64,000 bases of DNA from Xanthobacteraceae bacterium. Lineage in GTDB: Bacteria > Pseudomonadota > Alphaproteobacteria > Rhizobiales > Xanthobacteraceae. Within the stretch, counting starts at the first letter, position 1. Each line of letters begins with the position of its first letter. The notes beneath the pieces were generated by a model. It ran no database searches and had not been told where the DNA came from. It saw only the letters and a list, made by a program, of their open reading frames with translations. The position numbers and the translations under genes were made by a program. The stretch lies in contig JASHOX010000144.1 in assembly GCA_030038415.1 (NCBI GenBank), forward strand, positions 5,325 to 69,324. The letters are read 5' to 3'. Shown here piece after piece: positions 1 through 64,000 of this stretch.

Positions 1-1086
1 CACGCCGCGGTCGATGGCCTCGCGGACCAGGCCGTAATCGTTGGGGATGCAGGCGAGGAAGGCGTCGCCGATCGCCTGCTGGATGTCGCTTTTGCGCAGG
101 CCTGCCGAAAACATTTTCTGCACGTAGCGATTGATGATGACTTGCGGATGCGGCCCATCGCCGAGCCGATCGCGGATGGCGTCGACGAGCTGCTTGGCCT
201 GGCGCAGTCCCGGCACCGTCGTTTCGCTGACGATGAACAGCTTGTCGGAGCCAAGCAGTACGCTGTCGGTCCAGGAGAACCAGGTGCGCGGCATGTCGAA
301 GACGACGAAGTCGAAATGCGAGGAGACGAGATCGAGGAGCCGCGTCACCACGTCGGGATCGAACAGGCGCATTTCCGCGGGCCGGTTCGGCGCCGCCACC
401 ACGGCGAGGCCGGACGGATGCTGCGAGATCATCACTTCGAGCAGTTGGCGGTCGAGCCGCTCGGGCCGCGGCTCGATCTCGCTCAAATTAAGCCGCGGCT
501 CGATGTCGAGATAATCGGCGCAGGCGCCATGCTGAAAGTCGAGATCGACCAGGCAGGTCGCGGCCTTGCCGCGCGCGCCGCTGTTCAACAGCAGCATCGC
601 GGTCTGCACCGCGAGCGTGGTCACGCCGGCGCCGCCGACCGCGGGCAGGAAGGTGAAAATTTGCGCTTCCGTCGTCTCGGCGGAGGCTACCGGCTTGGCG
701 ACGCGCGCGCAGGTGCGCACCAGCTCGACCGGCGGCACCGGCTTGACCAGAAAATCGGCGACCCGCATCTGGGTGAGCCGCCGCGCCACGGCGGCGTCGA
801 AGTCTTGCGTGACGGCGACCACCGGCGGCCAGCTGCCGATCTGCAGCATGAGACCTTCCAACGCGGCAAGCTCGGCCGCGTCGGTCGCGTCGACGTCGGC
901 GACCACCACGGTGGCGCCGGCGAGGTCGATCTCGCCATGCTCGGCGAGGCGGCCTTTGACGACATCGAGGCCGATCTGGCTGCTCGCGGAAAATGTGGCG
1001 CGCACCGAATCCTCAAACGCCGCGTCGGCGGTCAGCACCACCACTCGCGTCTGGCTTGCCGGCGTCGGAGATCGACTGATGCGCAT
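1..1086 (-). CDS. cpaE: Flp/Tad pilus assembly protein CpaE/TadZ-like (MinD/ParA-type ATPase fold); C-terminal end lies outside the window
   Basis: Absent from the ORF track because no stop codon lies in the window. My own reverse-strand translation from the ATG at 1086-1084 stays open to position 1. It reads MRISRSPTPASQTRVVVLTADAAFEDS...FLPAVGGAGVTTLAVQTA...HFDFVVFDMPRTWFSW...IPNDYGLVREAIDRGV. A receiver-like N-terminus plus a deviant Walker A is the CpaE pattern. The gene follows cpaB-cpaC-cpaD in canonical order. Confidence 0.8.
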   Translation of the reverse strand, partial: MRISRSPTPASQTRVVVLTADAAFEDSVRATFSASSQIGLDVVKGRLAEHGEIDLAGATVVVADVDATDAAELAALEGLMLQIGSWPPVVAVTQDFDAAVARRLTQMRVADFLVKPVPPVELVRTCARVAKPVASAETTEAQIFTFLPAVGGAGVTTLAVQTAMLLLNSGARGKAATCLVDLDFQHGACADYLDIEPRLNLSEIEPRPERLDRQLLEVMISQHPSGLAVVAAPNRPAEMRLFDPDVVTRLLDLVSSHFDFVVFDMPRTWFSWTDSVLLGSDKLFIVSETTVPGLRQAKQLVDAIRDRLGDGPHPQVIINRYVQKMFSAGLRKSDIQQAIGDAFLACIPNDYGLVREAIDRGV

Positions 1087-1116
1087 GCGTTCAAGCTCGC
1101 TTTCCCGGTGCGCCGG

Positions 1117-1521
1117 TCACTGCGCCGGCGTCGTCGTGGTCGATGCCGCCGCCGGCGCAACGCCGGTGTTGACCGTGGTGTTGACGGTCTGGCCGGACTG
1201 GTTGGTCGACATGAAGTTCTCCGGATCGGCCGGCTCGATGACTTTGTCGGTGCGATAACGGGCGACGGCCTGCTGCATTTTCTCGCCGTTAAAGGCGATG
1301 TCCTTGTTGCCGCTAGAGGCCGGCCACGGATCGACCATCTGGCCGACGGTGTTGGCGGCCACCGCGTCGCCGCCCGACAGCGCGATGTTTTCGCGGCGGT
1401 CGAGATAGAGATCCGCATTGGAGCAGCCGGCGAGCCAGCCGCCGAGGCCGGCGGCGGCGAGCGCGGCCGCGACTAGCCGGGCGGCGCGAGGCGCGCCGCG
1501 TTCAGTCCTTGGCCGTGACAT
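1117..1521 (-). CDS. Small lipoprotein in the cpaD position of the Flp/Tad pilus cluster
   Basis: 134 aa. Signal peptide ends in a lipobox (GGWLAGCSN). Thr/Asn-rich C-terminus. Start overlaps the secretin stop by 20 nt. Lies between the secretin and cpaE. Confidence 0.6.
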   Translation of the reverse strand: MSRPRTERGAPRAARLVAAALAAAGLGGWLAGCSNADLYLDRRENIALSGGDAVAANTVGQMVDPWPASSGNKDIAFNGEKMQQAVARYRTDKVIEPADPENFMSTNQSGQTVNTTVNTGVAPAAASTTTTPAQ

Positions 1522-3136
1522 AGACGCCTCCGTTCTTCGGCAGGTCGAGGATGTGGCCGACGTAAGGCCGGTTGAGCGCGCCGACGGCGAGCCGCGCCAG
1601 CTCCGGGCTAACCTCGGTGTCGCCCATCAGGAACAGGTCGACGTCGTTCGGCGGCAGGCTGCCGTCGAACGGCGTGTGCACCGGGTCGGTCGGCGTCAGC
1701 GGCCGCACGATGTGCGGCGTCACCAGAATGACGAGATCGGTCTCGTTCTTCTGGTAATCGGTTGAGCGGAACAGCGCGCCGAGCACCGGCATGTCGCCGA
1801 GCCAGGGCAGCTGATCGATATTGTTGGAGCCGTCGCTCTGCAGCAGTCCGCCGAGCATGAAGCTCTGACCATCGCGCAATTCCAGCGTCGTCGAGGCTTT
1901 GCGGGTGGTGAGCGCCGGCACTGTCGTGCCGGCAACGGTCACCGAGTGGGCGGTATCGATCTCGCTCACTTCCGGCTTGACGATGAGATTGATCACGCCG
2001 CCGCGAAGCACGGTCGGCGTAAAGGACAGGCCGACGCCATAAGGTTGGAAGCCGAACGACGGCGTGCCGGTGGCCCCGACCTCCGGGATCGGAATTTGCC
2101 CGCCGGCGAGGAAGCTTGCGGTTTCGCCCGACAGCGTCACCAGATTCGGTTCCGCCAGGAGCCGCGCTGCGCCCTTGGATTCGAGCGCATTGACCTCGAC
2201 CTGAAGCTTGTTCGTCAGTTGCCCGACCAGAAAGCCGAACGGCGCCGCGCCCGACAGCACGCCGGCGGAGACCACGGGCGAAATCGGCAGCGAGTTCGCC
2301 GCGATGTTGGCGCCGCCGACCCCGGCACCGGCGAGGCTTGGCTGCTGGAACGAGCCGTTCGGCTGCGTGATCGGCAGCTGCGAGGCCGGCAGTGAGGTGT
2401 TGCCGCTATTGGCGAGGACCGAATTGCCGAAGGCGTTCCATTGCACGCCGAGATCGCGGCCGGCGTTGCGGTCGACTTCGATGAAGCGCACTTCGAGCTC
2501 GATCTGCTGCGGCTGCAAGACCTGGACCGTATTGATCGGATCGGGACCGAACTGGCTCGCGATCTGCACCGCCTTGTCGAGCGTGGCGGCGTCGGGCGAG
2601 GTGCCGCTCAGCATGATGCGGCCGTTGATCGACGACACTTTGATGCCGCCGCCGGTGAAACGGCCGATCTCCTCCGCCAGCCGCGAAATGTCGTAGGACA
2701 CTTCGATGTCGAAAATGCCGACCGGCTTGTGATCGGCGTCGTAGACGGTGACGCGGGTGGTGCCGATCTTTTTGCCGAGGATCGACAGCGAGTGGTCGGT
2801 GAGCGGGCTGACGTCGGCGATGTCCGGATCGCCGACCGTGATATTGGCGAAGTTCTGGTCGGTGCGGATGTCCTCGGTCTTGCCGACCGTCACGCGCACC
2901 AGCGCGCTGTGGACGGGGCTTGCCAGCGCGATGGTCTGCTGCGCGTGCACGGCCGGCGGCAGCGCCGCCATAACCGATGCGGCAAGCACCGCCCTGATCC
3001 AACCGCGCCGCATCAGCGCGCCGATCTTCAAACTCCCGTCCGCAAGTCGCCGGCTGCCGCCGGCGAGATCGTTTTGCTTCTTGTACTGGCTCTTCACGTC
3101 GGCCTCCCCGCCGCTTGATTGTCCCCAAACACTCAT
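1502..3136 (-). CDS. cpaC: Flp/Tad pilus secretin CpaC/RcpA
   Basis: 544-aa ORF with secretin-domain strings LAEPNLVTLSGETASFLAGGQIPIP and LPWLGDMPVLGALFRS. A signal peptide MRRGWIRAVLAASVMAALPPAVHAQ begins at an internal Met, so the true start may be 3013. Confidence 0.9.
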   Translation of the reverse strand: MSVWGQSSGGEADVKSQYKKQNDLAGGSRRLADGSLKIGALMRRGWIRAVLAASVMAALPPAVHAQQTIALASPVHSALVRVTVGKTEDIRTDQNFANITVGDPDIADVSPLTDHSLSILGKKIGTTRVTVYDADHKPVGIFDIEVSYDISRLAEEIGRFTGGGIKVSSINGRIMLSGTSPDAATLDKAVQIASQFGPDPINTVQVLQPQQIELEVRFIEVDRNAGRDLGVQWNAFGNSVLANSGNTSLPASQLPITQPNGSFQQPSLAGAGVGGANIAANSLPISPVVSAGVLSGAAPFGFLVGQLTNKLQVEVNALESKGAARLLAEPNLVTLSGETASFLAGGQIPIPEVGATGTPSFGFQPYGVGLSFTPTVLRGGVINLIVKPEVSEIDTAHSVTVAGTTVPALTTRKASTTLELRDGQSFMLGGLLQSDGSNNIDQLPWLGDMPVLGALFRSTDYQKNETDLVILVTPHIVRPLTPTDPVHTPFDGSLPPNDVDLFLMGDTEVSPELARLAVGALNRPYVGHILDLPKNGGVYVTAKD

Positions 3137-3166
3137 CTCACGTCGCTTCGCTTCATCGTCCCCAAA

Positions 3167-4033
3167 TCAGTCGCTGGCCGGCGCCGGCCGCGACAACGCG
3201 GCGGCATGCGCATCGCCGTGTTCGACCGGAACGCTGTATTCGGTGCGTTCGTTCTTCCACGGCCGATTGACCGCGATGGTCACGAAATCCGATTTTGACG
3301 TCGTCGTCTTGCCGAGATCGGCGGTGGTGACGAGCCGCGAATCGTCGTCGGCGACGTCGCCGGCCTTGCGCAGCAACAGCGACAGCGTGCCGACCGTGGA
3401 GGCGAGCGCGACCCGCTCGCCGTCGGTGACTTTGACTTCAAGCGTGACCGCTTTGACGACGGAGGGCTTGTCGGCCTTCTCGTCGGCGAGCTGATCGATC
3501 GCAAGCACTTGCGCGTTCTCGATCACGACGCCGGTGGCGGCCGAGTTCTTTTCACCCTGCCGGGTCAGCATCACGTCGACATGATCGCCGGGCAGGATGA
3601 AGCCGGCGACGCCCTCGACGTCGTTGACGCGCACGGTGACCGCCATCATGCCGGGATCGAGCACCGCGGACAGCGTGGCGCGCTGGCCAGGTCCGGTGAT
3701 TTTCGCGGCCAGCACCGCCTCATTGGTGTCCATCGGCATCAGCACGACGCGCTTCTCTGCGGTGACATCGGCGATCTTGCCGAACGCGCCGGCCGGCAAC
3801 GCCGCTTGCGGCCACGGCAGTTCGCGCAGCGCCGACGCGGTGAGCGGCTCGCCGTAACGCAGCGGTCGCGCGGCGACCACGATCGTGCGCTCCGGCTCCG
3901 GCGCCTTGTGCTGCGCTTCGAGGCTCCGCATGCGCGCGGCTTCCTGGTTGTTGAGCCAGGTCTGCGCCAGGAAGACCGCGAGCAGTCCGAACAGGACCGC
4001 AAAGCCGATCATGACGAGAGTGCTGGTACGCAA
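3167..4033 (-). CDS. cpaB: Flp pilus assembly protein CpaB/RcpC
   Basis: 288 aa. N-terminal membrane anchor LVMIGFAVLFGLLAVFLAQTWL, followed by a SAF/RcpC-like region. Immediately upstream of the secretin on the same strand. Confidence 0.85.
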   Translation of the reverse strand: MRTSTLVMIGFAVLFGLLAVFLAQTWLNNQEAARMRSLEAQHKAPEPERTIVVAARPLRYGEPLTASALRELPWPQAALPAGAFGKIADVTAEKRVVLMPMDTNEAVLAAKITGPGQRATLSAVLDPGMMAVTVRVNDVEGVAGFILPGDHVDVMLTRQGEKNSAATGVVIENAQVLAIDQLADEKADKPSVVKAVTLEVKVTDGERVALASTVGTLSLLLRKAGDVADDDSRLVTTADLGKTTTSKSDFVTIAVNRPWKNERTEYSVPVEHGDAHAAALSRPAPASD

Positions 4034-4422
4034 CTTAAGTCCCCTGATGACGCCTTAAATCCGTTGCACGAATTCGTTGAACGAATTTCATCGTTGTGCG
4101 CGGAGATTATTGGTCGTCCGCTAGTATGGAATTGGTGAAGTTACGGAGGCTTCTCCCCCTATGCTAAAAATTGCTTGAAACGGTATTCTTTACGGCGCGT
4201 ATCGCGCGGCGCTCGAAGTGAAGAGATATCCTTTACGAAATTTGAGCGACGACCTTCGCGACGACGCCGATGCACGCCGCAAGCCGCGCCGCGCTTGAGA
4301 TTTAGCGCGCGCAACGATTCATTGACGATGCCGCGCCGCGCGGCTTCGAATTTTACGAATTGCGGTAGGGCGCCGTTAAGCACGCGCCATGACGACGCTG
4401 GCGGCGAGCGCCGAAGGCGCGA

Positions 4423-5622
4423 TCAGACCCGTGCGAAACCGCGCGGCACGCCGTGAATCCTCTCGATGCCGGTCGCGGTGATGAGAACCATTTCGCCGGT
4501 CTGCACGCCGGCCATGACGTCGCGCGTCACCACATTGGGCTGGATGACCACCGTCATGCCGGCGCGGAACGGCTCATCGGGAATATGCGCGCTCGGCCGG
4601 CTGCGCGATCCGAGGATCGGCGGCAGATAACCGCCGCCGTAGCCGTGCAACAGATCGTCAATGATGGTGAAGCCGGCTTGCTCGATGACGTCCGCGGCGT
4701 CGATGACCGCGCGCGGCATGGCGCCGTCCTTGAGCACGGCGGCGACCGCATCGAAGGCGGCGTCGGCCACCGCGTGCAGCTCGCGATAGAGCGCCGTCGG
4801 CTCGGCGTCGACCGCGAAGCTGCGCAGCACCTGGCCGGGATGCTCCCAGAACGCGGCGGCGATCTCGGCGACCACGGCATCGCCACGTTCAACGTTGCGG
4901 TTGCCGACGAATTGCGGCGGCACGGCGAGCGATGAGTTTGCCATCGCGGTCGCACCGATGAAATGGATGACGGTGCTGCCGCCGAGCGGCACGTAAGCGC
5001 GCTCGACCAGATCGGCGAGTGCGCGCTCGCTCAAGCCCGGGCGCAGACCGTCACGCAACGCCAGCATGCCGCGATCGGTCAAGGCGGCGCCGATGCGCAG
5101 CCAATCCAGCTCTTCGGCGGATTTGATCTGGCGGAGCCGCGTATAGCGGCGATTGAGGTTTTCGGGCGCGCCGAAGCGCGCCGCAAGCTTGTCGTGCTGC
5201 TCGAAGGTCATTGGTCCGACGACGCCGATACGGCCGTCGCGCGCGGCGCGCCGCTCCAGCGCGGCAATCGCGCCGCCGATCGATGAGCCGCCGCCCCAGG
5301 CCACTTTAGCCGGCGCTGCGATTTGCCGCGCCAGCGGCACGTGATTGACGTGCTGTATGAACAAGGTATCGGGCTTGCCGGGCGTGAACACGCCGACGGC
5401 CTCTGCCGTCACCGGCCAGCCGGTCAGCCACTGCACCGCGGAGCCGAAGCGGTTGGCGCCGCAATAAACCAGGTGGTCGAGCCCGGCCTCGTCGAGCAGA
5501 TGTTCAATCGCAGCGCGCCGCCGCGCCATTTCCGCATCGGAGAAGCGCGGATAGTCCGCTTCGTGAATCGCCCGCAGATGAGGCGGGAGGACGAAACCGT
5601 CGCGGCCTGAATGCTCGCTCAT
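4423..5622 (-). CDS. M24 family metallopeptidase (Xaa-Pro peptidase/creatinase-like)
   Basis: 399 aa. Creatinase/prolidase-type N-domain followed by a pita-bread C-domain pattern (FAVDAEPTALYRELH..., LLHGYGGGYLPPILG, GMTVVIQPNV). Confidence 0.7.
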   Translation of the reverse strand: MSEHSGRDGFVLPPHLRAIHEADYPRFSDAEMARRRAAIEHLLDEAGLDHLVYCGANRFGSAVQWLTGWPVTAEAVGVFTPGKPDTLFIQHVNHVPLARQIAAPAKVAWGGGSSIGGAIAALERRAARDGRIGVVGPMTFEQHDKLAARFGAPENLNRRYTRLRQIKSAEELDWLRIGAALTDRGMLALRDGLRPGLSERALADLVERAYVPLGGSTVIHFIGATAMANSSLAVPPQFVGNRNVERGDAVVAEIAAAFWEHPGQVLRSFAVDAEPTALYRELHAVADAAFDAVAAVLKDGAMPRAVIDAADVIEQAGFTIIDDLLHGYGGGYLPPILGSRSRPSAHIPDEPFRAGMTVVIQPNVVTRDVMAGVQTGEMVLITATGIERIHGVPRGFARV

Positions 5623-5697
5623 GACCGCACTTTAAGGGGGTGGGCTTGGCAAATCCATTTTGTTAAGTCACGCAGGCCAGCATTGCTTGGAGAACCC

Positions 5698-7047
5698 ATG
5701 CCCACCTCATTGATCGATTCCGCCGTGTTCCGCGACATCTTCACCACCGAGGCGATGCGGCGGGTCTTTTCCGACGAGAACCGCGTCCAGAAATATCTCG
5801 ACTTCGAGGCCGCGCTGGCGCGGGCGCAGGCGCGGCTTAACATCATTCCGAAGGAGGCCGCCGAGGAAATCTGCCGGCATTGCAACGTCGCCGAGATCGA
5901 TTTCGCCAAATTGAAAACGCAGACCGAGCGCATCGGCTATCCGGTGCTGCCGGTAGTGCAGCAGCTGGTCGCGCTGTGCCGCGACGGCTTAGGCGAATGG
6001 TGCCATTGGGGCGCCACCACGCAGGACATCACCGACACCGCCACCGTGATGCAAATCCGCGAGGCGCTCACGCTGATCGAAGGCGATCTCGACCGCATTG
6101 CCGACGCGCTCGCCGCGCTGGCGCGCCAATACCGCGATACGCCGATGGCGGGACGCAGCAACCTGCAGCAGGCGGTGCCGATCACCTTCGGCTACAAGAT
6201 GGCGACGCTCCTGGCGGCGTTCGAGCGGCACAAGGAGCGGCTCAGGCAATTGCGCGCGCGCGTTCTGGTCGGCGAATTCGGCGGCGCCGCCGGCACGCTG
6301 TCCTCGCTCGACGGTCAGGGACTGGCGACGCAAGCCGAATTGATGAAGGAACTAAAACTCGGCCAGCCGGCGATTGCCTGGCACACCGTGCGCGATACCA
6401 TCGCGGAAGCCGGCTGTTTCCTCGGCTTGGTCACCGGCACCTGCGGCAAGATCGCCTTTGACGTGAAGCTTCTGATGCAGACCGAGGTCGAGGAGGTTTA
6501 CGAGCCATTCCATGAGGGCCGCGGCTCGTCGTCGACCATGCCGCAGAAGCGCAACCCGATCTCCTCGGTCTATATCACCGCGCTCACCTCGGTGGTGCGC
6601 CAGCAGAGCGCGGCGCTCCTTGACGCCATGGTCGAAGACCACGAGCGCGCCACCGGCCCGTGGGAGATCGAGTGGATTATGCTGCCGGAGATCTTCTGCT
6701 ACGCCGCCGGCGCCTTGGCGCAGACCGAATTCGTGCTCACCGGCCTGCAGGTCGACGACAAGAAGATGCGCGCCAATCTCGATCTGACCAAGGGCCTGAT
6801 CATGTCGGAGGCGGTGATGATGGGGCTCGGCCCCTATCTCGGCCGGCAATATGCCCACGATCTGGTCTATGACATCTGCCGCAAGGTCGTCGCCACCGGC
6901 CGGCCGCTGCTCGATCTGCTCGCCGAGAACGAGGAAATCACCAAGCACCTCGATCGCGCCGCCTTGGCGAAACTCTGCGATCCGGCGAATTATCTCGGCG
7001 AAGCCGGGGCCATGGTGGATCGGGTGCTGGCGATGCGAGCGAGGTAA
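5698..7047 (+). CDS. Fumarate-lyase superfamily enzyme (adenylosuccinate lyase / 3-carboxy-cis,cis-muconate cycloisomerase-like)
   Basis: Superfamily signature GSSSTMPQKRNPISS. The start is placed at the internal ATG (MPTSLIDSAVFRD...) of the 5611..7047 ORF because the upstream 29 codons look like non-coding read-through. Confidence 0.8.
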   Translation: MPTSLIDSAVFRDIFTTEAMRRVFSDENRVQKYLDFEAALARAQARLNIIPKEAAEEICRHCNVAEIDFAKLKTQTERIGYPVLPVVQQLVALCRDGLGEWCHWGATTQDITDTATVMQIREALTLIEGDLDRIADALAALARQYRDTPMAGRSNLQQAVPITFGYKMATLLAAFERHKERLRQLRARVLVGEFGGAAGTLSSLDGQGLATQAELMKELKLGQPAIAWHTVRDTIAEAGCFLGLVTGTCGKIAFDVKLLMQTEVEEVYEPFHEGRGSSSTMPQKRNPISSVYITALTSVVRQQSAALLDAMVEDHERATGPWEIEWIMLPEIFCYAAGALAQTEFVLTGLQVDDKKMRANLDLTKGLIMSEAVMMGLGPYLGRQYAHDLVYDICRKVVATGRPLLDLLAENEEITKHLDRAALAKLCDPANYLGEAGAMVDRVLAMRAR

Positions 7048-7136
7048 CCCAAGCGCGCGTCTGAAGCTCTAATGGTGTTTCATACCTCGTCAAGGCAGTC
7101 CCTATTCGTTATTGTTATCAGACGAACCGACTCTAG

Positions 7137-7379
7137 ATGCGGAGACGCGCTGTGAAGTTCACGCGAATTACCGTCGATTCAAAACAGATGGGTGGCGTAC
7201 CCTGCATTCGCGGCCTGCGCATTCCAGGGGCTACGGTCGTCGAGATGATCGCCGACGGCCAAACCGAAAGAGAAATTCTCGCCGCTTATCCCGATCTGGA
7301 GCAGGCGGATATCAACGAGGCCCTGCATTTCGCTGCCGACGCCGTGCGCGAGCGCGAGTTGCCACTGACCGGCCGGTGA
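7137..7379 (+). CDS. DUF433 domain protein (antitoxin-like partner of DUF5615)
   Basis: 80 aa. ITVDSKQMGGVPCIRGLRIPGATVVEMIADGQTEREILAAYPDLEQADINEALHFAA matches the DUF433 pattern (xGGxPxIRGTRIPV...YPxLxxxDIxxAL). The stop overlaps the GTG of the next gene (GTGA). Confidence 0.75.
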   Translation: MRRRAVKFTRITVDSKQMGGVPCIRGLRIPGATVVEMIADGQTEREILAAYPDLEQADINEALHFAADAVRERELPLTGR

Positions 7380-7750
7380 GATTTCTGATTGACAATGCAT
7401 TATCGCCGATCGTGGCCGAGGGACTGCGAAAGAACGGTCACGAAGCTATGCACGTGCGCGATACGGTCACGAAGCTACGCACATGCGCGATTACGGATTG
7501 CAGGCCGCCGATGATGAAACAATCTTCACCCTGGCACGCATACCGACTTCGGTACTCTGCTGGCATTGAGACAAGACCAAAAGCCCTCAATCCTCTTGTT
7601 CCGACGAGGGGCCGAGCACGATCCGCATAGGCAAGTTGCGCTCCTGTTGGCAAATCTGCCTAGTCTGCAAGCACCATTACAACAAGGCATATCGTCGTGC
7701 TCGAGCAGGCGCGAATCCGAATTCGCACCCTGCCAGTCGGATCGCTTTAG
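7376..7750 (+). pseudogene. DUF5615 (Mut7-C/PIN-like) toxin-like gene, disrupted by three frame changes
   Basis: DUF5615-like segments occur in three different frames:
- VRFLIDNALSPIVAEGLRKNGHEAMHVRD from 7376.
- [25 protein letters not shown] from 7465.
- [49 protein letters not shown], around 7540-7700.
- [19 protein letters not shown], followed by the TAG stop at 7748-7750.
No single frame spans the gene. Confidence 0.8.
7436..7494 (+). repeat. Imperfect 29/30-bp tandem duplication inside the DUF5615 pseudogene
   Basis: GGTCACGAAGCTATGCACGTGCGCGATAC (7436-7464) is followed directly by GGTCACGAAGCTACGCACATGCGCGATTAC (7465-7494). Conceptually deleting the 29-bp first copy restores the reading frame between the N-terminal segment and the second copy. 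Confidence 0.9.
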
Positions 7751-7776
7751 TAGAAGAAGCAACGGCAATGCTGGGA

Positions 7777-8331
7777 TCACAGAACCGGCTTAGCGCTGTC
7801 GCCCGCCAGCAGCAATTGCGGCACCTGGGTAAAATCCCAGCCGTCGCTTGCCGTCCTGCGATCGAGCACCCAGACCAGATCGAACCGCGAACCGTCCCAT
7901 TTTTGCGGGCACGTGGTGTTGTTGCCGACAATGGCGTTGACGATGTCGGGGATATCCTCGTGTTCCCAACAGATGAGGACTGGGCCGGTTGCGGCGACCG
8001 CGGCTTTGGCGAGGTCTTTCTCGCCGCCCTTGGGAAAGCGCAGGTCGAGCTTTAACCTCAGCTCCTGGGCGAGTTCGAGCACGGTGTGTTGCGGCCGCAA
8101 ACTGTTGCTATGCTTGCCGACCGCCGAAGCGAAGATCGTTCTCGGTTGCGCCAGGTGCGGATCGACAAATTTTCCGTCGCGCGGAGCGAACAACCGCACC
8201 AGCGCACCGCTGCGCTGCCAGCCGCGCACCACAAGCTCCTCCGGGTCCTTGGCTCCGGCCGCGGTCACGCCCTGCACGTCGCCGTCCGGCTTTTCGGCGT
8301 GGCGGATCAGCATGGTTTTCGTCGCTAGCAT
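7777..8331 (-). CDS. Histidine phosphatase superfamily protein
   Basis: LIRHAEKP (RHxE-type catalytic motif) near the N-terminus and a downstream ICWEHEDIP histidine motif. The start is placed at the internal Met ([15 protein letters not shown]); the ORF extends to 8382. Confidence 0.65.
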
Positions 8332-8465
8332 ATCGAACGCCTCGAATTGTCGGGCCGGAGACAACAGTCCGCATGATTGCACCGCGAATCATCTCGCGCA
8401 ATCGTTGTGCAATCGATTTAACGCAGCCCCATCGGCCGCGATTGCTGCTGGGAACGAGCCGAGCC

Positions 8466-11400
8466 CTACTCCGCCGCCGCCGCCTTCGCCGCCGCCTGCT
8501 CGCGCACGAATTTGTCGACCGCCAATTGATCGACCTTGCCGGAGCCGAGCATCGGCAATTTGTCGAGGATGACGATTTCGGCCGGGAACATCAGCTCCGA
8601 GGCGTGCTGACTGCGCGCATAGGCAATGAAATCGGCGCGCGTGGCAGAGTGCTTGTCGGTGACCATGATGAGACGCTCGCCCTTGCGGGCATCGGCCACC
8701 GCCGACACCGCGGTGGTGTAATGCGGCCACAGCTCCGCCGCCAGCATCTCGACCGCGGCCAGCGAGATCATTTCGCCACCGACCTTGGCGAAACGCTTGG
8801 CGCGGCCCTTGATGCCGACGAAACCCTGATCGTCGATGGAAACGATATCGCCGGTATCGTGCCAGCCTTCCGGCGGCGGCTCGAGCACGCCCGGCCGGTC
8901 GGCGCGCAGATAGCCGAGCATCACGTTCGGTCCCTTGACGTAAAGCCGCCCGCCGTCCTCGACGCCTTCGACTTTTTCCAGCTTGGCTTCTAGCCCGGGA
9001 AGGAGCCGCCCGACCGTGCCGAACTTGTTGAACATCGGCGTGTTGAGCGCCATGACCGGCGAGCACTCGGTGACGCCGTAGCCTTCGAGAATGCGCAGGC
9101 CGAATTTTTCCAGATAGGTCTGCCGCGTCGACTCCTTCACCGGCTCGGCGCCGGCCAGCACATAACGGAGCGAGCGTAAGTCGTAAGGGTTAGCCATGCG
9201 CGCATAGCCGTTGAGGAACGTATCGGTGCCGAACAAAACCGTCGCGCAGGTGCCGTACACCAGTTCCGGCACGGTGCGGTAATGCAGCGGCGACGGATAG
9301 AGATAGATCGGCACGCCGGAAATCAGCGGCAACACCACGCCGCCGGTGAAGCCGAACGAGTGAAAGATCGGCAGCGCATTGAACAGCTTGTCCTCGCGGC
9401 CGAAGTCGATGCGCGCCGCGCACTGCGCCACGTTGGTCAACAGATTGCGATGCGACAGCACGACGCCCTTGGGCAGCCCTTCGGTGCCGGACGTGAACAG
9501 GATAACCGCCCAGTCGTCGGGCTTGCGCGCGACGAGCGGTTGCTTCCAGCCGAACAGGCCGCGCAGCTTATCGAGCCGACCGATGGTCTGGCGGATGTCC
9601 TCCAGGTAGACGAGGCGCAGCTGTTTTTCGAGCTGCGCCATCAGATGCTCGAAACGGCCCTTCTCAACGAAGGTTCGCGAGGTCAGGAGCGTGTCGACTT
9701 CCGCGGCGCGGCAGGCGGCGAGAATATTGGCGGCGCCGGCGGAAAAATTGATCATGGCCGGCACCCGCCCAGCCGACATCACCGCGAGCGTGGCGACCAC
9801 GCCGGCGTTGGAGGTCGGCAGCATCACGCCGAGCGCGCGGCCTTCGCGCGCCAGCGGCATCAGCTTGCGGCCAAGAATCGCGGTCGCCATCAACAGCCGC
9901 TTATAGGTGAGCTGGCCGCTCACCGGATCTTCGATGGCGAGCCAATGCGGGCCGTGCAGCTTTGCCGCCTCGATCAGCGCGTCGACCACGGTATGGTCGG
10001 TCGGCGTCGTGCGGTAGATCAGGTCGGACATGATGGTGTAGAGCGCGGCGCCCGCGGCCTGCCGGCGCCGGCGGCCCTTGAGTTCCGGGTCGACCACAAA
10101 TTTCACCGGCTCCAGGATGGTGACCGTGAATTTCGGAAACAGCCGGCGGCGCACCTGCGTTCCCTTCAAGCGGCTGAAGAACGTCGCCTCCGGCCCCTCG
10201 ATGCGCACCGGCACCACCATGGCGTCGGACTTGTCGGCGATCATCGCCGCGCCGTCGTAAACCTTCATCAGGCTGCCGGTGACGGTGATGCGGCCTTCGG
10301 GAAAGATCACCAGCATATTGCCGTCGCGTACCGCGTTGATGAGGTCGCGGACCGAGAACGGCCGCAGTGGATCGAGCGCCATGGTGCGGACGAATTTGAG
10401 GAACGGCTGGATCCACCAGTGCTTGGACATCGCGACGTCGATGGCGAAGACCGGGCGCTTCGGCAGGATCGACACTGCCAGCGGCGCATCGAGGAAGCTG
10501 ACGTGATTGAGCGCGATGATGGCGTTGCGGCCGGCCTTGTCGACGTTCTCCAAGCCTTTGACGTCGAGCCGGAAGAAGGCGCGGAACACGATCGAGAGAA
10601 AATCGTTCAGCCAGCCCGCCGGCATGGTCTGCCCGATGGCGACGGCAACGGCGAGATTGACGGCGCCGATAACAGCGAAGAGAAGCGGGGTGCCGAGCCC
10701 CAGCTTTTGCAGGAGCGCCAGCACCGCCGCGCCGATGACCATGAAGGCGGCATTGAGCACGTTGACCGCGGCGACGACGCGGGCACGGCGATCGGTGCCG
10801 GCCCAGACTTGAATCGCGGTGAACACCGGCACGATGAACAGGCCGCCGGCGATCGCCAGGCCGGCAAGGTCGACGGCGATGTGGATCGAGTGCGGCGAGG
10901 CGAAATAGCCGGCGATGCTCAACGGGCTTGCCGCCGGCACGATGCGGGAGGCGGTCCAGCCGAGGTCGAGCGAAAACAGCCCGAGCAGCACGGTCGCCAC
11001 CACTGTCGGCAACAGCACGATGCGCCCGGCGGCGAGCCAGGCGGCGAGCCCGGAGCCGAGACCGACCGACACCGAAAAGATGGTGAGAAACAGCGTGACG
11101 ACCTGTTCGCTGCCGCCAATGTTGAACGAGACGAGCGGCGGCAATAGCGACAGCACCAGCGCGCCGACGAGCCAGAACCAGCTCGCCACGATCGCTCCCC
11201 ACCACAGCCGCGGATCGGCGCGCACCTGGTTGAGGAGCGATGCGGTGGAGATCAGGATGTTGGCGTTGATGCGAAGATCGGGGGCCGCCTCCGCCGTGCG
11301 GGGAATGAGCAGGCTCGAGCACCAGCTCGCCAGCGCCGTCATTATCATCAGCCAGGCGAAATGAATGGGGCTGCTGTTGCCGTTGGCGGCAATGCCGGCA

Positions 11401-11873
11401 ACGATGGTGCCGAGCAGAATGGCAAGGAAGGTGCCGGCTTCGATCAGCGCATTGCCGGAGGGAAGCTCGCGGCGCTCGAGCAGGTCGGGCAGGATGCCGT
11501 ATTTGATCGGACCGAACAGCGAAGCCAGCGTCCCGAACATGAACACCGCGAGGAATAGCAAGGAGAGCGAATGAAACGCGAAGCCGGCGACCGCGACGAC
11601 GGCAGCGCCGATCTCGGTAAGCTTGATGCGCTGCGCGACGAAGGCTTTATCGTAACGGTCGGCGAGTTCCCCGCCGAGCCCGGACAGAAAGAAGAACGGG
11701 GCAATCAGCGTAGCGCCGGCGAGCGTGATCAAGACCGCCGAATTGGCGCCGGAAACCTCGAACAAGATGACGAAGACCAACGCGGTCTTGAGAAAATTAT
11801 CGCCGAAGGCCGCGAAAAACTGGCACCAGAACAAGGGTGCGAAGCGGCGCGTCGTCATCAATGACAAGGACAT
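8466..11873 (-). CDS. aas: Fused lysophospholipid transporter (LplT, MFS) / PlsC acyltransferase / acyl-ACP synthetase (Aas)
   Basis: 1135 aa in three parts:
- About 400 aa of multi-TM MFS (MTTRRFAPLFWCQFFAAFGDNFLK).
- An acyltransferase block (ALNHVSFLDAP...FPEGRITVTG).
- An AMP-binding block (ILFTSGTEGLPKGVVLSHRNL...HDTGDIV...GRAKRFAKVGGEMISL). Confidence 0.9.
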   Translation of the reverse strand: MSLSLMTTRRFAPLFWCQFFAAFGDNFLKTALVFVILFEVSGANSAVLITLAGATLIAPFFFLSGLGGELADRYDKAFVAQRIKLTEIGAAVVAVAGFAFHSLSLLFLAVFMFGTLASLFGPIKYGILPDLLERRELPSGNALIEAGTFLAILLGTIVAGIAANGNSSPIHFAWLMIMTALASWCSSLLIPRTAEAAPDLRINANILISTASLLNQVRADPRLWWGAIVASWFWLVGALVLSLLPPLVSFNIGGSEQVVTLFLTIFSVSVGLGSGLAAWLAAGRIVLLPTVVATVLLGLFSLDLGWTASRIVPAASPLSIAGYFASPHSIHIAVDLAGLAIAGGLFIVPVFTAIQVWAGTDRRARVVAAVNVLNAAFMVIGAAVLALLQKLGLGTPLLFAVIGAVNLAVAVAIGQTMPAGWLNDFLSIVFRAFFRLDVKGLENVDKAGRNAIIALNHVSFLDAPLAVSILPKRPVFAIDVAMSKHWWIQPFLKFVRTMALDPLRPFSVRDLINAVRDGNMLVIFPEGRITVTGSLMKVYDGAAMIADKSDAMVVPVRIEGPEATFFSRLKGTQVRRRLFPKFTVTILEPVKFVVDPELKGRRRRQAAGAALYTIMSDLIYRTTPTDHTVVDALIEAAKLHGPHWLAIEDPVSGQLTYKRLLMATAILGRKLMPLAREGRALGVMLPTSNAGVVATLAVMSAGRVPAMINFSAGAANILAACRAAEVDTLLTSRTFVEKGRFEHLMAQLEKQLRLVYLEDIRQTIGRLDKLRGLFGWKQPLVARKPDDWAVILFTSGTEGLPKGVVLSHRNLLTNVAQCAARIDFGREDKLFNALPIFHSFGFTGGVVLPLISGVPIYLYPSPLHYRTVPELVYGTCATVLFGTDTFLNGYARMANPYDLRSLRYVLAGAEPVKESTRQTYLEKFGLRILEGYGVTECSPVMALNTPMFNKFGTVGRLLPGLEAKLEKVEGVEDGGRLYVKGPNVMLGYLRADRPGVLEPPPEGWHDTGDIVSIDDQGFVGIKGRAKRFAKVGGEMISLAAVEMLAAELWPHYTTAVSAVADARKGERLIMVTDKHSATRADFIAYARSQHASELMFPAEIVILDKLPMLGSGKVDQLAVDKFVREQAAAKAAAAE

Positions 11874-12061
11874 GAGTTTGCTTTTCCGCCGTTCGTCGCC
11901 CCACCGGCCGTTTGCCGTTCGCGTATTGACCGGGCGGCCCGTTACTTTCCCAGTCTAGACGGTGGCCGGCCGATTGGCGACGACACTGGGCCGCATCGTC
12001 GCGGCGCTGTGTCGAAACCAAAAAACCGCAATAAAATCAAGTACGAAGCTACGCCGGCCAG

Positions 12062-14773
12062 CTATCCTAGCGCAGCGGCTGGCAGATCGAGAACCGCGCG
12101 CAGCTTGGCGGCGAGCGAAGATTGCGTCAGCGGCTTTTGGATGAGTTGCACGCCCTCGTCGAGCCGGCCCTGATGCACGATGGCATTGCGCGAATATCCG
12201 GTCATAAACAGGACTTTGAGCTCCGGCCGTTTCGCTACCGCGGCGTTTGCCAATTCACGGCCGTTCGGTCCCGGCAGAATCACGTCGGTCAAAAGCAAAT
12301 CGATTTTGCCCTCACGCTCCAGCACTTGCAGCGCCGAGGCGGCGTCGCATGCCTGCAGCACCGCGTACTTCAGCTCTTCCAGGGTCCCGCAGATGAAGGC
12401 GCGTACGTCGGCGTCGTCCTCGACGACCAGAATGGTTTCCTTGCCGTAGGCGGACGGTGGCGCGGCGCTTTGGACCTGATATTCACCGTCCCTCTTCTTG
12501 TCGTCGCGCGCGCGCGGCAGATAGATCCGGACCGTGGTGCCGTGGCCGGGCTCGCTATAGATTTTCACGTGGCCGCCCGATTGCTTGACGAACCCGTAGA
12601 CCTGGCTCAGCCCGAGACCGGTGCCCTGGCCGGTCTCTTTGGTGGTGAAGAACGGCTCGTAGGCGCGCGTGGCGACTTCCTCGTTCATTCCGACGCCCTC
12701 GTCGGTCACCGCAATGACTACGTATTGACCCGGCCGCACCTCGGCGTTGTCGGCGCAATAGGATTCGTCGAGCAAGACATTGCTCGCCTCGATGGTGAGG
12801 CGGCCGCCTTGCGGCATCGCATCGCGCGCATTGACGGCAAGATTGAGAATGGCGGTTTTCAGCTGCACCGCGTCGGCCTCGACCGTCCAGACACCGCCGG
12901 CGCCCACCACCTCAAGCTGCACCGCTTCGCCGAGCGAGGGCTTGAGGAATGCGGAAAGCTGGCTGAGCAGCCGGTTGACGTCCAAGAGCTTCGGCTCGAG
13001 CGGCTGGCGGCGCGAAAACGCCAGCAGATGGCCGGTCAGGGTCGCCGCGCGGTTGGCGCCGACCAGCGCCATGTCGATGGCGCGGCGCAGGCGCTCTTTG
13101 GCGCCGTCCTGCCAGTTCTCGATGGTTCGCTTGGCGTTGTCGAGATTGCCGATAATGATCGTCAAAAGATTGTTGAAGTCGTGCGCCACGCCGCCGGTGA
13201 GTTGGCCGACCGCGTCCATTTTTTGCGACTGATAAAGTTGCTCGCGCGCCGCCTCCAGGCGCTGCTGCGCTTCGCGCCGCTCGGTGATGTCTCGGGTGAT
13301 CTTGGCGAGACCGATCAGCTTGCCGTTGGAATCCTCGATGCGATCGATGACGACGCTCGCCCAGAAGCGCGTGCCGTCCTTGCGGACCCGCCAACCTTCG
13401 GCTTCGTAGCGGCCTTCATTGATCGCGGTGAGCAGAGCGCGGGTCGGCGCGCCGTCGGCGCGGTCTTCCGGGGTATAAAAGATGGAAAAGTGGCGGCCGA
13501 CAATCTCGCTTTCGCTGTAGCCCTTGATGCGCATGGCCCCGGCATTCCAGTTCGTCACGTTGCCCTGCGGGTCGAGCATGTAGATCGCGTAATCGGTGAC
13601 GCCGTGAACCAGCATTTGAAAGCGCTGCTCGCTTTCGCGGGTCGCGCTCTGCACCAATTGCCGTTCGAGCTCCGTGCGCCGCGCCGCGGCGGCCACCAGC
13701 TCATTCCCGACCTCGTCGAGCTCGCGCACCGGGATGGTCACAGGCGGCATGGCGTCGCCGCGGCCGAGCGCAGAGGCTTGCGCGGCCAGTGTTCGGCTTG
13801 CGCCCGCGAGCCTGCCGCCGAGCCAATAAGCGAGACCGAGCGCGAGGATGGTGAGCGCGGCGCCGAGCGCGCTCAACCGCCACAGCGCCCGGTGCAGCGG
13901 ATTTTGGATGTCGGCATCCGGGACGCCGACCCAGACGAGCCAGCCGGAAAGCTTCGATCGCGCGTAGCCCAGCCGGATCCGATAGCCTTGAACATTTTGC
14001 CCGAGCCAGGTGCCTTGCTCGCCTTTTATTTGGTCGACGAAGCTTTTCGATGCCGGCTTGCCGATCCGTTCGCGAGATTCCTCGGTGCGCGCCATGACCA
14101 CATTGTCGCGATCCAGAATCCCGGCGATCCGGCCGGGAGCGATGTTGGCATCGAGCAGGTCGCCGAGCTGCGCCAGGTCGACGGTCATGTGAAGAAGGTA
14201 GTTGACCGCACCGCTCTCGGTAATGGGCACGCTGATGAGGCAAATGGGATGGCCGGCGACCGCCCCCCCGACGACGTTGCTGACATAGGGCTTGCCGGTC
14301 GAGCCGGCTTCTTCGTCGCCTGGAAATGGATTGCGCGGCAACGGCGTTCCCCACGGCACGCGCGTGTTGGCAAGCTGTTGCCCGGCGCGGCCGCGCAGCG
14401 AAATCTCGACGCCGGCAAGGCCCTTGACCCGCATGGCGCGATCGTAAAATCGCGCATAATCGCGGTTTTCCATGGAGTTCGCGGTCGCCAGGGTCTCCAG
14501 GGTAACGATCTTGCCCTGCAAATCCCGATCGACGCCGAGCGCCAGTCCATGCGCGTCGTTTTCCAGCTGCTGGTCGATGCGGGCGATTTCCGAATCGGCA
14601 TAGCGCCAGAACAGAATGCCGGCAAACGCTCCGACCGGCAGCAAAATGGCGAGCACCATGACAAGGAGATAGCCGCGTACGGACAAGCTACGGCGCGTGC
14701 GGCGGAGCGCCTCCCCCGTCGCGGGGGCCGGGGGAGTGGCGGTCACCATTTCTGTTTGCGGAGCAGCCCCCAA
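12062..14773 (-). CDS. Hybrid sensor histidine kinase/response regulator with periplasmic Cache-like domain and PAS domain
   Basis: 903 aa. Two TM segments flank a periplasmic region of about 270 aa. A PAS block follows (RFQMLVHGVTDYAIYMLDPQGNVTNWNAGAMRIKGY). Then an H-box GGVAHDFNNLL, an HATPase region (GTGLGLSQVYGFVKQSGG) and a C-terminal receiver (ILVVEDDADVR...LLLTDVILPG). Confidence 0.9.
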   Translation of the reverse strand: MGAAPQTEMVTATPPAPATGEALRRTRRSLSVRGYLLVMVLAILLPVGAFAGILFWRYADSEIARIDQQLENDAHGLALGVDRDLQGKIVTLETLATANSMENRDYARFYDRAMRVKGLAGVEISLRGRAGQQLANTRVPWGTPLPRNPFPGDEEAGSTGKPYVSNVVGGAVAGHPICLISVPITESGAVNYLLHMTVDLAQLGDLLDANIAPGRIAGILDRDNVVMARTEESRERIGKPASKSFVDQIKGEQGTWLGQNVQGYRIRLGYARSKLSGWLVWVGVPDADIQNPLHRALWRLSALGAALTILALGLAYWLGGRLAGASRTLAAQASALGRGDAMPPVTIPVRELDEVGNELVAAAARRTELERQLVQSATRESEQRFQMLVHGVTDYAIYMLDPQGNVTNWNAGAMRIKGYSESEIVGRHFSIFYTPEDRADGAPTRALLTAINEGRYEAEGWRVRKDGTRFWASVVIDRIEDSNGKLIGLAKITRDITERREAQQRLEAAREQLYQSQKMDAVGQLTGGVAHDFNNLLTIIIGNLDNAKRTIENWQDGAKERLRRAIDMALVGANRAATLTGHLLAFSRRQPLEPKLLDVNRLLSQLSAFLKPSLGEAVQLEVVGAGGVWTVEADAVQLKTAILNLAVNARDAMPQGGRLTIEASNVLLDESYCADNAEVRPGQYVVIAVTDEGVGMNEEVATRAYEPFFTTKETGQGTGLGLSQVYGFVKQSGGHVKIYSEPGHGTTVRIYLPRARDDKKRDGEYQVQSAAPPSAYGKETILVVEDDADVRAFICGTLEELKYAVLQACDAASALQVLEREGKIDLLLTDVILPGPNGRELANAAVAKRPELKVLFMTGYSRNAIVHQGRLDEGVQLIQKPLTQSSLAAKLRAVLDLPAAALG

Positions 14774-14791
14774 GGCGATCGACGCTAATCG

Positions 14792-15337
14792 TCAAAATCC
14801 CGGCGCCCGCTCGACCTGATCGTACCAGTCGAAGCCCATGTCTTTGACGATGCGGTTGCTCATGACGATGATGCGGCACTCCGCGCCGGGCCTGGCGAAG
14901 TGCTGATGCATGGTGAACGGCGGGATATAGACATAGTCGCCGACGGTCCATTCGAATTTCTTCGGCTCGGCGGCCCATTCCCATTCGAAGGCTTCGAGGC
15001 AGTCCCATTTCAGATCCCAGTGCAGATCGTAGCCCGAGCCCTCGACTACGAAGAACAGCTCCTCCCACATGTGGCGGTGCTTGCCGGAGCGCTCGCCATC
15101 CTTGAGGAACTGCATATAGGCTTCAATGCAGCACTCGCGTGTCTGCATTTTCTGGTTGACCAAGTGCTTGATCAGGCCGTCGGGCGAGCGCTCCCAGGGC
15201 ATGTCCTTGGCCTTGATGACGTTGGGCAGCGTCGCGTAGTGCTCGCGGAATTTCTCCGACTCGACCATGGCCTCGGCGAGGAAAGCCGCGGAATTGTCGC
15301 CGGACAGCGCCGCCGCCTTGTCTTCGAATAAAGGCAT
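14792..15337 (-). CDS. Cupin-domain protein (gentisate-dioxygenase-like monocupin, second of a pair)
   Basis: Cupin metal motif GKHRHMWEELFFVVEGSG...GDYVYIPPFTMHQHF. The start is placed at the internal ATG (MPLFEDK), which is preceded by a GAGAGGAGA Shine-Dalgarno sequence. The stop lies 19 nt upstream of the kinase start. Confidence 0.7.
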   Translation of the reverse strand: MPLFEDKAAALSGDNSAAFLAEAMVESEKFREHYATLPNVIKAKDMPWERSPDGLIKHLVNQKMQTRECCIEAYMQFLKDGERSGKHRHMWEELFFVVEGSGYDLHWDLKWDCLEAFEWEWAAEPKKFEWTVGDYVYIPPFTMHQHFARPGAECRIIVMSNRIVKDMGFDWYDQVERAPGF

Positions 15338-15351
15338 TCTCCTCTCCGCGC

Positions 15352-15954
15352 TCAGATTTCCGTCGGCGGATGGAATTCCGTCACGCCGGGCGGCAGCTTG
15401 TCGGTCGGCCACTCGACCATCTTCTGGAACAACAAGTGCATGAACAGAAACAGCGGCTTGGCCTTGAACACCAGGAGGATGCAGGATTCCTTTTCGTCGT
15501 CGTTAAAATGCTGGTGCACGCAGCCGTTCTCGACCAGCATCACGTCGCCGGCCTCCCATTTCATGTAGCGGCCGTCGTGGACGTCATGGCCGTGGCCCTT
15601 GAGCACGTAGAACACCGCGCTGTTGAGGTGGCCGTGCTTCTGCCCGGCATTGAGCGGCGCATAGCATTCGATATGCGACTCGATCGATTGCACGATGTTG
15701 ACCGCCTGCGGCGAGATGATGTGCTTGCCGTACATCGCAGGTCCCCCCTTCCAGGGATGGTCCTTGGAGGAATAGACCCGCGGCTCTTCCAGAAGCTTCT
15801 TGTAGAGGTGGCTATAGGTGCCTTCCAGCGCGCGCACGAAAGTGCGCTTCTTCGCCCAGCGGTCCCATTTGCCGTGTTTGATCTCGTCGGCGTCTTCCGG
15901 GGAGGGCTTGTTGTGGCCGAGTCCAGGCGTTTCGTGTTCCAGCATTCCGGTCAT
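15352..15954 (-). CDS. Cupin-domain protein (gentisate-dioxygenase-like monocupin, first of a pair)
   Basis: Cupin motif GQKHGHLNSAVFYVLKGHGHDVHDGRYMKWEAGDVMLVENGCVHQHFN. Separated by 14 nt from the next cupin gene. Confidence 0.7.
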   Translation of the reverse strand: MTGMLEHETPGLGHNKPSPEDADEIKHGKWDRWAKKRTFVRALEGTYSHLYKKLLEEPRVYSSKDHPWKGGPAMYGKHIISPQAVNIVQSIESHIECYAPLNAGQKHGHLNSAVFYVLKGHGHDVHDGRYMKWEAGDVMLVENGCVHQHFNDDEKESCILLVFKAKPLFLFMHLLFQKMVEWPTDKLPPGVTEFHPPTEI

Positions 15955-16070
15955 TAGTCACTCCTGAGCGTCGGTCATTACGAAATTTCCGCCATGCGCG
16001 CAATGTCGCAACGGCCTGCGGCCACGTTGGTGGCGCGGATCGGACACGCTAGGATCGCGGCAATCTCAAA

Positions 16071-17141
16071 ATGGGGGGAAGCGCGATGACGGTAAGCGCA
16101 ACATTAACGATCGGCCGGCTTGGCACCGCCATCGTGGCCTTTGCGGCATTTGCGGCGCTGGCTATTCCGGGCGCGAGGGCGCAGAGCGCCGCGGAGTTCT
16201 ATACGGGAAAATCGATCGATCTCGAGATCGGCTACAGCGTCGGCGGCGGCTACGACCTTTACGCGCGGCTGCTCGCGCGGCATCTCGGCGATCATATTCC
16301 CGGCCATCCGACCATCGTGCCGAAGAACATGGAAGGCGCCGCCAGCCTGCGGCTCGCCAATTACCTTTATGCCGCTGCCCCGCGCGACGGCACCGTGATC
16401 GGCGCCGTCAGCCGCGGCGCCGCCTTCGATCCGTTGCTTGACGAGAAAGGCGCGCAATTCGATGCCTCGAAGTTTTCCTGGATTGGCAGCGCCAATAACG
16501 AAGTCAGCGTCTGCATCGCGCTGCAATCGTCGGGCATCACGAGCTTCGATGACGTGCTGACCAAGCAATTGACCATCGGTTCGACCGGCGTCGGCGACGA
16601 CACCTATCAGTTCCCGGCACTGATGAACGCGGAGCTCGGCACCAAGTTCAAGATCGTCACCGGCTATCCCGGCGGCAACGACATCACGCTGGCGCTGGAA
16701 CGCGGCGAGGTGCAAGGTCGCTGCGGCTGGTCGTGGTCGAGTATCGTGGCGACGCGCAAAGACTGGATCACGAGCAAGAAAATTATCGTGCTGGTGCAGA
16801 TGTCGCTGTCCAAGCATCCGGATTTGCCGGACGTGCCGCTGATCATGGATCTGGCCAAGACCACCGAGCAGCGCCAGATTTTCAAGCTGATCTTCGCGCG
16901 GCAGGTCATGGGTCGGCCGTTTACGGCGCCGCCCGGCGTGCCCGCCGACCGCGTCGCGGCGCTGCGTCAGGCCTTTGCCGACACGATGAAGGACAAGTCG
17001 TTCCTCGACGACGCGGCCAAGGGCAAATTCGAGATCAATCCCGTCGGCGGCGAGGAGCTCGATGCGCTGGTCAAGGAAATCTACCAGACGCCGCCGCAGG
17101 TGACCAAAAAAGCCGCCGCGATCTTGGGCAGTAAATCATAA
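16071..17141 (+). CDS. Tripartite tricarboxylate transporter (TTT) substrate-binding protein, TctC/Bug family, paralog 1
   Basis: Signal peptide (AFAAFAALAIPGARAQ). Bug-like core LEIGYSVGGGYDLYARLLARHLG...PKNMEGAASL. Adjacent to the TctA-like gene. An alternative start lies at 16086. Confidence 0.75.
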   Translation: MGGSAMTVSATLTIGRLGTAIVAFAAFAALAIPGARAQSAAEFYTGKSIDLEIGYSVGGGYDLYARLLARHLGDHIPGHPTIVPKNMEGAASLRLANYLYAAAPRDGTVIGAVSRGAAFDPLLDEKGAQFDASKFSWIGSANNEVSVCIALQSSGITSFDDVLTKQLTIGSTGVGDDTYQFPALMNAELGTKFKIVTGYPGGNDITLALERGEVQGRCGWSWSSIVATRKDWITSKKIIVLVQMSLSKHPDLPDVPLIMDLAKTTEQRQIFKLIFARQVMGRPFTAPPGVPADRVAALRQAFADTMKDKSFLDDAAKGKFEINPVGGEELDALVKEIYQTPPQVTKKAAAILGSKS

Positions 17142-19184
17142 CAGCCGGGTCGCAGCGCGTAGCGCCGGGAACAAGTCGCCGAGCAGCGACGGCGGCCAGG
17201 CGACTTGCAGCGCCCAGTGAAAGACGACGGTGCAGATGACGGTCGTCGCCGCAGCGAAGCCGAGCGACGACAGCCACGGCTCGCCGAAGCCGAAGCGCAT
17301 GTAAGCGAACACGAAGACCGCGATGGCGGGGATAAACCCGATCAGCGAGACCAAACAGATAAATGCGGCCATCCAGACGAAGAAACTGAAGGCGCGCCGC
17401 CGCGCCACGTCGTCGGTCACGCCGAGGTCGCTGACATGGGCGCTCACATGGGCGCCGACCTTGACGCCGGAATCCGCGTGCGCGAGCGCCGTTGGCTCGC
17501 GGCCGAACAGCTCGTTGACGAGATTGAGGACGGCAGCGACCAGCGCCATGCCGCAAGCGGTCAGCGGCACGATCTTGGCGTCGTGCGGCCAATCGGTCGA
17601 CGACAGGATCGCGGCTACGATCAATACAATGACGCCGAGCGAGAAGGCGGGAGCCGGACCGAACTGCGCGCGGTGACCGCCGACGGAGCGGAATTGCTCA
17701 AGCAAGGTTTTGACGATTTGCGACAACGGCCGGTACAGCACCCAGGCGACGCAGGCCAGAATCGCCAGAACCGGCCAGCGCAACAGCCAGGCCCAGCCGT
17801 AGAGCTGCGTCGAGATGAACAGATAACGCTCGAAAATGCCGCCAACCACGATGCCGAGCACCATCGGCGGCCGCGGCCAGCCGAGCCGCTTCATGACCCA
17901 GCCGACGATGCCAAAGCCGAGCAGCAGATAAAGATCGCCCCAATCGTGCTCGCCCTCGAAGGCGGCGACGAAGACCAGCGCGATGATGACCGGCAGCAGG
18001 ATTTCCGGCCGGATGCGCGACACCTGGGCGAGCCAGCGGCTGCAGGCGAGACAGATGATCGCGCCCATGACGTGGGCCAGCGTCAGGCTCCATACGATCA
18101 TGTAGGTGAGATCGAGATGCTTGGTCAGCATATCGGGCCCGGGCGTGAGCCCGTGCATCAGGAACGCACCGAGCAGGATCGCCATCGAGGCGCCGGCCGG
18201 CACGCCGAAGGCGATGGTCGGCACCAGATGGCCACCCTCCTTGGAATTGTTCGAGCTCTCCGGCGCGATGACGCCGCGTACGTCGCCGGCGCCGAAGCTC
18301 TCCGAATTCTTCTCCGTGCGCTGGGCATAGCCGTAGGCGATCCAGTCGATCACCGCCGAGCCGATGCCCGGGATCGCGCCCAGGCCGACGCCGAGCACGC
18401 CGCAGCGCAACACCAGCCACCAGTGCCGCACGACGTCGCGCACGCCCTCCCATTGACTGGACAGATTGATGTCGGGCGCATTGTCGCCGGCAATGCGCTT
18501 GCGCGACACCGCAAGCTCGGCGAGCTCCGGCAGCGCGAAAATACCGAGCGTCGCCGGAATGAGCGGCACGCCGTCCCACAGATAAAGCCAGTCGAAGGTC
18601 CAGCGCAGCGTGCCGCTTTGCGCGCGCGAACCGACCATGGCGATCATCAAGCCGAGACCGGCCGCGGTCAGTCCTTTCAGCGGCGCGCGGCCGGACAAGG
18701 TCGCCACCATCGACATGCCGAACAGCGTGAAGGCGAGCAATTCCGGCGAGCCGATCGACAGCATGATTGGGCGCAGGATCGGAATGCTCACCGCGAGCAC
18801 GATGGCGCCGACGATGCCGCCGGCCAGCGACGAGGCGAATCCGGCGCCGAAGGCGCGGCCGGCCTCGCCCTTCTTGGCCATGGCGTGGCCGTCGATCACG
18901 GTTGCGGCGGCGCCGACATGGCCGGGCACGCCGAACAACACCGCGGTGATGAAATCCGACGAGGTGATCACCGCCGCCATGCCGAGCAAGAGCGCAAAGG
19001 CGGTGTATTCGTCCAGGTTGTAGGTGAAGGGGATCAGCATCGCCATGCCGACAATGCCGTTCAGCCCCGGCAAGACGCCGATGGCGAGCCCGATCAACAC
19101 GCCGAGGAACAGGATCATGAGCCGCGCCGGCTCAAGAAGCAGGTGCAGCGCGTGTAAAGCGCTGGCGATCATATCCGGCTGCAT
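17136..19184 (-). CDS. Fused TTT membrane protein TctA-TctB (large plus small subunit in one polypeptide)
   Basis: About 500 aa of TctA pattern (GVLPGLNGIVGMAMLIPFTY...GAIPGIGSAVIDWIAYG). This is followed by about 180 aa with four hydrophobic segments resembling the stand-alone TctB at 58644..59201 (FFVWMAAFICLVSLIGFIPAIAVFVFAYMRFG compared with LVWVAVAATVGYLLILPVLGFFLATIVYAFVLMYLG). The start is placed at ATG 19184 (MQPDMIASALH) after an AGGGA. The ORF-track start at 19265 would translate a palindrome. Confidence 0.8.
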   Translation of the reverse strand: MQPDMIASALHALHLLLEPARLMILFLGVLIGLAIGVLPGLNGIVGMAMLIPFTYNLDEYTAFALLLGMAAVITSSDFITAVLFGVPGHVGAAATVIDGHAMAKKGEAGRAFGAGFASSLAGGIVGAIVLAVSIPILRPIMLSIGSPELLAFTLFGMSMVATLSGRAPLKGLTAAGLGLMIAMVGSRAQSGTLRWTFDWLYLWDGVPLIPATLGIFALPELAELAVSRKRIAGDNAPDINLSSQWEGVRDVVRHWWLVLRCGVLGVGLGAIPGIGSAVIDWIAYGYAQRTEKNSESFGAGDVRGVIAPESSNNSKEGGHLVPTIAFGVPAGASMAILLGAFLMHGLTPGPDMLTKHLDLTYMIVWSLTLAHVMGAIICLACSRWLAQVSRIRPEILLPVIIALVFVAAFEGEHDWGDLYLLLGFGIVGWVMKRLGWPRPPMVLGIVVGGIFERYLFISTQLYGWAWLLRWPVLAILACVAWVLYRPLSQIVKTLLEQFRSVGGHRAQFGPAPAFSLGVIVLIVAAILSSTDWPHDAKIVPLTACGMALVAAVLNLVNELFGREPTALAHADSGVKVGAHVSAHVSDLGVTDDVARRRAFSFFVWMAAFICLVSLIGFIPAIAVFVFAYMRFGFGEPWLSSLGFAAATTVICTVVFHWALQVAWPPSLLGDLFPALRAATRLL

Positions 19185-19192
19185 AGCGTTCC

Positions 19193-19268
19193 CTAGTGTC
19201 CCGCTTCCGAAGTTCGCATGATTGTGCGGCCCTCTCGTGTGCGAACTTCGGATTCGAAAGGACACTAG
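19193..19268. promoter_or_regulatory. Long imperfect palindrome in the leader/promoter region of the tctAB fusion gene
   Basis: CTAGTGTCC (19193-19201) pairs with GGACACTAG (19260-19268). CCGAAGTTCGCA (19207-19218) pairs with TGCGAACTTCGG (19240-19251). That gives 21 paired positions around a 21-nt loop, starting 9 nt upstream of the start codon. Confidence 0.6.
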
Positions 19269-19488
19269 CAGCTATTGATTCCGTGCGGGCTTGGCTCAGA
19301 AGTCGGCGCCACGAGCCCGGCGGCAATAATGACGCGGACTTCTGAACCGCCACACGGTCCTACCCCATCGCGCCCGAAACCTGCAAAGCCGTCAAGCCCG
19401 TGGTAAGGTGACGCAGCACAGATAAACCGGCAGGAACCGCATTGCGGCGGCCGCTGCCGCGGGAAGGCAACGCAGTTCGAGGATACCC

Positions 19489-20529
19489 ATGAGCGTCGAG
19501 GACGGTCGGTTCGTGCGCACGGGGCTTGGCGCCGTGCTCTTTGTTTTGGCGTCGGCAGCGATCGTGCTGGCGCAGGGCGCGAGTAATTTTTACCAGGGCC
19601 GCACCATCAACCTCTATATCGGCTATTCGCCGGGCGGCGCCTATGACCTTTATGCCCGCGTGATTGCCCGCCATCTCGGCTCGCATATTCCGGGTAATCC
19701 GACGATCGTGCCGCAAAACATGGAAGGCGCCGGCAGCTTGCGGCTGGCCAATTATCTCTATCGCGTGGCGCCGCAGGACGGCACCGCGATCGCCACTTTC
19801 GGCCGCGGCATCGCCTTCGACCCCCTGCTGCTCGGCCAGGGCGACGCGTTCAACGCGGAAAAGATGAACTGGCTCGGCAGCGCCAATAACGAGGTCAGCG
19901 TCTGCGTGGCGATGAAAAGCTCCGGCATCATGAGCTTCCAGGACTTGTTCACCAAGGAACTCACCGTCGGCGGCACCGGCGCCAGTTCCGACACCGATCA
20001 GTTTCCGCGCGTGCTCAACGCCGTGCTCGGCACGCATTTCAAGGTCGTGCAAGGCTATCCCGGCGGCAATGACGTGGTGTTGGCGATGGAGCGCGGCGAG
20101 GTGCAGGGCCGCTGCGGCTGGTCGTGGTCGAGCGTGCTTTCGACGCATAAATCCTGGATCGCCGACAAGCGCATGATCGTCTTGGTACAGCTGTCGCTGA
20201 CCAAGCATCCGGATTTGCCCGACGTGCCGCTGGCGATGGATTTCGCCAAGACCGACGAGCAGCGGCAAATACTCAAGATGTTGTTCGCCCGCAACGTGAT
20301 GGGCCGGCCTTACGTAGCGCCGCCCAATTTGCCCGCCGATCGCGTCGCGCTGCTGCGCCAGGCCTTCATGGACACCATGAAGGACAAGGACTTTTTGGCC
20401 GAAGCCGACAAGATGCAGCTCGAGATCAATCCGGTGTCCGGCGCGGACGTCGAGAAGCTGGTCAAGGAGGTCTATGCCACGCCGCCGGATGTCGCCGCCA
20501 AGGCCAAGGCCGCGGCGGAATCACAGTGA
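19489..20529 (+). CDS. TTT substrate-binding protein, TctC/Bug family, paralog 2
   Basis: Collinear with the protein at 16071..17141, with long shared strings (GYPGGND, ERGEVQGRCGWSWSS, KHPDLPDVPL, EQRQI, FARxVMGRP). Has a signal peptide. Confidence 0.75.
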   Translation: MSVEDGRFVRTGLGAVLFVLASAAIVLAQGASNFYQGRTINLYIGYSPGGAYDLYARVIARHLGSHIPGNPTIVPQNMEGAGSLRLANYLYRVAPQDGTAIATFGRGIAFDPLLLGQGDAFNAEKMNWLGSANNEVSVCVAMKSSGIMSFQDLFTKELTVGGTGASSDTDQFPRVLNAVLGTHFKVVQGYPGGNDVVLAMERGEVQGRCGWSWSSVLSTHKSWIADKRMIVLVQLSLTKHPDLPDVPLAMDFAKTDEQRQILKMLFARNVMGRPYVAPPNLPADRVALLRQAFMDTMKDKDFLAEADKMQLEINPVSGADVEKLVKEVYATPPDVAAKAKAAAESQ

Positions 20530-20559
20530 GGCGGTCTCGCCAAACAGAAGAGACAAGCC

Positions 20560-21462
20560 CTACAGTTCCAAAGCGCCCCGCATCATCGGCACGCATCGCC
20601 CGCCGATCGACAGCGCCGTAATCGTGCCGTCGCGCTTCTCGGCGCTGGCCTCGAGCAGGCTCGGCCGACCCATATCGACGCCCTGGGAAATGCGCAGGTT
20701 TAATGCCAGATCGCGCTCTGGCCGCAGGCTGGCCAATAAGCCGACCAGCGTGACATTGGCGCTGCCGGTCGCCGGGTCTTCGGGAACGCCTTGGAGTGGC
20801 GCAAACATCCGCGCCTGGATGTCGACGCCGCCGCTTTTGTCTTTGACGTAAAGTAGTATTCCGGCGGCGCGGCCGGTTTTCAGACGCTCGGAAAATACAT
20901 CCGCCCGCGGCCGCGCCGAGGCGAGCGCCGCCCGCGTTTTGAGCTCGGCGAATGCAAGAGGAAGCCCGCAGGAGGCGAGGCAGGGCCTATGATTAGCGGT
21001 CTCGATGTCCGCGGCTTCAACTGAGCACGCCGCTGCTACGACGTCCGGCGCGATGTCGTCGCCGCGCGTGAGCGGTTGCGGCGCCGTTAATCGCGCGCCG
21101 ACCGGCGAACCTCCCTCTTTGAGGACATCCACCCGCACCAGCCCGGCTTTCTCCTCGAACAGGAGCGGATCGCCCACCGCGCGACTACGGCTTTGGCCTC
21201 GACTCGCCAGCACGAAACCGGTGCCGACATTCGGATGGCCGGCAAACGGCAACTCGGCGCGGGGCGTGAAGATCCGCACTTCGGCGGTATGCGAGGCGTC
21301 CTGCGGCGGCAGCACAAAAGTCGTCTCCGCCAGATTGAATTCGGCGGCAATCGCTTGCATTTGTGCGGTTGCCAGCCCGCGGGCATCGATCACGACCGCA
21401 AGCGGGTTGCCGCCGAACTTTTGCGCCGTGAAAACGTCGACCGTGATGAATTCAAGCTGCAT
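20560..21462 (-). CDS. PhzF family isomerase-like protein
   Basis: MQLEFITVDVFTAQKFGGNPLAVVIDARGL...LAETTFVLPP...IFTPRAELPFAGHPNVGT is the PhzF family N-terminal pattern. Confidence 0.85.
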   Translation of the reverse strand: MQLEFITVDVFTAQKFGGNPLAVVIDARGLATAQMQAIAAEFNLAETTFVLPPQDASHTAEVRIFTPRAELPFAGHPNVGTGFVLASRGQSRSRAVGDPLLFEEKAGLVRVDVLKEGGSPVGARLTAPQPLTRGDDIAPDVVAAACSVEAADIETANHRPCLASCGLPLAFAELKTRAALASARPRADVFSERLKTGRAAGILLYVKDKSGGVDIQARMFAPLQGVPEDPATGSANVTLVGLLASLRPERDLALNLRISQGVDMGRPSLLEASAEKRDGTITALSIGGRCVPMMRGALEL

Positions 21463-21500
21463 CGGACTATCTCATCGGGTTTTGCCAACGGTTCATGTCG

Positions 21501-22448
21501 TCAGTCGAAATGAACGGCCGTGGTATTGCCGCCGCAAATGACGATGCCGACGCGCTCGCCGGCTTTGGGACGATAGGCGCCGGATAAAAGTGCCGAAAAT
21601 GTCGCCGCGCCGCCGGGCTCGGCGACGATCCGAAGCGTCTGCCAAAGCGCCTTCTGCGCCGCGACGATAGCGTCGTCGGCAACCAGCACGACGCTGTGTA
21701 CGTATTGTTTGACGATCAGAAAGCCGCGCTCGCCGACGCGGCGCGGGGCAAGCGAATCGGCTGCCACGCCGCCGGCTTCGGCATCGACGGGGCGCCCGGC
21801 CGCTATTGCCTTCGTCAGCGTCGGCGCCGCCGCCGGTTCGACACCGACCACTTTGATGCGGCCGCCATACCAGGCGGCGATCCCCGCAATCAGGCCGCCG
21901 CCGCCAACCGCCACGAGCAACGTGTCGATCTGCGGCGCCTGTTCTTCAAGCTCCATGCCGAGCGTGCCTTGCCCCAATATGGTCTCATCCTGATCAAAAG
22001 CATGCACCGGCATCGCGCCAGTCTTTTCGACCCAGGCCTCACTCGCGGCCAGTGCATCGGCATAGCGGTCGCCTTCAATCACAAGGTCGGCGCCGTGCTC
22101 GCGAATGTTCGCGATCTTGGCGGGCGAAGCGACGCTGGGCACGAAAATCTTCGCTGGCACTTTCAGCTTCATTGCCGCATAGGCGACGGCCACGCCGTGA
22201 TTGCCGCCCGAGGCCGCGACGACGCCCGCCACCGGCACCGCGCGCATCAGCAGATTGGCGAAGGCGCCGCGCACCTTGAACGAACCGGAGTGCTGGAACA
22301 GTTCAAGCTTCAGACAAAGCCGGTTCGATCCGAGCCCGAAATCGGCGGTGTCAACCTCCATGACCGGCGTGCGGCGGATATACGGACGGATCAGCTCTTC
22401 GCAGCGCGCGATGTTTTCGGGGGATATGGTGTCGGATACGCTCAGCAT
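21501..22448 (-). CDS. PLP-dependent serine/threonine dehydratase family protein
   Basis: PLP-lysine motif HSGSFKVRGAFANLL and a glycine loop VAVGGGGLIAGI. An alternative start lies at 22484. Confidence 0.85.
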   Translation of the reverse strand: MLSVSDTISPENIARCEELIRPYIRRTPVMEVDTADFGLGSNRLCLKLELFQHSGSFKVRGAFANLLMRAVPVAGVVAASGGNHGVAVAYAAMKLKVPAKIFVPSVASPAKIANIREHGADLVIEGDRYADALAASEAWVEKTGAMPVHAFDQDETILGQGTLGMELEEQAPQIDTLLVAVGGGGLIAGIAAWYGGRIKVVGVEPAAAPTLTKAIAAGRPVDAEAGGVAADSLAPRRVGERGFLIVKQYVHSVVLVADDAIVAAQKALWQTLRIVAEPGGAATFSALLSGAYRPKAGERVGIVICGGNTTAVHFD

Positions 22449-22512
22449 TGGTCGTCGAAACCTGATCGCCCCACCGCTTTTCACAAAGCTGCGTCCAGTC
22501 GAACTGTGGCCG

Positions 22513-22540
22513 TTGACATTAATTAGTCATTTGGCTAATT
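22513..22540. promoter_or_regulatory. Candidate -35 box and ArsR-type operator upstream of the ArsR-family gene
   Basis: Consensus TTGACA at 22513-22518. Imperfect inverted repeat AATTAGTCA (22521-22529) / TGGCTAATT (22532-22540), ending 6 nt before the ATG at 22547. Confidence 0.4.
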
Positions 22541-22546
22541 GGCAAT

Positions 22547-22864
22547 ATGCCTACAAACGATGACGGCGTCAACGCGGCACTGCGGGCTTTGGCCAGCGAT
22601 CGACGTCGAGTCATCCTGGAATGGCTGCGCGAGCCGAAACGGCATTTCCGGCCGCAGGTCGACGGCGACCTGGTCGCCGACGGCGTCTGCGGCGTGCTGA
22701 TTGCCGAGAAACTTGGGGTCAGCCAGCCGACGGTGAGCGAGCACCTGAAAATTCTTTCGCAAGCAGGCCTGCTGAAATCCAAGCGGGTCAGGCAATGGAC
22801 ATTCTATAAACGCGATGAGGCGCAGATCGCCAAGGTCAAGCGCGCAATCATCGCCAACATCTGA
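22547..22864 (+). CDS. ArsR/SmtB family transcriptional regulator
   Basis: 105 aa. ALASDRRRVILEWL...IAEKLGVSQPTVSEHLKILSQAGLLKSKRVRQWTFY is a winged-HTH ArsR pattern. Confidence 0.85.
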   Translation: MPTNDDGVNAALRALASDRRRVILEWLREPKRHFRPQVDGDLVADGVCGVLIAEKLGVSQPTVSEHLKILSQAGLLKSKRVRQWTFYKRDEAQIAKVKRAIIANI

Positions 22865-22952
22865 TAACGGCATCGGTTCGCACCAATGTCATAATAAGAC
22901 CGGAAGGTTCGGGGCAGGGTTGCAGTGGACGCTCATCCCGGTTTGGCCTGCC

Positions 22953-23798
22953 ATGGCATTTGCCGTCATTCCTTATCCCGTCATCAATGCGGTGGCGTTC
23001 CATGTCGGGCCGTTCCCAATCCGCTGGTATGCGCTTTCCTATATCGGCGGCCTCGGTCTCGGCTGGCTCTATGCATGGGTGCTGATCCGAAACGACCGGC
23101 TGTGGGGCCACATGCCGCGGCCGCAGCCGCAGAGCATCGCCGATCTGGTGCTTTATCTGGCGCTTGGCGTCGTCATCGGCGGGCGTCTCGGCCAGGTGAT
23201 CTTCTATCAGCCGGAGTACTTTTTCGCCCATCCGCTGGAAATCTTCGAACCGTGGCTCGGCGGCATGTCATTCCACGGCGGTTTGATCGGGGCCGCGCTG
23301 GCAATCTGGTACTTCGGCCGCGAGAGCAGAGTCCCGCTGCTGACGATTGCCGACATCGTCGCCGCCACCGCGCCGATCGGCATCTTTCTGGTCCGCATCG
23401 CCAATTTCATCAACGAAGAGCAGTGGGGACGCCCGAGCGACGTGCCGTGGGCGATGGTCTTTCCAGACGTCGACAGCCAGCCACGGCACCCGAGTCAGCT
23501 TTACGAAGCAGGCCTCGAGGGATTGCTGCTGTTTCTGGTCGTCTGGCTCTTTGTGCGCAGCGGCGCGTTCAAACGCCCCGGCATCGTGACCGGCGTCTTT
23601 TGCGTTGGCTACGCCGTCACCCGCATTATCTCGGAATTCTTCCGCGAGCCCGACCCGCAACTCGAACGGCTGTCATACGGACTGACCATGGGCATGGTGT
23701 TGTCCATTCCACTGCTGCTTGCTGGCGTGGCGCTGCTCTTTTATGTGCTGCGTTTGCGCCGCGAGCGGCTGGATGGCCGCGCGGTTGATGCGCCCTAG
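22953..23798 (+). CDS. lgt: Prolipoprotein diacylglyceryl transferase
   Basis: IRWYALSYIGGLGLGW, GGMSFHGGLIGAALA, RHPSQLYEAGLEGLLLF are Lgt signature blocks. The start is placed at the internal ATG (MAFAVIPYP) of the 22815..23798 ORF. Confidence 0.9.
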   Translation: MAFAVIPYPVINAVAFHVGPFPIRWYALSYIGGLGLGWLYAWVLIRNDRLWGHMPRPQPQSIADLVLYLALGVVIGGRLGQVIFYQPEYFFAHPLEIFEPWLGGMSFHGGLIGAALAIWYFGRESRVPLLTIADIVAATAPIGIFLVRIANFINEEQWGRPSDVPWAMVFPDVDSQPRHPSQLYEAGLEGLLLFLVVWLFVRSGAFKRPGIVTGVFCVGYAVTRIISEFFREPDPQLERLSYGLTMGMVLSIPLLLAGVALLFYVLRLRRERLDGRAVDAP

Positions 23799-23964
23799 AG
23801 CATGATCTTCTTCCTGATCATGAAACTCGGCCGGCGCAACCTGCGCGCGATGAAACTTGAACGGCAAACGGCAGCCGCAACAACGATCGGGAGGTCTGCC
23901 GCACCCACCCGCTCCGCCCCGCGGGTCGTGATCAGTGACGCGGCGCGGTTGGCTACGGGCGGCG

Positions 23965-24942
23965 TCAATCCAGCGATATGTTCGCCTTCTTGATCACGTC
24001 CGACCACAGCTTGGCGTCGTCGACGAACATCGCCGCCGCCGCCGCGTTGGAAATGCCCATCGGATCCATCTTCAGCTTGTTGCGGATCGCATCCACGACC
24101 TCGGGACTGTGGGTGACCGCGACGATATCGTTGCTGATCTTCGTTGCGACGTCGGCGGGCGTGCCCGGCGGCGCAACGATGCCGTACCAGGTGACGGCGC
24201 GGAATCCGGGCAAGCCGGATTCGGCCACCGTTGGCACGTCCGGCAGACTTTGCGCGCGCTGCGGACTGGCAACAGCGATAATGTTGAGCTGCTTTCCTTG
24301 CTGCAGCGGCAGCGAGGTCGTCAATGTGTCGAAGATCATGTCAACATGACCACCGGCGACATCCATCAGCGCCGGCGCAAGTCCGCTATAGGGCACTGTC
24401 GTCAGTGAAATGCCGGCCTGCATTTCAAGCTCCTTCGCGGCGAGGTGTCCAACAGTGCCGACGCCAGGCGAGGCGTACGTAATTTTCCCCGGATCGTCCT
24501 TGGCCTTCCGGATGAGGTCTTTGACGGTCGAAACGCCAAGTCCGTTTCGTACGTCGAGGACATAAGGCACGCTCGCCACCACCGAGATCGCCACCCATTT
24601 GGACGAATCGAACGGCATGTGCTTATAGAGCAGCTGGTTCATCGCAATCGGGCCGGGCGGGCTCAGCAGCAACGAATAGCCGTCCGGCTCGGATCGCGCG
24701 ATCTCCAGCGCTCCGACATTGCCCGATGCAGCGCCGCTCAAGTTCTCGACATAGACTGGCTGCTGCCACTTGTCCGACAGCGCCTTGGCGATCACGCGCG
24801 CCAATAGATCGGTGCCGCCTCCGGCCGGGAACGGCACCGCGAGCCTGACCTTACGCGTCGGCGCCCATTGCGCCTCGGCGGCGCCGGCGAATCCGATCCA
24901 CGCGACGGCGAGCGCTGCGGCAGCCAAGATCAGTTTTTTCAT
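23965..24942 (-). CDS. Bug/TctC family TTT substrate-binding protein (orphan)
   Basis: Signal peptide MKKLILAAAALAVAWIGFAGAAEA, then VRLAVPFPAGGGTDLLARVIAKAL...VENLSGAASGNVG, the classical Bug pattern. No adjacent TctA/TctB gene. Confidence 0.85.
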   Translation of the reverse strand: MKKLILAAAALAVAWIGFAGAAEAQWAPTRKVRLAVPFPAGGGTDLLARVIAKALSDKWQQPVYVENLSGAASGNVGALEIARSEPDGYSLLLSPPGPIAMNQLLYKHMPFDSSKWVAISVVASVPYVLDVRNGLGVSTVKDLIRKAKDDPGKITYASPGVGTVGHLAAKELEMQAGISLTTVPYSGLAPALMDVAGGHVDMIFDTLTTSLPLQQGKQLNIIAVASPQRAQSLPDVPTVAESGLPGFRAVTWYGIVAPPGTPADVATKISNDIVAVTHSPEVVDAIRNKLKMDPMGISNAAAAAMFVDDAKLWSDVIKKANISLD

Positions 24943-25214
24943 TGTGGCGGTCCTCCCGTTCCTTATCAGCATCGCTTCGCGCGTGGACGGGCGCTCGACG
25001 GTGGTGTTATGGTGCTTGACGGCGGCGGCTCGACGAACGCCGACGCGCCGGCAATTTTATTACGAAAAAATCGGCAAATCCAAACTTCTCAAGGCGCCGC
25101 GGGCGAAAAGCGTTCCGCACAACAGAACGTCGGGACAGCGTAAATAGCACCGTCGCGGTTGCACGGCGGCGGCGGGAGTGCTTCAAGCTTCGATCAACGC
25201 GGACCGGACCGAAT

Positions 25215-26117
25215 ATGACCGACGGCAAAAGAAAAGACGTCATCATTGGCGAAGACGAGGCTGCTGGCTGGATTCGCGACGGCATGGTCATCTCGATCGG
25301 CGGCTTTCTAAATTCCAGCCATCCGATGCCAATCATTCGCGCGATCATTCGCAACGGGATCAAGAACCTTACCATCGTCGGCGCGGCCTCGGCGGGGCTG
25401 GAGACCGACCTCTTGATCGGGGCCGGTTGCGCGAAGACGGTCATCGCGCCAATGATCTCCGGCGAAAGCCTCGCGCCGATCGGACCGTCATTCCGCTACT
25501 TTGCCCAGCGCGGCGCCATCGAGGTCGTCGAGCTTGACGAGCATATGTATTATCAGGGCCTGCGCGCCGCGGCCGAACTGATGCCGTCGCTGCCGTGGCG
25601 CGGCGGCATAGGCACCGATTACGCCAAGATCAATCCGCGCCTGAAAGAGTTCGACGACCCGGTCACCGGCGAGCGGCTCCTTGCCGTTGCCGCCATCAAC
25701 ATCGACATCGCCTTGATCCACGCCGCCGCCGCAGATCCGTTCGGCAACGTGCAGCATATCGGCACCGGCTTCGGCGACCGTGCCCACCATCGCGCCGCCG
25801 ACAGAACCATCGTGACGGTCGACAAGGTCATCGCCAACGAGGAAGTTCGCGCCAATCCCTATCGCACCTCGATCGCCGGAGTGGATGCGGTAGTGCGCGC
25901 GCCTTACGGATCGCATCCGTTCGCCAGTCCCGGCGAATATCTGGAGGACGCCGCGCATATTCGCGAATATGTCGCGGCCGCAAGCGCGCGACTAAAAAGC
26001 GGCGACAACGGGCCGTTCGACGAATATCTGCAAAAATACATCGTCGAGCCGAAGAACCATGCCGCGTACCTGACGCGCATCGGCTTCGAACGCATTCTGT
26101 CGCTTTATGAGTTGTGA
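25215..26117 (+). CDS. CoA-transferase subunit A (family I, glutaconate/3-oxoacid type)
   Basis: DEAAGWIRDGMVISIGGF...LTIVGAASAGLETDLLIGAGC is the subunit A pattern. The stop overlaps the start of the subunit B gene. Confidence 0.8.
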   Translation: MTDGKRKDVIIGEDEAAGWIRDGMVISIGGFLNSSHPMPIIRAIIRNGIKNLTIVGAASAGLETDLLIGAGCAKTVIAPMISGESLAPIGPSFRYFAQRGAIEVVELDEHMYYQGLRAAAELMPSLPWRGGIGTDYAKINPRLKEFDDPVTGERLLAVAAINIDIALIHAAAADPFGNVQHIGTGFGDRAHHRAADRTIVTVDKVIANEEVRANPYRTSIAGVDAVVRAPYGSHPFASPGEYLEDAAHIREYVAAASARLKSGDNGPFDEYLQKYIVEPKNHAAYLTRIGFERILSLYEL

Positions 26118-26926
26118 TCGGAAGACCGATGCCGCCCGATAACGACTACACCAACAAGGAGCTGATGGCGGCCTTCGTCGCCAGCGAGATCGCCGACGGC
26201 GAAGCCGTTTCAGTCGGCGCCTCGCTGCCGGTCTGCCGCGCCGGCATTTTGCTGGCGCACCTCACGCATGCGCCGAACTTGAAGGTGCAGATTTCCTTCA
26301 CCATCACGAATCTGCGCAACGTCGAAGTGCTGCCCGCGTTCGAATTCATCACCGACTGGCGGGCGGGGCGCTGGGCCGAGTTCTTGTACAATCATGACAT
26401 CGGACCCGACCTCTACAAGCGCCGGCGGCAGGCGATCTTTTTTATCGGCGGTTTGCAGATCGATGCCTACGGCAATTCCAACCTGATCGGCATCGGCAGC
26501 GATTTTCACCATCTCAAAATGCGCGGTCCCGGCGGAGTCGGCACCGCCAGCATGGGAACCAATATCGGGCGCTACTATCTCTACACCAACGCCCACAATA
26601 AACAGACGCTGACCGAGCGGCTCGACTGGCGGTCATGCTTCGGCTTCGGCGACGGCGGCGCGGACGCCCGCACGCGCCTGCATCTGCCCGGCGGCGGCCC
26701 GCGCTACTGCATCACGCCGCTGTGCATCTTCGACTTCGAGGAAACGAGCAAGCGGATGCGGCTCAAATCGCTGCATCCGGGCGTGACGCTGGAACAGGTT
26801 CTCGACCATACCGGGTTCAAGCCCGTCGTTCCCGATCACGTACCGACCACGCCCGGACCGACGCCGGAGCAGTTACGGCTATTGCACGAGCGCATCGACA
26901 CCGACGGCGTGCTGCGCCGGCCATAA
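26114..26926 (+). CDS. CoA-transferase subunit B
   Basis: 270 aa. YTNKELMAAFVASEIADGEAVSVGASLP... and FIGGLQIDAYGNSNL are the subunit B pattern. Has a 4-nt overlap with subunit A. Confidence 0.8.
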   Translation: MIGRPMPPDNDYTNKELMAAFVASEIADGEAVSVGASLPVCRAGILLAHLTHAPNLKVQISFTITNLRNVEVLPAFEFITDWRAGRWAEFLYNHDIGPDLYKRRRQAIFFIGGLQIDAYGNSNLIGIGSDFHHLKMRGPGGVGTASMGTNIGRYYLYTNAHNKQTLTERLDWRSCFGFGDGGADARTRLHLPGGGPRYCITPLCIFDFEETSKRMRLKSLHPGVTLEQVLDHTGFKPVVPDHVPTTPGPTPEQLRLLHERIDTDGVLRRP

Positions 26927-26949
26927 AGATCATCTCTGGAAGCAAAAGC

Positions 26950-28113
26950 ATGACGGTTGATCTACGGGAGCTGAGCGACAAGGCCTGCATCGTCGGGATC
27001 GGACAAACCGACTATTCCAAAGCGAGCGGCCGCAGCGTGCAGACGCTGGCGCTGCAGGCGGCGCGCGCGGCGATCGCCGACGCCGGACTGAAGCCGCACG
27101 ATATCGATGCCATCCTGCCTTATATTCTCGGCCCCACCGCCGACGAAATCGCTTCCCAGCTCGGCATTTCCGATCTGCGCTATTCCTCGATCATCAAGAT
27201 GGGCGGCGCGACGTTTGTCGCTTGCCTCGAAACCGCGGCTCTGCTGATCCACAACGGCGTCGCCCGCAACGTGCTGGTGTTCTGCGCCCGCAATGGTCGC
27301 TCCGGCACCCGCGTGACCGGCCGCGTCAATACCATCCCTGGACAATCGTTCCGTCGCGATTTCGAGAGCCCCTACGGCTTCAGCGTGCCGGGCCAATGGT
27401 ACGCCGTGCTGGCGCGGCGGCACATGATCGAATTCGGCACCACACGCGAGGACGCCGGACGTTTCGCCGTGGCGATGCGCAAGCACGCCAATCTCAATCC
27501 GGCGGCCATGATGCGCGACGTGCCGATGACGATGGACGATTACATGAACTCAAAGCCGATCTTCGAGCCATTCCATCTGCTCGATTGCTGCCTGGAATCC
27601 GATGGCGCCGGCGCCTACATCGTCAGTGCCGCCGAGCAGGCCAAGGACATGCCGCAAAAACCCGTGTTCATCAGCGGCGTGGCGCAGGCCAAGCCGACCG
27701 GCTCCGATGACCTGTTCAACCGTCCGGATTTCTTCGAGATCGGTTTGACCAAGGCGGCGCCGCGCGCTTTCGCCATGGCGGGGATGAAACCGTCCGACAT
27801 GGACGGCGCCATGATCTACGACTGCTTCAGTTACGTCGCGCTCCTGGAGATCGAGGAGGCCGGCTTCTGCGCCCGCGGCGAAGTCGGCGATTTCGTCAAG
27901 GACGGACGCATCGAGCTTAACGGCGCGTTCCCGATCAATCCGCACGGCGGCTTGTTGTCGGAGGCGCATATCGCCGGCATCAATCACGTCATCGAGGGCG
28001 TGCGGCAATTGCGAAGGCAGGCGGGCGCACGGCAGATGCGGAAGGCAGCACGGCTGGCGGTGACCGGCTGGGGCGATCTCGGCGACGGCGCTTTGGCCGT
28101 GTTGCGGAGCTGA
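26950..28113 (+). CDS. Thiolase-like (SCP-x/lipid-transfer type) protein
   Basis: ACIVGIGQTDYSK...YDCFSYVALLEIEEAGF...INPHGGLLSEAHIAGINH is the non-canonical thiolase pattern normally partnered with a DUF35 protein. The start is placed at the internal ATG (MTVDLRELSDK). Confidence 0.8.
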   Translation: MTVDLRELSDKACIVGIGQTDYSKASGRSVQTLALQAARAAIADAGLKPHDIDAILPYILGPTADEIASQLGISDLRYSSIIKMGGATFVACLETAALLIHNGVARNVLVFCARNGRSGTRVTGRVNTIPGQSFRRDFESPYGFSVPGQWYAVLARRHMIEFGTTREDAGRFAVAMRKHANLNPAAMMRDVPMTMDDYMNSKPIFEPFHLLDCCLESDGAGAYIVSAAEQAKDMPQKPVFISGVAQAKPTGSDDLFNRPDFFEIGLTKAAPRAFAMAGMKPSDMDGAMIYDCFSYVALLEIEEAGFCARGEVGDFVKDGRIELNGAFPINPHGGLLSEAHIAGINHVIEGVRQLRRQAGARQMRKAARLAVTGWGDLGDGALAVLRS

Positions 28114-28118
28114 CGACC

Positions 28119-28559
28119 ATGGCAAGCGACAATGCAAAGACGCAAAAGCCGCTGCCCGACCGGGCGGACCTCGACAATGCCGCGTTCTGGGCCGCCACGG
28201 CCGAAGACCGGCTCCAAGTTAAGCTCTGCGCTGCGTGCTCGCGTCATCATTGGCCGCCACGGCTCGGTTGCCCCTACTGCGGATCGGACCGAGTGGCGTG
28301 GTCCGCCGTCGATCCGGCCGGCGAAGTATTTTCGTGGACGGTGATTTACCGCAGCCAGACGCCGGGCTTCGAAGCCGAAGTGCCCTATGCTGTCGTGCTG
28401 ATCGCGCTGAAATCGGCGCCGGGCGTGCGCATGGTCGGCAATCTCGTCAACTGCGCGCTGGAGGGGCTCAGGGCCGGGCTACCCGTCGAAGCCGTGTTCA
28501 CGCCGGCGGCCGACAATTCGGTCAAACTCGTCAATTGGCAGCCCACGGAGCGGAGCTGA
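28119..28559 (+). CDS. DUF35 OB-fold/zinc-ribbon protein (thiolase partner)
   Basis: Rubredoxin-like zinc ribbon CAACSRHHWPPRLGCPYCGS, followed by an OB-fold-length C-terminus. Lies 5 nt after the thiolase-like gene. Confidence 0.8.
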   Translation: MASDNAKTQKPLPDRADLDNAAFWAATAEDRLQVKLCAACSRHHWPPRLGCPYCGSDRVAWSAVDPAGEVFSWTVIYRSQTPGFEAEVPYAVVLIALKSAPGVRMVGNLVNCALEGLRAGLPVEAVFTPAADNSVKLVNWQPTERS

Positions 28560-28561
28560 CA

Positions 28562-30067
28562 TCAGCCCATGTGGCGGAGTCGCTCGACAAGATCCGCCTT
28601 CAATACCTTGCCGAGGCCGGATTTTGGCAGTTCATCGACAACGAAGATTCGCTTCGGAATCTTGTAGGGCGCGAGCGCGCCGCGGCAGTGCAGGATCAAT
28701 TCCGCTTCGCCGACTTTGCGGCGGCAAACGACGAAAGCGGCGACTTCCTCGCCGCGCCCGTGCGACGGCCAGCCCACGACGGCCACTTCCGCGACCGCGG
28801 GATGCACAGCGAGCGTCTGCTCGATCTCGGCGGGATAGATGTTCACGCCGCCGCGAATGATCATGTCCTTGGCGCGCCCGGTGATGTACAGGAAACCCTT
28901 GGCGTCGAGCTTGCCGAGATCGCCCGGATAATACCAGCCGTCGCGGAACGCGGTCTTGCTTTCTTCCGGATTGCGATAATAGCCATCGGCGACGGCGCCG
29001 CCGCGGTAACGGATCATGCCGATCTCGCCAGGCGGAACCTGACGATGCTGAGCGTCGACAATCTGCACCTCGGCGCCGAACACCGCCGTGCCGACCGACA
29101 TGGACGCTTCATCCGGATGCTCGGGCCGCAACAGCGAAATGCCGCCGCCCTCGGACGAACTGTAAAAGTTATAAAAACGCGGGCACAATTCGCTCATGAT
29201 CTTGCGCCGCTCCGCCGGATAAAGACTGGCGCCCGACGAGATCATCAGGCGCACGCCGGGAAACAGCGGTGGGGCGGCATTCGGCAGTTCCAACAGCCGA
29301 CGCAGCAAGGTCGGCACCAGGAACAACGCGGTTATGGCGTTGTCGTTGACCGCACGCGCGAGCGCATCGGAGTCGTAAGGCGGTGGAAAGATCACGACCG
29401 TCGCGCCCATGAACAAATAGGCCATCGTCATGTAACGCGCGCCGCCGAAATAAAGCGGCGTCGCCGCCAGGAAGCGATCGCCGTCATTGAACGTCAGGCT
29501 GACGGCATAGATGTAGAGCCGGCTCAGCGTGTGGCCGTGCGTGACCAGCGGGCCCTTAGGCGTTCCCGTTGTCCCCGACGACAGCGATATCAGAAGCGGC
29601 TGGTCGCGGCCGCGCACCACAGAGGCGTCGCCGTCGTTGCCGGCCACAGCGTGGCGCCAGTGCGTATCGATAATCGCCACGTCGCAGCCGGACAACGCTT
29701 CAGCCTGCGGCAGCAATACGAGTCGCGCACCGAAATATAGGGCGATCCGCTGTTTCTCCTCCGCCGTCCAGCGCACGTCCATCGGCAGGATGACTGCGCC
29801 GGTAAAGGCGACCGCGAACAGCGTGACGACATGATCGGCATCGTCGCGCAAGCCGACGCCGACGATGTCGCCTGGCCGCACGCCGAGACTTAGCAGATGG
29901 GCCGCCGTCTTCACCACTTCGGCGGCAAGCCCGGCATAGGACAGCGCGCGATTGCCGTCGATAATTGCCGGGTGAGACGGCCGCCGTCGCGCATTATGGA
30001 AGATGCCGTCGACCACGCTTTGCCAGCCGCGCGAGTCAGGAACGGCGATGTTGTCGAGATTCATCAT
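28562..30067 (-). CDS. AMP-dependent acyl-CoA synthetase/ligase
   Basis: AMP-binding motifs LISLSSGTTGTPKG, YPGDLG, ITGRAKDMIIRGGVNIYP and a C-terminal GKVLK. Confidence 0.85.
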   Translation of the reverse strand: MMNLDNIAVPDSRGWQSVVDGIFHNARRRPSHPAIIDGNRALSYAGLAAEVVKTAAHLLSLGVRPGDIVGVGLRDDADHVVTLFAVAFTGAVILPMDVRWTAEEKQRIALYFGARLVLLPQAEALSGCDVAIIDTHWRHAVAGNDGDASVVRGRDQPLLISLSSGTTGTPKGPLVTHGHTLSRLYIYAVSLTFNDGDRFLAATPLYFGGARYMTMAYLFMGATVVIFPPPYDSDALARAVNDNAITALFLVPTLLRRLLELPNAAPPLFPGVRLMISSGASLYPAERRKIMSELCPRFYNFYSSSEGGGISLLRPEHPDEASMSVGTAVFGAEVQIVDAQHRQVPPGEIGMIRYRGGAVADGYYRNPEESKTAFRDGWYYPGDLGKLDAKGFLYITGRAKDMIIRGGVNIYPAEIEQTLAVHPAVAEVAVVGWPSHGRGEEVAAFVVCRRKVGEAELILHCRGALAPYKIPKRIFVVDELPKSGLGKVLKADLVERLRHMG

Positions 30068-30244
30068 TATTCGGCCGTGTGTTCGTCAACTGAAAAACCG
30101 TTCCGTACAGCGAAACGCCATCGAACCCAGGTCTGGATTAGAGAGGCTTTCAGCGAAAAATCAATTGCGTCGTGCCGGCGCCGTTGTAGCAAACAAGGGC
30201 GGAAGCCGATAAGGTCGGTCGTCGGAGGACGCCAAGGGGAAGCG

Positions 30245-30973
30245 ATGAGTCAAAGTCTCGCCGGCAAAGAGGTTATGGTAACCGGCGCCAGCGCCGGCAT
30301 CGGCAAGGCGTCGGTGATCGCGCTGACCGCTGCTGGTGCGCAAGTGCTGGCGACCGGGCGCAGGCAAGCCGAGCTCGACGCGCTCGTGCGGCATTGCGGG
30401 GCCGGGCAGGTTCGCACCCTCTCCGGCGATCTCAACGATGCCGGCTTTGTCGATGAGCTCGCCGCGGCCGCGAGCGATGTCGACATCATGGTCAACAATG
30501 CCGGCATTTTGACCTACGCGCCGCTGATGGACATGGAATTCGACGACGTCGAAGCGATGTTCCGCACCAATGTACTGGCGTCGTATCGGATCACACACGC
30601 GATCGCCAAAGCCATGGCTGCCCGCCGGCGCGGTCACATCATCGTCATGACGTCGATCGCCGCCCGTGAGGTTTATCGACTTGGCGTCATCTATTGCGCC
30701 ACCAAGCATGCGCTCTCGGCGATCGCCCGCGGATTGCGGATCGAATTGCAGGGCCAAGGCGTACGGGTCAGCGAAATCGCCCCGGGCATGGTCGACACCG
30801 ACATCCGTGCGACCAGCACCCACCCGGCGGTCGTCGAGGCCGTAAAGAACCGCAAGTTCACCGCGCTCACCGCCGAAGAGATCGCCGAAGCTGTTGTCTA
30901 TGCCGCACAGTCGGATGACAATTGCTGCACCGATCTGATCGAGTTGCGGCCCCGCAGCTCGGCGCAGAATTAA
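30245..30973 (+). CDS. Short-chain dehydrogenase/reductase (SDR)
   Basis: TGASAGIGKA cofactor motif, NNAG, and catalytic YCATKHAL. The start was fixed by counting back 242 codons from the stop. Confidence 0.85.
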   Translation: MSQSLAGKEVMVTGASAGIGKASVIALTAAGAQVLATGRRQAELDALVRHCGAGQVRTLSGDLNDAGFVDELAAAASDVDIMVNNAGILTYAPLMDMEFDDVEAMFRTNVLASYRITHAIAKAMAARRRGHIIVMTSIAAREVYRLGVIYCATKHALSAIARGLRIELQGQGVRVSEIAPGMVDTDIRATSTHPAVVEAVKNRKFTALTAEEIAEAVVYAAQSDDNCCTDLIELRPRSSAQN

Positions 30974-30994
30974 GACAGCAAACAGGGAACGAAC

Positions 30995-31507
30995 ATGGCG
31001 ACCAGAAAAACAGCATCCAGAACGACAAAGGCGGCCGCCAAGCGCGCGGCGTCGTCAGGCCGCCGATCCAAAGCGGCAGCGCGCCGCAGCGCTGCGCCGA
31101 AGGCAAGGTCGAAAGCGGCGAAGCGTCCGCATCGGCAGCGCTTCGTGGCGAGCCATCTCAAGGACTCGGTGTTTGACCGCGGGCTGCGCAGCTATGCCGA
31201 ATATCGCGATCTCGGTGTGGCGCCGGCGACGCAAGGCATGGTCCAGGCCCACGTCATCCGCATGATCCCGCCCTGCGATCCGGCGGTGGTATCCAAGGAG
31301 CACTATCACGACGTCGAGTTTCAGCTGATCTACGTGCTCAAAGGCTGGATGAAAGGCGAGTATGAGGGTGCCGGCGTCGTGACCATGGAACAGGGTTCGT
31401 GCTGGATCCAACCGCCGCGGATCAGACATACGGTGCTCGATTATTCCGACGATTGCGAGCTTTTGGAGATCATCATGCCGGCGGAGTTCGAGACCGTCGA
31501 AACCTGA
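30995..31507 (+). CDS. Cupin-domain protein with a basic Lys/Arg/Ala-rich N-terminal tail
   Basis: The C-terminal 110 aa form a cupin (HYHDVEFQLIYVLKGWMKGEY...GSCWIQPPRIRHTV). The first 50 residues, MATRKTASRTTKAAAKRAASSGRRSKAAARRSAAPKARSKAAKRPHRQRF, contain 18 Lys/Arg. Confidence 0.7.
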   Translation: MATRKTASRTTKAAAKRAASSGRRSKAAARRSAAPKARSKAAKRPHRQRFVASHLKDSVFDRGLRSYAEYRDLGVAPATQGMVQAHVIRMIPPCDPAVVSKEHYHDVEFQLIYVLKGWMKGEYEGAGVVTMEQGSCWIQPPRIRHTVLDYSDDCELLEIIMPAEFETVET

Positions 31508-31547
31508 CCCTGCCGCGTCGCATCGGAAACTTTGAGCGCGCCGCCAC

Positions 31548-32390
31548 TCAGCAGAGAAAGTCGCGACCACTCATTTTCTTCGTCACTTGGTTAGCGCAAT
31601 GCAGCGTCGCATCGATCAGGCGATCAAGCGAGCCGCCGCCACAGCCTTGGCGATTCATGGTGACGCAAACATCACCCATGATCCGACCGCGCATGTTGAA
31701 TATGGGCGCGGCGAGCCCAACCGCGCCCGACACCCATTGGCAGCGGGTGAAGGCATAGCCCTGCTGGCGAACACGCGCCAGAGCCGCATCTATCGAACAA
31801 GGCTCCGCGGCGCGATCGCTGCGGACCTGCGGCGGGTCGAGCCGGCTGATGATCGACTGCGCTTCGTTGTCCTTGAGGAACGCGAGGACCGCGAGACCGG
31901 AGGCGCCGGTACGGAGAGGCAGCCACTTGTTGAGCTTTATCGCCGGCCTTGCGGCCGCGGCCGGGTCTACCGCGCTGGTATAGATCAATTGCTGGCGGCG
32001 TTCGTCATAGAGACAAAGCAGTACTGACTCACGGCAGACGTCGACGAGGCGTTGCAGCTCCTCGCGGGCCGGCTGCTTGACCGGATGCTTGGCGACGCCG
32101 AGTTCAGAAAGGCGGAAAAACTCCGCTGTGAGACCGTAACGTTGGCTATCGCCGTGCTGCCTGACAAAGCCGGCCTCGGCAAGGGCGGTCAGAATGCGGT
32201 GCGCGGTGCTCGGTGCAATCTTCATCGCGGCGGCGAGTTGCCGGACGCCGATCTCATTTGCCGGCGCCTCGGCGAGCCAGCTGACCGCACGCAGGACCTT
32301 GCCGACCGGATCGCGCTTGAGTCGATTGCCAGCTGCTTCGTTCCTGCCGTCGCCGCCATGCGTCTCGAAGGTCACCACAGTCGGAACCAC
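31548..32390 (-). CDS. IclR family transcriptional regulator
   Basis: N-terminal wHTH (GVRQLAAAMKIAPSTAHRILTALAEAGFV) plus an IclR effector-domain-length C-terminus. Confidence 0.85.
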   Translation of the reverse strand: MVPTVVTFETHGGDGRNEAAGNRLKRDPVGKVLRAVSWLAEAPANEIGVRQLAAAMKIAPSTAHRILTALAEAGFVRQHGDSQRYGLTAEFFRLSELGVAKHPVKQPAREELQRLVDVCRESVLLCLYDERRQQLIYTSAVDPAAAARPAIKLNKWLPLRTGASGLAVLAFLKDNEAQSIISRLDPPQVRSDRAAEPCSIDAALARVRQQGYAFTRCQWVSGAVGLAAPIFNMRGRIMGDVCVTMNRQGCGGGSLDRLIDATLHCANQVTKKMSGRDFLC

Positions 32391-32476
32391 CCCGAAGAAG
32401 CCCTAACAGGCCAAGCCGCGTTACTGTCCCATAGTAGGCGGCAGTGTAGCAACGGTATTGAAACGGCCCAGAGTTG

Positions 32477-33214
32477 TCACTGCCGCGCCCGCCCGCTCCG
32501 CCGCGGGCCGTGATCGGTCACGCCGAGATGGGTCTCCAGCGCGGCGCGGTCGGCGGCGAGCGTGGCGCTGTCGGCCGCATGCACGACCGTGCCGCGTTCG
32601 AGGATGACGGCGCGGTCGGTGACGCTTAGGATTTTCTTGGCGTTCTGCTCCACCAAGATCGCCGACATGCCTTCGTCGCGGATGATACGGCGCAGCCCCG
32701 CGAGCAACTCTTCGACGATGATCGGCGCCAAGCCCTCGAGCGGCTCGTCAAGCAGCATGACGCGCGGATTGAGCACCAGCGCACGCCCGACCGCCAACAT
32801 CTGCTGCTCGCCGCCGGAGAGCTGGTTGCCAAGATTTCGCCGGCGCTCGTTAAGCCGCGGGAACAGCTCATAGACCCTGTCCATGGTCCAGCGGCCGGGC
32901 CTGGCGACCGCAGTGAGGTTTTCCTCCACGCTGAGCGATTTGAAAATGTTGCGCTCCTGCGGCACCCAGCCGATGCCGAGATGGGCGCGCTGATCGGGGC
33001 GCAATTTGGTGATGTCGGCACCGTCAAGCGCGATGGTGCCGGCGAAATAGCGGGTGACGCCGACGATCGAATTGATCAGCGTGGTCTTGCCCATGCCGTT
33101 GCGGCCGAGCAGCGCCAGCGCCTCGCCTTCAAGGAGCGACAGCGAGACGCCGGAGAGCACGACCGCTTCGCCGTAGCCGGCGGACAGTTGCTCGATGGTG
33201 AGGAGATCAGGCAT
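32477..33214 (-). CDS. Branched-chain-amino-acid-type ABC transporter ATP-binding protein (LivF-like)
   Basis: Walker A GRNGMGKTT, signature LSGGEQQML, Walker B MLLDEP. The start is placed at the internal ATG (MPDLLTIEQLS). Has an 8-nt overlap with the LivG-like gene. Confidence 0.85.
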   Translation of the reverse strand: MPDLLTIEQLSAGYGEAVVLSGVSLSLLEGEALALLGRNGMGKTTLINSIVGVTRYFAGTIALDGADITKLRPDQRAHLGIGWVPQERNIFKSLSVEENLTAVARPGRWTMDRVYELFPRLNERRRNLGNQLSGGEQQMLAVGRALVLNPRVMLLDEPLEGLAPIIVEELLAGLRRIIRDEGMSAILVEQNAKKILSVTDRAVILERGTVVHAADSATLAADRAALETHLGVTDHGPRRSGRARQ

Positions 33215-33956
33215 CGAGCTCCTCGCCGAGATAGACCGCCTTGACCCGGGGATCGCGCGCCACGTCTTCGGGCGCGCCGTCGACAAACAGCGCGCCGTTA
33301 ACCAGCACCGAAATGCGGTCGGCAAAGGAGAACACGAGGTCCATGTCGTGCTCGATCAGCAGCACGGTGACTTCGGCCGGCAGCGCTTCGATGGTGGCAA
33401 GAAGCTCGTGCCGCTCGGCCTCCGGCACGCCGGCCGCCGGCTCGTCGAGGAGCAGCACACGCGGCCGGCAGGCAAAGGCCAGCGCAATCTCGAGCAGGCG
33501 CTGCTTGCCGTACGGCAGGATCGCGGTGCGCTCATGCATGACATCGGTCAATCGAAAGCGCTCGACGACTTCGACGATCTCGTCGGTGACAGCGGGCTTG
33601 GAGCCGACCACGCGCCACCAGTCGGCGCCGGTGCCGAGCCGCTCGGAAACGACGAGCCCGATCGATTCCAGCGGCGTGAGATCGAGGAACAGTTGGTTGA
33701 TCTGGAACGTGCGCGCCATGCCGAGCCGCACCCGCTCATGCGGCGCGGCGTCGGTGATATCGCGGCCTTCGAGCATGATCCGGCCGGCGGTCGGCCTGAG
33801 CACGCCGGTCAAGAGGTTGATCACGGTGGTCTTGCCGGCGCCGTTCGGCCCGATCAGCGCGTGGCGCGCGCCCTTTTTCACGGACAGATTGACGTTCGCG
33901 GCCGCGAGGATGCCGCCGAAGCGCTTTTCCAGCCCGATCGTTTCGAGGATCGGCAC
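33207..33956 (-). CDS. Branched-chain-amino-acid-type ABC transporter ATP-binding protein (LivG-like)
   Basis: Walker A GPNGAGKTT and Walker B LLLDEPAAG, with the LivG-type N-terminus MPILETIGLEKRFGGI. Confidence 0.85.
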   Translation of the reverse strand: MPILETIGLEKRFGGILAAANVNLSVKKGARHALIGPNGAGKTTVINLLTGVLRPTAGRIMLEGRDITDAAPHERVRLGMARTFQINQLFLDLTPLESIGLVVSERLGTGADWWRVVGSKPAVTDEIVEVVERFRLTDVMHERTAILPYGKQRLLEIALAFACRPRVLLLDEPAAGVPEAERHELLATIEALPAEVTVLLIEHDMDLVFSFADRISVLVNGALFVDGAPEDVARDPRVKAVYLGEELDA

Positions 33957-33973
33957 GATTCAATGTCCCATTT

Positions 33974-35056
33974 TCAGTCGCCGTCCGCGGCGCCGCCGAG
34001 CGCGGCGGAACGCGGCCGGATTCGCGTCCACAGTCGGTCGCCGAGTCGCGCCACGGAGCCGCGCGCGGCGGCGATCCAGCCTTCCACCCGCTCGCGGCCG
34101 ACCAGCACGATGACGACGAGCACGAGCCCGATCCAGAACTGCCAATATTGCGGGGTCAGCGTCGCGATCCAGTCCTGCAGGAATTTGTAGATCACTGCGC
34201 CGATCAAGCCGCCATAGAGATAGCCGGTGCCGCCGATGATGAGAACCAGCAGAAGATCGGCCGAGCGTTCCAGCGAAAACACGTCAAGTGAGCAGAACGC
34301 GGTGGTCTGCGTCAGCAGCGCCCCGGCGATGCCGGCGAAACCGGCCGACACGGTATAGATCGCGACCAGCCGCCATTTCACCGGAATGCCGATCGCCGCG
34401 GCGCGCAGCGCATTGCCCTTGAGCGAGCGCAGCGACAGGCCGAACGGCGAATAGACGATGCGCCGCGCAATCACAAAGCAGACGAACAGTACGATCAGGC
34501 AATAAACGTAGCCGTTGTGGCCGTAGAGATCGAAGCTCCAGCGCCCGAGAACCGGCGCGATATCAACGCCTTGCAGGCCGTCGGCGCCGCCGGTGATGCT
34601 GGCATAGCGGTTGGCGACCTCGCCGAGCATCAGCGAAACGCCGAGCGTCACCATGAGCCGGGTCAGGTCGGAACCGCGCAGCACGAGGAAGCTGGTGACG
34701 AAGCCGAGCGCGGCCGCGACCACGCCGGAGCACACCAGCGCGATCACCGGCTCATTGATGAGGCCGTATTTGGCGACGAGGCCCGAGAAATATCCGGCGA
34801 TGCCGAAAAACGCCGCCTGGCCGAGCGAGATGATGCCGGCATAGCCGAGGATGAGATCGAGCGACAGCGCGAACAGAGCGAGGATCGCGGTGTCTTTGAG
34901 GATCAGATATTTATCGGGAAACAACCAGATGCTGGCGAAGGCGAAAATCCAGAACACAACTTCGAGCGGCGACCAGCGGCTGCGCCGCTTCAGATAGGCG
35001 GCGACGTCGTCGGCCAGCACTGGCGTCAGTGGTGCCGTTGCGGACGTCGTAACCAT
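33974..35056 (-). CDS. ABC transporter permease (LivM-like)
   Basis: 360 aa, multi-TM. LGYAGIISLGQAAFFGIAGY is the LivM family pattern. Confidence 0.85.
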   Translation of the reverse strand: MVTTSATAPLTPVLADDVAAYLKRRSRWSPLEVVFWIFAFASIWLFPDKYLILKDTAILALFALSLDLILGYAGIISLGQAAFFGIAGYFSGLVAKYGLINEPVIALVCSGVVAAALGFVTSFLVLRGSDLTRLMVTLGVSLMLGEVANRYASITGGADGLQGVDIAPVLGRWSFDLYGHNGYVYCLIVLFVCFVIARRIVYSPFGLSLRSLKGNALRAAAIGIPVKWRLVAIYTVSAGFAGIAGALLTQTTAFCSLDVFSLERSADLLLVLIIGGTGYLYGGLIGAVIYKFLQDWIATLTPQYWQFWIGLVLVVIVLVGRERVEGWIAAARGSVARLGDRLWTRIRPRSAALGGAADGD

Positions 35057-35062
35057 CGGCCG

Positions 35063-35923
35063 TCACCGTGCCGTGGAGCGGGCGAACAAGCCCTGCGGCC
35101 GCCAGATCAGCACCACGATCATGATGGCGTAGATGACGAAGGCGCCGAGCGTGGGCACGTAATATTTTCCGGCGACGTCGCCGATGCCGAGCAGGATCGA
35201 GGCAAGGAACGGGCCGACAATGCTGGAAGTGCCGCCGACCGTGACCACGATCAAAAAGTAAATCATGTAGCGCAGCGGAAACGTCGGATCGAGGCCGAGG
35301 ATTTCCGCACCGAGCGCGCCGCCCAGCCCGGCGAGACCGGATCCGACCGCGAAAGTAATGCCAAACACGGCGCCGACATTGATGCCGAGGCCGCGCGCCA
35401 CCCGCTGATCGTCGACCGCGGCGCGCAACCTGCTGCCGAACCGGGTTTTGGCGAGGATCAGCTGCAAAGCGATCGTCAGCAGGCCGCAGATCACGATGAT
35501 GAGCAGACGGTATTTGCCCATGCCAATGCCAAACACGTCGAACTGGCCTTGCAGCGCGTCGGGTATCTGCACGAAGCGCTGCGACGATCCCATCGTATAA
35601 TCGACGGCGGCGACCGACATGAAGACAAGTCCGATGGTGAACAGCACCTGATCGAGATGGCTGCGCGCGTAGACGTGAACGTAGAGCGTGCGCTCGAACA
35701 GCCCGCCAAGCAGCGCCGTGACCAGGAATGCGATCGGCACGCCAAGTACGAACGGAACGCCGAGCCGGTTGACCAGGATGACGGTGCAATAGCCGCCGGC
35801 CATGGCGAAGGCGCCATGCGCCAGATTGATGAAATTCATCAGGCCGAGCGTGACCGACAGGCCGCATGCCAGCACGAACAGCAGCATGCCGTAGGCGACA
35901 CCGTCGAACAGGATGGTCAGCAT
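35063..35923 (-). CDS. ABC transporter permease (LivH-like)
   Basis: 286 aa. GLMNFINLAHGAFAMAGGY is the LivH family pattern. Confidence 0.85.
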   Translation of the reverse strand: MLTILFDGVAYGMLLFVLACGLSVTLGLMNFINLAHGAFAMAGGYCTVILVNRLGVPFVLGVPIAFLVTALLGGLFERTLYVHVYARSHLDQVLFTIGLVFMSVAAVDYTMGSSQRFVQIPDALQGQFDVFGIGMGKYRLLIIVICGLLTIALQLILAKTRFGSRLRAAVDDQRVARGLGINVGAVFGITFAVGSGLAGLGGALGAEILGLDPTFPLRYMIYFLIVVTVGGTSSIVGPFLASILLGIGDVAGKYYVPTLGAFVIYAIMIVVLIWRPQGLFARSTAR

Positions 35924-35946
35924 GATCGACCGATTACTCCGGCGTC

Positions 35947-35979
35947 ATTGCGGATTGCCGTGAAATGGCAATCCGCAAT
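35947..35979. repeat. Perfect 13-bp stem / 7-nt loop hairpin between the binding-protein gene and the permease genes
   Basis: ATTGCGGATTGCC (35947-35959), loop GTGAAAT, then GGCAATCCGCAAT (35967-35979). No U-tract follows on the transcribed (minus) strand. Confidence 0.8.
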
Positions 35980-36047
35980 CCACATTCGCCATCCTCGTCG
36001 TAGTCGCCGATCCGCGGTTATGGATCCCGGGTTCGCAGGGGCCGCCT

Positions 36048-37235
36048 TCACTTGATGGTCCCGGCCTTGATCGGATCCTTGACGTTCGGGATGGTGGCGA
36101 ATTCGACGTTGTAGAGCTGGCCGTTCTTCTTCTCGACCTTGCGGATATAGACGTTCTGGATGATGTCGCGCGTCTCCGCATCGATCGAGATCGGACCGCG
36201 CGGGCTCTCCCAGGCCATGCCCTTCATGGCGGCGATGAGCGAATCGCCGTCGGTCTTGCCGCCGGTCTTCTCCAGCGCCGCGTACATCAAATGCATGCCG
36301 TCATAGGCGCCGACCGCCATGAAATTCGGCCGCATACCGTTATTGGCTTTCTCGAACGCGGCGACGAAGGCTTTGTTGGCCGGCGAATTGTGATCGGCCG
36401 AATAGATATGCGCGGTGATGGTGCCGAGGATCGGGTCGCCCATGTTGTTGAGCAGATCATCGTCGGTGACGTCGCCGGGGCCGATGATCTTAATGCCGGC
36501 CTTGTCGAGGCCCTTCTCTACGAATTGCTTGACGAAGGTGCCGCCTTGCCCGGACGGAACGAACACGAAGATCGCATCGGGCTTGTCGTCGGCGGCACGC
36601 TGCAGGAACGGCGCGAAGTCCGGATTGGCCAAGGGGAAGGTGATATGGTCCGGAATCTGGCCGCCCTTGGCGGTGAATTCCTTGGCGAAGGAATCTTCGG
36701 CGTCGTGGCCCGGAGCGTAATCGGACACCATGGTGACGACTTTCTTGATGCCGTTCTGCGCCGCCCAGTCGGCCATCGGCACCGACGATTGCGCCAGCGT
36801 GAAGCTGGTGCGCGCGATGTAAGGCGACTTCTCGGTGATGATCGACGTGCCGGCCGCGGTGACGATCTCCGGCGTCTTGGCTTGCGTCGCCAGCGGGGCG
36901 ACCGCGAGCGCCGCCGGCGTGATGCCGAAGCCGGCGAGGAAATTCACCTTCTCGTTGACGAGCAGGTCCTGCGCGATGCGCTTGGTGTTGTCGGGCACGG
37001 CGGCATCGTCGCGAATGATGAGCTCGACTTTCTTGCCGGCCACCGTGTCGCCGTGCTGTGCCATCCACAACTTGGCGGCCGCCGCCTCCTGCTTGCCGGT
37101 CGATTGCTGCTGGCCGGTCATCGGCAGAATGAAGCCGATCTTGACGTCCTGGGCGCGGGCGCCGCCCACTGTGGCGAACATCGCGGCGGCGCCTGCCGCG
37201 GCCAATAAGTATCTGCGTTTATTGCCCAATTTCAT
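36048..37235 (-). CDS. LivK-type periplasmic substrate-binding protein of the ABC transporter
   Basis: Signal peptide MKLGNKRRYLLAAAGAAAMFATVGGARAQ, then DVKIGFILPMTGQQQSTGKQ, the type I SBP pattern. The start was fixed at Met-251 of the 645-aa ORF, whose N-terminal part is antisense to the neighbouring gene. Confidence 0.85.
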   Translation of the reverse strand: MKLGNKRRYLLAAAGAAAMFATVGGARAQDVKIGFILPMTGQQQSTGKQEAAAAKLWMAQHGDTVAGKKVELIIRDDAAVPDNTKRIAQDLLVNEKVNFLAGFGITPAALAVAPLATQAKTPEIVTAAGTSIITEKSPYIARTSFTLAQSSVPMADWAAQNGIKKVVTMVSDYAPGHDAEDSFAKEFTAKGGQIPDHITFPLANPDFAPFLQRAADDKPDAIFVFVPSGQGGTFVKQFVEKGLDKAGIKIIGPGDVTDDDLLNNMGDPILGTITAHIYSADHNSPANKAFVAAFEKANNGMRPNFMAVGAYDGMHLMYAALEKTGGKTDGDSLIAAMKGMAWESPRGPISIDAETRDIIQNVYIRKVEKKNGQLYNVEFATIPNVKDPIKAGTIK

Positions 37236-37406
37236 GGGGTTTCTCCCTGATCCGGCTTGAATGGATCGCATACCAACATTCCCGCTCGCCGTTGTCCAGT
37301 TCCGCAGTGTCACGCAGCTGAATTCGCCCCGGCCATTGTCGCGGTTTCCCGTAATTGTGCTAGCATCCGTGAAAAAATAGAGCGGATTTGTTTTGCGGAG
37401 GCGCGG

Positions 37407-38405
37407 ATGGCAAAGATCGTTCTTGGGCTCGGCAGCTCCCACACGCCGATGCTGCTCGCCTCCGATGAAACGCTGCCGCGTTTCGCAGAGACCGACCAGA
37501 AGATCAAGCACCGCGACAAGGAAGGCCGGCCCGCGACCTATGCCGAGCTTCTGGAAAAGGCCGACCCCAAGATGGCGGCGATGGTTGTGCCCGCCGAGCT
37601 GGTGGCGCGGCAAAACACGGTGCGGGCGGCGATGGCGCATATCAGCGACACGCTCAACAGCGCCCAACTCGATACGCTGATCGTCATGAGCGACGATCAG
37701 GACGAAGCCTATCTGGAAGACGCCCGGCCGGCCTTCGCGATCTATTACGGCGAGACCATCCTCAATAGCAACGAGCAGCACGAGCAGTACCGCCAGCGTT
37801 TTCCGGAATGGTACGTCAAGAACCGGCAGGGCTTTTTCGAGGATGACGCCCCGCGCGCTTATCCGGTCGACGCCAAGCTCGCGCTGCATCTGATCGACTG
37901 GCTGATGGAGCACGGCTTCGATCCGGCGGCGTCGAAATGCATGCGCAAGGGCGAAGGCGAAGGCCACGGCATGGCCTATGTGCATCGCCGCCTGATGGAC
38001 GAGAAGAACCCGATTCCGATCGTGCCGGTGTTCCTCAACACCTATTTTCCGCCGAACCAGCCGCGGCCGCGGCGCTGCTACGCGTTCGGCGAGGCCATTC
38101 GCCAGGCGGTGGAAATTTTTCCCGGCGACGCCCGCATCGGCATCATTGCGTCGGGGGGCTTAAGTCATTTTCTGGTCGACGAGGATTTCGACCGCGCTAT
38201 CCTCAAGGCCTGCGCCGACAAGGATGCCGGGTTTTTGCAAAATCTGCCGCGTAACAAATTGCATGCCGGCAGCTCGGAAATTCTCAATTGGGTCGGAGTC
38301 GCCGGCGCTTGCGAGCATCTCGACCTGAACTGGTTCGAATACGTCCCCGGCTATCGCACGCCGGCCGGCACTGGCACCGGTCTGAGTTTTGCCAGCTGGG
38401 CGTAA
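37407..38405 (+). CDS. Class III extradiol ring-cleavage dioxygenase, LigB family (no adjacent alpha subunit)
   Basis: MAKIVLGLGSSHTPML at the N-terminus parallels the LigB start [16 protein letters not shown] at 41006. GIIASGGLSHFLVDEDFD parallels [15 protein letters not shown] of LigB. Confidence 0.75.
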   Translation: MAKIVLGLGSSHTPMLLASDETLPRFAETDQKIKHRDKEGRPATYAELLEKADPKMAAMVVPAELVARQNTVRAAMAHISDTLNSAQLDTLIVMSDDQDEAYLEDARPAFAIYYGETILNSNEQHEQYRQRFPEWYVKNRQGFFEDDAPRAYPVDAKLALHLIDWLMEHGFDPAASKCMRKGEGEGHGMAYVHRRLMDEKNPIPIVPVFLNTYFPPNQPRPRRCYAFGEAIRQAVEIFPGDARIGIIASGGLSHFLVDEDFDRAILKACADKDAGFLQNLPRNKLHAGSSEILNWVGVAGACEHLDLNWFEYVPGYRTPAGTGTGLSFASWA

Positions 38406-38442
38406 TTCGAGCTTCCTTCCTCTTGTGGGGAAGGGATTTTGC

Positions 38443-38973
38443 TCAATGTGAGTCCGTATATTTCACCCACCACGCCACTTCGAAGCTGAAGCCGTATTGC
38501 GCGTCGGCAAAGGATATCGCCGCCGGGAGCCGACCGTGGACGCCCTCCACCGCGGCCTTCAGGGCGAAGTCCTTGTCGACCCAATAGACGTCGAGCTTGT
38601 TCTTGTAGAAGTGCGCTTCGAGATAGCCTTTGCCGTCCGGCAGCGCGTAGATCTGATGCACCTCGCCGCCTTCGCCCTCGGCGGCGAAAGCGCGACAGGT
38701 GATGGTCTGATCGTCCTTGGTCAAGCCCAGGATCTCGGTGATGATCGGGGTGACCGCGATCTCCCTGCCCTGATCGGCGATCCAGCCGTCGATCTTCTTA
38801 AGTTGGGCGGCGGACAGCGTCAGTGTCGGCGCCACGGGCGCTTGCACCGCGCCAGGCGGAGTTTGCACGGCCGCGGGGGGTGCTTGCGCGAAGCCCCTCT
38901 CGGCCGCGATTACGGCAGCGACCATCGCGGCAATGAGGCTGAACAAGATACGCGGGCGCTGACCGTGTTTCAT
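38443..38973 (-). CDS. Secreted hypothetical protein
   Basis: Signal peptide (ILFSLIAAMVAAVIAAERGFAQA) and a Pro/Ala/Val-rich linker. I recognise no family. Starts 30 nt after the ligC stop on the same strand. Confidence 0.5.
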   Translation of the reverse strand: MKHGQRPRILFSLIAAMVAAVIAAERGFAQAPPAAVQTPPGAVQAPVAPTLTLSAAQLKKIDGWIADQGREIAVTPIITEILGLTKDDQTITCRAFAAEGEGGEVHQIYALPDGKGYLEAHFYKNKLDVYWVDKDFALKAAVEGVHGRLPAAISFADAQYGFSFEVAWWVKYTDSH

Positions 38974-39002
38974 TTCGGGTTCCGCGGCGCGATGAGAGAA
39001 AC

Positions 39003-39959
39003 TTATGCGTGCGCCTTGCGCTGCGGGTCGATGATTTTTTCCAGTCTGCCGAGCACGTGCATGCACGGCAACAGCTGAGCGAGGCTGGCGTTCGGCTCGC
39101 GCTTTTCCTTGATGGCGGCGATGAATTCGCGGTCCTCGAGCTCGATGCCGTCCATCGACACGTCGACTTTGGAAACGTCGATCTTGTTGTCCTTGCCGTC
39201 GGAAAGATCGTCGTAGAACGCCTTGTAGGTGCCGTTGTCGCAGATATAGCGGAAGAACGAGCCGAGCGGACCGTCATTGTTGAACGACAGCGACAGCGTC
39301 AGGATCGCGCCGGACGGCGTCTTGGCGACGATGCCCATGTCCATCGCGATATTGAGCTGCGGATGGATCGGGCCCTGCACCGCGTAGCAATCGGAAATCG
39401 TCTCGCCGGCCTGGTACTGGAATAGATCGATGGTATGGGCGGCGTGATGCCAGAGCAGATGATCGGTCCAGCTGCGCGGATTGCCGGCGGCATTGATGTT
39501 TTTGCGCCGGAAGAAATAGGTCTGCACGTCCATCTGCTGGATTTTAAGCTCGCCCTTCTGGATGCGCTTGTGCACCCATTGATGGCTGGGATTGAAGCGG
39601 CGCACGTGGCCGCCCATGGCGGTGACGCCGGTTTCCTTGGCGATCCTGACCAGCGCCTCGGCATCCTCGACCGAGTCGGTGACCGGAATCTCGACCAGCA
39701 CGTGCTTGCCGGCGCGCATCACCTGCTCGCCCTGGCGGAAATGCATCTTGGTCGGCGTGGTGAGAATCACAGCGTCGGCGCGCTTGATGCCCTCGGACAG
39801 CTCGCCGGTGAAATGCGGAATGCCGTATTTCTTGGCGACCTGCGCGGTGGAGTCCTGGTTGCCGCCGACCAGCGACGTCACTTCGACGTCGGGAATTCGC
39901 TTCAACGCATCGAGATGTTTTTGCCCGAACGCACCCTGCCCCGCGACACAAATTTTCAT
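39003..39959 (-). CDS. ligC: 4-carboxy-2-hydroxymuconate-6-semialdehyde dehydrogenase (Gfo/Idh/MocA family)
   Basis: MKICVAGQGAFGQKHLDALK...GHVRRFNPSHQWVHKRIQKGELKIQQMDVQTYFFRRKNINAAGNPRSWTDHLLWHHAAHTIDLFQYQ closely follows the Sphingobium LigC sequence as I remember it. Lies next to ligAB. Confidence 0.8.
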   Translation of the reverse strand: MKICVAGQGAFGQKHLDALKRIPDVEVTSLVGGNQDSTAQVAKKYGIPHFTGELSEGIKRADAVILTTPTKMHFRQGEQVMRAGKHVLVEIPVTDSVEDAEALVRIAKETGVTAMGGHVRRFNPSHQWVHKRIQKGELKIQQMDVQTYFFRRKNINAAGNPRSWTDHLLWHHAAHTIDLFQYQAGETISDCYAVQGPIHPQLNIAMDMGIVAKTPSGAILTLSLSFNNDGPLGSFFRYICDNGTYKAFYDDLSDGKDNKIDVSKVDVSMDGIELEDREFIAAIKEKREPNASLAQLLPCMHVLGRLEKIIDPQRKAHA

Positions 39960-39988
39960 TGTTGACCTCTTACTCTATCTTTCAACGT

Positions 39989-40075
39989 CGTCATGGCCGG
40001 GCTTGTCCCGGCCCTCCACGTCTTGGTCCATGAATCCGCAAGACGTGGATGCCCGGCACAAGGCCGGACATGACG
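39989..40075. repeat. REP-type nested palindromic intergenic element
   Basis: The outer arms CGTCATGGCCGGGCTTGTCCCGGCC and GCCCGGCACAAGGCCGGACATGACG are imperfect complements. The inner stem CCACGTCTTG (40016-40025) / CAAGACGTGG (40039-40048) is perfect. This sequence family is common in Bradyrhizobiaceae intergenic regions. Confidence 0.8.
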
Positions 40076-40079
40076 GGAA

Positions 40080-41526
<1,447 letters not shown>

Positions 41527-41619
41527 CGCTCTCTCCGTTCGGGCACAGCTCCCGTTTATCTTTGACATATATAGCGCAGCCGTCATTGGCAACATAAGCC
41601 ATGCGCCGGATGCTTAAAC

Positions 41620-42000
41620 CTAATGAGGCGGGGTCGTTCCCAACAATTGCAATTCGTAGTCCCGGGCGGTTGCGGTCTTGCCGTCGAAGCCGCGAACGCC
41701 GAACACTTTTATACCTTTTCCAATCTCGGCCTGGACGACGATCACCGGCACCGGCTTCTCGCCGCGTTTGGTGAAATAAGCGTATTGCGGAATGGCAATA
41801 TTCATCGGCTTGCCGAAATAGATGCCGTAGGCCCTCAGCACGAAGACGGCATTGCCGGCGGTAATGTCATCATCAGTCGCGGGCCGGCCGGAAATAAAGC
41901 CCTTGGCCGGCAAGGGCGGCCAATTGAGCGGCGCGGTCTGCGCCGCGGCACCTGCGGCCACGCCCAGAGCCAACAAAAAAGCTGCAAGCCGCGCCAACAT
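41620..42000 (-). CDS. Secreted hypothetical protein
   Basis: 126 aa. Signal peptide MLARLAAFLLALGVAAGAAAQ. I recognise no family. Lies between ligI and ligA on the same strand. Confidence 0.5.
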   Translation of the reverse strand: MLARLAAFLLALGVAAGAAAQTAPLNWPPLPAKGFISGRPATDDDITAGNAVFVLRAYGIYFGKPMNIAIPQYAYFTKRGEKPVPVIVVQAEIGKGIKVFGVRGFDGKTATARDYELQLLGTTPPH

Positions 42001-42010
42001 TGGAATTGGT

Positions 42011-42886
42011 CTAGCTCCAATAAAGCCGCATCGGATTGTCGACCAGGAGCTTCTGTTGCAGCGCCGCTGTGGGCGCGATCTTCGGAATAAAGTCGACCAG
42101 CACGCCGTCGTCCGGCGCCGCCTTCGGCATGTTGGGATGCGGCCAGTCGGTGCCCCAGATCACGCGGTCGGGAAAACGCTCGACGATGGCGCGGGCAAAC
42201 GGGGCGACGTCGTCGTAGGGCGGCCCCGCCACCGTGAAGCGTTCCGGGCATGTCACTTTTGTGATCCAGGTCTTGTTGGCATCGAGGGCTTTCAGCCAGT
42301 CCTGGAAGTGCTTGCCGTCGACGCCCTCGCGCACATTGGGGCAGGCCATGTGGTCGAACACCAGCGTGGTCGGCAGCGATTTGAGGAACGGGCCCATCTC
42401 CTCGAGATCGGCATGCTCGAAATAGATGACGATGTGCCAGCCGAGCTTGGCGATGCGCGCGGCGATGCGCTGCATCACGTCCTTCGGCGTCGAGTCGACC
42501 AGCCGCTTGATGAAGTTGAAACGCACGCCCTTCACGCCGGCCTTGTCGAGCTCTTTCAGCTCCGCGTCGGTCACTTCCTCGCCAACGAAGGCGATACCTT
42601 TGGCCTTGCCGTTCGAGCTTACGAGCGCATCGACCAGCGCGCGATTATCGGTATCGTGGCACGTCGCTTGGACTATGACATTCTTATCGAAGCCGAGAAA
42701 GTCGCGCAGCGCGAACAGCTTTTCCTTGGGCGCATCGCAAGGGGTGTATTTGCGCTTCGGCGCGAACGGAAACACCGCCTCCGGCCCGAACACGTGACAA
42801 TGCGAATCGACCGCGCCCGGCGGCGGCTTGAACTTCGGCTGCGACGGATTGGGATGGAAGGGGATGTAACCCGGCGACATCGGCAC
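42011..42886 (-). CDS. ligI: 2-pyrone-4,6-dicarboxylate hydrolase (amidohydrolase superfamily)
   Basis: KPPPGAVDSHCHVFGP...FALRDFLGFDKNVIVQATCHDTDN...GVRFNFIKRLVD...VIWGTDWPHPNM...QQKLLVDNPMRLYW parallels LigI of Sphingobium as I remember it. Confidence 0.85.
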   Translation of the reverse strand: MPMSPGYIPFHPNPSQPKFKPPPGAVDSHCHVFGPEAVFPFAPKRKYTPCDAPKEKLFALRDFLGFDKNVIVQATCHDTDNRALVDALVSSNGKAKGIAFVGEEVTDAELKELDKAGVKGVRFNFIKRLVDSTPKDVMQRIAARIAKLGWHIVIYFEHADLEEMGPFLKSLPTTLVFDHMACPNVREGVDGKHFQDWLKALDANKTWITKVTCPERFTVAGPPYDDVAPFARAIVERFPDRVIWGTDWPHPNMPKAAPDDGVLVDFIPKIAPTAALQQKLLVDNPMRLYWS

Positions 42887-42904
42887 GCGGAACTTCTCCT
42901 TATT

Positions 42905-44110
42905 TCACAGCTTCTCCAGCGCCAGCGAGACGCCCTGACCGACGCCGACGCACATCGTCGCTAGCGCGCGCTTGCCGCCGCGCTTTTCCAGCCCGTGCAC
43001 CGCAGTCAGCGTCAAGCGCGCGCCGGACATGCCGAGCGGATGGCCGAGCGCGATGGCGCCGCCGTGCGGATTGACGTGCTCGGCGTCATCCGCAACGCCA
43101 AGCTGGCGCAGGCAGGCAAGACCTTGCGAGGCAAAGGCCTCGTTGATCTCGACCAGATCGAAATCGGAAATCTTCAGGCCGAGGCGTTCCATCAGTTTTT
43201 TGGTCGACGGCACTGGGCCGATGCCCATGATGCGCGGCGGCACCGCCGCCGACGCCATGCCGAGCACGCGGGCGCGCGGCGTCAGGCCGTGTGCTTTCGC
43301 GGCGTGCTCGCTCGCAAGAATGATGGCGGCGGCGCCGTCGTTGATGCCCGAGGCGTTGCCGGCGGTGATGGTGCCAGGATCGCGCACGATCGGCTTGAGC
43401 TTCGCCAAATTGTCCAGCGTGGTCTCCGGCCGCGGATGTTCGTCCTTGTCGACCGTGATGGGGCCTGATTTGCCGCCGGGCGCAGCGACCGGCACGATCT
43501 CTTCGGCGAAATAGCCCGACGCATTGGCCTTGGCGGCGCGCTGTTGCGAGCGCAGCGCGAACGCGTCCTGATCGGCGCGGGTGACCTGGAACTCCTCGGC
43601 GACGTTCTCGCCGGTCTCAGCCATCGAGTCGACACCGTATTGGGCCTTCATCAGCGGATTGATAAAGCGCCAGCCGAGCGTGGTGTCGTAAACTTCCGCC
43701 GCGCGCGAGAACGCTTCTGCGGCCTTGCCCATGACGAAGGGCGCGCGCGTCATCGATTCGACGCCGCCGGCGATGGCGAAGTCCATCTCGCCGCAGCGGA
43801 TGGCGCGGGCGGCGTCGCCGACCGCATTGAGCCCGGAGGCGCATAGCCGGTTGACGGTAATGCCGGGGATCGAATCGGGAAGGCCGGCCAGCAGCAGCGC
43901 CATGCGCGCGACATTGCGGTTGTCCTCGCCGGACTGATTGGCGCAGCCGAAGAACACTTCATCGAGCCGGGACCAGTCGGCTTTGGCGTTGCGCGCGACC
44001 AAAGCCTTGATCGGCACCGCGGCGAGGTCGTCGGTTCGCACCTTGGCCAGCGCGCCGCCGTAACGGCCGATCGCGGTCCGCGCGGCATCGCAAATAAAAA
44101 CGTCCCGCAT
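42905..44110 (-). CDS. Acetyl-CoA C-acyltransferase (3-oxoadipyl-CoA thiolase PcaF/PaaJ-like)
   Basis: MRDVFICDAARTAIGRYGGAL..., active-site region NRLCASGLNAV, and C-terminal NPHGGAIALGHPLGMSGARL...MCVGVGQG. The ORF also has an upstream GTG at 44125. Confidence 0.85.
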   Translation of the reverse strand: MRDVFICDAARTAIGRYGGALAKVRTDDLAAVPIKALVARNAKADWSRLDEVFFGCANQSGEDNRNVARMALLLAGLPDSIPGITVNRLCASGLNAVGDAARAIRCGEMDFAIAGGVESMTRAPFVMGKAAEAFSRAAEVYDTTLGWRFINPLMKAQYGVDSMAETGENVAEEFQVTRADQDAFALRSQQRAAKANASGYFAEEIVPVAAPGGKSGPITVDKDEHPRPETTLDNLAKLKPIVRDPGTITAGNASGINDGAAAIILASEHAAKAHGLTPRARVLGMASAAVPPRIMGIGPVPSTKKLMERLGLKISDFDLVEINEAFASQGLACLRQLGVADDAEHVNPHGGAIALGHPLGMSGARLTLTAVHGLEKRGGKRALATMCVGVGQGVSLALEKL

Positions 44111-44123
44111 GGGCTTCTTCTCC

Positions 44124-44212
44124 ACCGCTCATCCCCGCGATGGCGGGGATTCAGATACGGTTTTTCGACCCTTAAATGATCCGCCTGGATTCCCGCTTGC
44201 GCGGGAATGAGC
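44124..44212. repeat. MITE-like pair of inverted 30-bp hairpin units (REP family)
   Basis: The unit CCGCTCATCCCCGCGATGGCGGGGATTCAG (44124-44153) is matched by the reverse complement of CTGGATTCCCGCTTGCGCGGGAATGAGCGG (44183-44212). Each unit is itself an 8-bp hairpin. The two are separated by a 29-bp spacer. Confidence 0.8.
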
Positions 44213-44256
44213 GGCCCGATGCCGGGCTATTTACGGGCCGCGGCGGAACGGGTCAA

Positions 44257-45078
44257 ATGGCGCCAATGACGACCTCGCCATCCGAATTTGCCAACCTGTT
44301 TGCCGACCTGCCGCCGACCCTGAAGGCGGAGCGGCATGGCGCGGTCGCCGTGTTGCGGCTCAATCGCCCGGCCAAACGCAACGCGCTCAATGACGCGATG
44401 GTGAGCGGCGTCGGCGCCTTCTTCGGCGCGCTGCCTGACGATATCCGCGCCGTCGTGCTCGCCGGCGAGGGCGAGCATTTTTCCGCCGGGCTCGATCTGA
44501 CCGAGCTCACCGAGCGCGACATCTTTGCCGGCATCGAGCATTCGCGGACCTGGCATCGGGCTTTCGAAGCCGTCGAGTTTGGCAAAGTGCCGGTGGTCGC
44601 CGTGCTGCATGGCGCGGTGGTGGGCGGCGGCCTCGAAATCGCCGCCGCGGCGCATATCCGGGTGGCGGAACGCTCAGCCTTCTATGCTTTGCCGGAAACC
44701 AGCCGCGGCATTTTTGTCGGCGGCGGCGGCTCGGTGCGGCTGCCGCCCCTGATCGGCACCGCGCGCATGATGGACATGATGCTGACCGGCCGCACGCTGT
44801 CCGCCGAGGAGGGTCAGCTGATCGGGCTCACGCAATACCTGGTCGGCGAAGGCGAAGGTCTCGCCGAAGCCATGGAGCTGGCACACCGCATCGCCGGCAA
44901 TGCGCCGTTCACGAATTTTGCCGTCATGCACATGCTGCCGCGCATCGCCCGCAGCGACCCAGCCACCGGTTTCGCCACCGAGGCGCTGACATCGGCGATC
45001 GCGCAGGGCGAGCCCGAGGCGAAAGCCCGCCTCAAGGCGTTTCTGGAAAAACGCGCGCCGAAAGTGACGCGAGGCTGA
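44257..45078 (+). CDS. Enoyl-CoA hydratase/isomerase (crotonase) family protein
   Basis: VAVLRLNRPAKRNALNDAM...LAGEGEHFSAGLDL...AVLHGAVVGGGLEIA is the crotonase fold pattern. The start is placed at an internal ATG because the first 27 codons of the ORF translate the REP element. Confidence 0.85.
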   Translation: MAPMTTSPSEFANLFADLPPTLKAERHGAVAVLRLNRPAKRNALNDAMVSGVGAFFGALPDDIRAVVLAGEGEHFSAGLDLTELTERDIFAGIEHSRTWHRAFEAVEFGKVPVVAVLHGAVVGGGLEIAAAAHIRVAERSAFYALPETSRGIFVGGGGSVRLPPLIGTARMMDMMLTGRTLSAEEGQLIGLTQYLVGEGEGLAEAMELAHRIAGNAPFTNFAVMHMLPRIARSDPATGFATEALTSAIAQGEPEAKARLKAFLEKRAPKVTRG

Positions 45079-45091
45079 CATCGGAACCGCG

Positions 45092-46996
45092 ATGGCCAGC
45101 GTATCCACCTTTGCCGCACAGGACAGGCCGCCGCTGCGGCCGGTCAAGCTCGGGCCGCCGGATGTCGTCGTCGAACGCCGCGGCGACGGCGCGATTTTGC
45201 TGCGCTCGCCGCATCCGCTGCCGCCGCATCCGCAGAAACTCACCGCGCGGCTGACGCATTGGGCCAACGCCGCGCCGGAGCGCGTCTTCCTGGCGCAGCG
45301 CGACGCGCAAAGTGCTGCGAGCTGGCGAACGATGACTTATGCGGACACGCTGACGGCGGTTGAATCGATTGCGGCAGCGCTGCTGCAGCGCGATTTGTCG
45401 CCGGACCGGCCGCTTGCCATCCTCTCCGGCAACGACATCGAGCATGCGCTGCTCGCGCTCGCCGCCATGCATGTCGGCATTCCTTACGCGCCGATCTCGG
45501 TGCCGTATTCGCTGCTGTCGGCCGATTTCGGTAAGCTCAAAGCCATCATGCAACAGCTGGCGCCGGGTCTTGTCTTTGCCGCAAGCGGTACGGCTTTCGC
45601 GCGCGCCATCGCCGCCGCCGTGCCGGCGGATGCCGAAATCGTCGTCACCGCTCATCCGCCGCCCAACCGCAACACCACGCCGTTCTCCGAACTCATGACG
45701 GCACCGCCGTCGCCTGCGGTCGCGGCGGCGCATGGCGAAGTCGGTCCCGGGACGATTGCAAAGATTCTTTTTACTTCCGGCTCGACCGGGCAGCCGAAGG
45801 GCGTCATCAACACGCAGCTGATGCTGTGCGCCAACCAAGCGATGATCCGCGCCGGGCTTACCTTTCTCGCCGACGAGCCGCCAGTCATCGTCGACTGGCT
45901 GCCGTGGAACCACACCTTCGGCAGCAACCACAATTTCGGCCTGGTGCTCGACAATGGCGGCTCGCTCTATATCGACGAAGGCAAGCCGTTGCCCGGCGCC
46001 ATCGAAGCGACGGTGCGCAATCTGCGCGACATCGCGCCGACGGTCTATTTCAATGTGCCGAAGGGCTTTGAGATGCTGTTGCCTTATCTCGCGGCCGAGC
46101 CGGCGCTGCGCGAGAGGTTTTTCAGCCGGCTCAAGGTCATGTTCTATGCCGGCGCGGCGCTGGCGCAGCATGTGCTCGACGCCTATGAGGAGCTTGCGGT
46201 CAAAACTGTCGATGAGCGCATCCTGTTCATGTCGAGCCTCGGTTCGACCGAAACCGCGCCGGCGGCGCTGGCTTGTTCGTGGGACGCCGAGCGCGCCGGC
46301 AATATCGGCCTGCCGCTGCCGGGCGTCGACCTCAAACTGGTGCCGCGCGAAGGCAAGCTCGAAGCCCGGCTCAAAGGCGCCAATATCACGCCCGGCTATT
46401 GGCGCGCGCCGCAATTGACCGCGGCGGCGTTCGACGCCGAGGGCTATTACCGGATCGGCGACGCCTTGAAGTTCGATGACCCCGACCATCCCGCCAAAGG
46501 CTTGCTGTTCGACGGTCGGCTCGCCGAGGATTTCAAGCTCGCCACCGGCACCTGGGTCAGTGTCGGGCCGTTACGCGCGGCTTTCATTGCGCATTTTGCC
46601 CCGCTCGTCCGCGACGTGGTCTTCGCCGGCCCCGACCGCGACGAGGTCACGGCTCTGGTGTTTCCCGATCTCGACACCTGCCGCAAAGCCGCGCCCGGCG
46701 CCGCCGCGGACATTCCGGCGCGATCGTTGCTTGCCGACCCAGGCATCGTGGCCGAGTTCGTCCGTCGTCTTGATTCGTTCTTCGCCGCTGCAAGCGGCAC
46801 GTCGAGCCGCGTCACCCGTATGATCCTATTGCACGAGCCGCCGTCGCTCGATCTCGGCGAGATGACCGATAAAGGCTCGATCAACCAGCGCGCGGTGCTG
46901 GCCAATCGCGGGCACTTGGTCGAAGAACTTTACGCCGAAACGCCGCCGGCTCACGTTGTCGTCGCCGGCTTAAGACAAACCGAACAGGTGAATTGA
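45092..46996 (+). CDS. Feruloyl-CoA synthase-like AMP-binding enzyme (FCS family, about 630 aa type)
   Basis: 634 aa. N-terminus RPVKLGPPDVVVERRGDGAILLRSPHPL...LTHWANAAPERVFLAQR, AMP motif ILFTSGSTGQPKGV, YRIGDAL. The length and N-terminal pattern match proteins commonly annotated as feruloyl-CoA synthase. Confidence 0.7.
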   Translation: MASVSTFAAQDRPPLRPVKLGPPDVVVERRGDGAILLRSPHPLPPHPQKLTARLTHWANAAPERVFLAQRDAQSAASWRTMTYADTLTAVESIAAALLQRDLSPDRPLAILSGNDIEHALLALAAMHVGIPYAPISVPYSLLSADFGKLKAIMQQLAPGLVFAASGTAFARAIAAAVPADAEIVVTAHPPPNRNTTPFSELMTAPPSPAVAAAHGEVGPGTIAKILFTSGSTGQPKGVINTQLMLCANQAMIRAGLTFLADEPPVIVDWLPWNHTFGSNHNFGLVLDNGGSLYIDEGKPLPGAIEATVRNLRDIAPTVYFNVPKGFEMLLPYLAAEPALRERFFSRLKVMFYAGAALAQHVLDAYEELAVKTVDERILFMSSLGSTETAPAALACSWDAERAGNIGLPLPGVDLKLVPREGKLEARLKGANITPGYWRAPQLTAAAFDAEGYYRIGDALKFDDPDHPAKGLLFDGRLAEDFKLATGTWVSVGPLRAAFIAHFAPLVRDVVFAGPDRDEVTALVFPDLDTCRKAAPGAAADIPARSLLADPGIVAEFVRRLDSFFAAASGTSSRVTRMILLHEPPSLDLGEMTDKGSINQRAVLANRGHLVEELYAETPPAHVVVAGLRQTEQVN

Positions 46997-46997
46997 G

Positions 46998-47759
46998 ATG
47001 GACATTCGTGGACATGCCGCCATCGTCACCGGTGGCGCCTCCGGCCTCGGTGCGGCGACCGCACGCATGCTGGCGGAGGCTGGCGCCAAGGTCGCGATCT
47101 TCGACGTCAACCGCAAGGCCGCCGCCGAAGTCGCAATCGACGTCAACGGCATCGCACTGCCTTGCGACGTGACGGACAGTAAAGCGACGGAACGAGCCAT
47201 CGCCGCCGCGGCTAAGGACCACGGCACGGCGCGCATCGTCATCAACTGTGCCGGCGTCGGCCCGGCCAAGCGCATCGTCGGCCGCGACGGGCCGATGCCG
47301 CTCGCCGAATTCGCCCGCGTGGTCGAGATCAATCTCGTCGGCACCTTCAACGTGATGCGGCTCACGGCCGCGGCGATGCAATCGCTCGAACCGCTGGCCG
47401 ACGGCGAGCGCGGCATCATCGTCTGCACCGCGTCGGTTGCCGCCTACGAAGGCCAGATCGGCCAGGCTGCCTATGCCGCCTCCAAAGGCGGCGTGGTCGG
47501 ACTCATCATGCCGGCGGCGCGCGAATTCGCCCAGTTCGGCATCCGCGTCACCGGCATCGCGCCGGGAATTTTCTCGACGCCGATGCTGCATGCCTTGCCG
47601 GAAGCGGCGCAGGCGAGCCTCGCCGCATCGGTGCCGTTTCCGAAACTGCTTGGCCAGCCGCCGCAATACGCCGCACTGGTGCGCCACATGATCGAGAACC
47701 GGTATCTCAACGGCGAAGTGGTGCGGCTCGATGGCGCGCTGCGGATGGCGCCGCGTTGA
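46998..47759 (+). CDS. SDR-type 3-hydroxyacyl-CoA dehydrogenase (HSD10/FadB2-like)
   Basis: AIVTGGASGLGAATA, NCAG, and YAASKGGVVGLIMPAAREF are the type-2 hydroxyacyl-CoA dehydrogenase pattern. Starts 2 nt after the ligase stop. Confidence 0.8.
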   Translation: MDIRGHAAIVTGGASGLGAATARMLAEAGAKVAIFDVNRKAAAEVAIDVNGIALPCDVTDSKATERAIAAAAKDHGTARIVINCAGVGPAKRIVGRDGPMPLAEFARVVEINLVGTFNVMRLTAAAMQSLEPLADGERGIIVCTASVAAYEGQIGQAAYAASKGGVVGLIMPAAREFAQFGIRVTGIAPGIFSTPMLHALPEAAQASLAASVPFPKLLGQPPQYAALVRHMIENRYLNGEVVRLDGALRMAPR

Positions 47760-48193
47760 TCGCCGCAATGCTGACCAACACCCGTACCGTCCGCATCGAA
47801 TGGGGCGACTGCGACCCCGCCGGAATCATCTTCTATCCGCGCTATTTCGCGATGTTCGACACCTCGACGACCATGCTGATCGAGCGCGCGGCCGGCATGA
47901 AGAAGATCGAGTACCTCAAGGCCTATGCCATTGCCGGCCATCCGGTGATTGAGACGCGGGCGAAATTTCGCCTGCCGACCCGGTTCGGCGACGAGGTCTC
48001 GATCGAAAGCGCGGTAGTCGCCTGCGGCAGATCGAGCTTCAAGATCGAGCATCGCCTCACTTACGCTGGCGCGCTTGCGGTCGAGGGGTCGGAGACGCGG
48101 GTCTGGGTGGGCCGCGACCCCACCGACCCCACGCGGATGAAATCGCAGGCCATCCCATCCGAGCTGGTCGCGCGGCTCACGCATGGCAGCTGA
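47756..48193 (+). CDS. 4HBT/YbgC-type hotdog-fold acyl-CoA thioesterase
   Basis: VRIEWGDCDPAGIIFYPRYFAMFD is the 4-hydroxybenzoyl-CoA thioesterase (Pseudomonas-type) family N-terminal catalytic pattern. Has a 4-nt overlap with the SDR gene. Confidence 0.8.
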   Translation: MIAAMLTNTRTVRIEWGDCDPAGIIFYPRYFAMFDTSTTMLIERAAGMKKIEYLKAYAIAGHPVIETRAKFRLPTRFGDEVSIESAVVACGRSSFKIEHRLTYAGALAVEGSETRVWVGRDPTDPTRMKSQAIPSELVARLTHGS

Positions 48194-48262
48194 TATTGGC
48201 GCTGTTTCCGACCGGCCCGAAAGTGCGCTAGAAGCCTAGCCGCCAAAAGGAAGGAAACACCC

Positions 48263-49288
48263 ATGTCCATGCGTGTCGACGCCTATACCCATTTTTTTCC
48301 GGAACGGTTCTTCACCAAGCTCAACGAAGTCGCCGGCGATTATAAGGACATGGGCAAGCGTATCCGCTCGCTGCCGGCTTTGTTCGATCTCGACGTGCGC
48401 AAGAAGATCGTCGACGGCCACAAGGACTACCAGCAGATTCTGTCCTACCCACAGCCGCCGATCGAGCGTTTCGCCAAGACGCCGGCGGGCATCGACGAGT
48501 TCTGCCGGATCATCAACGACGGCTTTGCCGAGCTGATCGCCAAGGAGAAGGATCACTTCCCCGGCTGGGTGGCGCAGGTATCGCTCGCGGCGCCGGATGC
48601 CGGCGTCGCCGAAGCGGAGCGCGCGATGAAGATGGGCGCGCTCGGCGTGCAGATCTATACCAATGTCGCCGGCAAACCGCTCGACCGGCCGGAATACGCG
48701 CCGTTCTGGAAAAAGATGAACGAGCTCGGCGCGCCGATCTGGCTGCATCCGGCGCGTGGCGCCGAGACGCCGGATTATCCCGACGAGAAGAAATCGCTCT
48801 ACGAAATCTGGTGGACCATCGGCTGGTCTTACGAGACCGCCTGCGCCATGCTGCGGCTCGTTTATTCCAAGATTATGGACACCCACCCCAACTTGAAAAT
48901 CATCACCCATCACTTCGCCGGTATCGTGCCGATGCTGGAAGGCCGGCTCGGGCCGGGCAATGACGTGATGGGCAACCGCACCACCGACGAGGATTATGTC
49001 GGCCTGCGCAAGAGCCTGAAAAAGCGCCCGCTTGACTATTTCAAGAACGATTTCTGGGCCGACACCGCCGCGTTCACCGCCGAACCGGCGACCAAATGCG
49101 GCATGGAGTTCTTCCCCATCGACAAGATCGTGTTCGCTTCGGACTGCCCGTTCGATCCGGAGGGCGGCACCATGTTCCCGCGCGAGACCTTGCGGATTCT
49201 CGACAAGCTGAAGATGGACAAGGCCACAAGCGACAAGGTCTTCTACAAGAACCTCGAAGCGGTCACCGGAAAGACGCTGGTGAAATGA
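48263..49288 (+). CDS. Amidohydrolase_2 family protein (ACMSD/LigW-like metal-dependent decarboxylase/hydrolase)
   Basis: MRVDAYTHFFP (metal-binding HxH-type start), LHPARG, ITHHFAG and FASDCPFD follow the amidohydrolase-2 decarboxylase pattern. Confidence 0.75.
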   Translation: MSMRVDAYTHFFPERFFTKLNEVAGDYKDMGKRIRSLPALFDLDVRKKIVDGHKDYQQILSYPQPPIERFAKTPAGIDEFCRIINDGFAELIAKEKDHFPGWVAQVSLAAPDAGVAEAERAMKMGALGVQIYTNVAGKPLDRPEYAPFWKKMNELGAPIWLHPARGAETPDYPDEKKSLYEIWWTIGWSYETACAMLRLVYSKIMDTHPNLKIITHHFAGIVPMLEGRLGPGNDVMGNRTTDEDYVGLRKSLKKRPLDYFKNDFWADTAAFTAEPATKCGMEFFPIDKIVFASDCPFDPEGGTMFPRETLRILDKLKMDKATSDKVFYKNLEAVTGKTLVK

Positions 49289-49289
49289 T

Positions 49290-49319
49290 CTCCCTCTCCC
49301 CGGGAACGGGGAGAGGGAG
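49290..49319. terminator. Bidirectional stem-loop between convergent genes
   Basis: CTCCCTCTCCCCG (49290-49302), loop GGAA, then CGGGGAGAGGGAG (49307-49319). Perfect 13-bp GC-rich stem starting 2 nt after the amidohydrolase stop. There is no strong U-tract, so intrinsic termination is uncertain. Confidence 0.55.
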
Positions 49320-49337
49320 CCGCTAGCCAATGGCCGC

Positions 49338-50705
49338 TCAGGCCGCCGAGCGCCGCTCGGCCGCGCCTTGATGTCCGTCGTACTCGGCGGAGACATCCTT
49401 GCCGGTATAGTCCTTGAGGAACGCCGTTGCGACGATCGAAATCACCGCGGTGATCAGGATATAGATTGCGATCGGCGTGCCCGATTTATAGGCGGCAAAC
49501 AACGCGGTCGCGATCAGCGGCGCCGGACCGCCGGCGGTGATCGAGGCGAGCTGATAGCCGATCGACGCGCCCGAATACCGCAGCCGCGGCGTGAAGCTTT
49601 CGGCAATCAGTGCCGCTTGTGGCCCGTATTGCATGTCATGCGGGATCAGCGACAGCACCATCGCCAGGAAGATCAACACCGAGGAGCCGGTGTCGAGCAG
49701 CCCGAAATAGACGAAGCCGAACACCCCCATTGTCGCGCAGCCGATGATGTACATCTTCTTGCGCCCGATCAGATCGGAGACATAGCCGGAGAGCGGGATG
49801 GTGATCGCCGAAATGCAGACCGCGCAAAGCACACCCGCCAGCAGCAGATCGCGCGACGCATGTAGTGTCGTCGTGCCGTAAGCGAAGACGAAGGCGGTGA
49901 AGATGTAGAACGGGCCTTGTTCGGAGGTGCGCGCCAGCGCCGTGAGGATGATCGTACCCCATTGCTTTTTGCACACTTCGACAATCGGCGCCCGTTCGAT
50001 CTTTTGCTGGGCCACCAGGTTGCGGAACACCGGCGTTTCCATGATGCGCAGCCGGATCCACAGACCGATGCCGACCAGCACGATGCTCAACGCGAATGGA
50101 ATGCGCCAGCCCCAGGCAAAAAACTGATCGCCGGACATCTGGCTGAAGACCAGCACGGCGAGGTTGGCCAGGAACAATCCCGCGGGCCCGCCGAATTGCG
50201 GCCAGGACGTGAGAAACCCGCGCTCGCCATTGTGCCGCGCCCATTCCATCGACAAGAGCACCGAGCCGCCCCACTCGCCGCCGACGCCGATGCCCTGCAG
50301 CAGGCGCAGAACGGTCAGCAGCACGGCGCCCCACATTCCGATCACCGCGTAGCCGGGAAGGAATGCCACCAGGAAGGTCGAGACTCCCATCAACAGGAGA
50401 GTGACGATGAGCGTCGACTTGCGGCCGATCCGATCGCCGTAATGGCCGAAGATGAAGGCGCCGATCGGGCGCGCGACAAAGCCGACGAAGTAGATGCCGA
50501 ATGAGTTGAGTGTCGCAGTCAGCGGGTCCTCGTTCGGAAAGAACAGCTTGCCGAAGACGAGACCGGCCATCGTTGAGTAGAGGAGAAAATCGTACCACTC
50601 GATCGTGGTTCCCACCGTCGCGGCGACGACTGCGCGACGGAGTTCGCGAGCATGCTGGTCTGGCGTCAACGCGTAATTGACATCGGTTACCGCTGCCATT
50701 GTCAT
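49338..50705 (-). CDS. MFS transporter, metabolite:H+ symporter (MHS) type
   Basis: VGTTIEWYDFLLYSTMAGLVFGKLFF and GAFIFGHYGDRIGRK are MHS family motifs. 12 predicted TM segments. Likely start at ATG 50705 or 50699. The ORF is open upstream to a TTG at 50840. Confidence 0.85.
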   Translation of the reverse strand: MTMAAVTDVNYALTPDQHARELRRAVVAATVGTTIEWYDFLLYSTMAGLVFGKLFFPNEDPLTATLNSFGIYFVGFVARPIGAFIFGHYGDRIGRKSTLIVTLLLMGVSTFLVAFLPGYAVIGMWGAVLLTVLRLLQGIGVGGEWGGSVLLSMEWARHNGERGFLTSWPQFGGPAGLFLANLAVLVFSQMSGDQFFAWGWRIPFALSIVLVGIGLWIRLRIMETPVFRNLVAQQKIERAPIVEVCKKQWGTIILTALARTSEQGPFYIFTAFVFAYGTTTLHASRDLLLAGVLCAVCISAITIPLSGYVSDLIGRKKMYIIGCATMGVFGFVYFGLLDTGSSVLIFLAMVLSLIPHDMQYGPQAALIAESFTPRLRYSGASIGYQLASITAGGPAPLIATALFAAYKSGTPIAIYILITAVISIVATAFLKDYTGKDVSAEYDGHQGAAERRSAA

Positions 50706-50790
50706 TCCCTCCCTGGATTTAATGTTACGTTGGCATTTCCCCTTTTCATGCGCCGCCGCTGCAGCTGTTTTCGCCGCAGGCACGGTCTTC

Positions 50791-50828
50791 ATCGCCGCAT
50801 GCGCGGCTTCTATCGCCGCGTGCGCGGC
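50791..50828. promoter_or_regulatory. Two tandem 17-bp palindrome-containing repeats upstream of the MFS gene (candidate operator)
   Basis: ATCGCCGCATGCGCGGC (50791-50807) and ATCGCCGCGTGCGCGGC (50812-50828), with a 21-nt period. Each has inverted arms GCCGC/GCGGC. Confidence 0.5.
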
Positions 50829-50932
50829 GTTCGGATGCAATCATCCTCCCTTTGGCGAGACTTGCCAAGGATAGAGTTCGCCAAGGTTGGGGATTGGTCC
50901 GGGTCGGCGCTGCGACGTTTTGGCTGAATGAA

Positions 50933-51853
50933 TCAGCGGCCTGCTTGCACCGCGCTGCCGCGCGGCTCGCGTGCGGCACGGCCTTCGAGCCGGCGCGACA
51001 GCGCCGCGGGAATATCGCGCGGCGTGTCGACGACGACAACTCCCGCACGCTCGAGCGCGCTGCGCTTGGAGTCATAGCTGCCGGCGGTCCCGGTGACGAT
51101 GGCGCCGGCGTGGCCCATCTTCTTGCCCGGCGGCGACGCGCGCCCGGCGATGAAGGCAACCACGGGCTTTTCCATCCCGGCGGCGTATTCGGCGGCGCTT
51201 TCTTCCATGGCGCCGCCGATCTCGCCGACTAGAACCACGGCCTCGGTGCGCCCGTCTTTATCGAGCGCGATCAGCGCGTCGCGTGTCGTCGTGCCGATCA
51301 TCGGATCGCCGCCGATACCGATGAAGGCCGATTGGCCGATCCCGGCGCGGGTCAGATTGAGACAGACCAGCGTGCCGAGGCTGCCGCTGCGCGACACGAC
51401 GCCGACCGAGCCGGGGCGGAAAATGTTGGGATTATGCCCGGGCATGATGCCGACGAAGCCTTCGCCTGGCGTCACCAGCCCCGCCGTATTCGGGCCGACG
51501 ACGTGCGTGCCGGCGCGCCGCGCGGCGAGCAGCACTGCCATGACATCCTGCGCCGGAATGTGCTCGGTGAGCATGACCAGGAGCTTGACGCCCGAGGCGA
51601 TGGCTTCCAGCGCCGCCGGTTTGGCGAGCGCCGGCGGAATAAACATCACCGCAGTGTCGTAGGGCGCTTTCGCCATCGCATCGGCCGCCGATGCGAACAC
51701 GGGCACGCCGATATGAGTCTCGCCGGCACGCTTAGGATTGACGCCGCCGACGACGCACGTGCCGCACTCGATCATCTTTTCGGTCCAGAACGTGCCTTGT
51801 TTGCCGGTAATGCCGGACACCAGCACGCGATGGGCTTTGCGATGGATGATCAT
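50933..51853 (-). CDS. Succinyl-CoA-synthetase-alpha-like subunit of an NDP-forming acyl-CoA ligase
   Basis: VLVSGITGKQGTFWTEKMIECGTCVVGGVNPKRAG (CoA-binding Rossmann fold), SRSGSLG, and the phosphohistidine loop KKMGHAGAIVTG. The start was fixed by counting 306 codons from the stop. ATGA overlap with the beta-like gene. Confidence 0.8.
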   Translation of the reverse strand: MIIHRKAHRVLVSGITGKQGTFWTEKMIECGTCVVGGVNPKRAGETHIGVPVFASAADAMAKAPYDTAVMFIPPALAKPAALEAIASGVKLLVMLTEHIPAQDVMAVLLAARRAGTHVVGPNTAGLVTPGEGFVGIMPGHNPNIFRPGSVGVVSRSGSLGTLVCLNLTRAGIGQSAFIGIGGDPMIGTTTRDALIALDKDGRTEAVVLVGEIGGAMEESAAEYAAGMEKPVVAFIAGRASPPGKKMGHAGAIVTGTAGSYDSKRSALERAGVVVVDTPRDIPAALSRRLEGRAAREPRGSAVQAGR

Positions 51854-52977
51854 CGCGCCGCGTCCACTGCCGCCTGCACGGCATCTTCCATGAAATCGTA
51901 TGGCTCGACGTTGAGCTGCTCGCGCACGAGTTTGACCGCCTCGTTCTCGCCGGTGCCGTGAATGGAGAAAAACACCGGTATCTCCGGCTGCAGTTTCTTC
52001 CAGGCTTTGACGACGCCGTCGGCCATCACATCGGTGCGGGCGAACGCGCCGCAAAAATTGATCACCAGGCTTTTGACATTGGGCGCCGACAGCACGAGCC
52101 CAAGGGCGACTTCCGACTTGGTATAGGCCTCGCCGCCGATTTCGAGGAAATTTGTCGGTTTGCCGCCGCAATGGGCGATCACGTCCATGGTGGTCATGGT
52201 GAGGCCGGCGCCGTTGGCGAGCACGCCGACATTGCCGTCGAGCTCGATGAATTTCAGCCCGGCCTCGGCGCCGCGGCGCTCCAGCGCAGTGAGCTTTTCG
52301 GCGGCGCCGGCACTGGCGAGATCGCTTTGGCGAAACAGCGCGGAATCGTCCAGCGTGAATTTGCAATCCAGCGCGACGACGCGGCCGTCCTTCAATAGCG
52401 CCAGTGGATTGATCTCGATCAGCTCGGCGTCGCGGGCGCGGTAGATCGCGTGGAGCGATTTCAGGACGGCGGCGATTTTCGGCTCGGCATCGCCGAGCCC
52501 GAGACCCGCGAGCATGGCGCGCGCGGCGTGATCGTCGAAGCCCTGATCGACTTCGAGGCCATGACGGCGCACGGCATCGGGCCGCGCCGCCGCGACTTCC
52601 TCGATCTCCATGCCGCCTTCGGTGGAGAACAGAACCAGCGGCCGGCGCGCGGCAAAATCGGTGAGCACCGCGGCGTAGAATTCGCGTGCGATCTCGGCGC
52701 GTTCCTCGACCAGCACTTTTTCGACGCGATAGCCGTCGATCTCCATGCCGAGGATCGCCTGCGCCGCGGCGCCGGCCTCGGCGGCGCTGTCGGCCTTGCG
52801 GATGCCGCCAGCCTTGCCGCGTTTGCCGGTCGGCACCTGCGCCTTGACCACGCAGGGCCCGATCTCGGCGAACGCGGCTTCCGTTTCGTCCGCCGTGATG
52901 CATAGCTTGCCGCGCGGCACGGCGATCGACGCCGGTGCCAGCACCTTCGCCTTGGCGGCGTGCTCTTCGAAATTCAT
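51850..52977 (-). CDS. Succinyl-CoA-synthetase-beta-like (ATP-grasp) subunit of an NDP-forming acyl-CoA ligase
   Basis: MNFEEHAAKAKVLAPASIAVPRG...VVKAQVPTGKRGKAGGI...EINPLAL...GNVGVLANGAGLTMTTMD follows the SucC pattern. 375 aa counted from the stop. Confidence 0.8.
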   Translation of the reverse strand: MNFEEHAAKAKVLAPASIAVPRGKLCITADETEAAFAEIGPCVVKAQVPTGKRGKAGGIRKADSAAEAGAAAQAILGMEIDGYRVEKVLVEERAEIAREFYAAVLTDFAARRPLVLFSTEGGMEIEEVAAARPDAVRRHGLEVDQGFDDHAARAMLAGLGLGDAEPKIAAVLKSLHAIYRARDAELIEINPLALLKDGRVVALDCKFTLDDSALFRQSDLASAGAAEKLTALERRGAEAGLKFIELDGNVGVLANGAGLTMTTMDVIAHCGGKPTNFLEIGGEAYTKSEVALGLVLSAPNVKSLVINFCGAFARTDVMADGVVKAWKKLQPEIPVFFSIHGTGENEAVKLVREQLNVEPYDFMEDAVQAAVDAAR

Positions 52978-53003
52978 CGCAACCTCGTTCAGCGCCGGTG
53001 CAT

Positions 53004-54428
53004 TTAGTGGCCGTATTTGGCCCAATGTGGACCGAACAAATCCGCTTCGCTCGGCTTGTCCTCGGGGATCACCGTGACGAGATGCGTGATGTTGAGGAAA
53101 TGCTTGTAGCTCAGGTTCTCCGAAATGCTGTTCTTCTGCCAGGAGCCGCAGCCCATGCTCAGTGTGAAGCCAAGGCCGGAGTCGAAGCCGCCGCCATTGC
53201 CGAAAGTGTGGGCGAAGTTCATCAGCACCCGCACCACGTCGAGATCCTCGGCAAGCTCCCGCGCATGCGCCATGTCCTTGGTGTGAATGCCGCAGGAATG
53301 GCCCTTGCCCTGATAATCGAGCACGGCGCGCACCTGCGCCTTGGCGGCGGCGAAATCCTTGGCGCGATAGACGGTGAGTACGAGCGAGAGTTTCTCGCCG
53401 GAGAACGGATGCTCCTTGCCGGCGCCGGAGTCTTCCACCATGAAGAAGTCGGCGCGCGCGGCTTGTTCCGGCAAACCGAAAGCGGGCGCCAGGATTTCCG
53501 CGCTGCGCGCGATCAGATGCCGATTGAGCTTGCCGTTGTGCCACAGCGCGTGTTGCACCGCGGCTTTTTCCGGCGCCGTACACAGATAGCCGCCGATACC
53601 CTTGAGCGCTGCGATGGCCTTGTCGTAGATCGAATCGAGAATGATCACGGAATTCTCGGACGAGCATGACGTCGAATTGTCGAAAATCTTCGAGGCGCGG
53701 ATCTTGCGCGCCGCGTCGGCGAGATCGGCCGTCTCGTCGATGATGACCGGAACATTGCCGGCGCCGACGCCGATCGCCGGCGTGCCGCTCATCGCGGCGC
53801 GGCGGACATTATCCTGCGAGCCGGTGACGACAACGAGGTCGGCGGCTTTCATCAGCGCTTCGGTCAATTCCTTGGTGACCGGCGGCGGCAGCACCTGCAC
53901 CAGATCGGCCGGCAGTCCGGCCTGCGCCAAGGCAGCGCGCATATAGTCCACCGTGCGCTTGGTGGTCTCGTAGCCGAGCGGCGACGGCGCGATGACGACG
54001 GCGTTGCGCGCCTTAATCGCCATCATCGCCTTGTTCACCGGCGTGGCGGCGGGATTGGTCGACGGCGTCAGCGCGGCGACGACGCCCATCGGCTTGGCGT
54101 ATTTGACGATGCCTTTGGCCTTGTCTTCCTCGATGACGCCGACCGATTTGGCGCGCAGCAGATCGCGCAAGGTGCCGAAGGTCTTGCGCTGGTTCTTGAC
54201 GATTTTGTCGGGCACGTTGCCAAGCCCGGTATCGGCGACGGCGAGCGCGGCAAGCTCGCGCGCATGTTCCGGCTTATAGACCGACCATGCCAGCGCGCGG
54301 ACCGCCTCGTCGGCGCGCTCCTGGCTGACGTCGCGGAAGCTTGCGAATGCCGCGCGCGCCCGCCGCATCACCTCGTCAATGACCGGCTTGTGGTGGAGCT
54401 CCGCCGGCGATTTCACGGCCACAGTCAT
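53004..54428 (-). CDS. CoA-acylating aldehyde dehydrogenase (C. kluyveri SucD / SauS family); candidate sulfoacetaldehyde dehydrogenase (acylating)
   Basis: KPMGVVAALTPSTNPAATPVNKAMMAIKARNAVVIAP, NSTSCSSENS (catalytic Cys region) and MGCGSWQKNSISENLSYKHFLN parallel the C. kluyveri SucD blocks I remember. Lies 10 nt downstream of xsc. Confidence 0.75.
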   Translation of the reverse strand: MTVAVKSPAELHHKPVIDEVMRRARAAFASFRDVSQERADEAVRALAWSVYKPEHARELAALAVADTGLGNVPDKIVKNQRKTFGTLRDLLRAKSVGVIEEDKAKGIVKYAKPMGVVAALTPSTNPAATPVNKAMMAIKARNAVVIAPSPLGYETTKRTVDYMRAALAQAGLPADLVQVLPPPVTKELTEALMKAADLVVVTGSQDNVRRAAMSGTPAIGVGAGNVPVIIDETADLADAARKIRASKIFDNSTSCSSENSVIILDSIYDKAIAALKGIGGYLCTAPEKAAVQHALWHNGKLNRHLIARSAEILAPAFGLPEQAARADFFMVEDSGAGKEHPFSGEKLSLVLTVYRAKDFAAAKAQVRAVLDYQGKGHSCGIHTKDMAHARELAEDLDVVRVLMNFAHTFGNGGGFDSGLGFTLSMGCGSWQKNSISENLSYKHFLNITHLVTVIPEDKPSEADLFGPHWAKYGH

Positions 54429-54438
54429 GATCGTTCCT

Positions 54439-56217
54439 TCACTGCGCGACTTGCTGCGGGCGCATGTCCTCGCGCCGGATGCCGGCGACCCGCACCGGCT
54501 TCTTCATGGCGTCGCGGCGGAACGGCTCGCCGAGCTCCTGATTGAGGATGACCTCGATGAAAGTAGTGACGCGCTGCTTCTGCGCCTCGCATGACGCGCG
54601 CAGCGCCTCGGTCAGCTCGGTGGGCGTGCGCACGGCTACGCCCTTGAGCCCGCAGCCCTCGGCGACCTTGGCGTAGGACAGATGCGGATCGAGCTCGGTG
54701 CCGACGAAATTATCGTCGAACCAGAGAATCGAATTGCGCTTCTCGGCGCCCCACTGATAGTTGCGAAACACCACCATGGTGATGCCGGGCCATTCCTTGC
54801 GGCCGATCGAGCTCATCTCGTTCATGGAAATGCCGAAAGCGCCGTCGCCGGCAAAGCCGACGCAAGGCGTGTCCGGATTGCCGATCTTGGCGCCGATGAT
54901 CGACGGGAAGCCGTAGCCGCACGGACCGAACAGGCCCGAGGCCAGATATTTACGGCCCTTCTCGAACGTCGGATAGGCGTTGCCGATGGCGCAATTGTTG
55001 CCGATGTCGCTCGATATGATGGCGTCCTTCGGCAGCCCGGCCTGAATCGCGCGCCACGCCTGCCGCGCCGACATGCGATCCGGGTCGCGCTTGCGCGCAT
55101 CCGCGTTCCAGGTCGTGCCGGGATCATCGTCCTCGTGATCCATGCTCGACAGCGTCTGCAGCCAGCGCGACTTGGTGGTGTGGATCAGCGCCTTGCGTTC
55201 GTCGCGGCCGTCATTGCCCGCCGACGGCGCGAGCTGCGCCAGGATCGCCTTGGCGACGAGCTTGGCGTCGCCGCAGATGCCGACGGTAACCGGCTTGGTG
55301 AGGCCGATGCGGTCGGCATTGATGTCGACTTGGATCACCTTGGCGTTTTTCGGCCAGTAATCGATGCCATAGCCGGGCAGCGTCGAGAACGGATTGAGCC
55401 GCGTGCCCAGCGCCAGCACGACGTCGGCCTTGGCGATGAGCTCCATCGCCGCCTTTGAGCCGTTATAGCCGAGCGGGCCGACCGCAAGCCGATGGCTGCC
55501 GGGAAAGCTGTCATTGTGCTGGTAGTTGTTGCAGACCGGTGCGTCGAGCTTTTCGGCGAGCGCCGCGCATTCCGGAATGGCGCCGGCAAGGACAACGCCG
55601 GCCCCCGAGAGGATGGCCGGAAATTTCGCCGCCGATAAAAGCTTCGCCGCCTCGGCGATCGCATGCGCACCGCCGGCCGGACGCTCGAATTCGACGATCG
55701 CCGGCAAATTGATGTCGATCACTTGGGTCCAAAAGTCGCGCGGAATGTTGATCTGTGCCGGCGCGGAGAGACGCTTGGCCTTGGTGATGACGCGGTTGAG
55801 AACCTCGGCGGTGCGGTACGGATCGCGCACTTCCTCCTGATAGCAGACCATGTCGCGGAACAGCGCCATCTGTTCCACTTCCTGGAAGCCGCCCTGGCCA
55901 ATGGTGCGGTTCGCCGCTTGCGGCGTCACCAACAGCATCGGGGTGTGATTCCAATAGGCGGTCTTGATCGGAGTGACGAAATTGGTGATGCCGGGCCCGT
56001 TCTGCGCGATGACCATCGCCATTTTCCCGGTCGAGCGCGTATAGCCGTCGCAGATGATCCCACCGTTGCCCTCGTGCGCGACGTCCCAGAACGTGATGCC
56101 CGCGGCCGGGAAAAGATCGGAGATCGGCATGAACGCCGAACCGATGATGCCGAAAGCATGCTCGATGCCGTGCATCTGCAGGACTTTCACGAAAGCTTCT
56201 TCCGTCGTCATTTTCAT
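54439..56217 (-). CDS. xsc: Sulfoacetaldehyde acetyltransferase (ThDP-dependent)
   Basis: The N-terminus MKMTTEEAFVKVLQMHGIEHAFGIIGSAFMPISDLF...ITFWDVAHEGNGG...IAQNGPGITNFVT...YWNHTPMLLVTPQA matches Xsc sequences as I remember them. ThDP motif FAGDGAFGISMNE...VVFRNYQWGAEK. The start is placed at Met-28 of the ORF. Confidence 0.85.
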   Translation of the reverse strand: MKMTTEEAFVKVLQMHGIEHAFGIIGSAFMPISDLFPAAGITFWDVAHEGNGGIICDGYTRSTGKMAMVIAQNGPGITNFVTPIKTAYWNHTPMLLVTPQAANRTIGQGGFQEVEQMALFRDMVCYQEEVRDPYRTAEVLNRVITKAKRLSAPAQINIPRDFWTQVIDINLPAIVEFERPAGGAHAIAEAAKLLSAAKFPAILSGAGVVLAGAIPECAALAEKLDAPVCNNYQHNDSFPGSHRLAVGPLGYNGSKAAMELIAKADVVLALGTRLNPFSTLPGYGIDYWPKNAKVIQVDINADRIGLTKPVTVGICGDAKLVAKAILAQLAPSAGNDGRDERKALIHTTKSRWLQTLSSMDHEDDDPGTTWNADARKRDPDRMSARQAWRAIQAGLPKDAIISSDIGNNCAIGNAYPTFEKGRKYLASGLFGPCGYGFPSIIGAKIGNPDTPCVGFAGDGAFGISMNEMSSIGRKEWPGITMVVFRNYQWGAEKRNSILWFDDNFVGTELDPHLSYAKVAEGCGLKGVAVRTPTELTEALRASCEAQKQRVTTFIEVILNQELGEPFRRDAMKKPVRVAGIRREDMRPQQVAQ

Positions 56218-56269
56218 CGTTTCAATCCTTGTTCGATTCCGGCATTCACGTCCGCCGGGGAGATGAGAT

Positions 56270-57103
56270 TTACGTCCTGTCCTGAAAAGTCTCGGCAAGC
56301 TCCTCGGCCGCGCCGCGCAGCGCCGGCAGATGCTCGCGGGCCATGCGAACGTTCATGCGCGCCTCCGGCGCCTGGATCGCAATCGCGGCGAGCATCTCGC
56401 CGTTGCGTCCGAGCACCGGCACCGCCACGCAAACGACGCCCGCAAGATATTCCTCGCGGTCGAACGACACCTGCTCCTTGCGGATTTGCTTCAACTCGGC
56501 CTCCAGCAGCGCGTGCTCGGTTATGGTGCCGGCGGTGAAACGGCGCAGCTCGAGGCTTTGCAACAGCCGCTGGCGGCGCCGGGCCGGCAGCAGCGCCAGA
56601 TGCAGCTTGCCGATGGCGCTGCAATGCAGCGGCACCCGCGTGCCGGCGCCGAAATGCAGGCGCAGCGGCCAGTGCTCGGCCTCGACGCGGTCGAGATAGA
56701 CGATCTCGCCATTGAGGATGACGCCGATATTGCAGGTTTCGTTCACCTGATGGGCGAGCCGGCGCAACAGCGCATGGCGGCCGGAATCGCGCATCGACGC
56801 GCGCATCGTGCCGAAGGCAAGATCGGTGAGCCGCGATCCCACGGTCAGGCGCTTGCGCGCCGGTTCGCGGGCCAGATAGCCGGAACTGACCAGCCCGTCG
56901 ACCAGGCGGTAGGCTGTCGCCTTCGGCAGCGCCAGGGTTTCGATGACGCTGGCGACTTCGACCGCCACCGGGGAATGCGCGACGAGATCGAGAATGGCGA
57001 AGGTACGCGCCGTCGCCGTGGAGATCGCCTCGTGCTCGCCGCGCACCGTGTCGTCGCGCGTCGTCTCGTGGTGGAAGCTGTCCGTCATTGCTTGTGTGCT
57101 CAT
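56270..57103 (-). CDS. IclR family transcriptional regulator
   Basis: wHTH ARTFAILDLVAHSPVAVEVASVIETLALPKATAYRLVDGLVSSGYL plus an IclR effector domain (VPLHCSAIGKLHLALL). The start overlaps the tctA stop by 4 nt. Confidence 0.85.
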   Translation of the reverse strand: MSTQAMTDSFHHETTRDDTVRGEHEAISTATARTFAILDLVAHSPVAVEVASVIETLALPKATAYRLVDGLVSSGYLAREPARKRLTVGSRLTDLAFGTMRASMRDSGRHALLRRLAHQVNETCNIGVILNGEIVYLDRVEAEHWPLRLHFGAGTRVPLHCSAIGKLHLALLPARRRQRLLQSLELRRFTAGTITEHALLEAELKQIRKEQVSFDREEYLAGVVCVAVPVLGRNGEMLAAIAIQAPEARMNVRMAREHLPALRGAAEELAETFQDRT

Positions 57104-58632
57104 CGCGGCTCACCGGAAATAACTACTGCCGCCGTACGGCGGCGCATAAGGAAGAGTTGACGCAGCAGCGGATAGCTTAGCGCCAGGATCGACCCGACCA
57201 TCAGCGGACCGCAGATCGGTCCCCGAAAGAACACGGTCCAATCGTTGTCGCTACTTATCATGCTGCGCATGAAGGCGGTCTCGCCGACCGGTCCCAAAAT
57301 CGCGCCGAGCACCATCGGCGAAATCGGAAATCTAAGTTTCTCGAACAGATAGCCAAGCACGCCGAAGATTACGATCATCCAGACGTCCGACATGTCGTTG
57401 CGATTGGCATAGGCGCCGACCAGGCAGAACATCACCACGATGGCGGAGAGAACGCCCTGCGGGATGGTCAGGACTTTGACTACGACCCTGATCCAAAAGA
57501 AACCGACCAGGCACATGCCGATGACGGATGCGAACATCGAGGCGAGGATGGTGTAGACCATCAGCGAGGACGCCGAATCCTCAAACAGCATCGGGCCCGG
57601 CTGCACGCCGTGCAGCAGGAACGCGGCCAGGATGACGGCGGTGGCGCCGCTGCCCGGCAGGCCCAATGTCAAGAGCGGGATCATGTGGCCCGCAACCGAG
57701 GCCGTGGCGCCGATCTGCGGCGCGACGATGCCCTCCGGAATGCCGGTGCCGAGCAACTGCCGCCGCCGACCGTATTGCTTCTCGATGCCGTAGGAGATGA
57801 ATGAGGTGATGGTGGCGCCGGCGCCCGGCACGATGCCGAGCACCGTACCCAGCACTGTGCTGCGGAACAGCGTCATCTTGATCGCCAAGAATTCGCGCAG
57901 CGACGGAAACTGCGTGGCGACGTTGACCTTGGCTTCCTTCGGCTTGTCGAGATGCAGGCCTTGGCCGATCCGCGCCAGTACTTCGCCGAGGCCGTACATG
58001 CCGACCAGGACCTCGACCAGTTGCACGCCGTCGCGCAGGATCGGCACGCCGAAAGTGAAGCGATCGGTGCCGTAGATGCTGTCGATGCCGATCGTCGCCA
58101 CCAAGAGCCCGACGCATAGACTGATCAGCGAGTTGACCAGCGATTTTCCGGCGAGCGCGACGACGGTGGTGAGACCAAAGAACACCGCGGCGAAATAGTC
58201 CGGCGAATCGAATTTAAGCGCGGCCTCGCTCATCGGGCCGGCCAGCGCCACCATGACCGCCGACGACACCAGGCCGGCGATGAGCGCAGCAAGGAGCGCC
58301 CAGCCCAGCGCCTTCGCCGGCTGGCCGCGTTTGGCCATGGTGTAGCCATCCCACAGCATCGGCACGTCCATCGGCTCGCCTGGGATACGGTAGAGGATAG
58401 CGGTGAAGCAGCCGCCATAGGTGCCGGAGAAATAGATGGCGGTGAGCAGGATGACGGCGGGCTCGATCGGCATTTGATAGGTAAACGGCAGCGCCAGGAT
58501 CACGCCCATCACGAGTCCGAGGCCCGGCATGATCGAGACCGCCATGCCGACCAATAAGCCGACGAACAGCATCAGCAGGTCGAACGGCTGGAAAACCTCG
58601 ACGAAGCCGTGAGCGAGATTGCCGATCACCAC
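57100..58632 (-). CDS. tctA: TTT transporter large membrane subunit TctA
   Basis: 510 aa. MPGLGLVMGVILALPFTYQM... and GIVPGAGATITSFISYG are TctA patterns. Confidence 0.9.
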   Translation of the reverse strand: MVIGNLAHGFVEVFQPFDLLMLFVGLLVGMAVSIMPGLGLVMGVILALPFTYQMPIEPAVILLTAIYFSGTYGGCFTAILYRIPGEPMDVPMLWDGYTMAKRGQPAKALGWALLAALIAGLVSSAVMVALAGPMSEAALKFDSPDYFAAVFFGLTTVVALAGKSLVNSLISLCVGLLVATIGIDSIYGTDRFTFGVPILRDGVQLVEVLVGMYGLGEVLARIGQGLHLDKPKEAKVNVATQFPSLREFLAIKMTLFRSTVLGTVLGIVPGAGATITSFISYGIEKQYGRRRQLLGTGIPEGIVAPQIGATASVAGHMIPLLTLGLPGSGATAVILAAFLLHGVQPGPMLFEDSASSLMVYTILASMFASVIGMCLVGFFWIRVVVKVLTIPQGVLSAIVVMFCLVGAYANRNDMSDVWMIVIFGVLGYLFEKLRFPISPMVLGAILGPVGETAFMRSMISSDNDWTVFFRGPICGPLMVGSILALSYPLLRQLFLMRRRTAAVVISGEPR

Positions 58633-58643
58633 GCCGCCGCCTC

Positions 58644-59201
58644 CTAATGCACGCCCATCGCGGCCATCAGCGCATAAGACAGCCGATCGAACGGCGCGAC
58701 GCCGACCGGCAGCGCCACATAGACCACGCGCATGAACATGAACATGAAGGCGAATGCGATCGCCACGCTCAAGAGGACGGCCGGAACGAAGCGCCGGTAG
58801 TGGCCGAGATACATAAGGACGAAGGCGTAAACAATCGTCGCCAGGAAGAAGCCGAGCACCGGCAGGATGAGGAGATAACCGACCGTGGCCGCGACGGCGA
58901 CCCAGACCAGCCAGGGATAGATCTCGGGCGGTCGGACTAGCGTTTCCATCTCATCGGCGTCGGCGATCGCGTCCGATTTTCCGATTTGCAACGCCGACGA
59001 CACCGCGCCCCACAATGCCGACGCCAACATCAGGACCAGAATGAGCTTCGGCCAGGCGCCCGGACCGATTCGCCCCGACGACTGCTCGAATTCGAAGTTC
59101 TCGGCGGTGTAGTAAAGATACGCGCCTGCCGCGAGCACGACGAGATAAGGCAGCGTCGCCCGGCACCGCTCCAGCACTGTGACCGCTTTGCCCGAACTCA
59201 C
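58644..59201 (-). CDS. tctB: TTT transporter small membrane subunit TctB
   Basis: 185 aa, four hydrophobic segments, GPGAWPKLILVLML motif. Lies between tctC and tctA. Confidence 0.8.
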   Translation of the reverse strand: MSSGKAVTVLERCRATLPYLVVLAAGAYLYYTAENFEFEQSSGRIGPGAWPKLILVLMLASALWGAVSSALQIGKSDAIADADEMETLVRPPEIYPWLVWVAVAATVGYLLILPVLGFFLATIVYAFVLMYLGHYRRFVPAVLLSVAIAFAFMFMFMRVVYVALPVGVAPFDRLSYALMAAMGVH

Positions 59202-60160
59202 TTCGATCCCGTCTTTGTTGAAGCCAAAATACTCTTGGCCTGCGTCAGCCAGGAATCCATAAAGCCGCGCGCCTTATCCATCGGCACGTAGCTGTCCGGA
59301 TCGGCATATTGCTGATCGAGATAGGCCTTGAACTCCGGGGTCTGCGCCACTTTCGCCAGCGCCTCGGAGAGGAGCTTGACCCGCGCCGGGTCGGTGCCGG
59401 CTTTGACCACGATGGAGCGGAACTGCGGCAGCGTGACGTCGTAGCCGAACTCCTTGGACACCGGGACATTGGCGAATTGCGGAATGCTGAGCCGGTGCGA
59501 ATAGAAGAAGATCAGCGGCCGGATCTTGCCGCCGTCGAAATAGCTGCGCACGTCGCCGGTCTGCTCATAAAGCACATCGGCATTGCCGCCGAGAATCGAG
59601 GTGTAGCGCAGCTCCGGCTCGGCATAAGGGATCGGCTCGAATTTGAAACCTTGCTTATCCAAGTAGGACGTCGTGATGTCATCGGCGCTGCCAAAGCCGA
59701 GCACCGCGACCTTGAGCGTCTGCTGCTTGGCCGTCGCCGCGAGCTCTTGCCAGGTGTGCCATTTGCTCTGGGTGTTGACCCAATAGCCGGACGGCTGCTG
59801 GATCATAATGGCAAGTGGAATGACCTGATCGGCGGTGAAGCCGGGATGCGGTCCAGCGAGCAACGAATAGGTGTCGCCGATCAGCACGGCGAGCGTATAG
59901 CCGTCGGCCGGGGAGTTCAGGAGTTTGGTGATGCCGGTCTGTCCGGTCGCGCCCGGCACATTGAGCACCGGAAACGAGACGCCGAGATCCTGCGACATGA
60001 TCTTGCCCGCGGTGCGCGCCAACAAATCGGCGCCGCCGCCCGGTCCCCACGGCACGATGAAGTTGATCGGGTGGTCGGGATACTTCTCTTGCGCGTGCGA
60101 CGCGGGCGCCAGTGCAAAAGCGAGAGCTATCGCAAGCCACGCCGTTTTTTTAGCGACCAT
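59198..60160 (-). CDS. tctC: TTT substrate-binding protein TctC/Bug family
   Basis: Signal peptide MVAKKTAWLAIALAFALAPASHA, then INFIVPWGPGGGADLLARTAGKIM...LNVPGATGQTG. The start is placed at Met-63 of the ORF, after a GGGAGGA Shine-Dalgarno sequence. Has a 4-nt overlap with tctB. Confidence 0.85.
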   Translation of the reverse strand: MVAKKTAWLAIALAFALAPASHAQEKYPDHPINFIVPWGPGGGADLLARTAGKIMSQDLGVSFPVLNVPGATGQTGITKLLNSPADGYTLAVLIGDTYSLLAGPHPGFTADQVIPLAIMIQQPSGYWVNTQSKWHTWQELAATAKQQTLKVAVLGFGSADDITTSYLDKQGFKFEPIPYAEPELRYTSILGGNADVLYEQTGDVRSYFDGGKIRPLIFFYSHRLSIPQFANVPVSKEFGYDVTLPQFRSIVVKAGTDPARVKLLSEALAKVAQTPEFKAYLDQQYADPDSYVPMDKARGFMDSWLTQAKSILASTKTGSK

Positions 60161-60401
60161 TGTCGATCCTCCCTGGGTTTTGCTTTTGTCGGCCCGTTCA
60201 ACGCGCGGTGGCAGCTTTTTGTTGGCGCGCGCCAAACATTCCATTTTCTCATTGATTGAGACGTATGGTTTTAAAAGGCAATAGCATAGTGTTAGTCTGA
60301 CGACAACGAGACCGAACGGTGCAGCAGTGCCGGGGATTTCGCGCAACGCCGCGAATAACAGAAACGAAAATCACAGTCTGAAAAACCAAGGGGAGGCTGA
60401 G

Positions 60402-61835
60402 GTGGCGACCGCAACAAGTGTTCAACGCCCTGAAAATCTGGCGGCGCAGGAGAACCTGCTGGCGCGGCTCGATCGCTTGCCGGTCAATCGCAGAATCCTG
60501 TTTCTCGTCGGCCTGCTCGGCGTCGTATGGATCCTCGAGGCTTTCGATATCGGCATCATCGCTCCGGTGCTGTTCATTTTGAAGGGCGAGTGGCAACTCT
60601 CGCCAAGCGCGACCGGTCTGGTCGGCAGCGCCGGCACGCTCGGCATTGTTCTCGGGCTCTTACCGGCCGGCCGGCTAGCGGACCGCTTCGGCCGCAAAAC
60701 CACGCTGGTCGGCGGCATCGTTATTTTCAGCGTCGTGACGTTCCTTGCGAGTTTCTCTCAGGACGCCACGCAACTCGCGATCTTCCGTTTCATTGCCGGC
60801 CTCGGCCAGGGCGCGGTGTTCCCCGTTCCGTATTTGCTGCTCTCCGAATTCGTCAACAAGCAATGGCGCGGCACCGCCGTCGGCTTTTCCAATTCGCTCC
60901 TCGGCTTTTCCTACGGCCTCAACACGTTGGCCGGCGCGCTTATCATCGGCCGTCTGCCGGCCGGCGAGGCCTGGTGGGTGCTCCTGATGCTCGGCGGCCT
61001 GCCGATCATCATCGTCCCGGTGATCATGAAATATCTTCCGGAATCGCCGCGATTTCTTCTCAAAGCCGGCAGGATCGACACCGTTCGGACCTTCGTCGAG
61101 GAGCTCGAAGACATCAGCCAAGTCCCGCATGACGAAACATTGATCGACGAAGGCTCGCTGAAGGTCCTCCAAGCGACGGCGGCGCGAAAGGTCTCGATCT
61201 TCGATCTGTTCCGCTATCCGTACTGGCAGCGATGTGTCGTGTCGTATCTCGCGCTGCTATCGCCGTTCGTGTCGTTCTACATCATCACCATCTACGGGCC
61301 ATCGATCATCCAGCGCATGGGCGCCGGCAAAGAAGACGCGCTCTACTACACATCCGGACTGCTGTTCCTCACGGTGATTTCGACTGCCATCGCCGGCAGC
61401 CTCGGCGACAAGATCAGCCGGCGCTGGGGCCTCGTCATCATCATGATCATCACGGCGATCGGCACGGTGGCGCTCGGCGCGCCGCTGCCTCGAGGCGCGA
61501 TCATCGCGGCCGCAATTGTCGTTTGGAGCTTCGACTATGCCGGCTTCCCGCTGGCAAAACTCTACATGGCGGAGCAGTTCCCGACTCGCTTGCGGGCGAC
61601 CGGATCGATGCTGGGCGAGAGCATTACGCGGTTTCTCGGCGGCGTCGTGCTGGTCTATCTGTTCCCGATCATGAGCGCGGTGATGGATTTTTCGACGCTG
61701 TGCTTGATCCTCGCTGTGCTGACGGTGCTTTGCATCCTGCCGATCTGGATCATTGGCTTCCGAACCTCGGGAGTGAGCATCGAGCAGACCGGCACCGATC
61801 TATCGGCGCTCGCCAAAATGCAATCGACGAACTGA
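60402..61835 (+). CDS. MFS transporter
   Basis: LPAGRLADRFGRKTTL (MFS loop 2-3 motif), 12 TM-like segments. The start is placed at the GTG after the GGGGAGG Shine-Dalgarno sequence (VATATSVQRPEN). Confidence 0.8.
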   Translation: MATATSVQRPENLAAQENLLARLDRLPVNRRILFLVGLLGVVWILEAFDIGIIAPVLFILKGEWQLSPSATGLVGSAGTLGIVLGLLPAGRLADRFGRKTTLVGGIVIFSVVTFLASFSQDATQLAIFRFIAGLGQGAVFPVPYLLLSEFVNKQWRGTAVGFSNSLLGFSYGLNTLAGALIIGRLPAGEAWWVLLMLGGLPIIIVPVIMKYLPESPRFLLKAGRIDTVRTFVEELEDISQVPHDETLIDEGSLKVLQATAARKVSIFDLFRYPYWQRCVVSYLALLSPFVSFYIITIYGPSIIQRMGAGKEDALYYTSGLLFLTVISTAIAGSLGDKISRRWGLVIIMIITAIGTVALGAPLPRGAIIAAAIVVWSFDYAGFPLAKLYMAEQFPTRLRATGSMLGESITRFLGGVVLVYLFPIMSAVMDFSTLCLILAVLTVLCILPIWIIGFRTSGVSIEQTGTDLSALAKMQSTN

Positions 61836-61864
61836 CGCGTGGTGCGGCAAAGCCCGGAGTGAGC

Positions 61865-62356
61865 GTGAGCCTTAGTTACGATGATATCGCCGCGATCTTG
61901 AAAATCATCGACGGCAGTTCCTGCGATGAACTGATCGTCGAGACCGGCGATTTGAAATTGGTGGTGCGGCGCAACGCTGCCGGCAGTGCCTATTCGCCGT
62001 CGCATGACATCGTCGCGCCCGCCGCGAGGATGCCGTCGCCGCCGGGACCGGCAAGCGTCGGCGTCCCGGCGTCGGCCGATACAGTGCCGCGCCAGGCACC
62101 GGCAAAGGCCCCGCATCAGATCGAGGTGACGGCTCCGATGGTTGGCACCTTCTATCGCGCGTCTTCGCCGGATGTGCCGCCTTTCGTGGAAATCGGTCAA
62201 CACGTTCGCAAGGGCGACGCACTCTGCCTGATCGAGGTCATGAAGCTTTTCACCACCATTGCGTCCGAGCACGACGGCCGCATTGTGCAAATCGGCGCCG
62301 ACAACGCCGAGCTCGTCGAGTATGGCCGTACCCTCTTCGTCATCGAACCCGCATAG
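61865..62356 (+). CDS. Biotin carboxyl carrier protein (AccB-like)
   Basis: Biotinyl-lysine motif CLIEVMKLFT. Pro/Ala-rich linker. GTG start after GGAG, fixed by counting 163 codons back from the stop. Confidence 0.8.
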   Translation: MSLSYDDIAAILKIIDGSSCDELIVETGDLKLVVRRNAAGSAYSPSHDIVAPAARMPSPPGPASVGVPASADTVPRQAPAKAPHQIEVTAPMVGTFYRASSPDVPPFVEIGQHVRKGDALCLIEVMKLFTTIASEHDGRIVQIGADNAELVEYGRTLFVIEPA

Positions 62357-62366
62357 GAGCGCCAGG

Positions 62367-63713
62367 TTGCGTCGCGTACTGATCGCCAATCGCGGAGAGA
62401 TCGCGCTGCGCGCCATTCGCACCTGCCGGCGGCTCGGGCTCGACAGCGTCGCGGTCTATTCCTCGGCGGACGGCAATTCGCCGCATCGCTGGGCCGCCGA
62501 CCACGCCGTGTGCATCGGGCCGCCGCCGCCCAAGGCGAGTTATCTCAATGAAGCGGCGCTGATCGAAGTGGCGTCTGCCTGCCAATGCGATGCGCTTTAT
62601 CCCGGCTACGGTTTCTTGGCGGAGAACGCCGGTTTCGCCGCGCGCTGCGCCGAGGAGCGGTTGATCTTTATCGGTCCGAGCGCGGAGGTCATCGCGCGCA
62701 TGGGCGACAAGGTGGCTGCCCGGCAGACCGCAGCCTCATTGGGCATTCCGGTGGTGCCGGGTTCGAGCGAGGGCTTCACCGCTGCGGCGGACGCCAAAGA
62801 GCGCGCCGATGCGATCGGTTATCCGTTGCTGTTGAAGGCAAGCGCCGGCGGCGGCGGCCGTGGCATGCGCGTCGTGCCGGAAACGAGCGCCTTCACGGGT
62901 TTATTCGCTCAGGCGACGGCCGAGGCCGCAGCCGCCTTCGGCAAGCCGGACGTTTATCTCGAACGTTTCTTCCCGCAGGTGCGCCATATCGAAATTCAGG
63001 TCTTTGGCGACAGCCACGGCAATTGCGTGCAGCTTGGCGAGCGCGATTGCAGCGTCCAGCGCCGTCACCAGAAGCTGATCGAGGAAGCGCCGTCGCCGGT
63101 GCTCGACGCGGCGGCGCGGCGCGCCATGGCGGAAGCGGCAGTGACCCTCGTTCGCGCGCTGAAATACGTCAATGCCGGCACCGTTGAATTCATCTACGAC
63201 GTATCGAGCGGCAAATTCTTTTTCATCGAGATGAATACGCGCATCCAGGTCGAGCATCCGGTGACCGAAATGATCACCGGCAGCGATCTGGTCGCCGAAC
63301 AGTTCCATGTCGCCGCCGGAGAAAAGCTGTCAGTGGGTCCAGCCAAGGGCGCGGCGGGCGCGGCGATTGAGTTCCGCATCAATGCTGAAGATGCCGACCA
63401 CGATTTTCGCCCCTCGCCCGGCATGCTCAAGCGATGGCGCCCGCCGTCCGGCCGCGACATCAGGCTCGACAGCCACGTCTATGAGAATTACGTGGTGCCG
63501 CCGTTCTACGATTCCATGCTGGGCAAGCTGATCGTCACCGGACGCGACCGCGCGGCCGCGCTAGAGACTGCGGCGTCGGCCCTGGCGCGCTTCGACATTG
63601 CCGGTATCGCCACCACGGTGCCGTTTCATGCCGCGCTTTTGCGGCGACCGGAATTTGCGCGCGCCGAAATTCACACGCGTTGGATCGAGAACGAATTGCG
63701 GGCGGTCCGGTGA
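62367..63713 (+). CDS. Biotin carboxylase (AccC-like)
   Basis: RRVLIANRGEIALRAIRTCRRLG, GYGFLAENAGFA, GGGGRGMRVV and FIEMNTRIQVEHPVTE are biotin carboxylase ATP-grasp signatures. TTG start 7 nt after AGGAG. Confidence 0.85.
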   Translation: MRRVLIANRGEIALRAIRTCRRLGLDSVAVYSSADGNSPHRWAADHAVCIGPPPPKASYLNEAALIEVASACQCDALYPGYGFLAENAGFAARCAEERLIFIGPSAEVIARMGDKVAARQTAASLGIPVVPGSSEGFTAAADAKERADAIGYPLLLKASAGGGGRGMRVVPETSAFTGLFAQATAEAAAAFGKPDVYLERFFPQVRHIEIQVFGDSHGNCVQLGERDCSVQRRHQKLIEEAPSPVLDAAARRAMAEAAVTLVRALKYVNAGTVEFIYDVSSGKFFFIEMNTRIQVEHPVTEMITGSDLVAEQFHVAAGEKLSVGPAKGAAGAAIEFRINAEDADHDFRPSPGMLKRWRPPSGRDIRLDSHVYENYVVPPFYDSMLGKLIVTGRDRAAALETAASALARFDIAGIATTVPFHAALLRRPEFARAEIHTRWIENELRAVR

Positions 63714-64000
63714 TGAGCGGCAAGACCATACGGCTCGTCGACGTGACGCTACGCGACGCGCATCAATGCCTTTGGGCGACGCGCATGACGACGGCGATGA
63801 TGGCCGACATCGCGCCGCGGCTCGATCGCGCCGGCTTCGAGGCCATCGACCTCGTCGGCGGCGCGGTGTTCGACGTCTGCGTGCGTTATCTGCGCGAGGA
63901 TCCGTGGCAGCGCATGCGCCTCGTCAGCGGCTGGGTCAAGAACACGCCGCTGATCGTGATGACGCGCGGGCAAAGCCTGTTCACGTTCGAATTCTTTCCT
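63713..64000 (+). CDS. Carboxyltransferase subunit, HMGL-like domain (pyruvate carboxylase subunit B / oxaloacetate decarboxylase alpha-like); 3' end outside the window
   Basis: My translation from the ATG at 63713 gives MSGKTIRLVDVTLRDAHQCLWATRMTTAMMADIAPRLDRAGFEAIDLVGGAVFDVCVRYLREDPWQRMR. This matches the TxxRDxHQS...ATRM...GGATFD...FLxEDPWERL pattern. The start shares 1 nt with the biotin carboxylase TGA stop. Confidence 0.8.
   Translation, partial: MSGKTIRLVDVTLRDAHQCLWATRMTTAMMADIAPRLDRAGFEAIDLVGGAVFDVCVRYLREDPWQRMRLVSGWVKNTPLIVMTRGQSLFTFEFFP

Follow-up and report, generated by a model that had tools for sequence, protein, structure and literature searches.

Genes and spacing at the locus

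The window, by which we mean the whole 64-kb stretch of DNA that was analysed, carries on its minus strand a compact series of transporter, regulator and enzyme genes, with an inverted repeat upstream and a further transporter gene downstream. From the upstream end these features are:

60247-60262, minus strand: inverted repeat GTCTCAATCAATGAGA; the tctC start codon follows about 90 nt downstream
59198-60160, minus strand: tctC, 320 aa, starting at ATG 60160 with GGGAGGA ahead of it; PF03401 (TctC), 67.6 bits
58644-59201, minus strand: tctB-like gene, 185 aa, putative small membrane subunit; 4-nt overlap between its start and the stop of tctC
57100-58632, minus strand: tctA-like gene (open reading frame and translation), large permease subunit, 510 aa
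56270-57103, minus strand: iclR, 277 aa; 4-nt overlap between its start and the stop of tctA
54439-56217, minus strand: xsc, 592 aa; N-terminus MKMTTEEAFVKVLQMHGIEHAFGIIGS; contains GDGAFGISMNE...VVFRN
53004-54428, minus strand: sauS, 474 aa; contains NSTSCSSENS and MGCGSWQKNSISENLSYKHFLN
51850-52977, minus strand: SauC-like ligase beta-subunit gene, 375 aa
50933-51853, minus strand: SauD-like ligase alpha-subunit gene, 306 aa; contains KMGHAGAIV
49338-50702, minus strand: MFS metabolite:H+ symporter-family gene, 454 aa, starting at ATG 50702; TIGR00883, 402 bits, under the 443 cut-off

A first-pass annotation had described the genes from xsc to sauD as four tightly packed genes on one strand, and direct reading bears this out: xsc and sauS are 10 nt apart (54429-54438), sauS and sauC 26 nt (52978-53003), and sauC and sauD share an ATGA stop/start overlap at 51850-51853. 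The sequence features that it reported for the 592-aa and 474-aa products, as well as the KMGHAGAIV loop, are present where it placed them. In all four genes the GC content is 0.82-0.84 at the third codon position against 0.44-0.53 at position 2, a pattern in keeping with genuine genes where the genome has 64% GC. Although these four genes stand as described, the unit is larger, since tctCBA and iclR (56270-60160) lie upstream on the same strand and had been missed. Pfam scans of approximately 40 other open reading frames of the window, a few small ones of which gave no family match, found no pta and no sulfite-handling genes. This is consistent with the earlier remark that pta and genes for a sulfite exporter or a sulfite dehydrogenase are missing from the window.

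In related loci tctC has counterparts at the same position with 75-98% identity (approximately 50% in a second type), and we propose that TctC is the sulfoacetate-binding component, by analogy with SauZ of the Bilophila TTT system SauXYZ (PMC10413351). The 185-aa protein appears to be TctB-like, judging from its place between tctC and tctA, its conservation in related loci and the annotation of the Azospirillum counterpart as TctB family. Counterparts of the tctA-like product at the same position in related loci are 84-96% identical, and it shares 39% identity with an Azospirillum gene annotated as TTT permease. The IclR protein gave partial NCBIfam matches to BhcR, PcaR and IclR, all under their cut-offs. 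The MFS gene, also overlooked at first, lies approximately 230 nt from sauD with its own SD-like GGGAGGG. Of the closest loci just a few (L001, L002, L005, L007) have it downstream of SauD, and its membership of the system is uncertain.

Family assignment of the enzymes

The 592-aa product had been recognised as sulfoacetaldehyde acetyltransferase, and family models agree: Xsc reaches 945.7 bits with TIGR03457 (equivalog cut-off 676.4) and 1021 bits with NF005713 (cut-off 620), and it carries three TPP_enzyme Pfam domains. An acetolactate synthase identity was rejected, such models reaching at most 281 bits, compared with 945.7 for TIGR03457. The 474-aa product, previously called a SauS-like CoA-acylating dehydrogenase, passes the equivalog model for SauS (NF047625, AcylSulfactDhSauS) with 800.9 bits against a cut-off of 600, and we propose that it is a CoA-acylating sulfoacetaldehyde dehydrogenase working reductively.

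For the next two products, read at first as SucC-like (ATP-grasp) and SucD-like (phosphohistidine loop), domains and family scores point the same way. The beta subunit has ATP-grasp_2 and Ligase_CoA domains, and its best PDB match is the Thermus SCS beta subunit (279 bits); the alpha subunit has CoA_binding, Ligase_CoA and Succ_CoA_lig domains together with the phosphohistidine loop. Both fall just short of the housekeeping equivalog cut-offs: the beta subunit scores 355.5 bits against 370 for SucC and the alpha subunit 328.8 against 336 for SucD, and the beta subunit is far under the malate-CoA ligase (MtkA) cut-off (270.7 against 604). Identity to E. coli is 37% for the beta subunit (SucC) and 46% for the alpha subunit (SucD). 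PMC10342173 assigns catalytic roles to His246-alpha, Glu208-alpha and Glu197-beta. The positions matching the first two do not vary in the alpha-subunit alignment, nor does the position matching the third in the beta-subunit alignment. The beta subunit also bears the signatures FLEIGGE--AY and INFCGAFARTD in place of the canonical FLDVGGG-Axx and NIFGGIxRCD, and it falls in a separate clade (bootstrap 92/100). This signature alone does not specify sulfoacetate, because relatives at 40-50% identity carry the same motifs in unrelated gene contexts (2-oxoacid:ferredoxin oxidoreductase genes, SDRs, PTAC/GntR). By analogy with Bilophila we propose that the pair is an ADP-forming, SauCD-like sulfoacetate-CoA ligase; that the product is ADP and not GDP is an assumption based on the family.

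Conservation of the module and a candidate operator

Conservation was assessed in 80 species-level related genome loci, comprising Xanthobacteraceae MAGs, Pseudolabrys, Methylobacterium and Afipia. The ligase beta gene adjoins SauS in 73/73 and SauD in 77/77, an adjacency that makes the grouping more than chance. Xsc with at least 70% identity lies within 10 kb in 49 of 54 loci, and iclR is within 10 kb in 49 of the 54 that are fully flanked. The gene directly upstream of SauS is Xsc in 52 of 69. In the Methylobacterium and Afipia relatives, sauS-sauCD is preceded by LysR and MFS genes. The module is widespread in soil Hyphomicrobiales and extends to Azospirillaceae and Rhodococcus. The sauS-sauC-sauD clusters of Azospirillum (on chromids) and Indioceanicola are accompanied by IclR, a Pta-like phosphotransacylase, TTT, a SoeABC-like three-subunit molybdoenzyme and Xsc, and a plasmid cluster of Rhodococcus sp. 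DK17 by Xsc, the PntAB transhydrogenase, an MFS transporter, IclR and a TauE/SafE sulfite exporter. SauS of both groups also passes NF047625. These accessory genes make sense for sulfoacetaldehyde desulfonation alone, and PntAB fits a supply of NADPH.

Gene position bears out the earlier suggestion that an NDP-forming ligase of two subunits occupies the place expected for SauT: the order in the window, Azospirillum and Indioceanicola is TTT-SauS-SucC-like-SucD-like, whereas in Ruegeria it is TctA-TctB-TctC-SauS followed by an AMP-binding protein (SauT-type) in the SauCD slot. On plasmids, SauS homologues of at least 58% identity co-occur with SucCD-like genes, and those of Rhodobacterales (Ruegeria, Paracoccus and relatives; 48-51%) have an AMP-binding gene after them.

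The inverted repeat GTCTCAATCAATGAGA has a single match in the 64-kb window, where 0.18 would be expected by chance, and an exact match in 31 fetched loci, including Azospirillum, where the copy lies directly upstream of the first iclR gene. If one mismatch is allowed, 49 of 69 loci have it in the 450 bp that precede the first gene of the cluster, and it occurs hardly anywhere else. It is a candidate operator for the IclR regulator, which probably controls the operon through this site upstream of tctC.

Proposed pathway, rival readings and known systems

We consider it likely that the eight genes tctC-tctB-tctA-iclR-xsc-sauS-sauC-sauD form an operon for the use of sulfoacetate as a carbon source by an aerobic soil Xanthobacteraceae bacterium. 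Sulfoacetate would be imported by the TTT system and activated by the SucCD-like heteromer, via a phosphohistidine intermediate (sulfoacetate + CoA + ATP -> sulfoacetyl-CoA + ADP + Pi). SauS would then reduce sulfoacetyl-CoA to sulfoacetaldehyde with NAD(P)H, and Xsc would convert this and phosphate to acetyl phosphate and sulfite. Acetyl phosphate would pass to pta or ackA, and sulfite to a sulfite dehydrogenase or exporter, encoded elsewhere in the genome. Such a route would be approximately one ATP equivalent cheaper than one with AMP-forming SauT, since one ATP goes to ADP and acetyl phosphate keeps a high-energy bond.

The ligase could in principle act on another acid, such as 3-sulfopropionate, malonate or a further small acid of the sulfonated or dicarboxylic type, with sulfoacetate as a side substrate, or the cluster could serve a wider set of sulfonates. 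In Bilophila, SauCD shows 20% activity towards 3-sulfopropionate and 7% towards malonate (PMC10413351), a related 3-sulfopropionate-CoA ligase, HpfYZ, exists (PMC12890257), and the same sequence clade has members in non-sulfonate contexts. We nevertheless hold this to be unlikely, given that the dehydrogenase partnered with the ligase scores above the equivalog cut-off for SauS, that Xsc acts specifically on the C2 aldehyde, which leaves a C2 sulfonated acyl-CoA as the sole intermediate linking the three enzymes, and that the Xsc linkage is retained across phyla. Reverse, oxidative flux is rather improbable: here SauS would turn sulfoacetaldehyde derived from taurine, isethionate or sulfoquinovose into sulfoacetyl-CoA, the ligase would gain ATP and release sulfoacetate, and Xsc would be a parallel branch. 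SauS and SucCD-type ligases can each work in either direction, SqwD/SqwKL run oxidatively in anaerobes (PMC12890257), and Bilophila SauS was assayed in the oxidative direction (PMC10413351). However, the cluster has a binding-protein-dependent TTT uptake system and no taurine/isethionate dehydrogenase or aminotransferase genes, and Xsc would vie for the same aldehyde; moreover, PntAB in Rhodococcus fits NADPH consumption, and the sulfite-oxidation and Pta-like genes of Azospirillum fit complete degradation.

It is harder still to credit that the ligase genes encode a housekeeping succinyl-CoA synthetase or malate-CoA ligase lying beside xsc and sauS by chance. The SucC and SucD models are the best family matches, at near-threshold scores, and RefSeq names some beta-subunit orthologues sucC, with a TCA-cycle GO term. 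Against this stand the sub-threshold scores for SucC, SucD and above all MtkA, the separate clade and altered motifs, and a beta-subunit identity of 36-37% to E. coli SucC and other annotated plasmid SucC/MtkA genes. The neighbours are never mdh/sucAB and invariably SauS, and in Azospirillum and Rhodococcus the genes are on accessory replicons. The sauS-sauCD module is common in aerobic bacteria, and mislabelled there.

The sulfoacetate pathway is not categorically new. In agreement with the first-pass annotation, Bilophila has an ADP-forming ligase of the SucCD type, SauCD, which is specific for sulfoacetate and operates together with SauS and a TTT transporter (Liu et al., J Biol Chem 2023; PMC10413351). 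Our locus matches the B. wadsworthia cluster SauXYZ-SauS-SauCD-TauF-IseGH in enzyme type and arrangement, with the two-subunit ligase adjoining the acylating dehydrogenase and TTT, and would share activation to sulfoacetyl-CoA (ATP -> ADP) and reduction to sulfoacetaldehyde. In that strict anaerobe, however, the aldehyde becomes isethionate and is cleaved by the O2-sensitive glycyl-radical enzyme IseG, whereas here ThDP-dependent Xsc is encoded in an aerobe's genome, TauF and IseG are absent and an IclR regulator lies within the operon. Bilophila SauS is only 37% identical to that of Cupriavidus necator (PMC10413351), and the dehydrogenases may therefore belong to different sub-lineages.

With C. 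necator H16 sauRSTU and Xsc (Weinitschke et al. 2010, as relayed in PMC10413351) the locus would share aerobic logic: activation to sulfoacetyl-CoA, an NADPH-dependent SauS, and Xsc yielding acetyl phosphate and sulfite. In that account activation is by single-subunit, AMP-forming SauT at 2 ATP equivalents and uptake by the MFS transporter SauU; here an NDP-forming SucCD-like heteromer takes SauT's gene position, the predicted cost is 1 and uptake would be by TTT. SqwD/SqwKL (sulfo-TK variant) and HpfX/HpfYZ (3-sulfopropionate) of anaerobic Firmicutes likewise pair an acylating aldehyde dehydrogenase with an ADP-forming SucCD-type sulfonated-acid CoA ligase, a match by enzyme type, but run oxidatively, conserving ATP and excreting the sulfonated acid, and have no Xsc or desulfonation step (PMC12890257; PMC11489063). 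Housekeeping SucCD (E. coli, PDB 1jkj; Thermus, 3ufx) has the same fold, domain order and equivalents of the three catalytic residues, and differs in genomic context and in sequence: here FGGIxRCD is CGAFARTD, FLDVGGGA has a one-residue deletion, GPNCPG is GPNTAG and three residues are inserted in the alpha subunit.

The earlier statement that no characterised aerobic, Xsc-coupled version was known stands biochemically, none being found in the literature searched; the genotype, however, had already been predicted in silico (2025). In 'Ca. Ahtobacter symbioticus', a presumably aerobic Arenicellales sponge symbiont, sauS-sauCD is linked to TTT, with xsc and pta in the genome (mSystems 2025; PMC12625764), giving the same predicted hybrid pathway, put forward from bioinformatics for a single marine gammaproteobacterial MAG. 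At our locus, by comparison, xsc is inside the operon, with a conserved candidate operator, and most likely a kind of SucCD-like sulfoacetate ligase characterised so far only in anaerobes is here encoded in the operon of an aerobe.

Anatomy of the operon and identity of its products

The four minus-strand genes that the first-pass annotation had proposed as a candidate variant sulfoacetate desulfonation operon (xsc to sauD) were recovered at the coordinates it gave, with every quoted peptide motif present in the translations. Direct reading of the sequence likewise confirmed the 10-nt gap between xsc and sauS, the 26-nt gap between sauS and the beta-subunit gene, and the ATGA overlap of the two ligase genes at 51850-51853. 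Third-position GC is 0.82-0.84 in xsc, sauS and both ligase genes, as expected for real genes in a sequence of 64% GC. Upstream of xsc, four further genes encode a TctCBA-type (TTT) transporter and an IclR regulator; the junctions from tctC to iclR are 4-nt overlaps or an 11-nt gap, and a 52-nt spacer separates iclR from xsc.

Features of the operon and its surroundings in the window
60247-60262: inverted repeat GTCTCAATCAATGAGA, some 90 nt ahead of the tctC start; it occurs nowhere else in the window
59198-60160, minus strand: TctC-family binding protein, upstream of xsc
58644-59201, minus strand: TctB, upstream of xsc
57100-58632, minus strand: TctA, upstream of xsc
56270-57103, minus strand: IclR regulator, upstream of xsc
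54439-56217, minus strand: xsc, 592 aa
53004-54428, minus strand: sauS, 474 aa
51850-52977, minus strand: SucC-like beta subunit gene, 375 aa
50933-51853, minus strand: SucD-like alpha subunit gene, 306 aa
49338-50702: MFS metabolite:H+ symporter-type gene, downstream of sauD after about 230 nt
45092-46996, plus strand: nearest AMP-binding gene, PRK12582-type, in an unrelated cluster
28562-30067: further AMP-binding gene, in an unrelated cluster

Profile searches agree with the earlier reading of the 592-aa ThDP enzyme as sulfoacetaldehyde acetyltransferase (Xsc), and place it clear of acetolactate synthase-type models: it scored 945.7 bits against an equivalog cut-off of 676.4 for TIGR03457 and also matched a second Xsc model, NF005713, whereas the best acetolactate synthase model reached 281.5 bits against its cut-off of 538. 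The product has the TPP_enzyme_N, _M and _C domains, and the ThDP motif GDGAFGISMNE...VVFRN was read in the translation. The SauS assignment of the 474-aa product also holds, at 800.9 bits against the NF047625 equivalog cut-off of 600, and the counterparts from Azospirillum (812.6) and Rhodococcus (804.6) lie above the same cut-off.

As had been stated, no pta, TauE or sulfite dehydrogenase gene is present in the window. The MFS gene downstream of sauD recurs beside the cluster in just a few of the nearest relatives. Elsewhere the window encodes Flp pilus genes, a hybrid histidine kinase, more TTT genes, LigAB and acyl-CoA metabolism genes. The additional TTT parts (17136-19265 and 23965-24972) comprise a TctA-TctB fusion of 709 aa and, at a distance from it, another binding protein of the TctC family, in keeping with the large numbers of TTT genes in these bacteria. 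At 40080-42886, LigB and LigA ring-opening dioxygenase subunits adjoin an amidohydrolase with a partial match to 4-sulfomuconolactone hydrolase (218.6 bits, below the cut-off of 500); the cluster is probably of the protocatechuate 4,5-cleavage type, with no connection to the operon. At 8466-11873, MFS, acyltransferase and AMP-binding domains are joined in one protein of 1135 aa, which resembles the lysophospholipid transporter / acyl-ACP synthetase type.

The two-subunit ligase and its family

By Pfam domain architecture the two ligase products are of the SucC and SucD type, as originally proposed: the beta subunit consists of ATP-grasp_2 and Ligase_CoA, and the alpha subunit of CoA_binding and Ligase_CoA/Succ_CoA_lig with the phosphohistidine loop. 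Both subunits narrowly miss the housekeeping SucCD equivalogs NF001913 / NF004230 (beta 355.5 against 370, alpha 328.8 against 336), and the score against malate-CoA ligase MtkAB (NF010647), 270.7 bits, is far under the cut-off of 604. Identity to the E. coli enzyme is 37% for beta against SucC and 46% for alpha against SucD. The columns of His246-alpha, Glu208-alpha and Glu197-beta, named as catalytic (PMC10342173), are invariant in alignments with the window subunits, which at the level of sequence indicates an intact phosphohistidine mechanism. No TCA-cycle context (mdh / sucAB / lpd) was found around the genes, which are flanked in the window by sauS, xsc and the MFS gene, nor were TCA-cycle genes seen near the plasmid-borne counterparts with annotated flanks (Azospirillum, Indioceanicola, Rhodococcus).

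Compared with 1.84 billion sequences in a set of 50%-identity representatives, the beta subunit shows a rapid drop in identity (60, 54, 50, 48%), beyond which canonical SucC sequences spread widely at 35-43%. Two altered loops are common to the beta subunit and its nearest representatives: FLEIGGE--AY, with a one-residue deletion, where canonical SucC has FLDVGGG-Axx, and (I/V)N(F/L)C-GAFARTD, where canonical SucC has xNIF-GGIxRCD. By analogy with SCS and ATP-citrate lyase structures, these loops presumably line the organic-acid site. In a neighbour-joining tree (numpy implementation with bootstrap), sequences with this signature form an 18-member clade (92/100) that excludes E. coli SucC and some 100 canonical representatives. 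The SauS-linked members of the tree are not cleanly monophyletic.

Representatives at 60, 54 and 48% identity adjoin SauS-like genes (L091, L092 and L082 among the loci fetched for comparison). We nevertheless rejected the two loops alone as a diagnostic for sulfoacetate ligases, since clade members at 40-50% identity occur in other contexts, with 2-oxoacid:ferredoxin oxidoreductase, SDR, HMGL or PTAC/GntR genes. In Chloroflexota and other metagenomic contigs (L084 7163-12215, L087 1021-7259), 2-oxoacid:ferredoxin oxidoreductase genes are directly followed by SucCD-like pairs that belong to this clade and share 45-50% identity with the beta subunit of the window, and the clade therefore probably includes some enzymes that are not sulfoacetate ligases. 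Representative P0309, found on many contigs, was discarded as a Bilophila-type candidate, being a housekeeping SucCD beside glycine-cleavage genes, and a Skermanella plasmid 'sucCD' was dropped as an in-family housekeeping reference, since it lies in an oxalate/formate cluster and so gives no clean comparison. Ten context look-ups revealed no glycyl-radical enzyme gene at the loci of representatives, and neither Bilophila nor Desulfovibrio was named in the two representative clusters examined. The signature FLEIGGD--AY / VNFC-GAFARCD is found in a SauC-like protein (P0245/P0307) from a sponge-associated 'Candidatus Poriferisodalaceae' MAG, in line with a published proposal of sulfoacetate use as a sponge-symbiont trait.

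The earlier proposal that the SucCD-like pair sits where the AMP-forming ligase SauT would be is borne out by comparison of neighbouring genes. No AMP-binding (PF00501) ligase gene lies beside sauS in the operon. Plasmid SauS homologues at least 58% identical (Azospirillum, Indioceanicola, Rhodococcus) co-occur with SucCD-like genes, whereas Rhodobacterales homologues at 48-51% identity (Ruegeria, Paracoccus and relatives) are followed by a gene for an 'AMP-binding protein'. The comparison of neighbours covers these two groups; the Burkholderiales homologues (Caballeronia, Paraburkholderia), at 52-53%, fall between them in identity. The order in Ruegeria sp. THAF33, TctA-TctB-TctC-SauS-AMP-binding protein, is that of the SauT-type cluster described by Liu et al. 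(PMC10413351). The AMP-binding gene holds the same position in this otherwise equivalent cluster, and the SucCD-like pair thus takes the SauT slot.

Occurrence in related genomes and a candidate operator

A scan of one-genome-per-species contigs gave 555 stretches encoding relatives of the beta subunit, the best 80 of them at 68-93% identity. The hosts of these 80 are uncultured soil Xanthobacteraceae MAGs, Pseudolabrys, Methylobacterium isolates, Afipia sp. 1NLS2, Methylovirgula and others, and the nearest loci are about 89% identical to the window at the DNA level, which assigns the window to a related lineage of uncultured Xanthobacteraceae. SauS lies immediately upstream of the beta-subunit gene in all 73 loci with enough flank, and SauD immediately downstream in 77/77. 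Xsc (at least 70% identity) was found within 10 kb in 49 of 54 loci and directly upstream of SauS in 52 of 69; TctA and IclR are found in most related loci. Directly ahead of sauS-sauC-sauD, the Methylobacterium and Afipia loci carry genes for a LysR regulator and an MFS_1 transporter.

Methylobacterium loci, as in Methylobacterium sp. NFXW15 (L034 12059-16394), have a histone-deacetylase-family gene, a 564-aa GMC oxidoreductase and an MHS-type MFS transporter downstream of sauD. The isethionate dehydrogenase IseJ is a GMC-family enzyme, and by analogy the Methylobacterium oxidoreductase could have a linked C2-sulfonate function.

Annotated replicons of cultured aerobes gave the comparisons that were most informative. 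Seven records of Azospirillum brasilense and A. argentinense chromids (SauC 68%, SauS 73% and Xsc 80% identity to the window) share the order IclR-IclR-(Pta-like phosphotransacylase)-TctC-TctB-TctA-SauS-SauC-SauD-(molybdopterin oxidoreductase, 4Fe-4S subunit, DmsC-type anchor)-hypothetical-Xsc, and Indioceanicola profundi has the same gene set. The three-subunit molybdoenzyme, which no specific profile model matched, resembles SoeABC in its subunit composition and is a putative sulfite dehydrogenase of that type. Plasmid pDK3 of Rhodococcus sp. DK17 (SauC 52%, SauS 58%) encodes Xsc, PntAB transhydrogenase, an MFS transporter, SauS-SauC-SauD, IclR and a TauE/SafE sulfite exporter. From these clusters it follows that sauS-sauCD travels with Xsc and with accessory functions for acetyl phosphate, sulfite and NADPH in two phyla of aerobes. 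On pDK3 the proton-translocating PntAB genes lie between xsc and the MFS/sauS-sauCD genes (L096 1562-4600), where their role may be to supply NADPH specifically for reduction by SauS.

The inverted repeat GTCTCAATCAATGAGA is a candidate operator of the IclR protein. An exact GTCTCA-N4-ATGAGA is present in 31 fetched loci, as a single site in all but two of these; the Azospirillum copy lies just ahead of the first iclR gene. In L095 the repeat occupies 2346-2361. With at most one mismatch, 49/69 loci have the repeat no more than 450 bp ahead of the first cluster gene; they comprise essentially all those with an in-operon IclR, and none of the Methylobacterium/Afipia loci, which use LysR or divergent regulators. 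We also read its position as a sign that tctC to sauD form one transcription unit. A 14-bp perfect GC palindrome, TTGGCGCGCGCCAA (60222-60235), located between the repeat and the tctC start, was rejected as an operator; it is shared at that position only with L005 and is probably not a conserved regulatory site. Scans of 48000-61000 were uninformative for consensus promoters (5 promoter-like sites against 2.6 expected) and for terminators, where terminator-like matches fell inside genes.

The pathway is systematically under- or mis-annotated in RefSeq. In L095 10001-12030, L098, L100 and plasmid matches H1-H8, the beta subunit goes under two names, 'ATP-grasp domain-containing protein' and 'sucC, ADP-forming succinate--CoA ligase subunit beta', the second of which comes with a TCA-cycle GO term. 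The alpha subunit is labelled no more precisely than 'CoA-binding protein', and SauS is entered as 'aldehyde dehydrogenase family protein'. The naming is inconsistent because the Azospirillum beta subunit, at 371.0 bits, sits barely above the SucC cut-off of 370, and metabolic reconstructions built on such labels therefore miss the pathway.

Proposed pathway and known systems

Profile scores and synteny support the overall interpretation of the first-pass annotation, a sulfoacetate desulfonation operon of Xsc, SauS and a SucCD-like ligase. In the proposed pathway the TTT system would take up sulfoacetate, the SucCD-like enzyme would activate it via a phosphohistidine with conversion of ATP to ADP and Pi, SauS would reduce sulfoacetyl-CoA in an NAD(P)H-dependent step, and Xsc would carry out phosphorolytic desulfonation to acetyl phosphate and sulfite. 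Genes for the later steps would lie elsewhere in the source genome, and lie inside the cluster in Azospirillum and Rhodococcus. The substrate of the ligase, its nucleotide product and the direction of flux are those suggested by context and precedent. The module could instead run in an oxidative, SqwD/SqwKL-like direction, a reading that we favor less, since the catabolic direction is favored by the uptake system, by Xsc inside the cluster, by PntAB next to the Rhodococcus genes, and by the Pta-like gene and predicted sulfite-oxidation genes of Azospirillum.

Sulfoacetate is a common product of sulfoquinovose turnover, taurine turnover and detergents, and its mineralisation therefore matters for the soil sulfur cycle. 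By the comparison made here, the predicted ADP-forming module is tied to Xsc in aerobic soil bacteria, across an estimated hundreds of species-level genomes, against an anaerobe-only framing. Its holders include culturable Azospirillum, Methylobacterium, Afipia and Rhodococcus strains, which are tractable organisms, and the conserved inverted repeat offers a candidate regulator-operator pair for a sulfonate-responsive IclR protein.

In Cupriavidus necator, the sauRSTU pathway has an AMP-binding ligase beside sauS, whereas the window operon is without one. Bilophila wadsworthia uses the sulfoacetate-specific ADP-forming ligase SauCD with SauS and the TTT transporter SauXYZ, reducing sulfoacetaldehyde to isethionate, which is then cut by the glycyl-radical enzyme IseG (PMC10413351). 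In the window and related loci the ligase genes similarly lie beside sauS and a TTT transporter; the likeness to SauC/SauD (E5Y8P8/E5Y8P7), as described in that paper, is one of two-subunit architecture and gene context. Related ADP-forming ligases, SqwKL and HpfYZ, occur in anaerobic Firmicutes (PMC12890257).

Alpha- and gammaproteobacterial clusters were described as 'mostly' SauT-type, and it was suggested that AMP-forming SauT is the route of aerobes and the ADP-forming ligase an energy-saving trait of anaerobes (PMC10413351). It is conceivable, though we consider it rather unlikely, that the SucCD-type ligase and not SauT is the prevailing means of sulfoacetate activation in aerobic soil bacteria (Hyphomicrobiales, Azospirillaceae, Rhodococcus). 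The ligase lineage would then have evolved together with a SauS subclade of its own, and its recruitment from SucCD would be separate from that of the Bilophila/Firmicutes enzymes. Were this so, the published rationale for aerobes favoring the costlier AMP-forming route would fail, and the CGAFARTD and FLEIGGE-AY loops would represent a second, convergent sulfonate-binding solution in the SucCD fold.

In 2025 a gammaproteobacterial sponge symbiont was reported to have sauSCD clustered with TTT genes, its xsc and pta lying elsewhere (PMC12625764). With this and Bilophila SauCD published, neither the type of enzyme nor the idea of a hybrid pathway is new; our literature search found no description or test of the module in soil alphaproteobacteria, Azospirillum, Methylobacterium or Rhodococcus. 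The mechanism is unsurprising; our comparison shows that the predicted ADP-forming route is common in aerobes, and what it adds to the known systems is this breadth, an operon anatomy with xsc inside, a candidate operator and the mis-annotation of the pathway.
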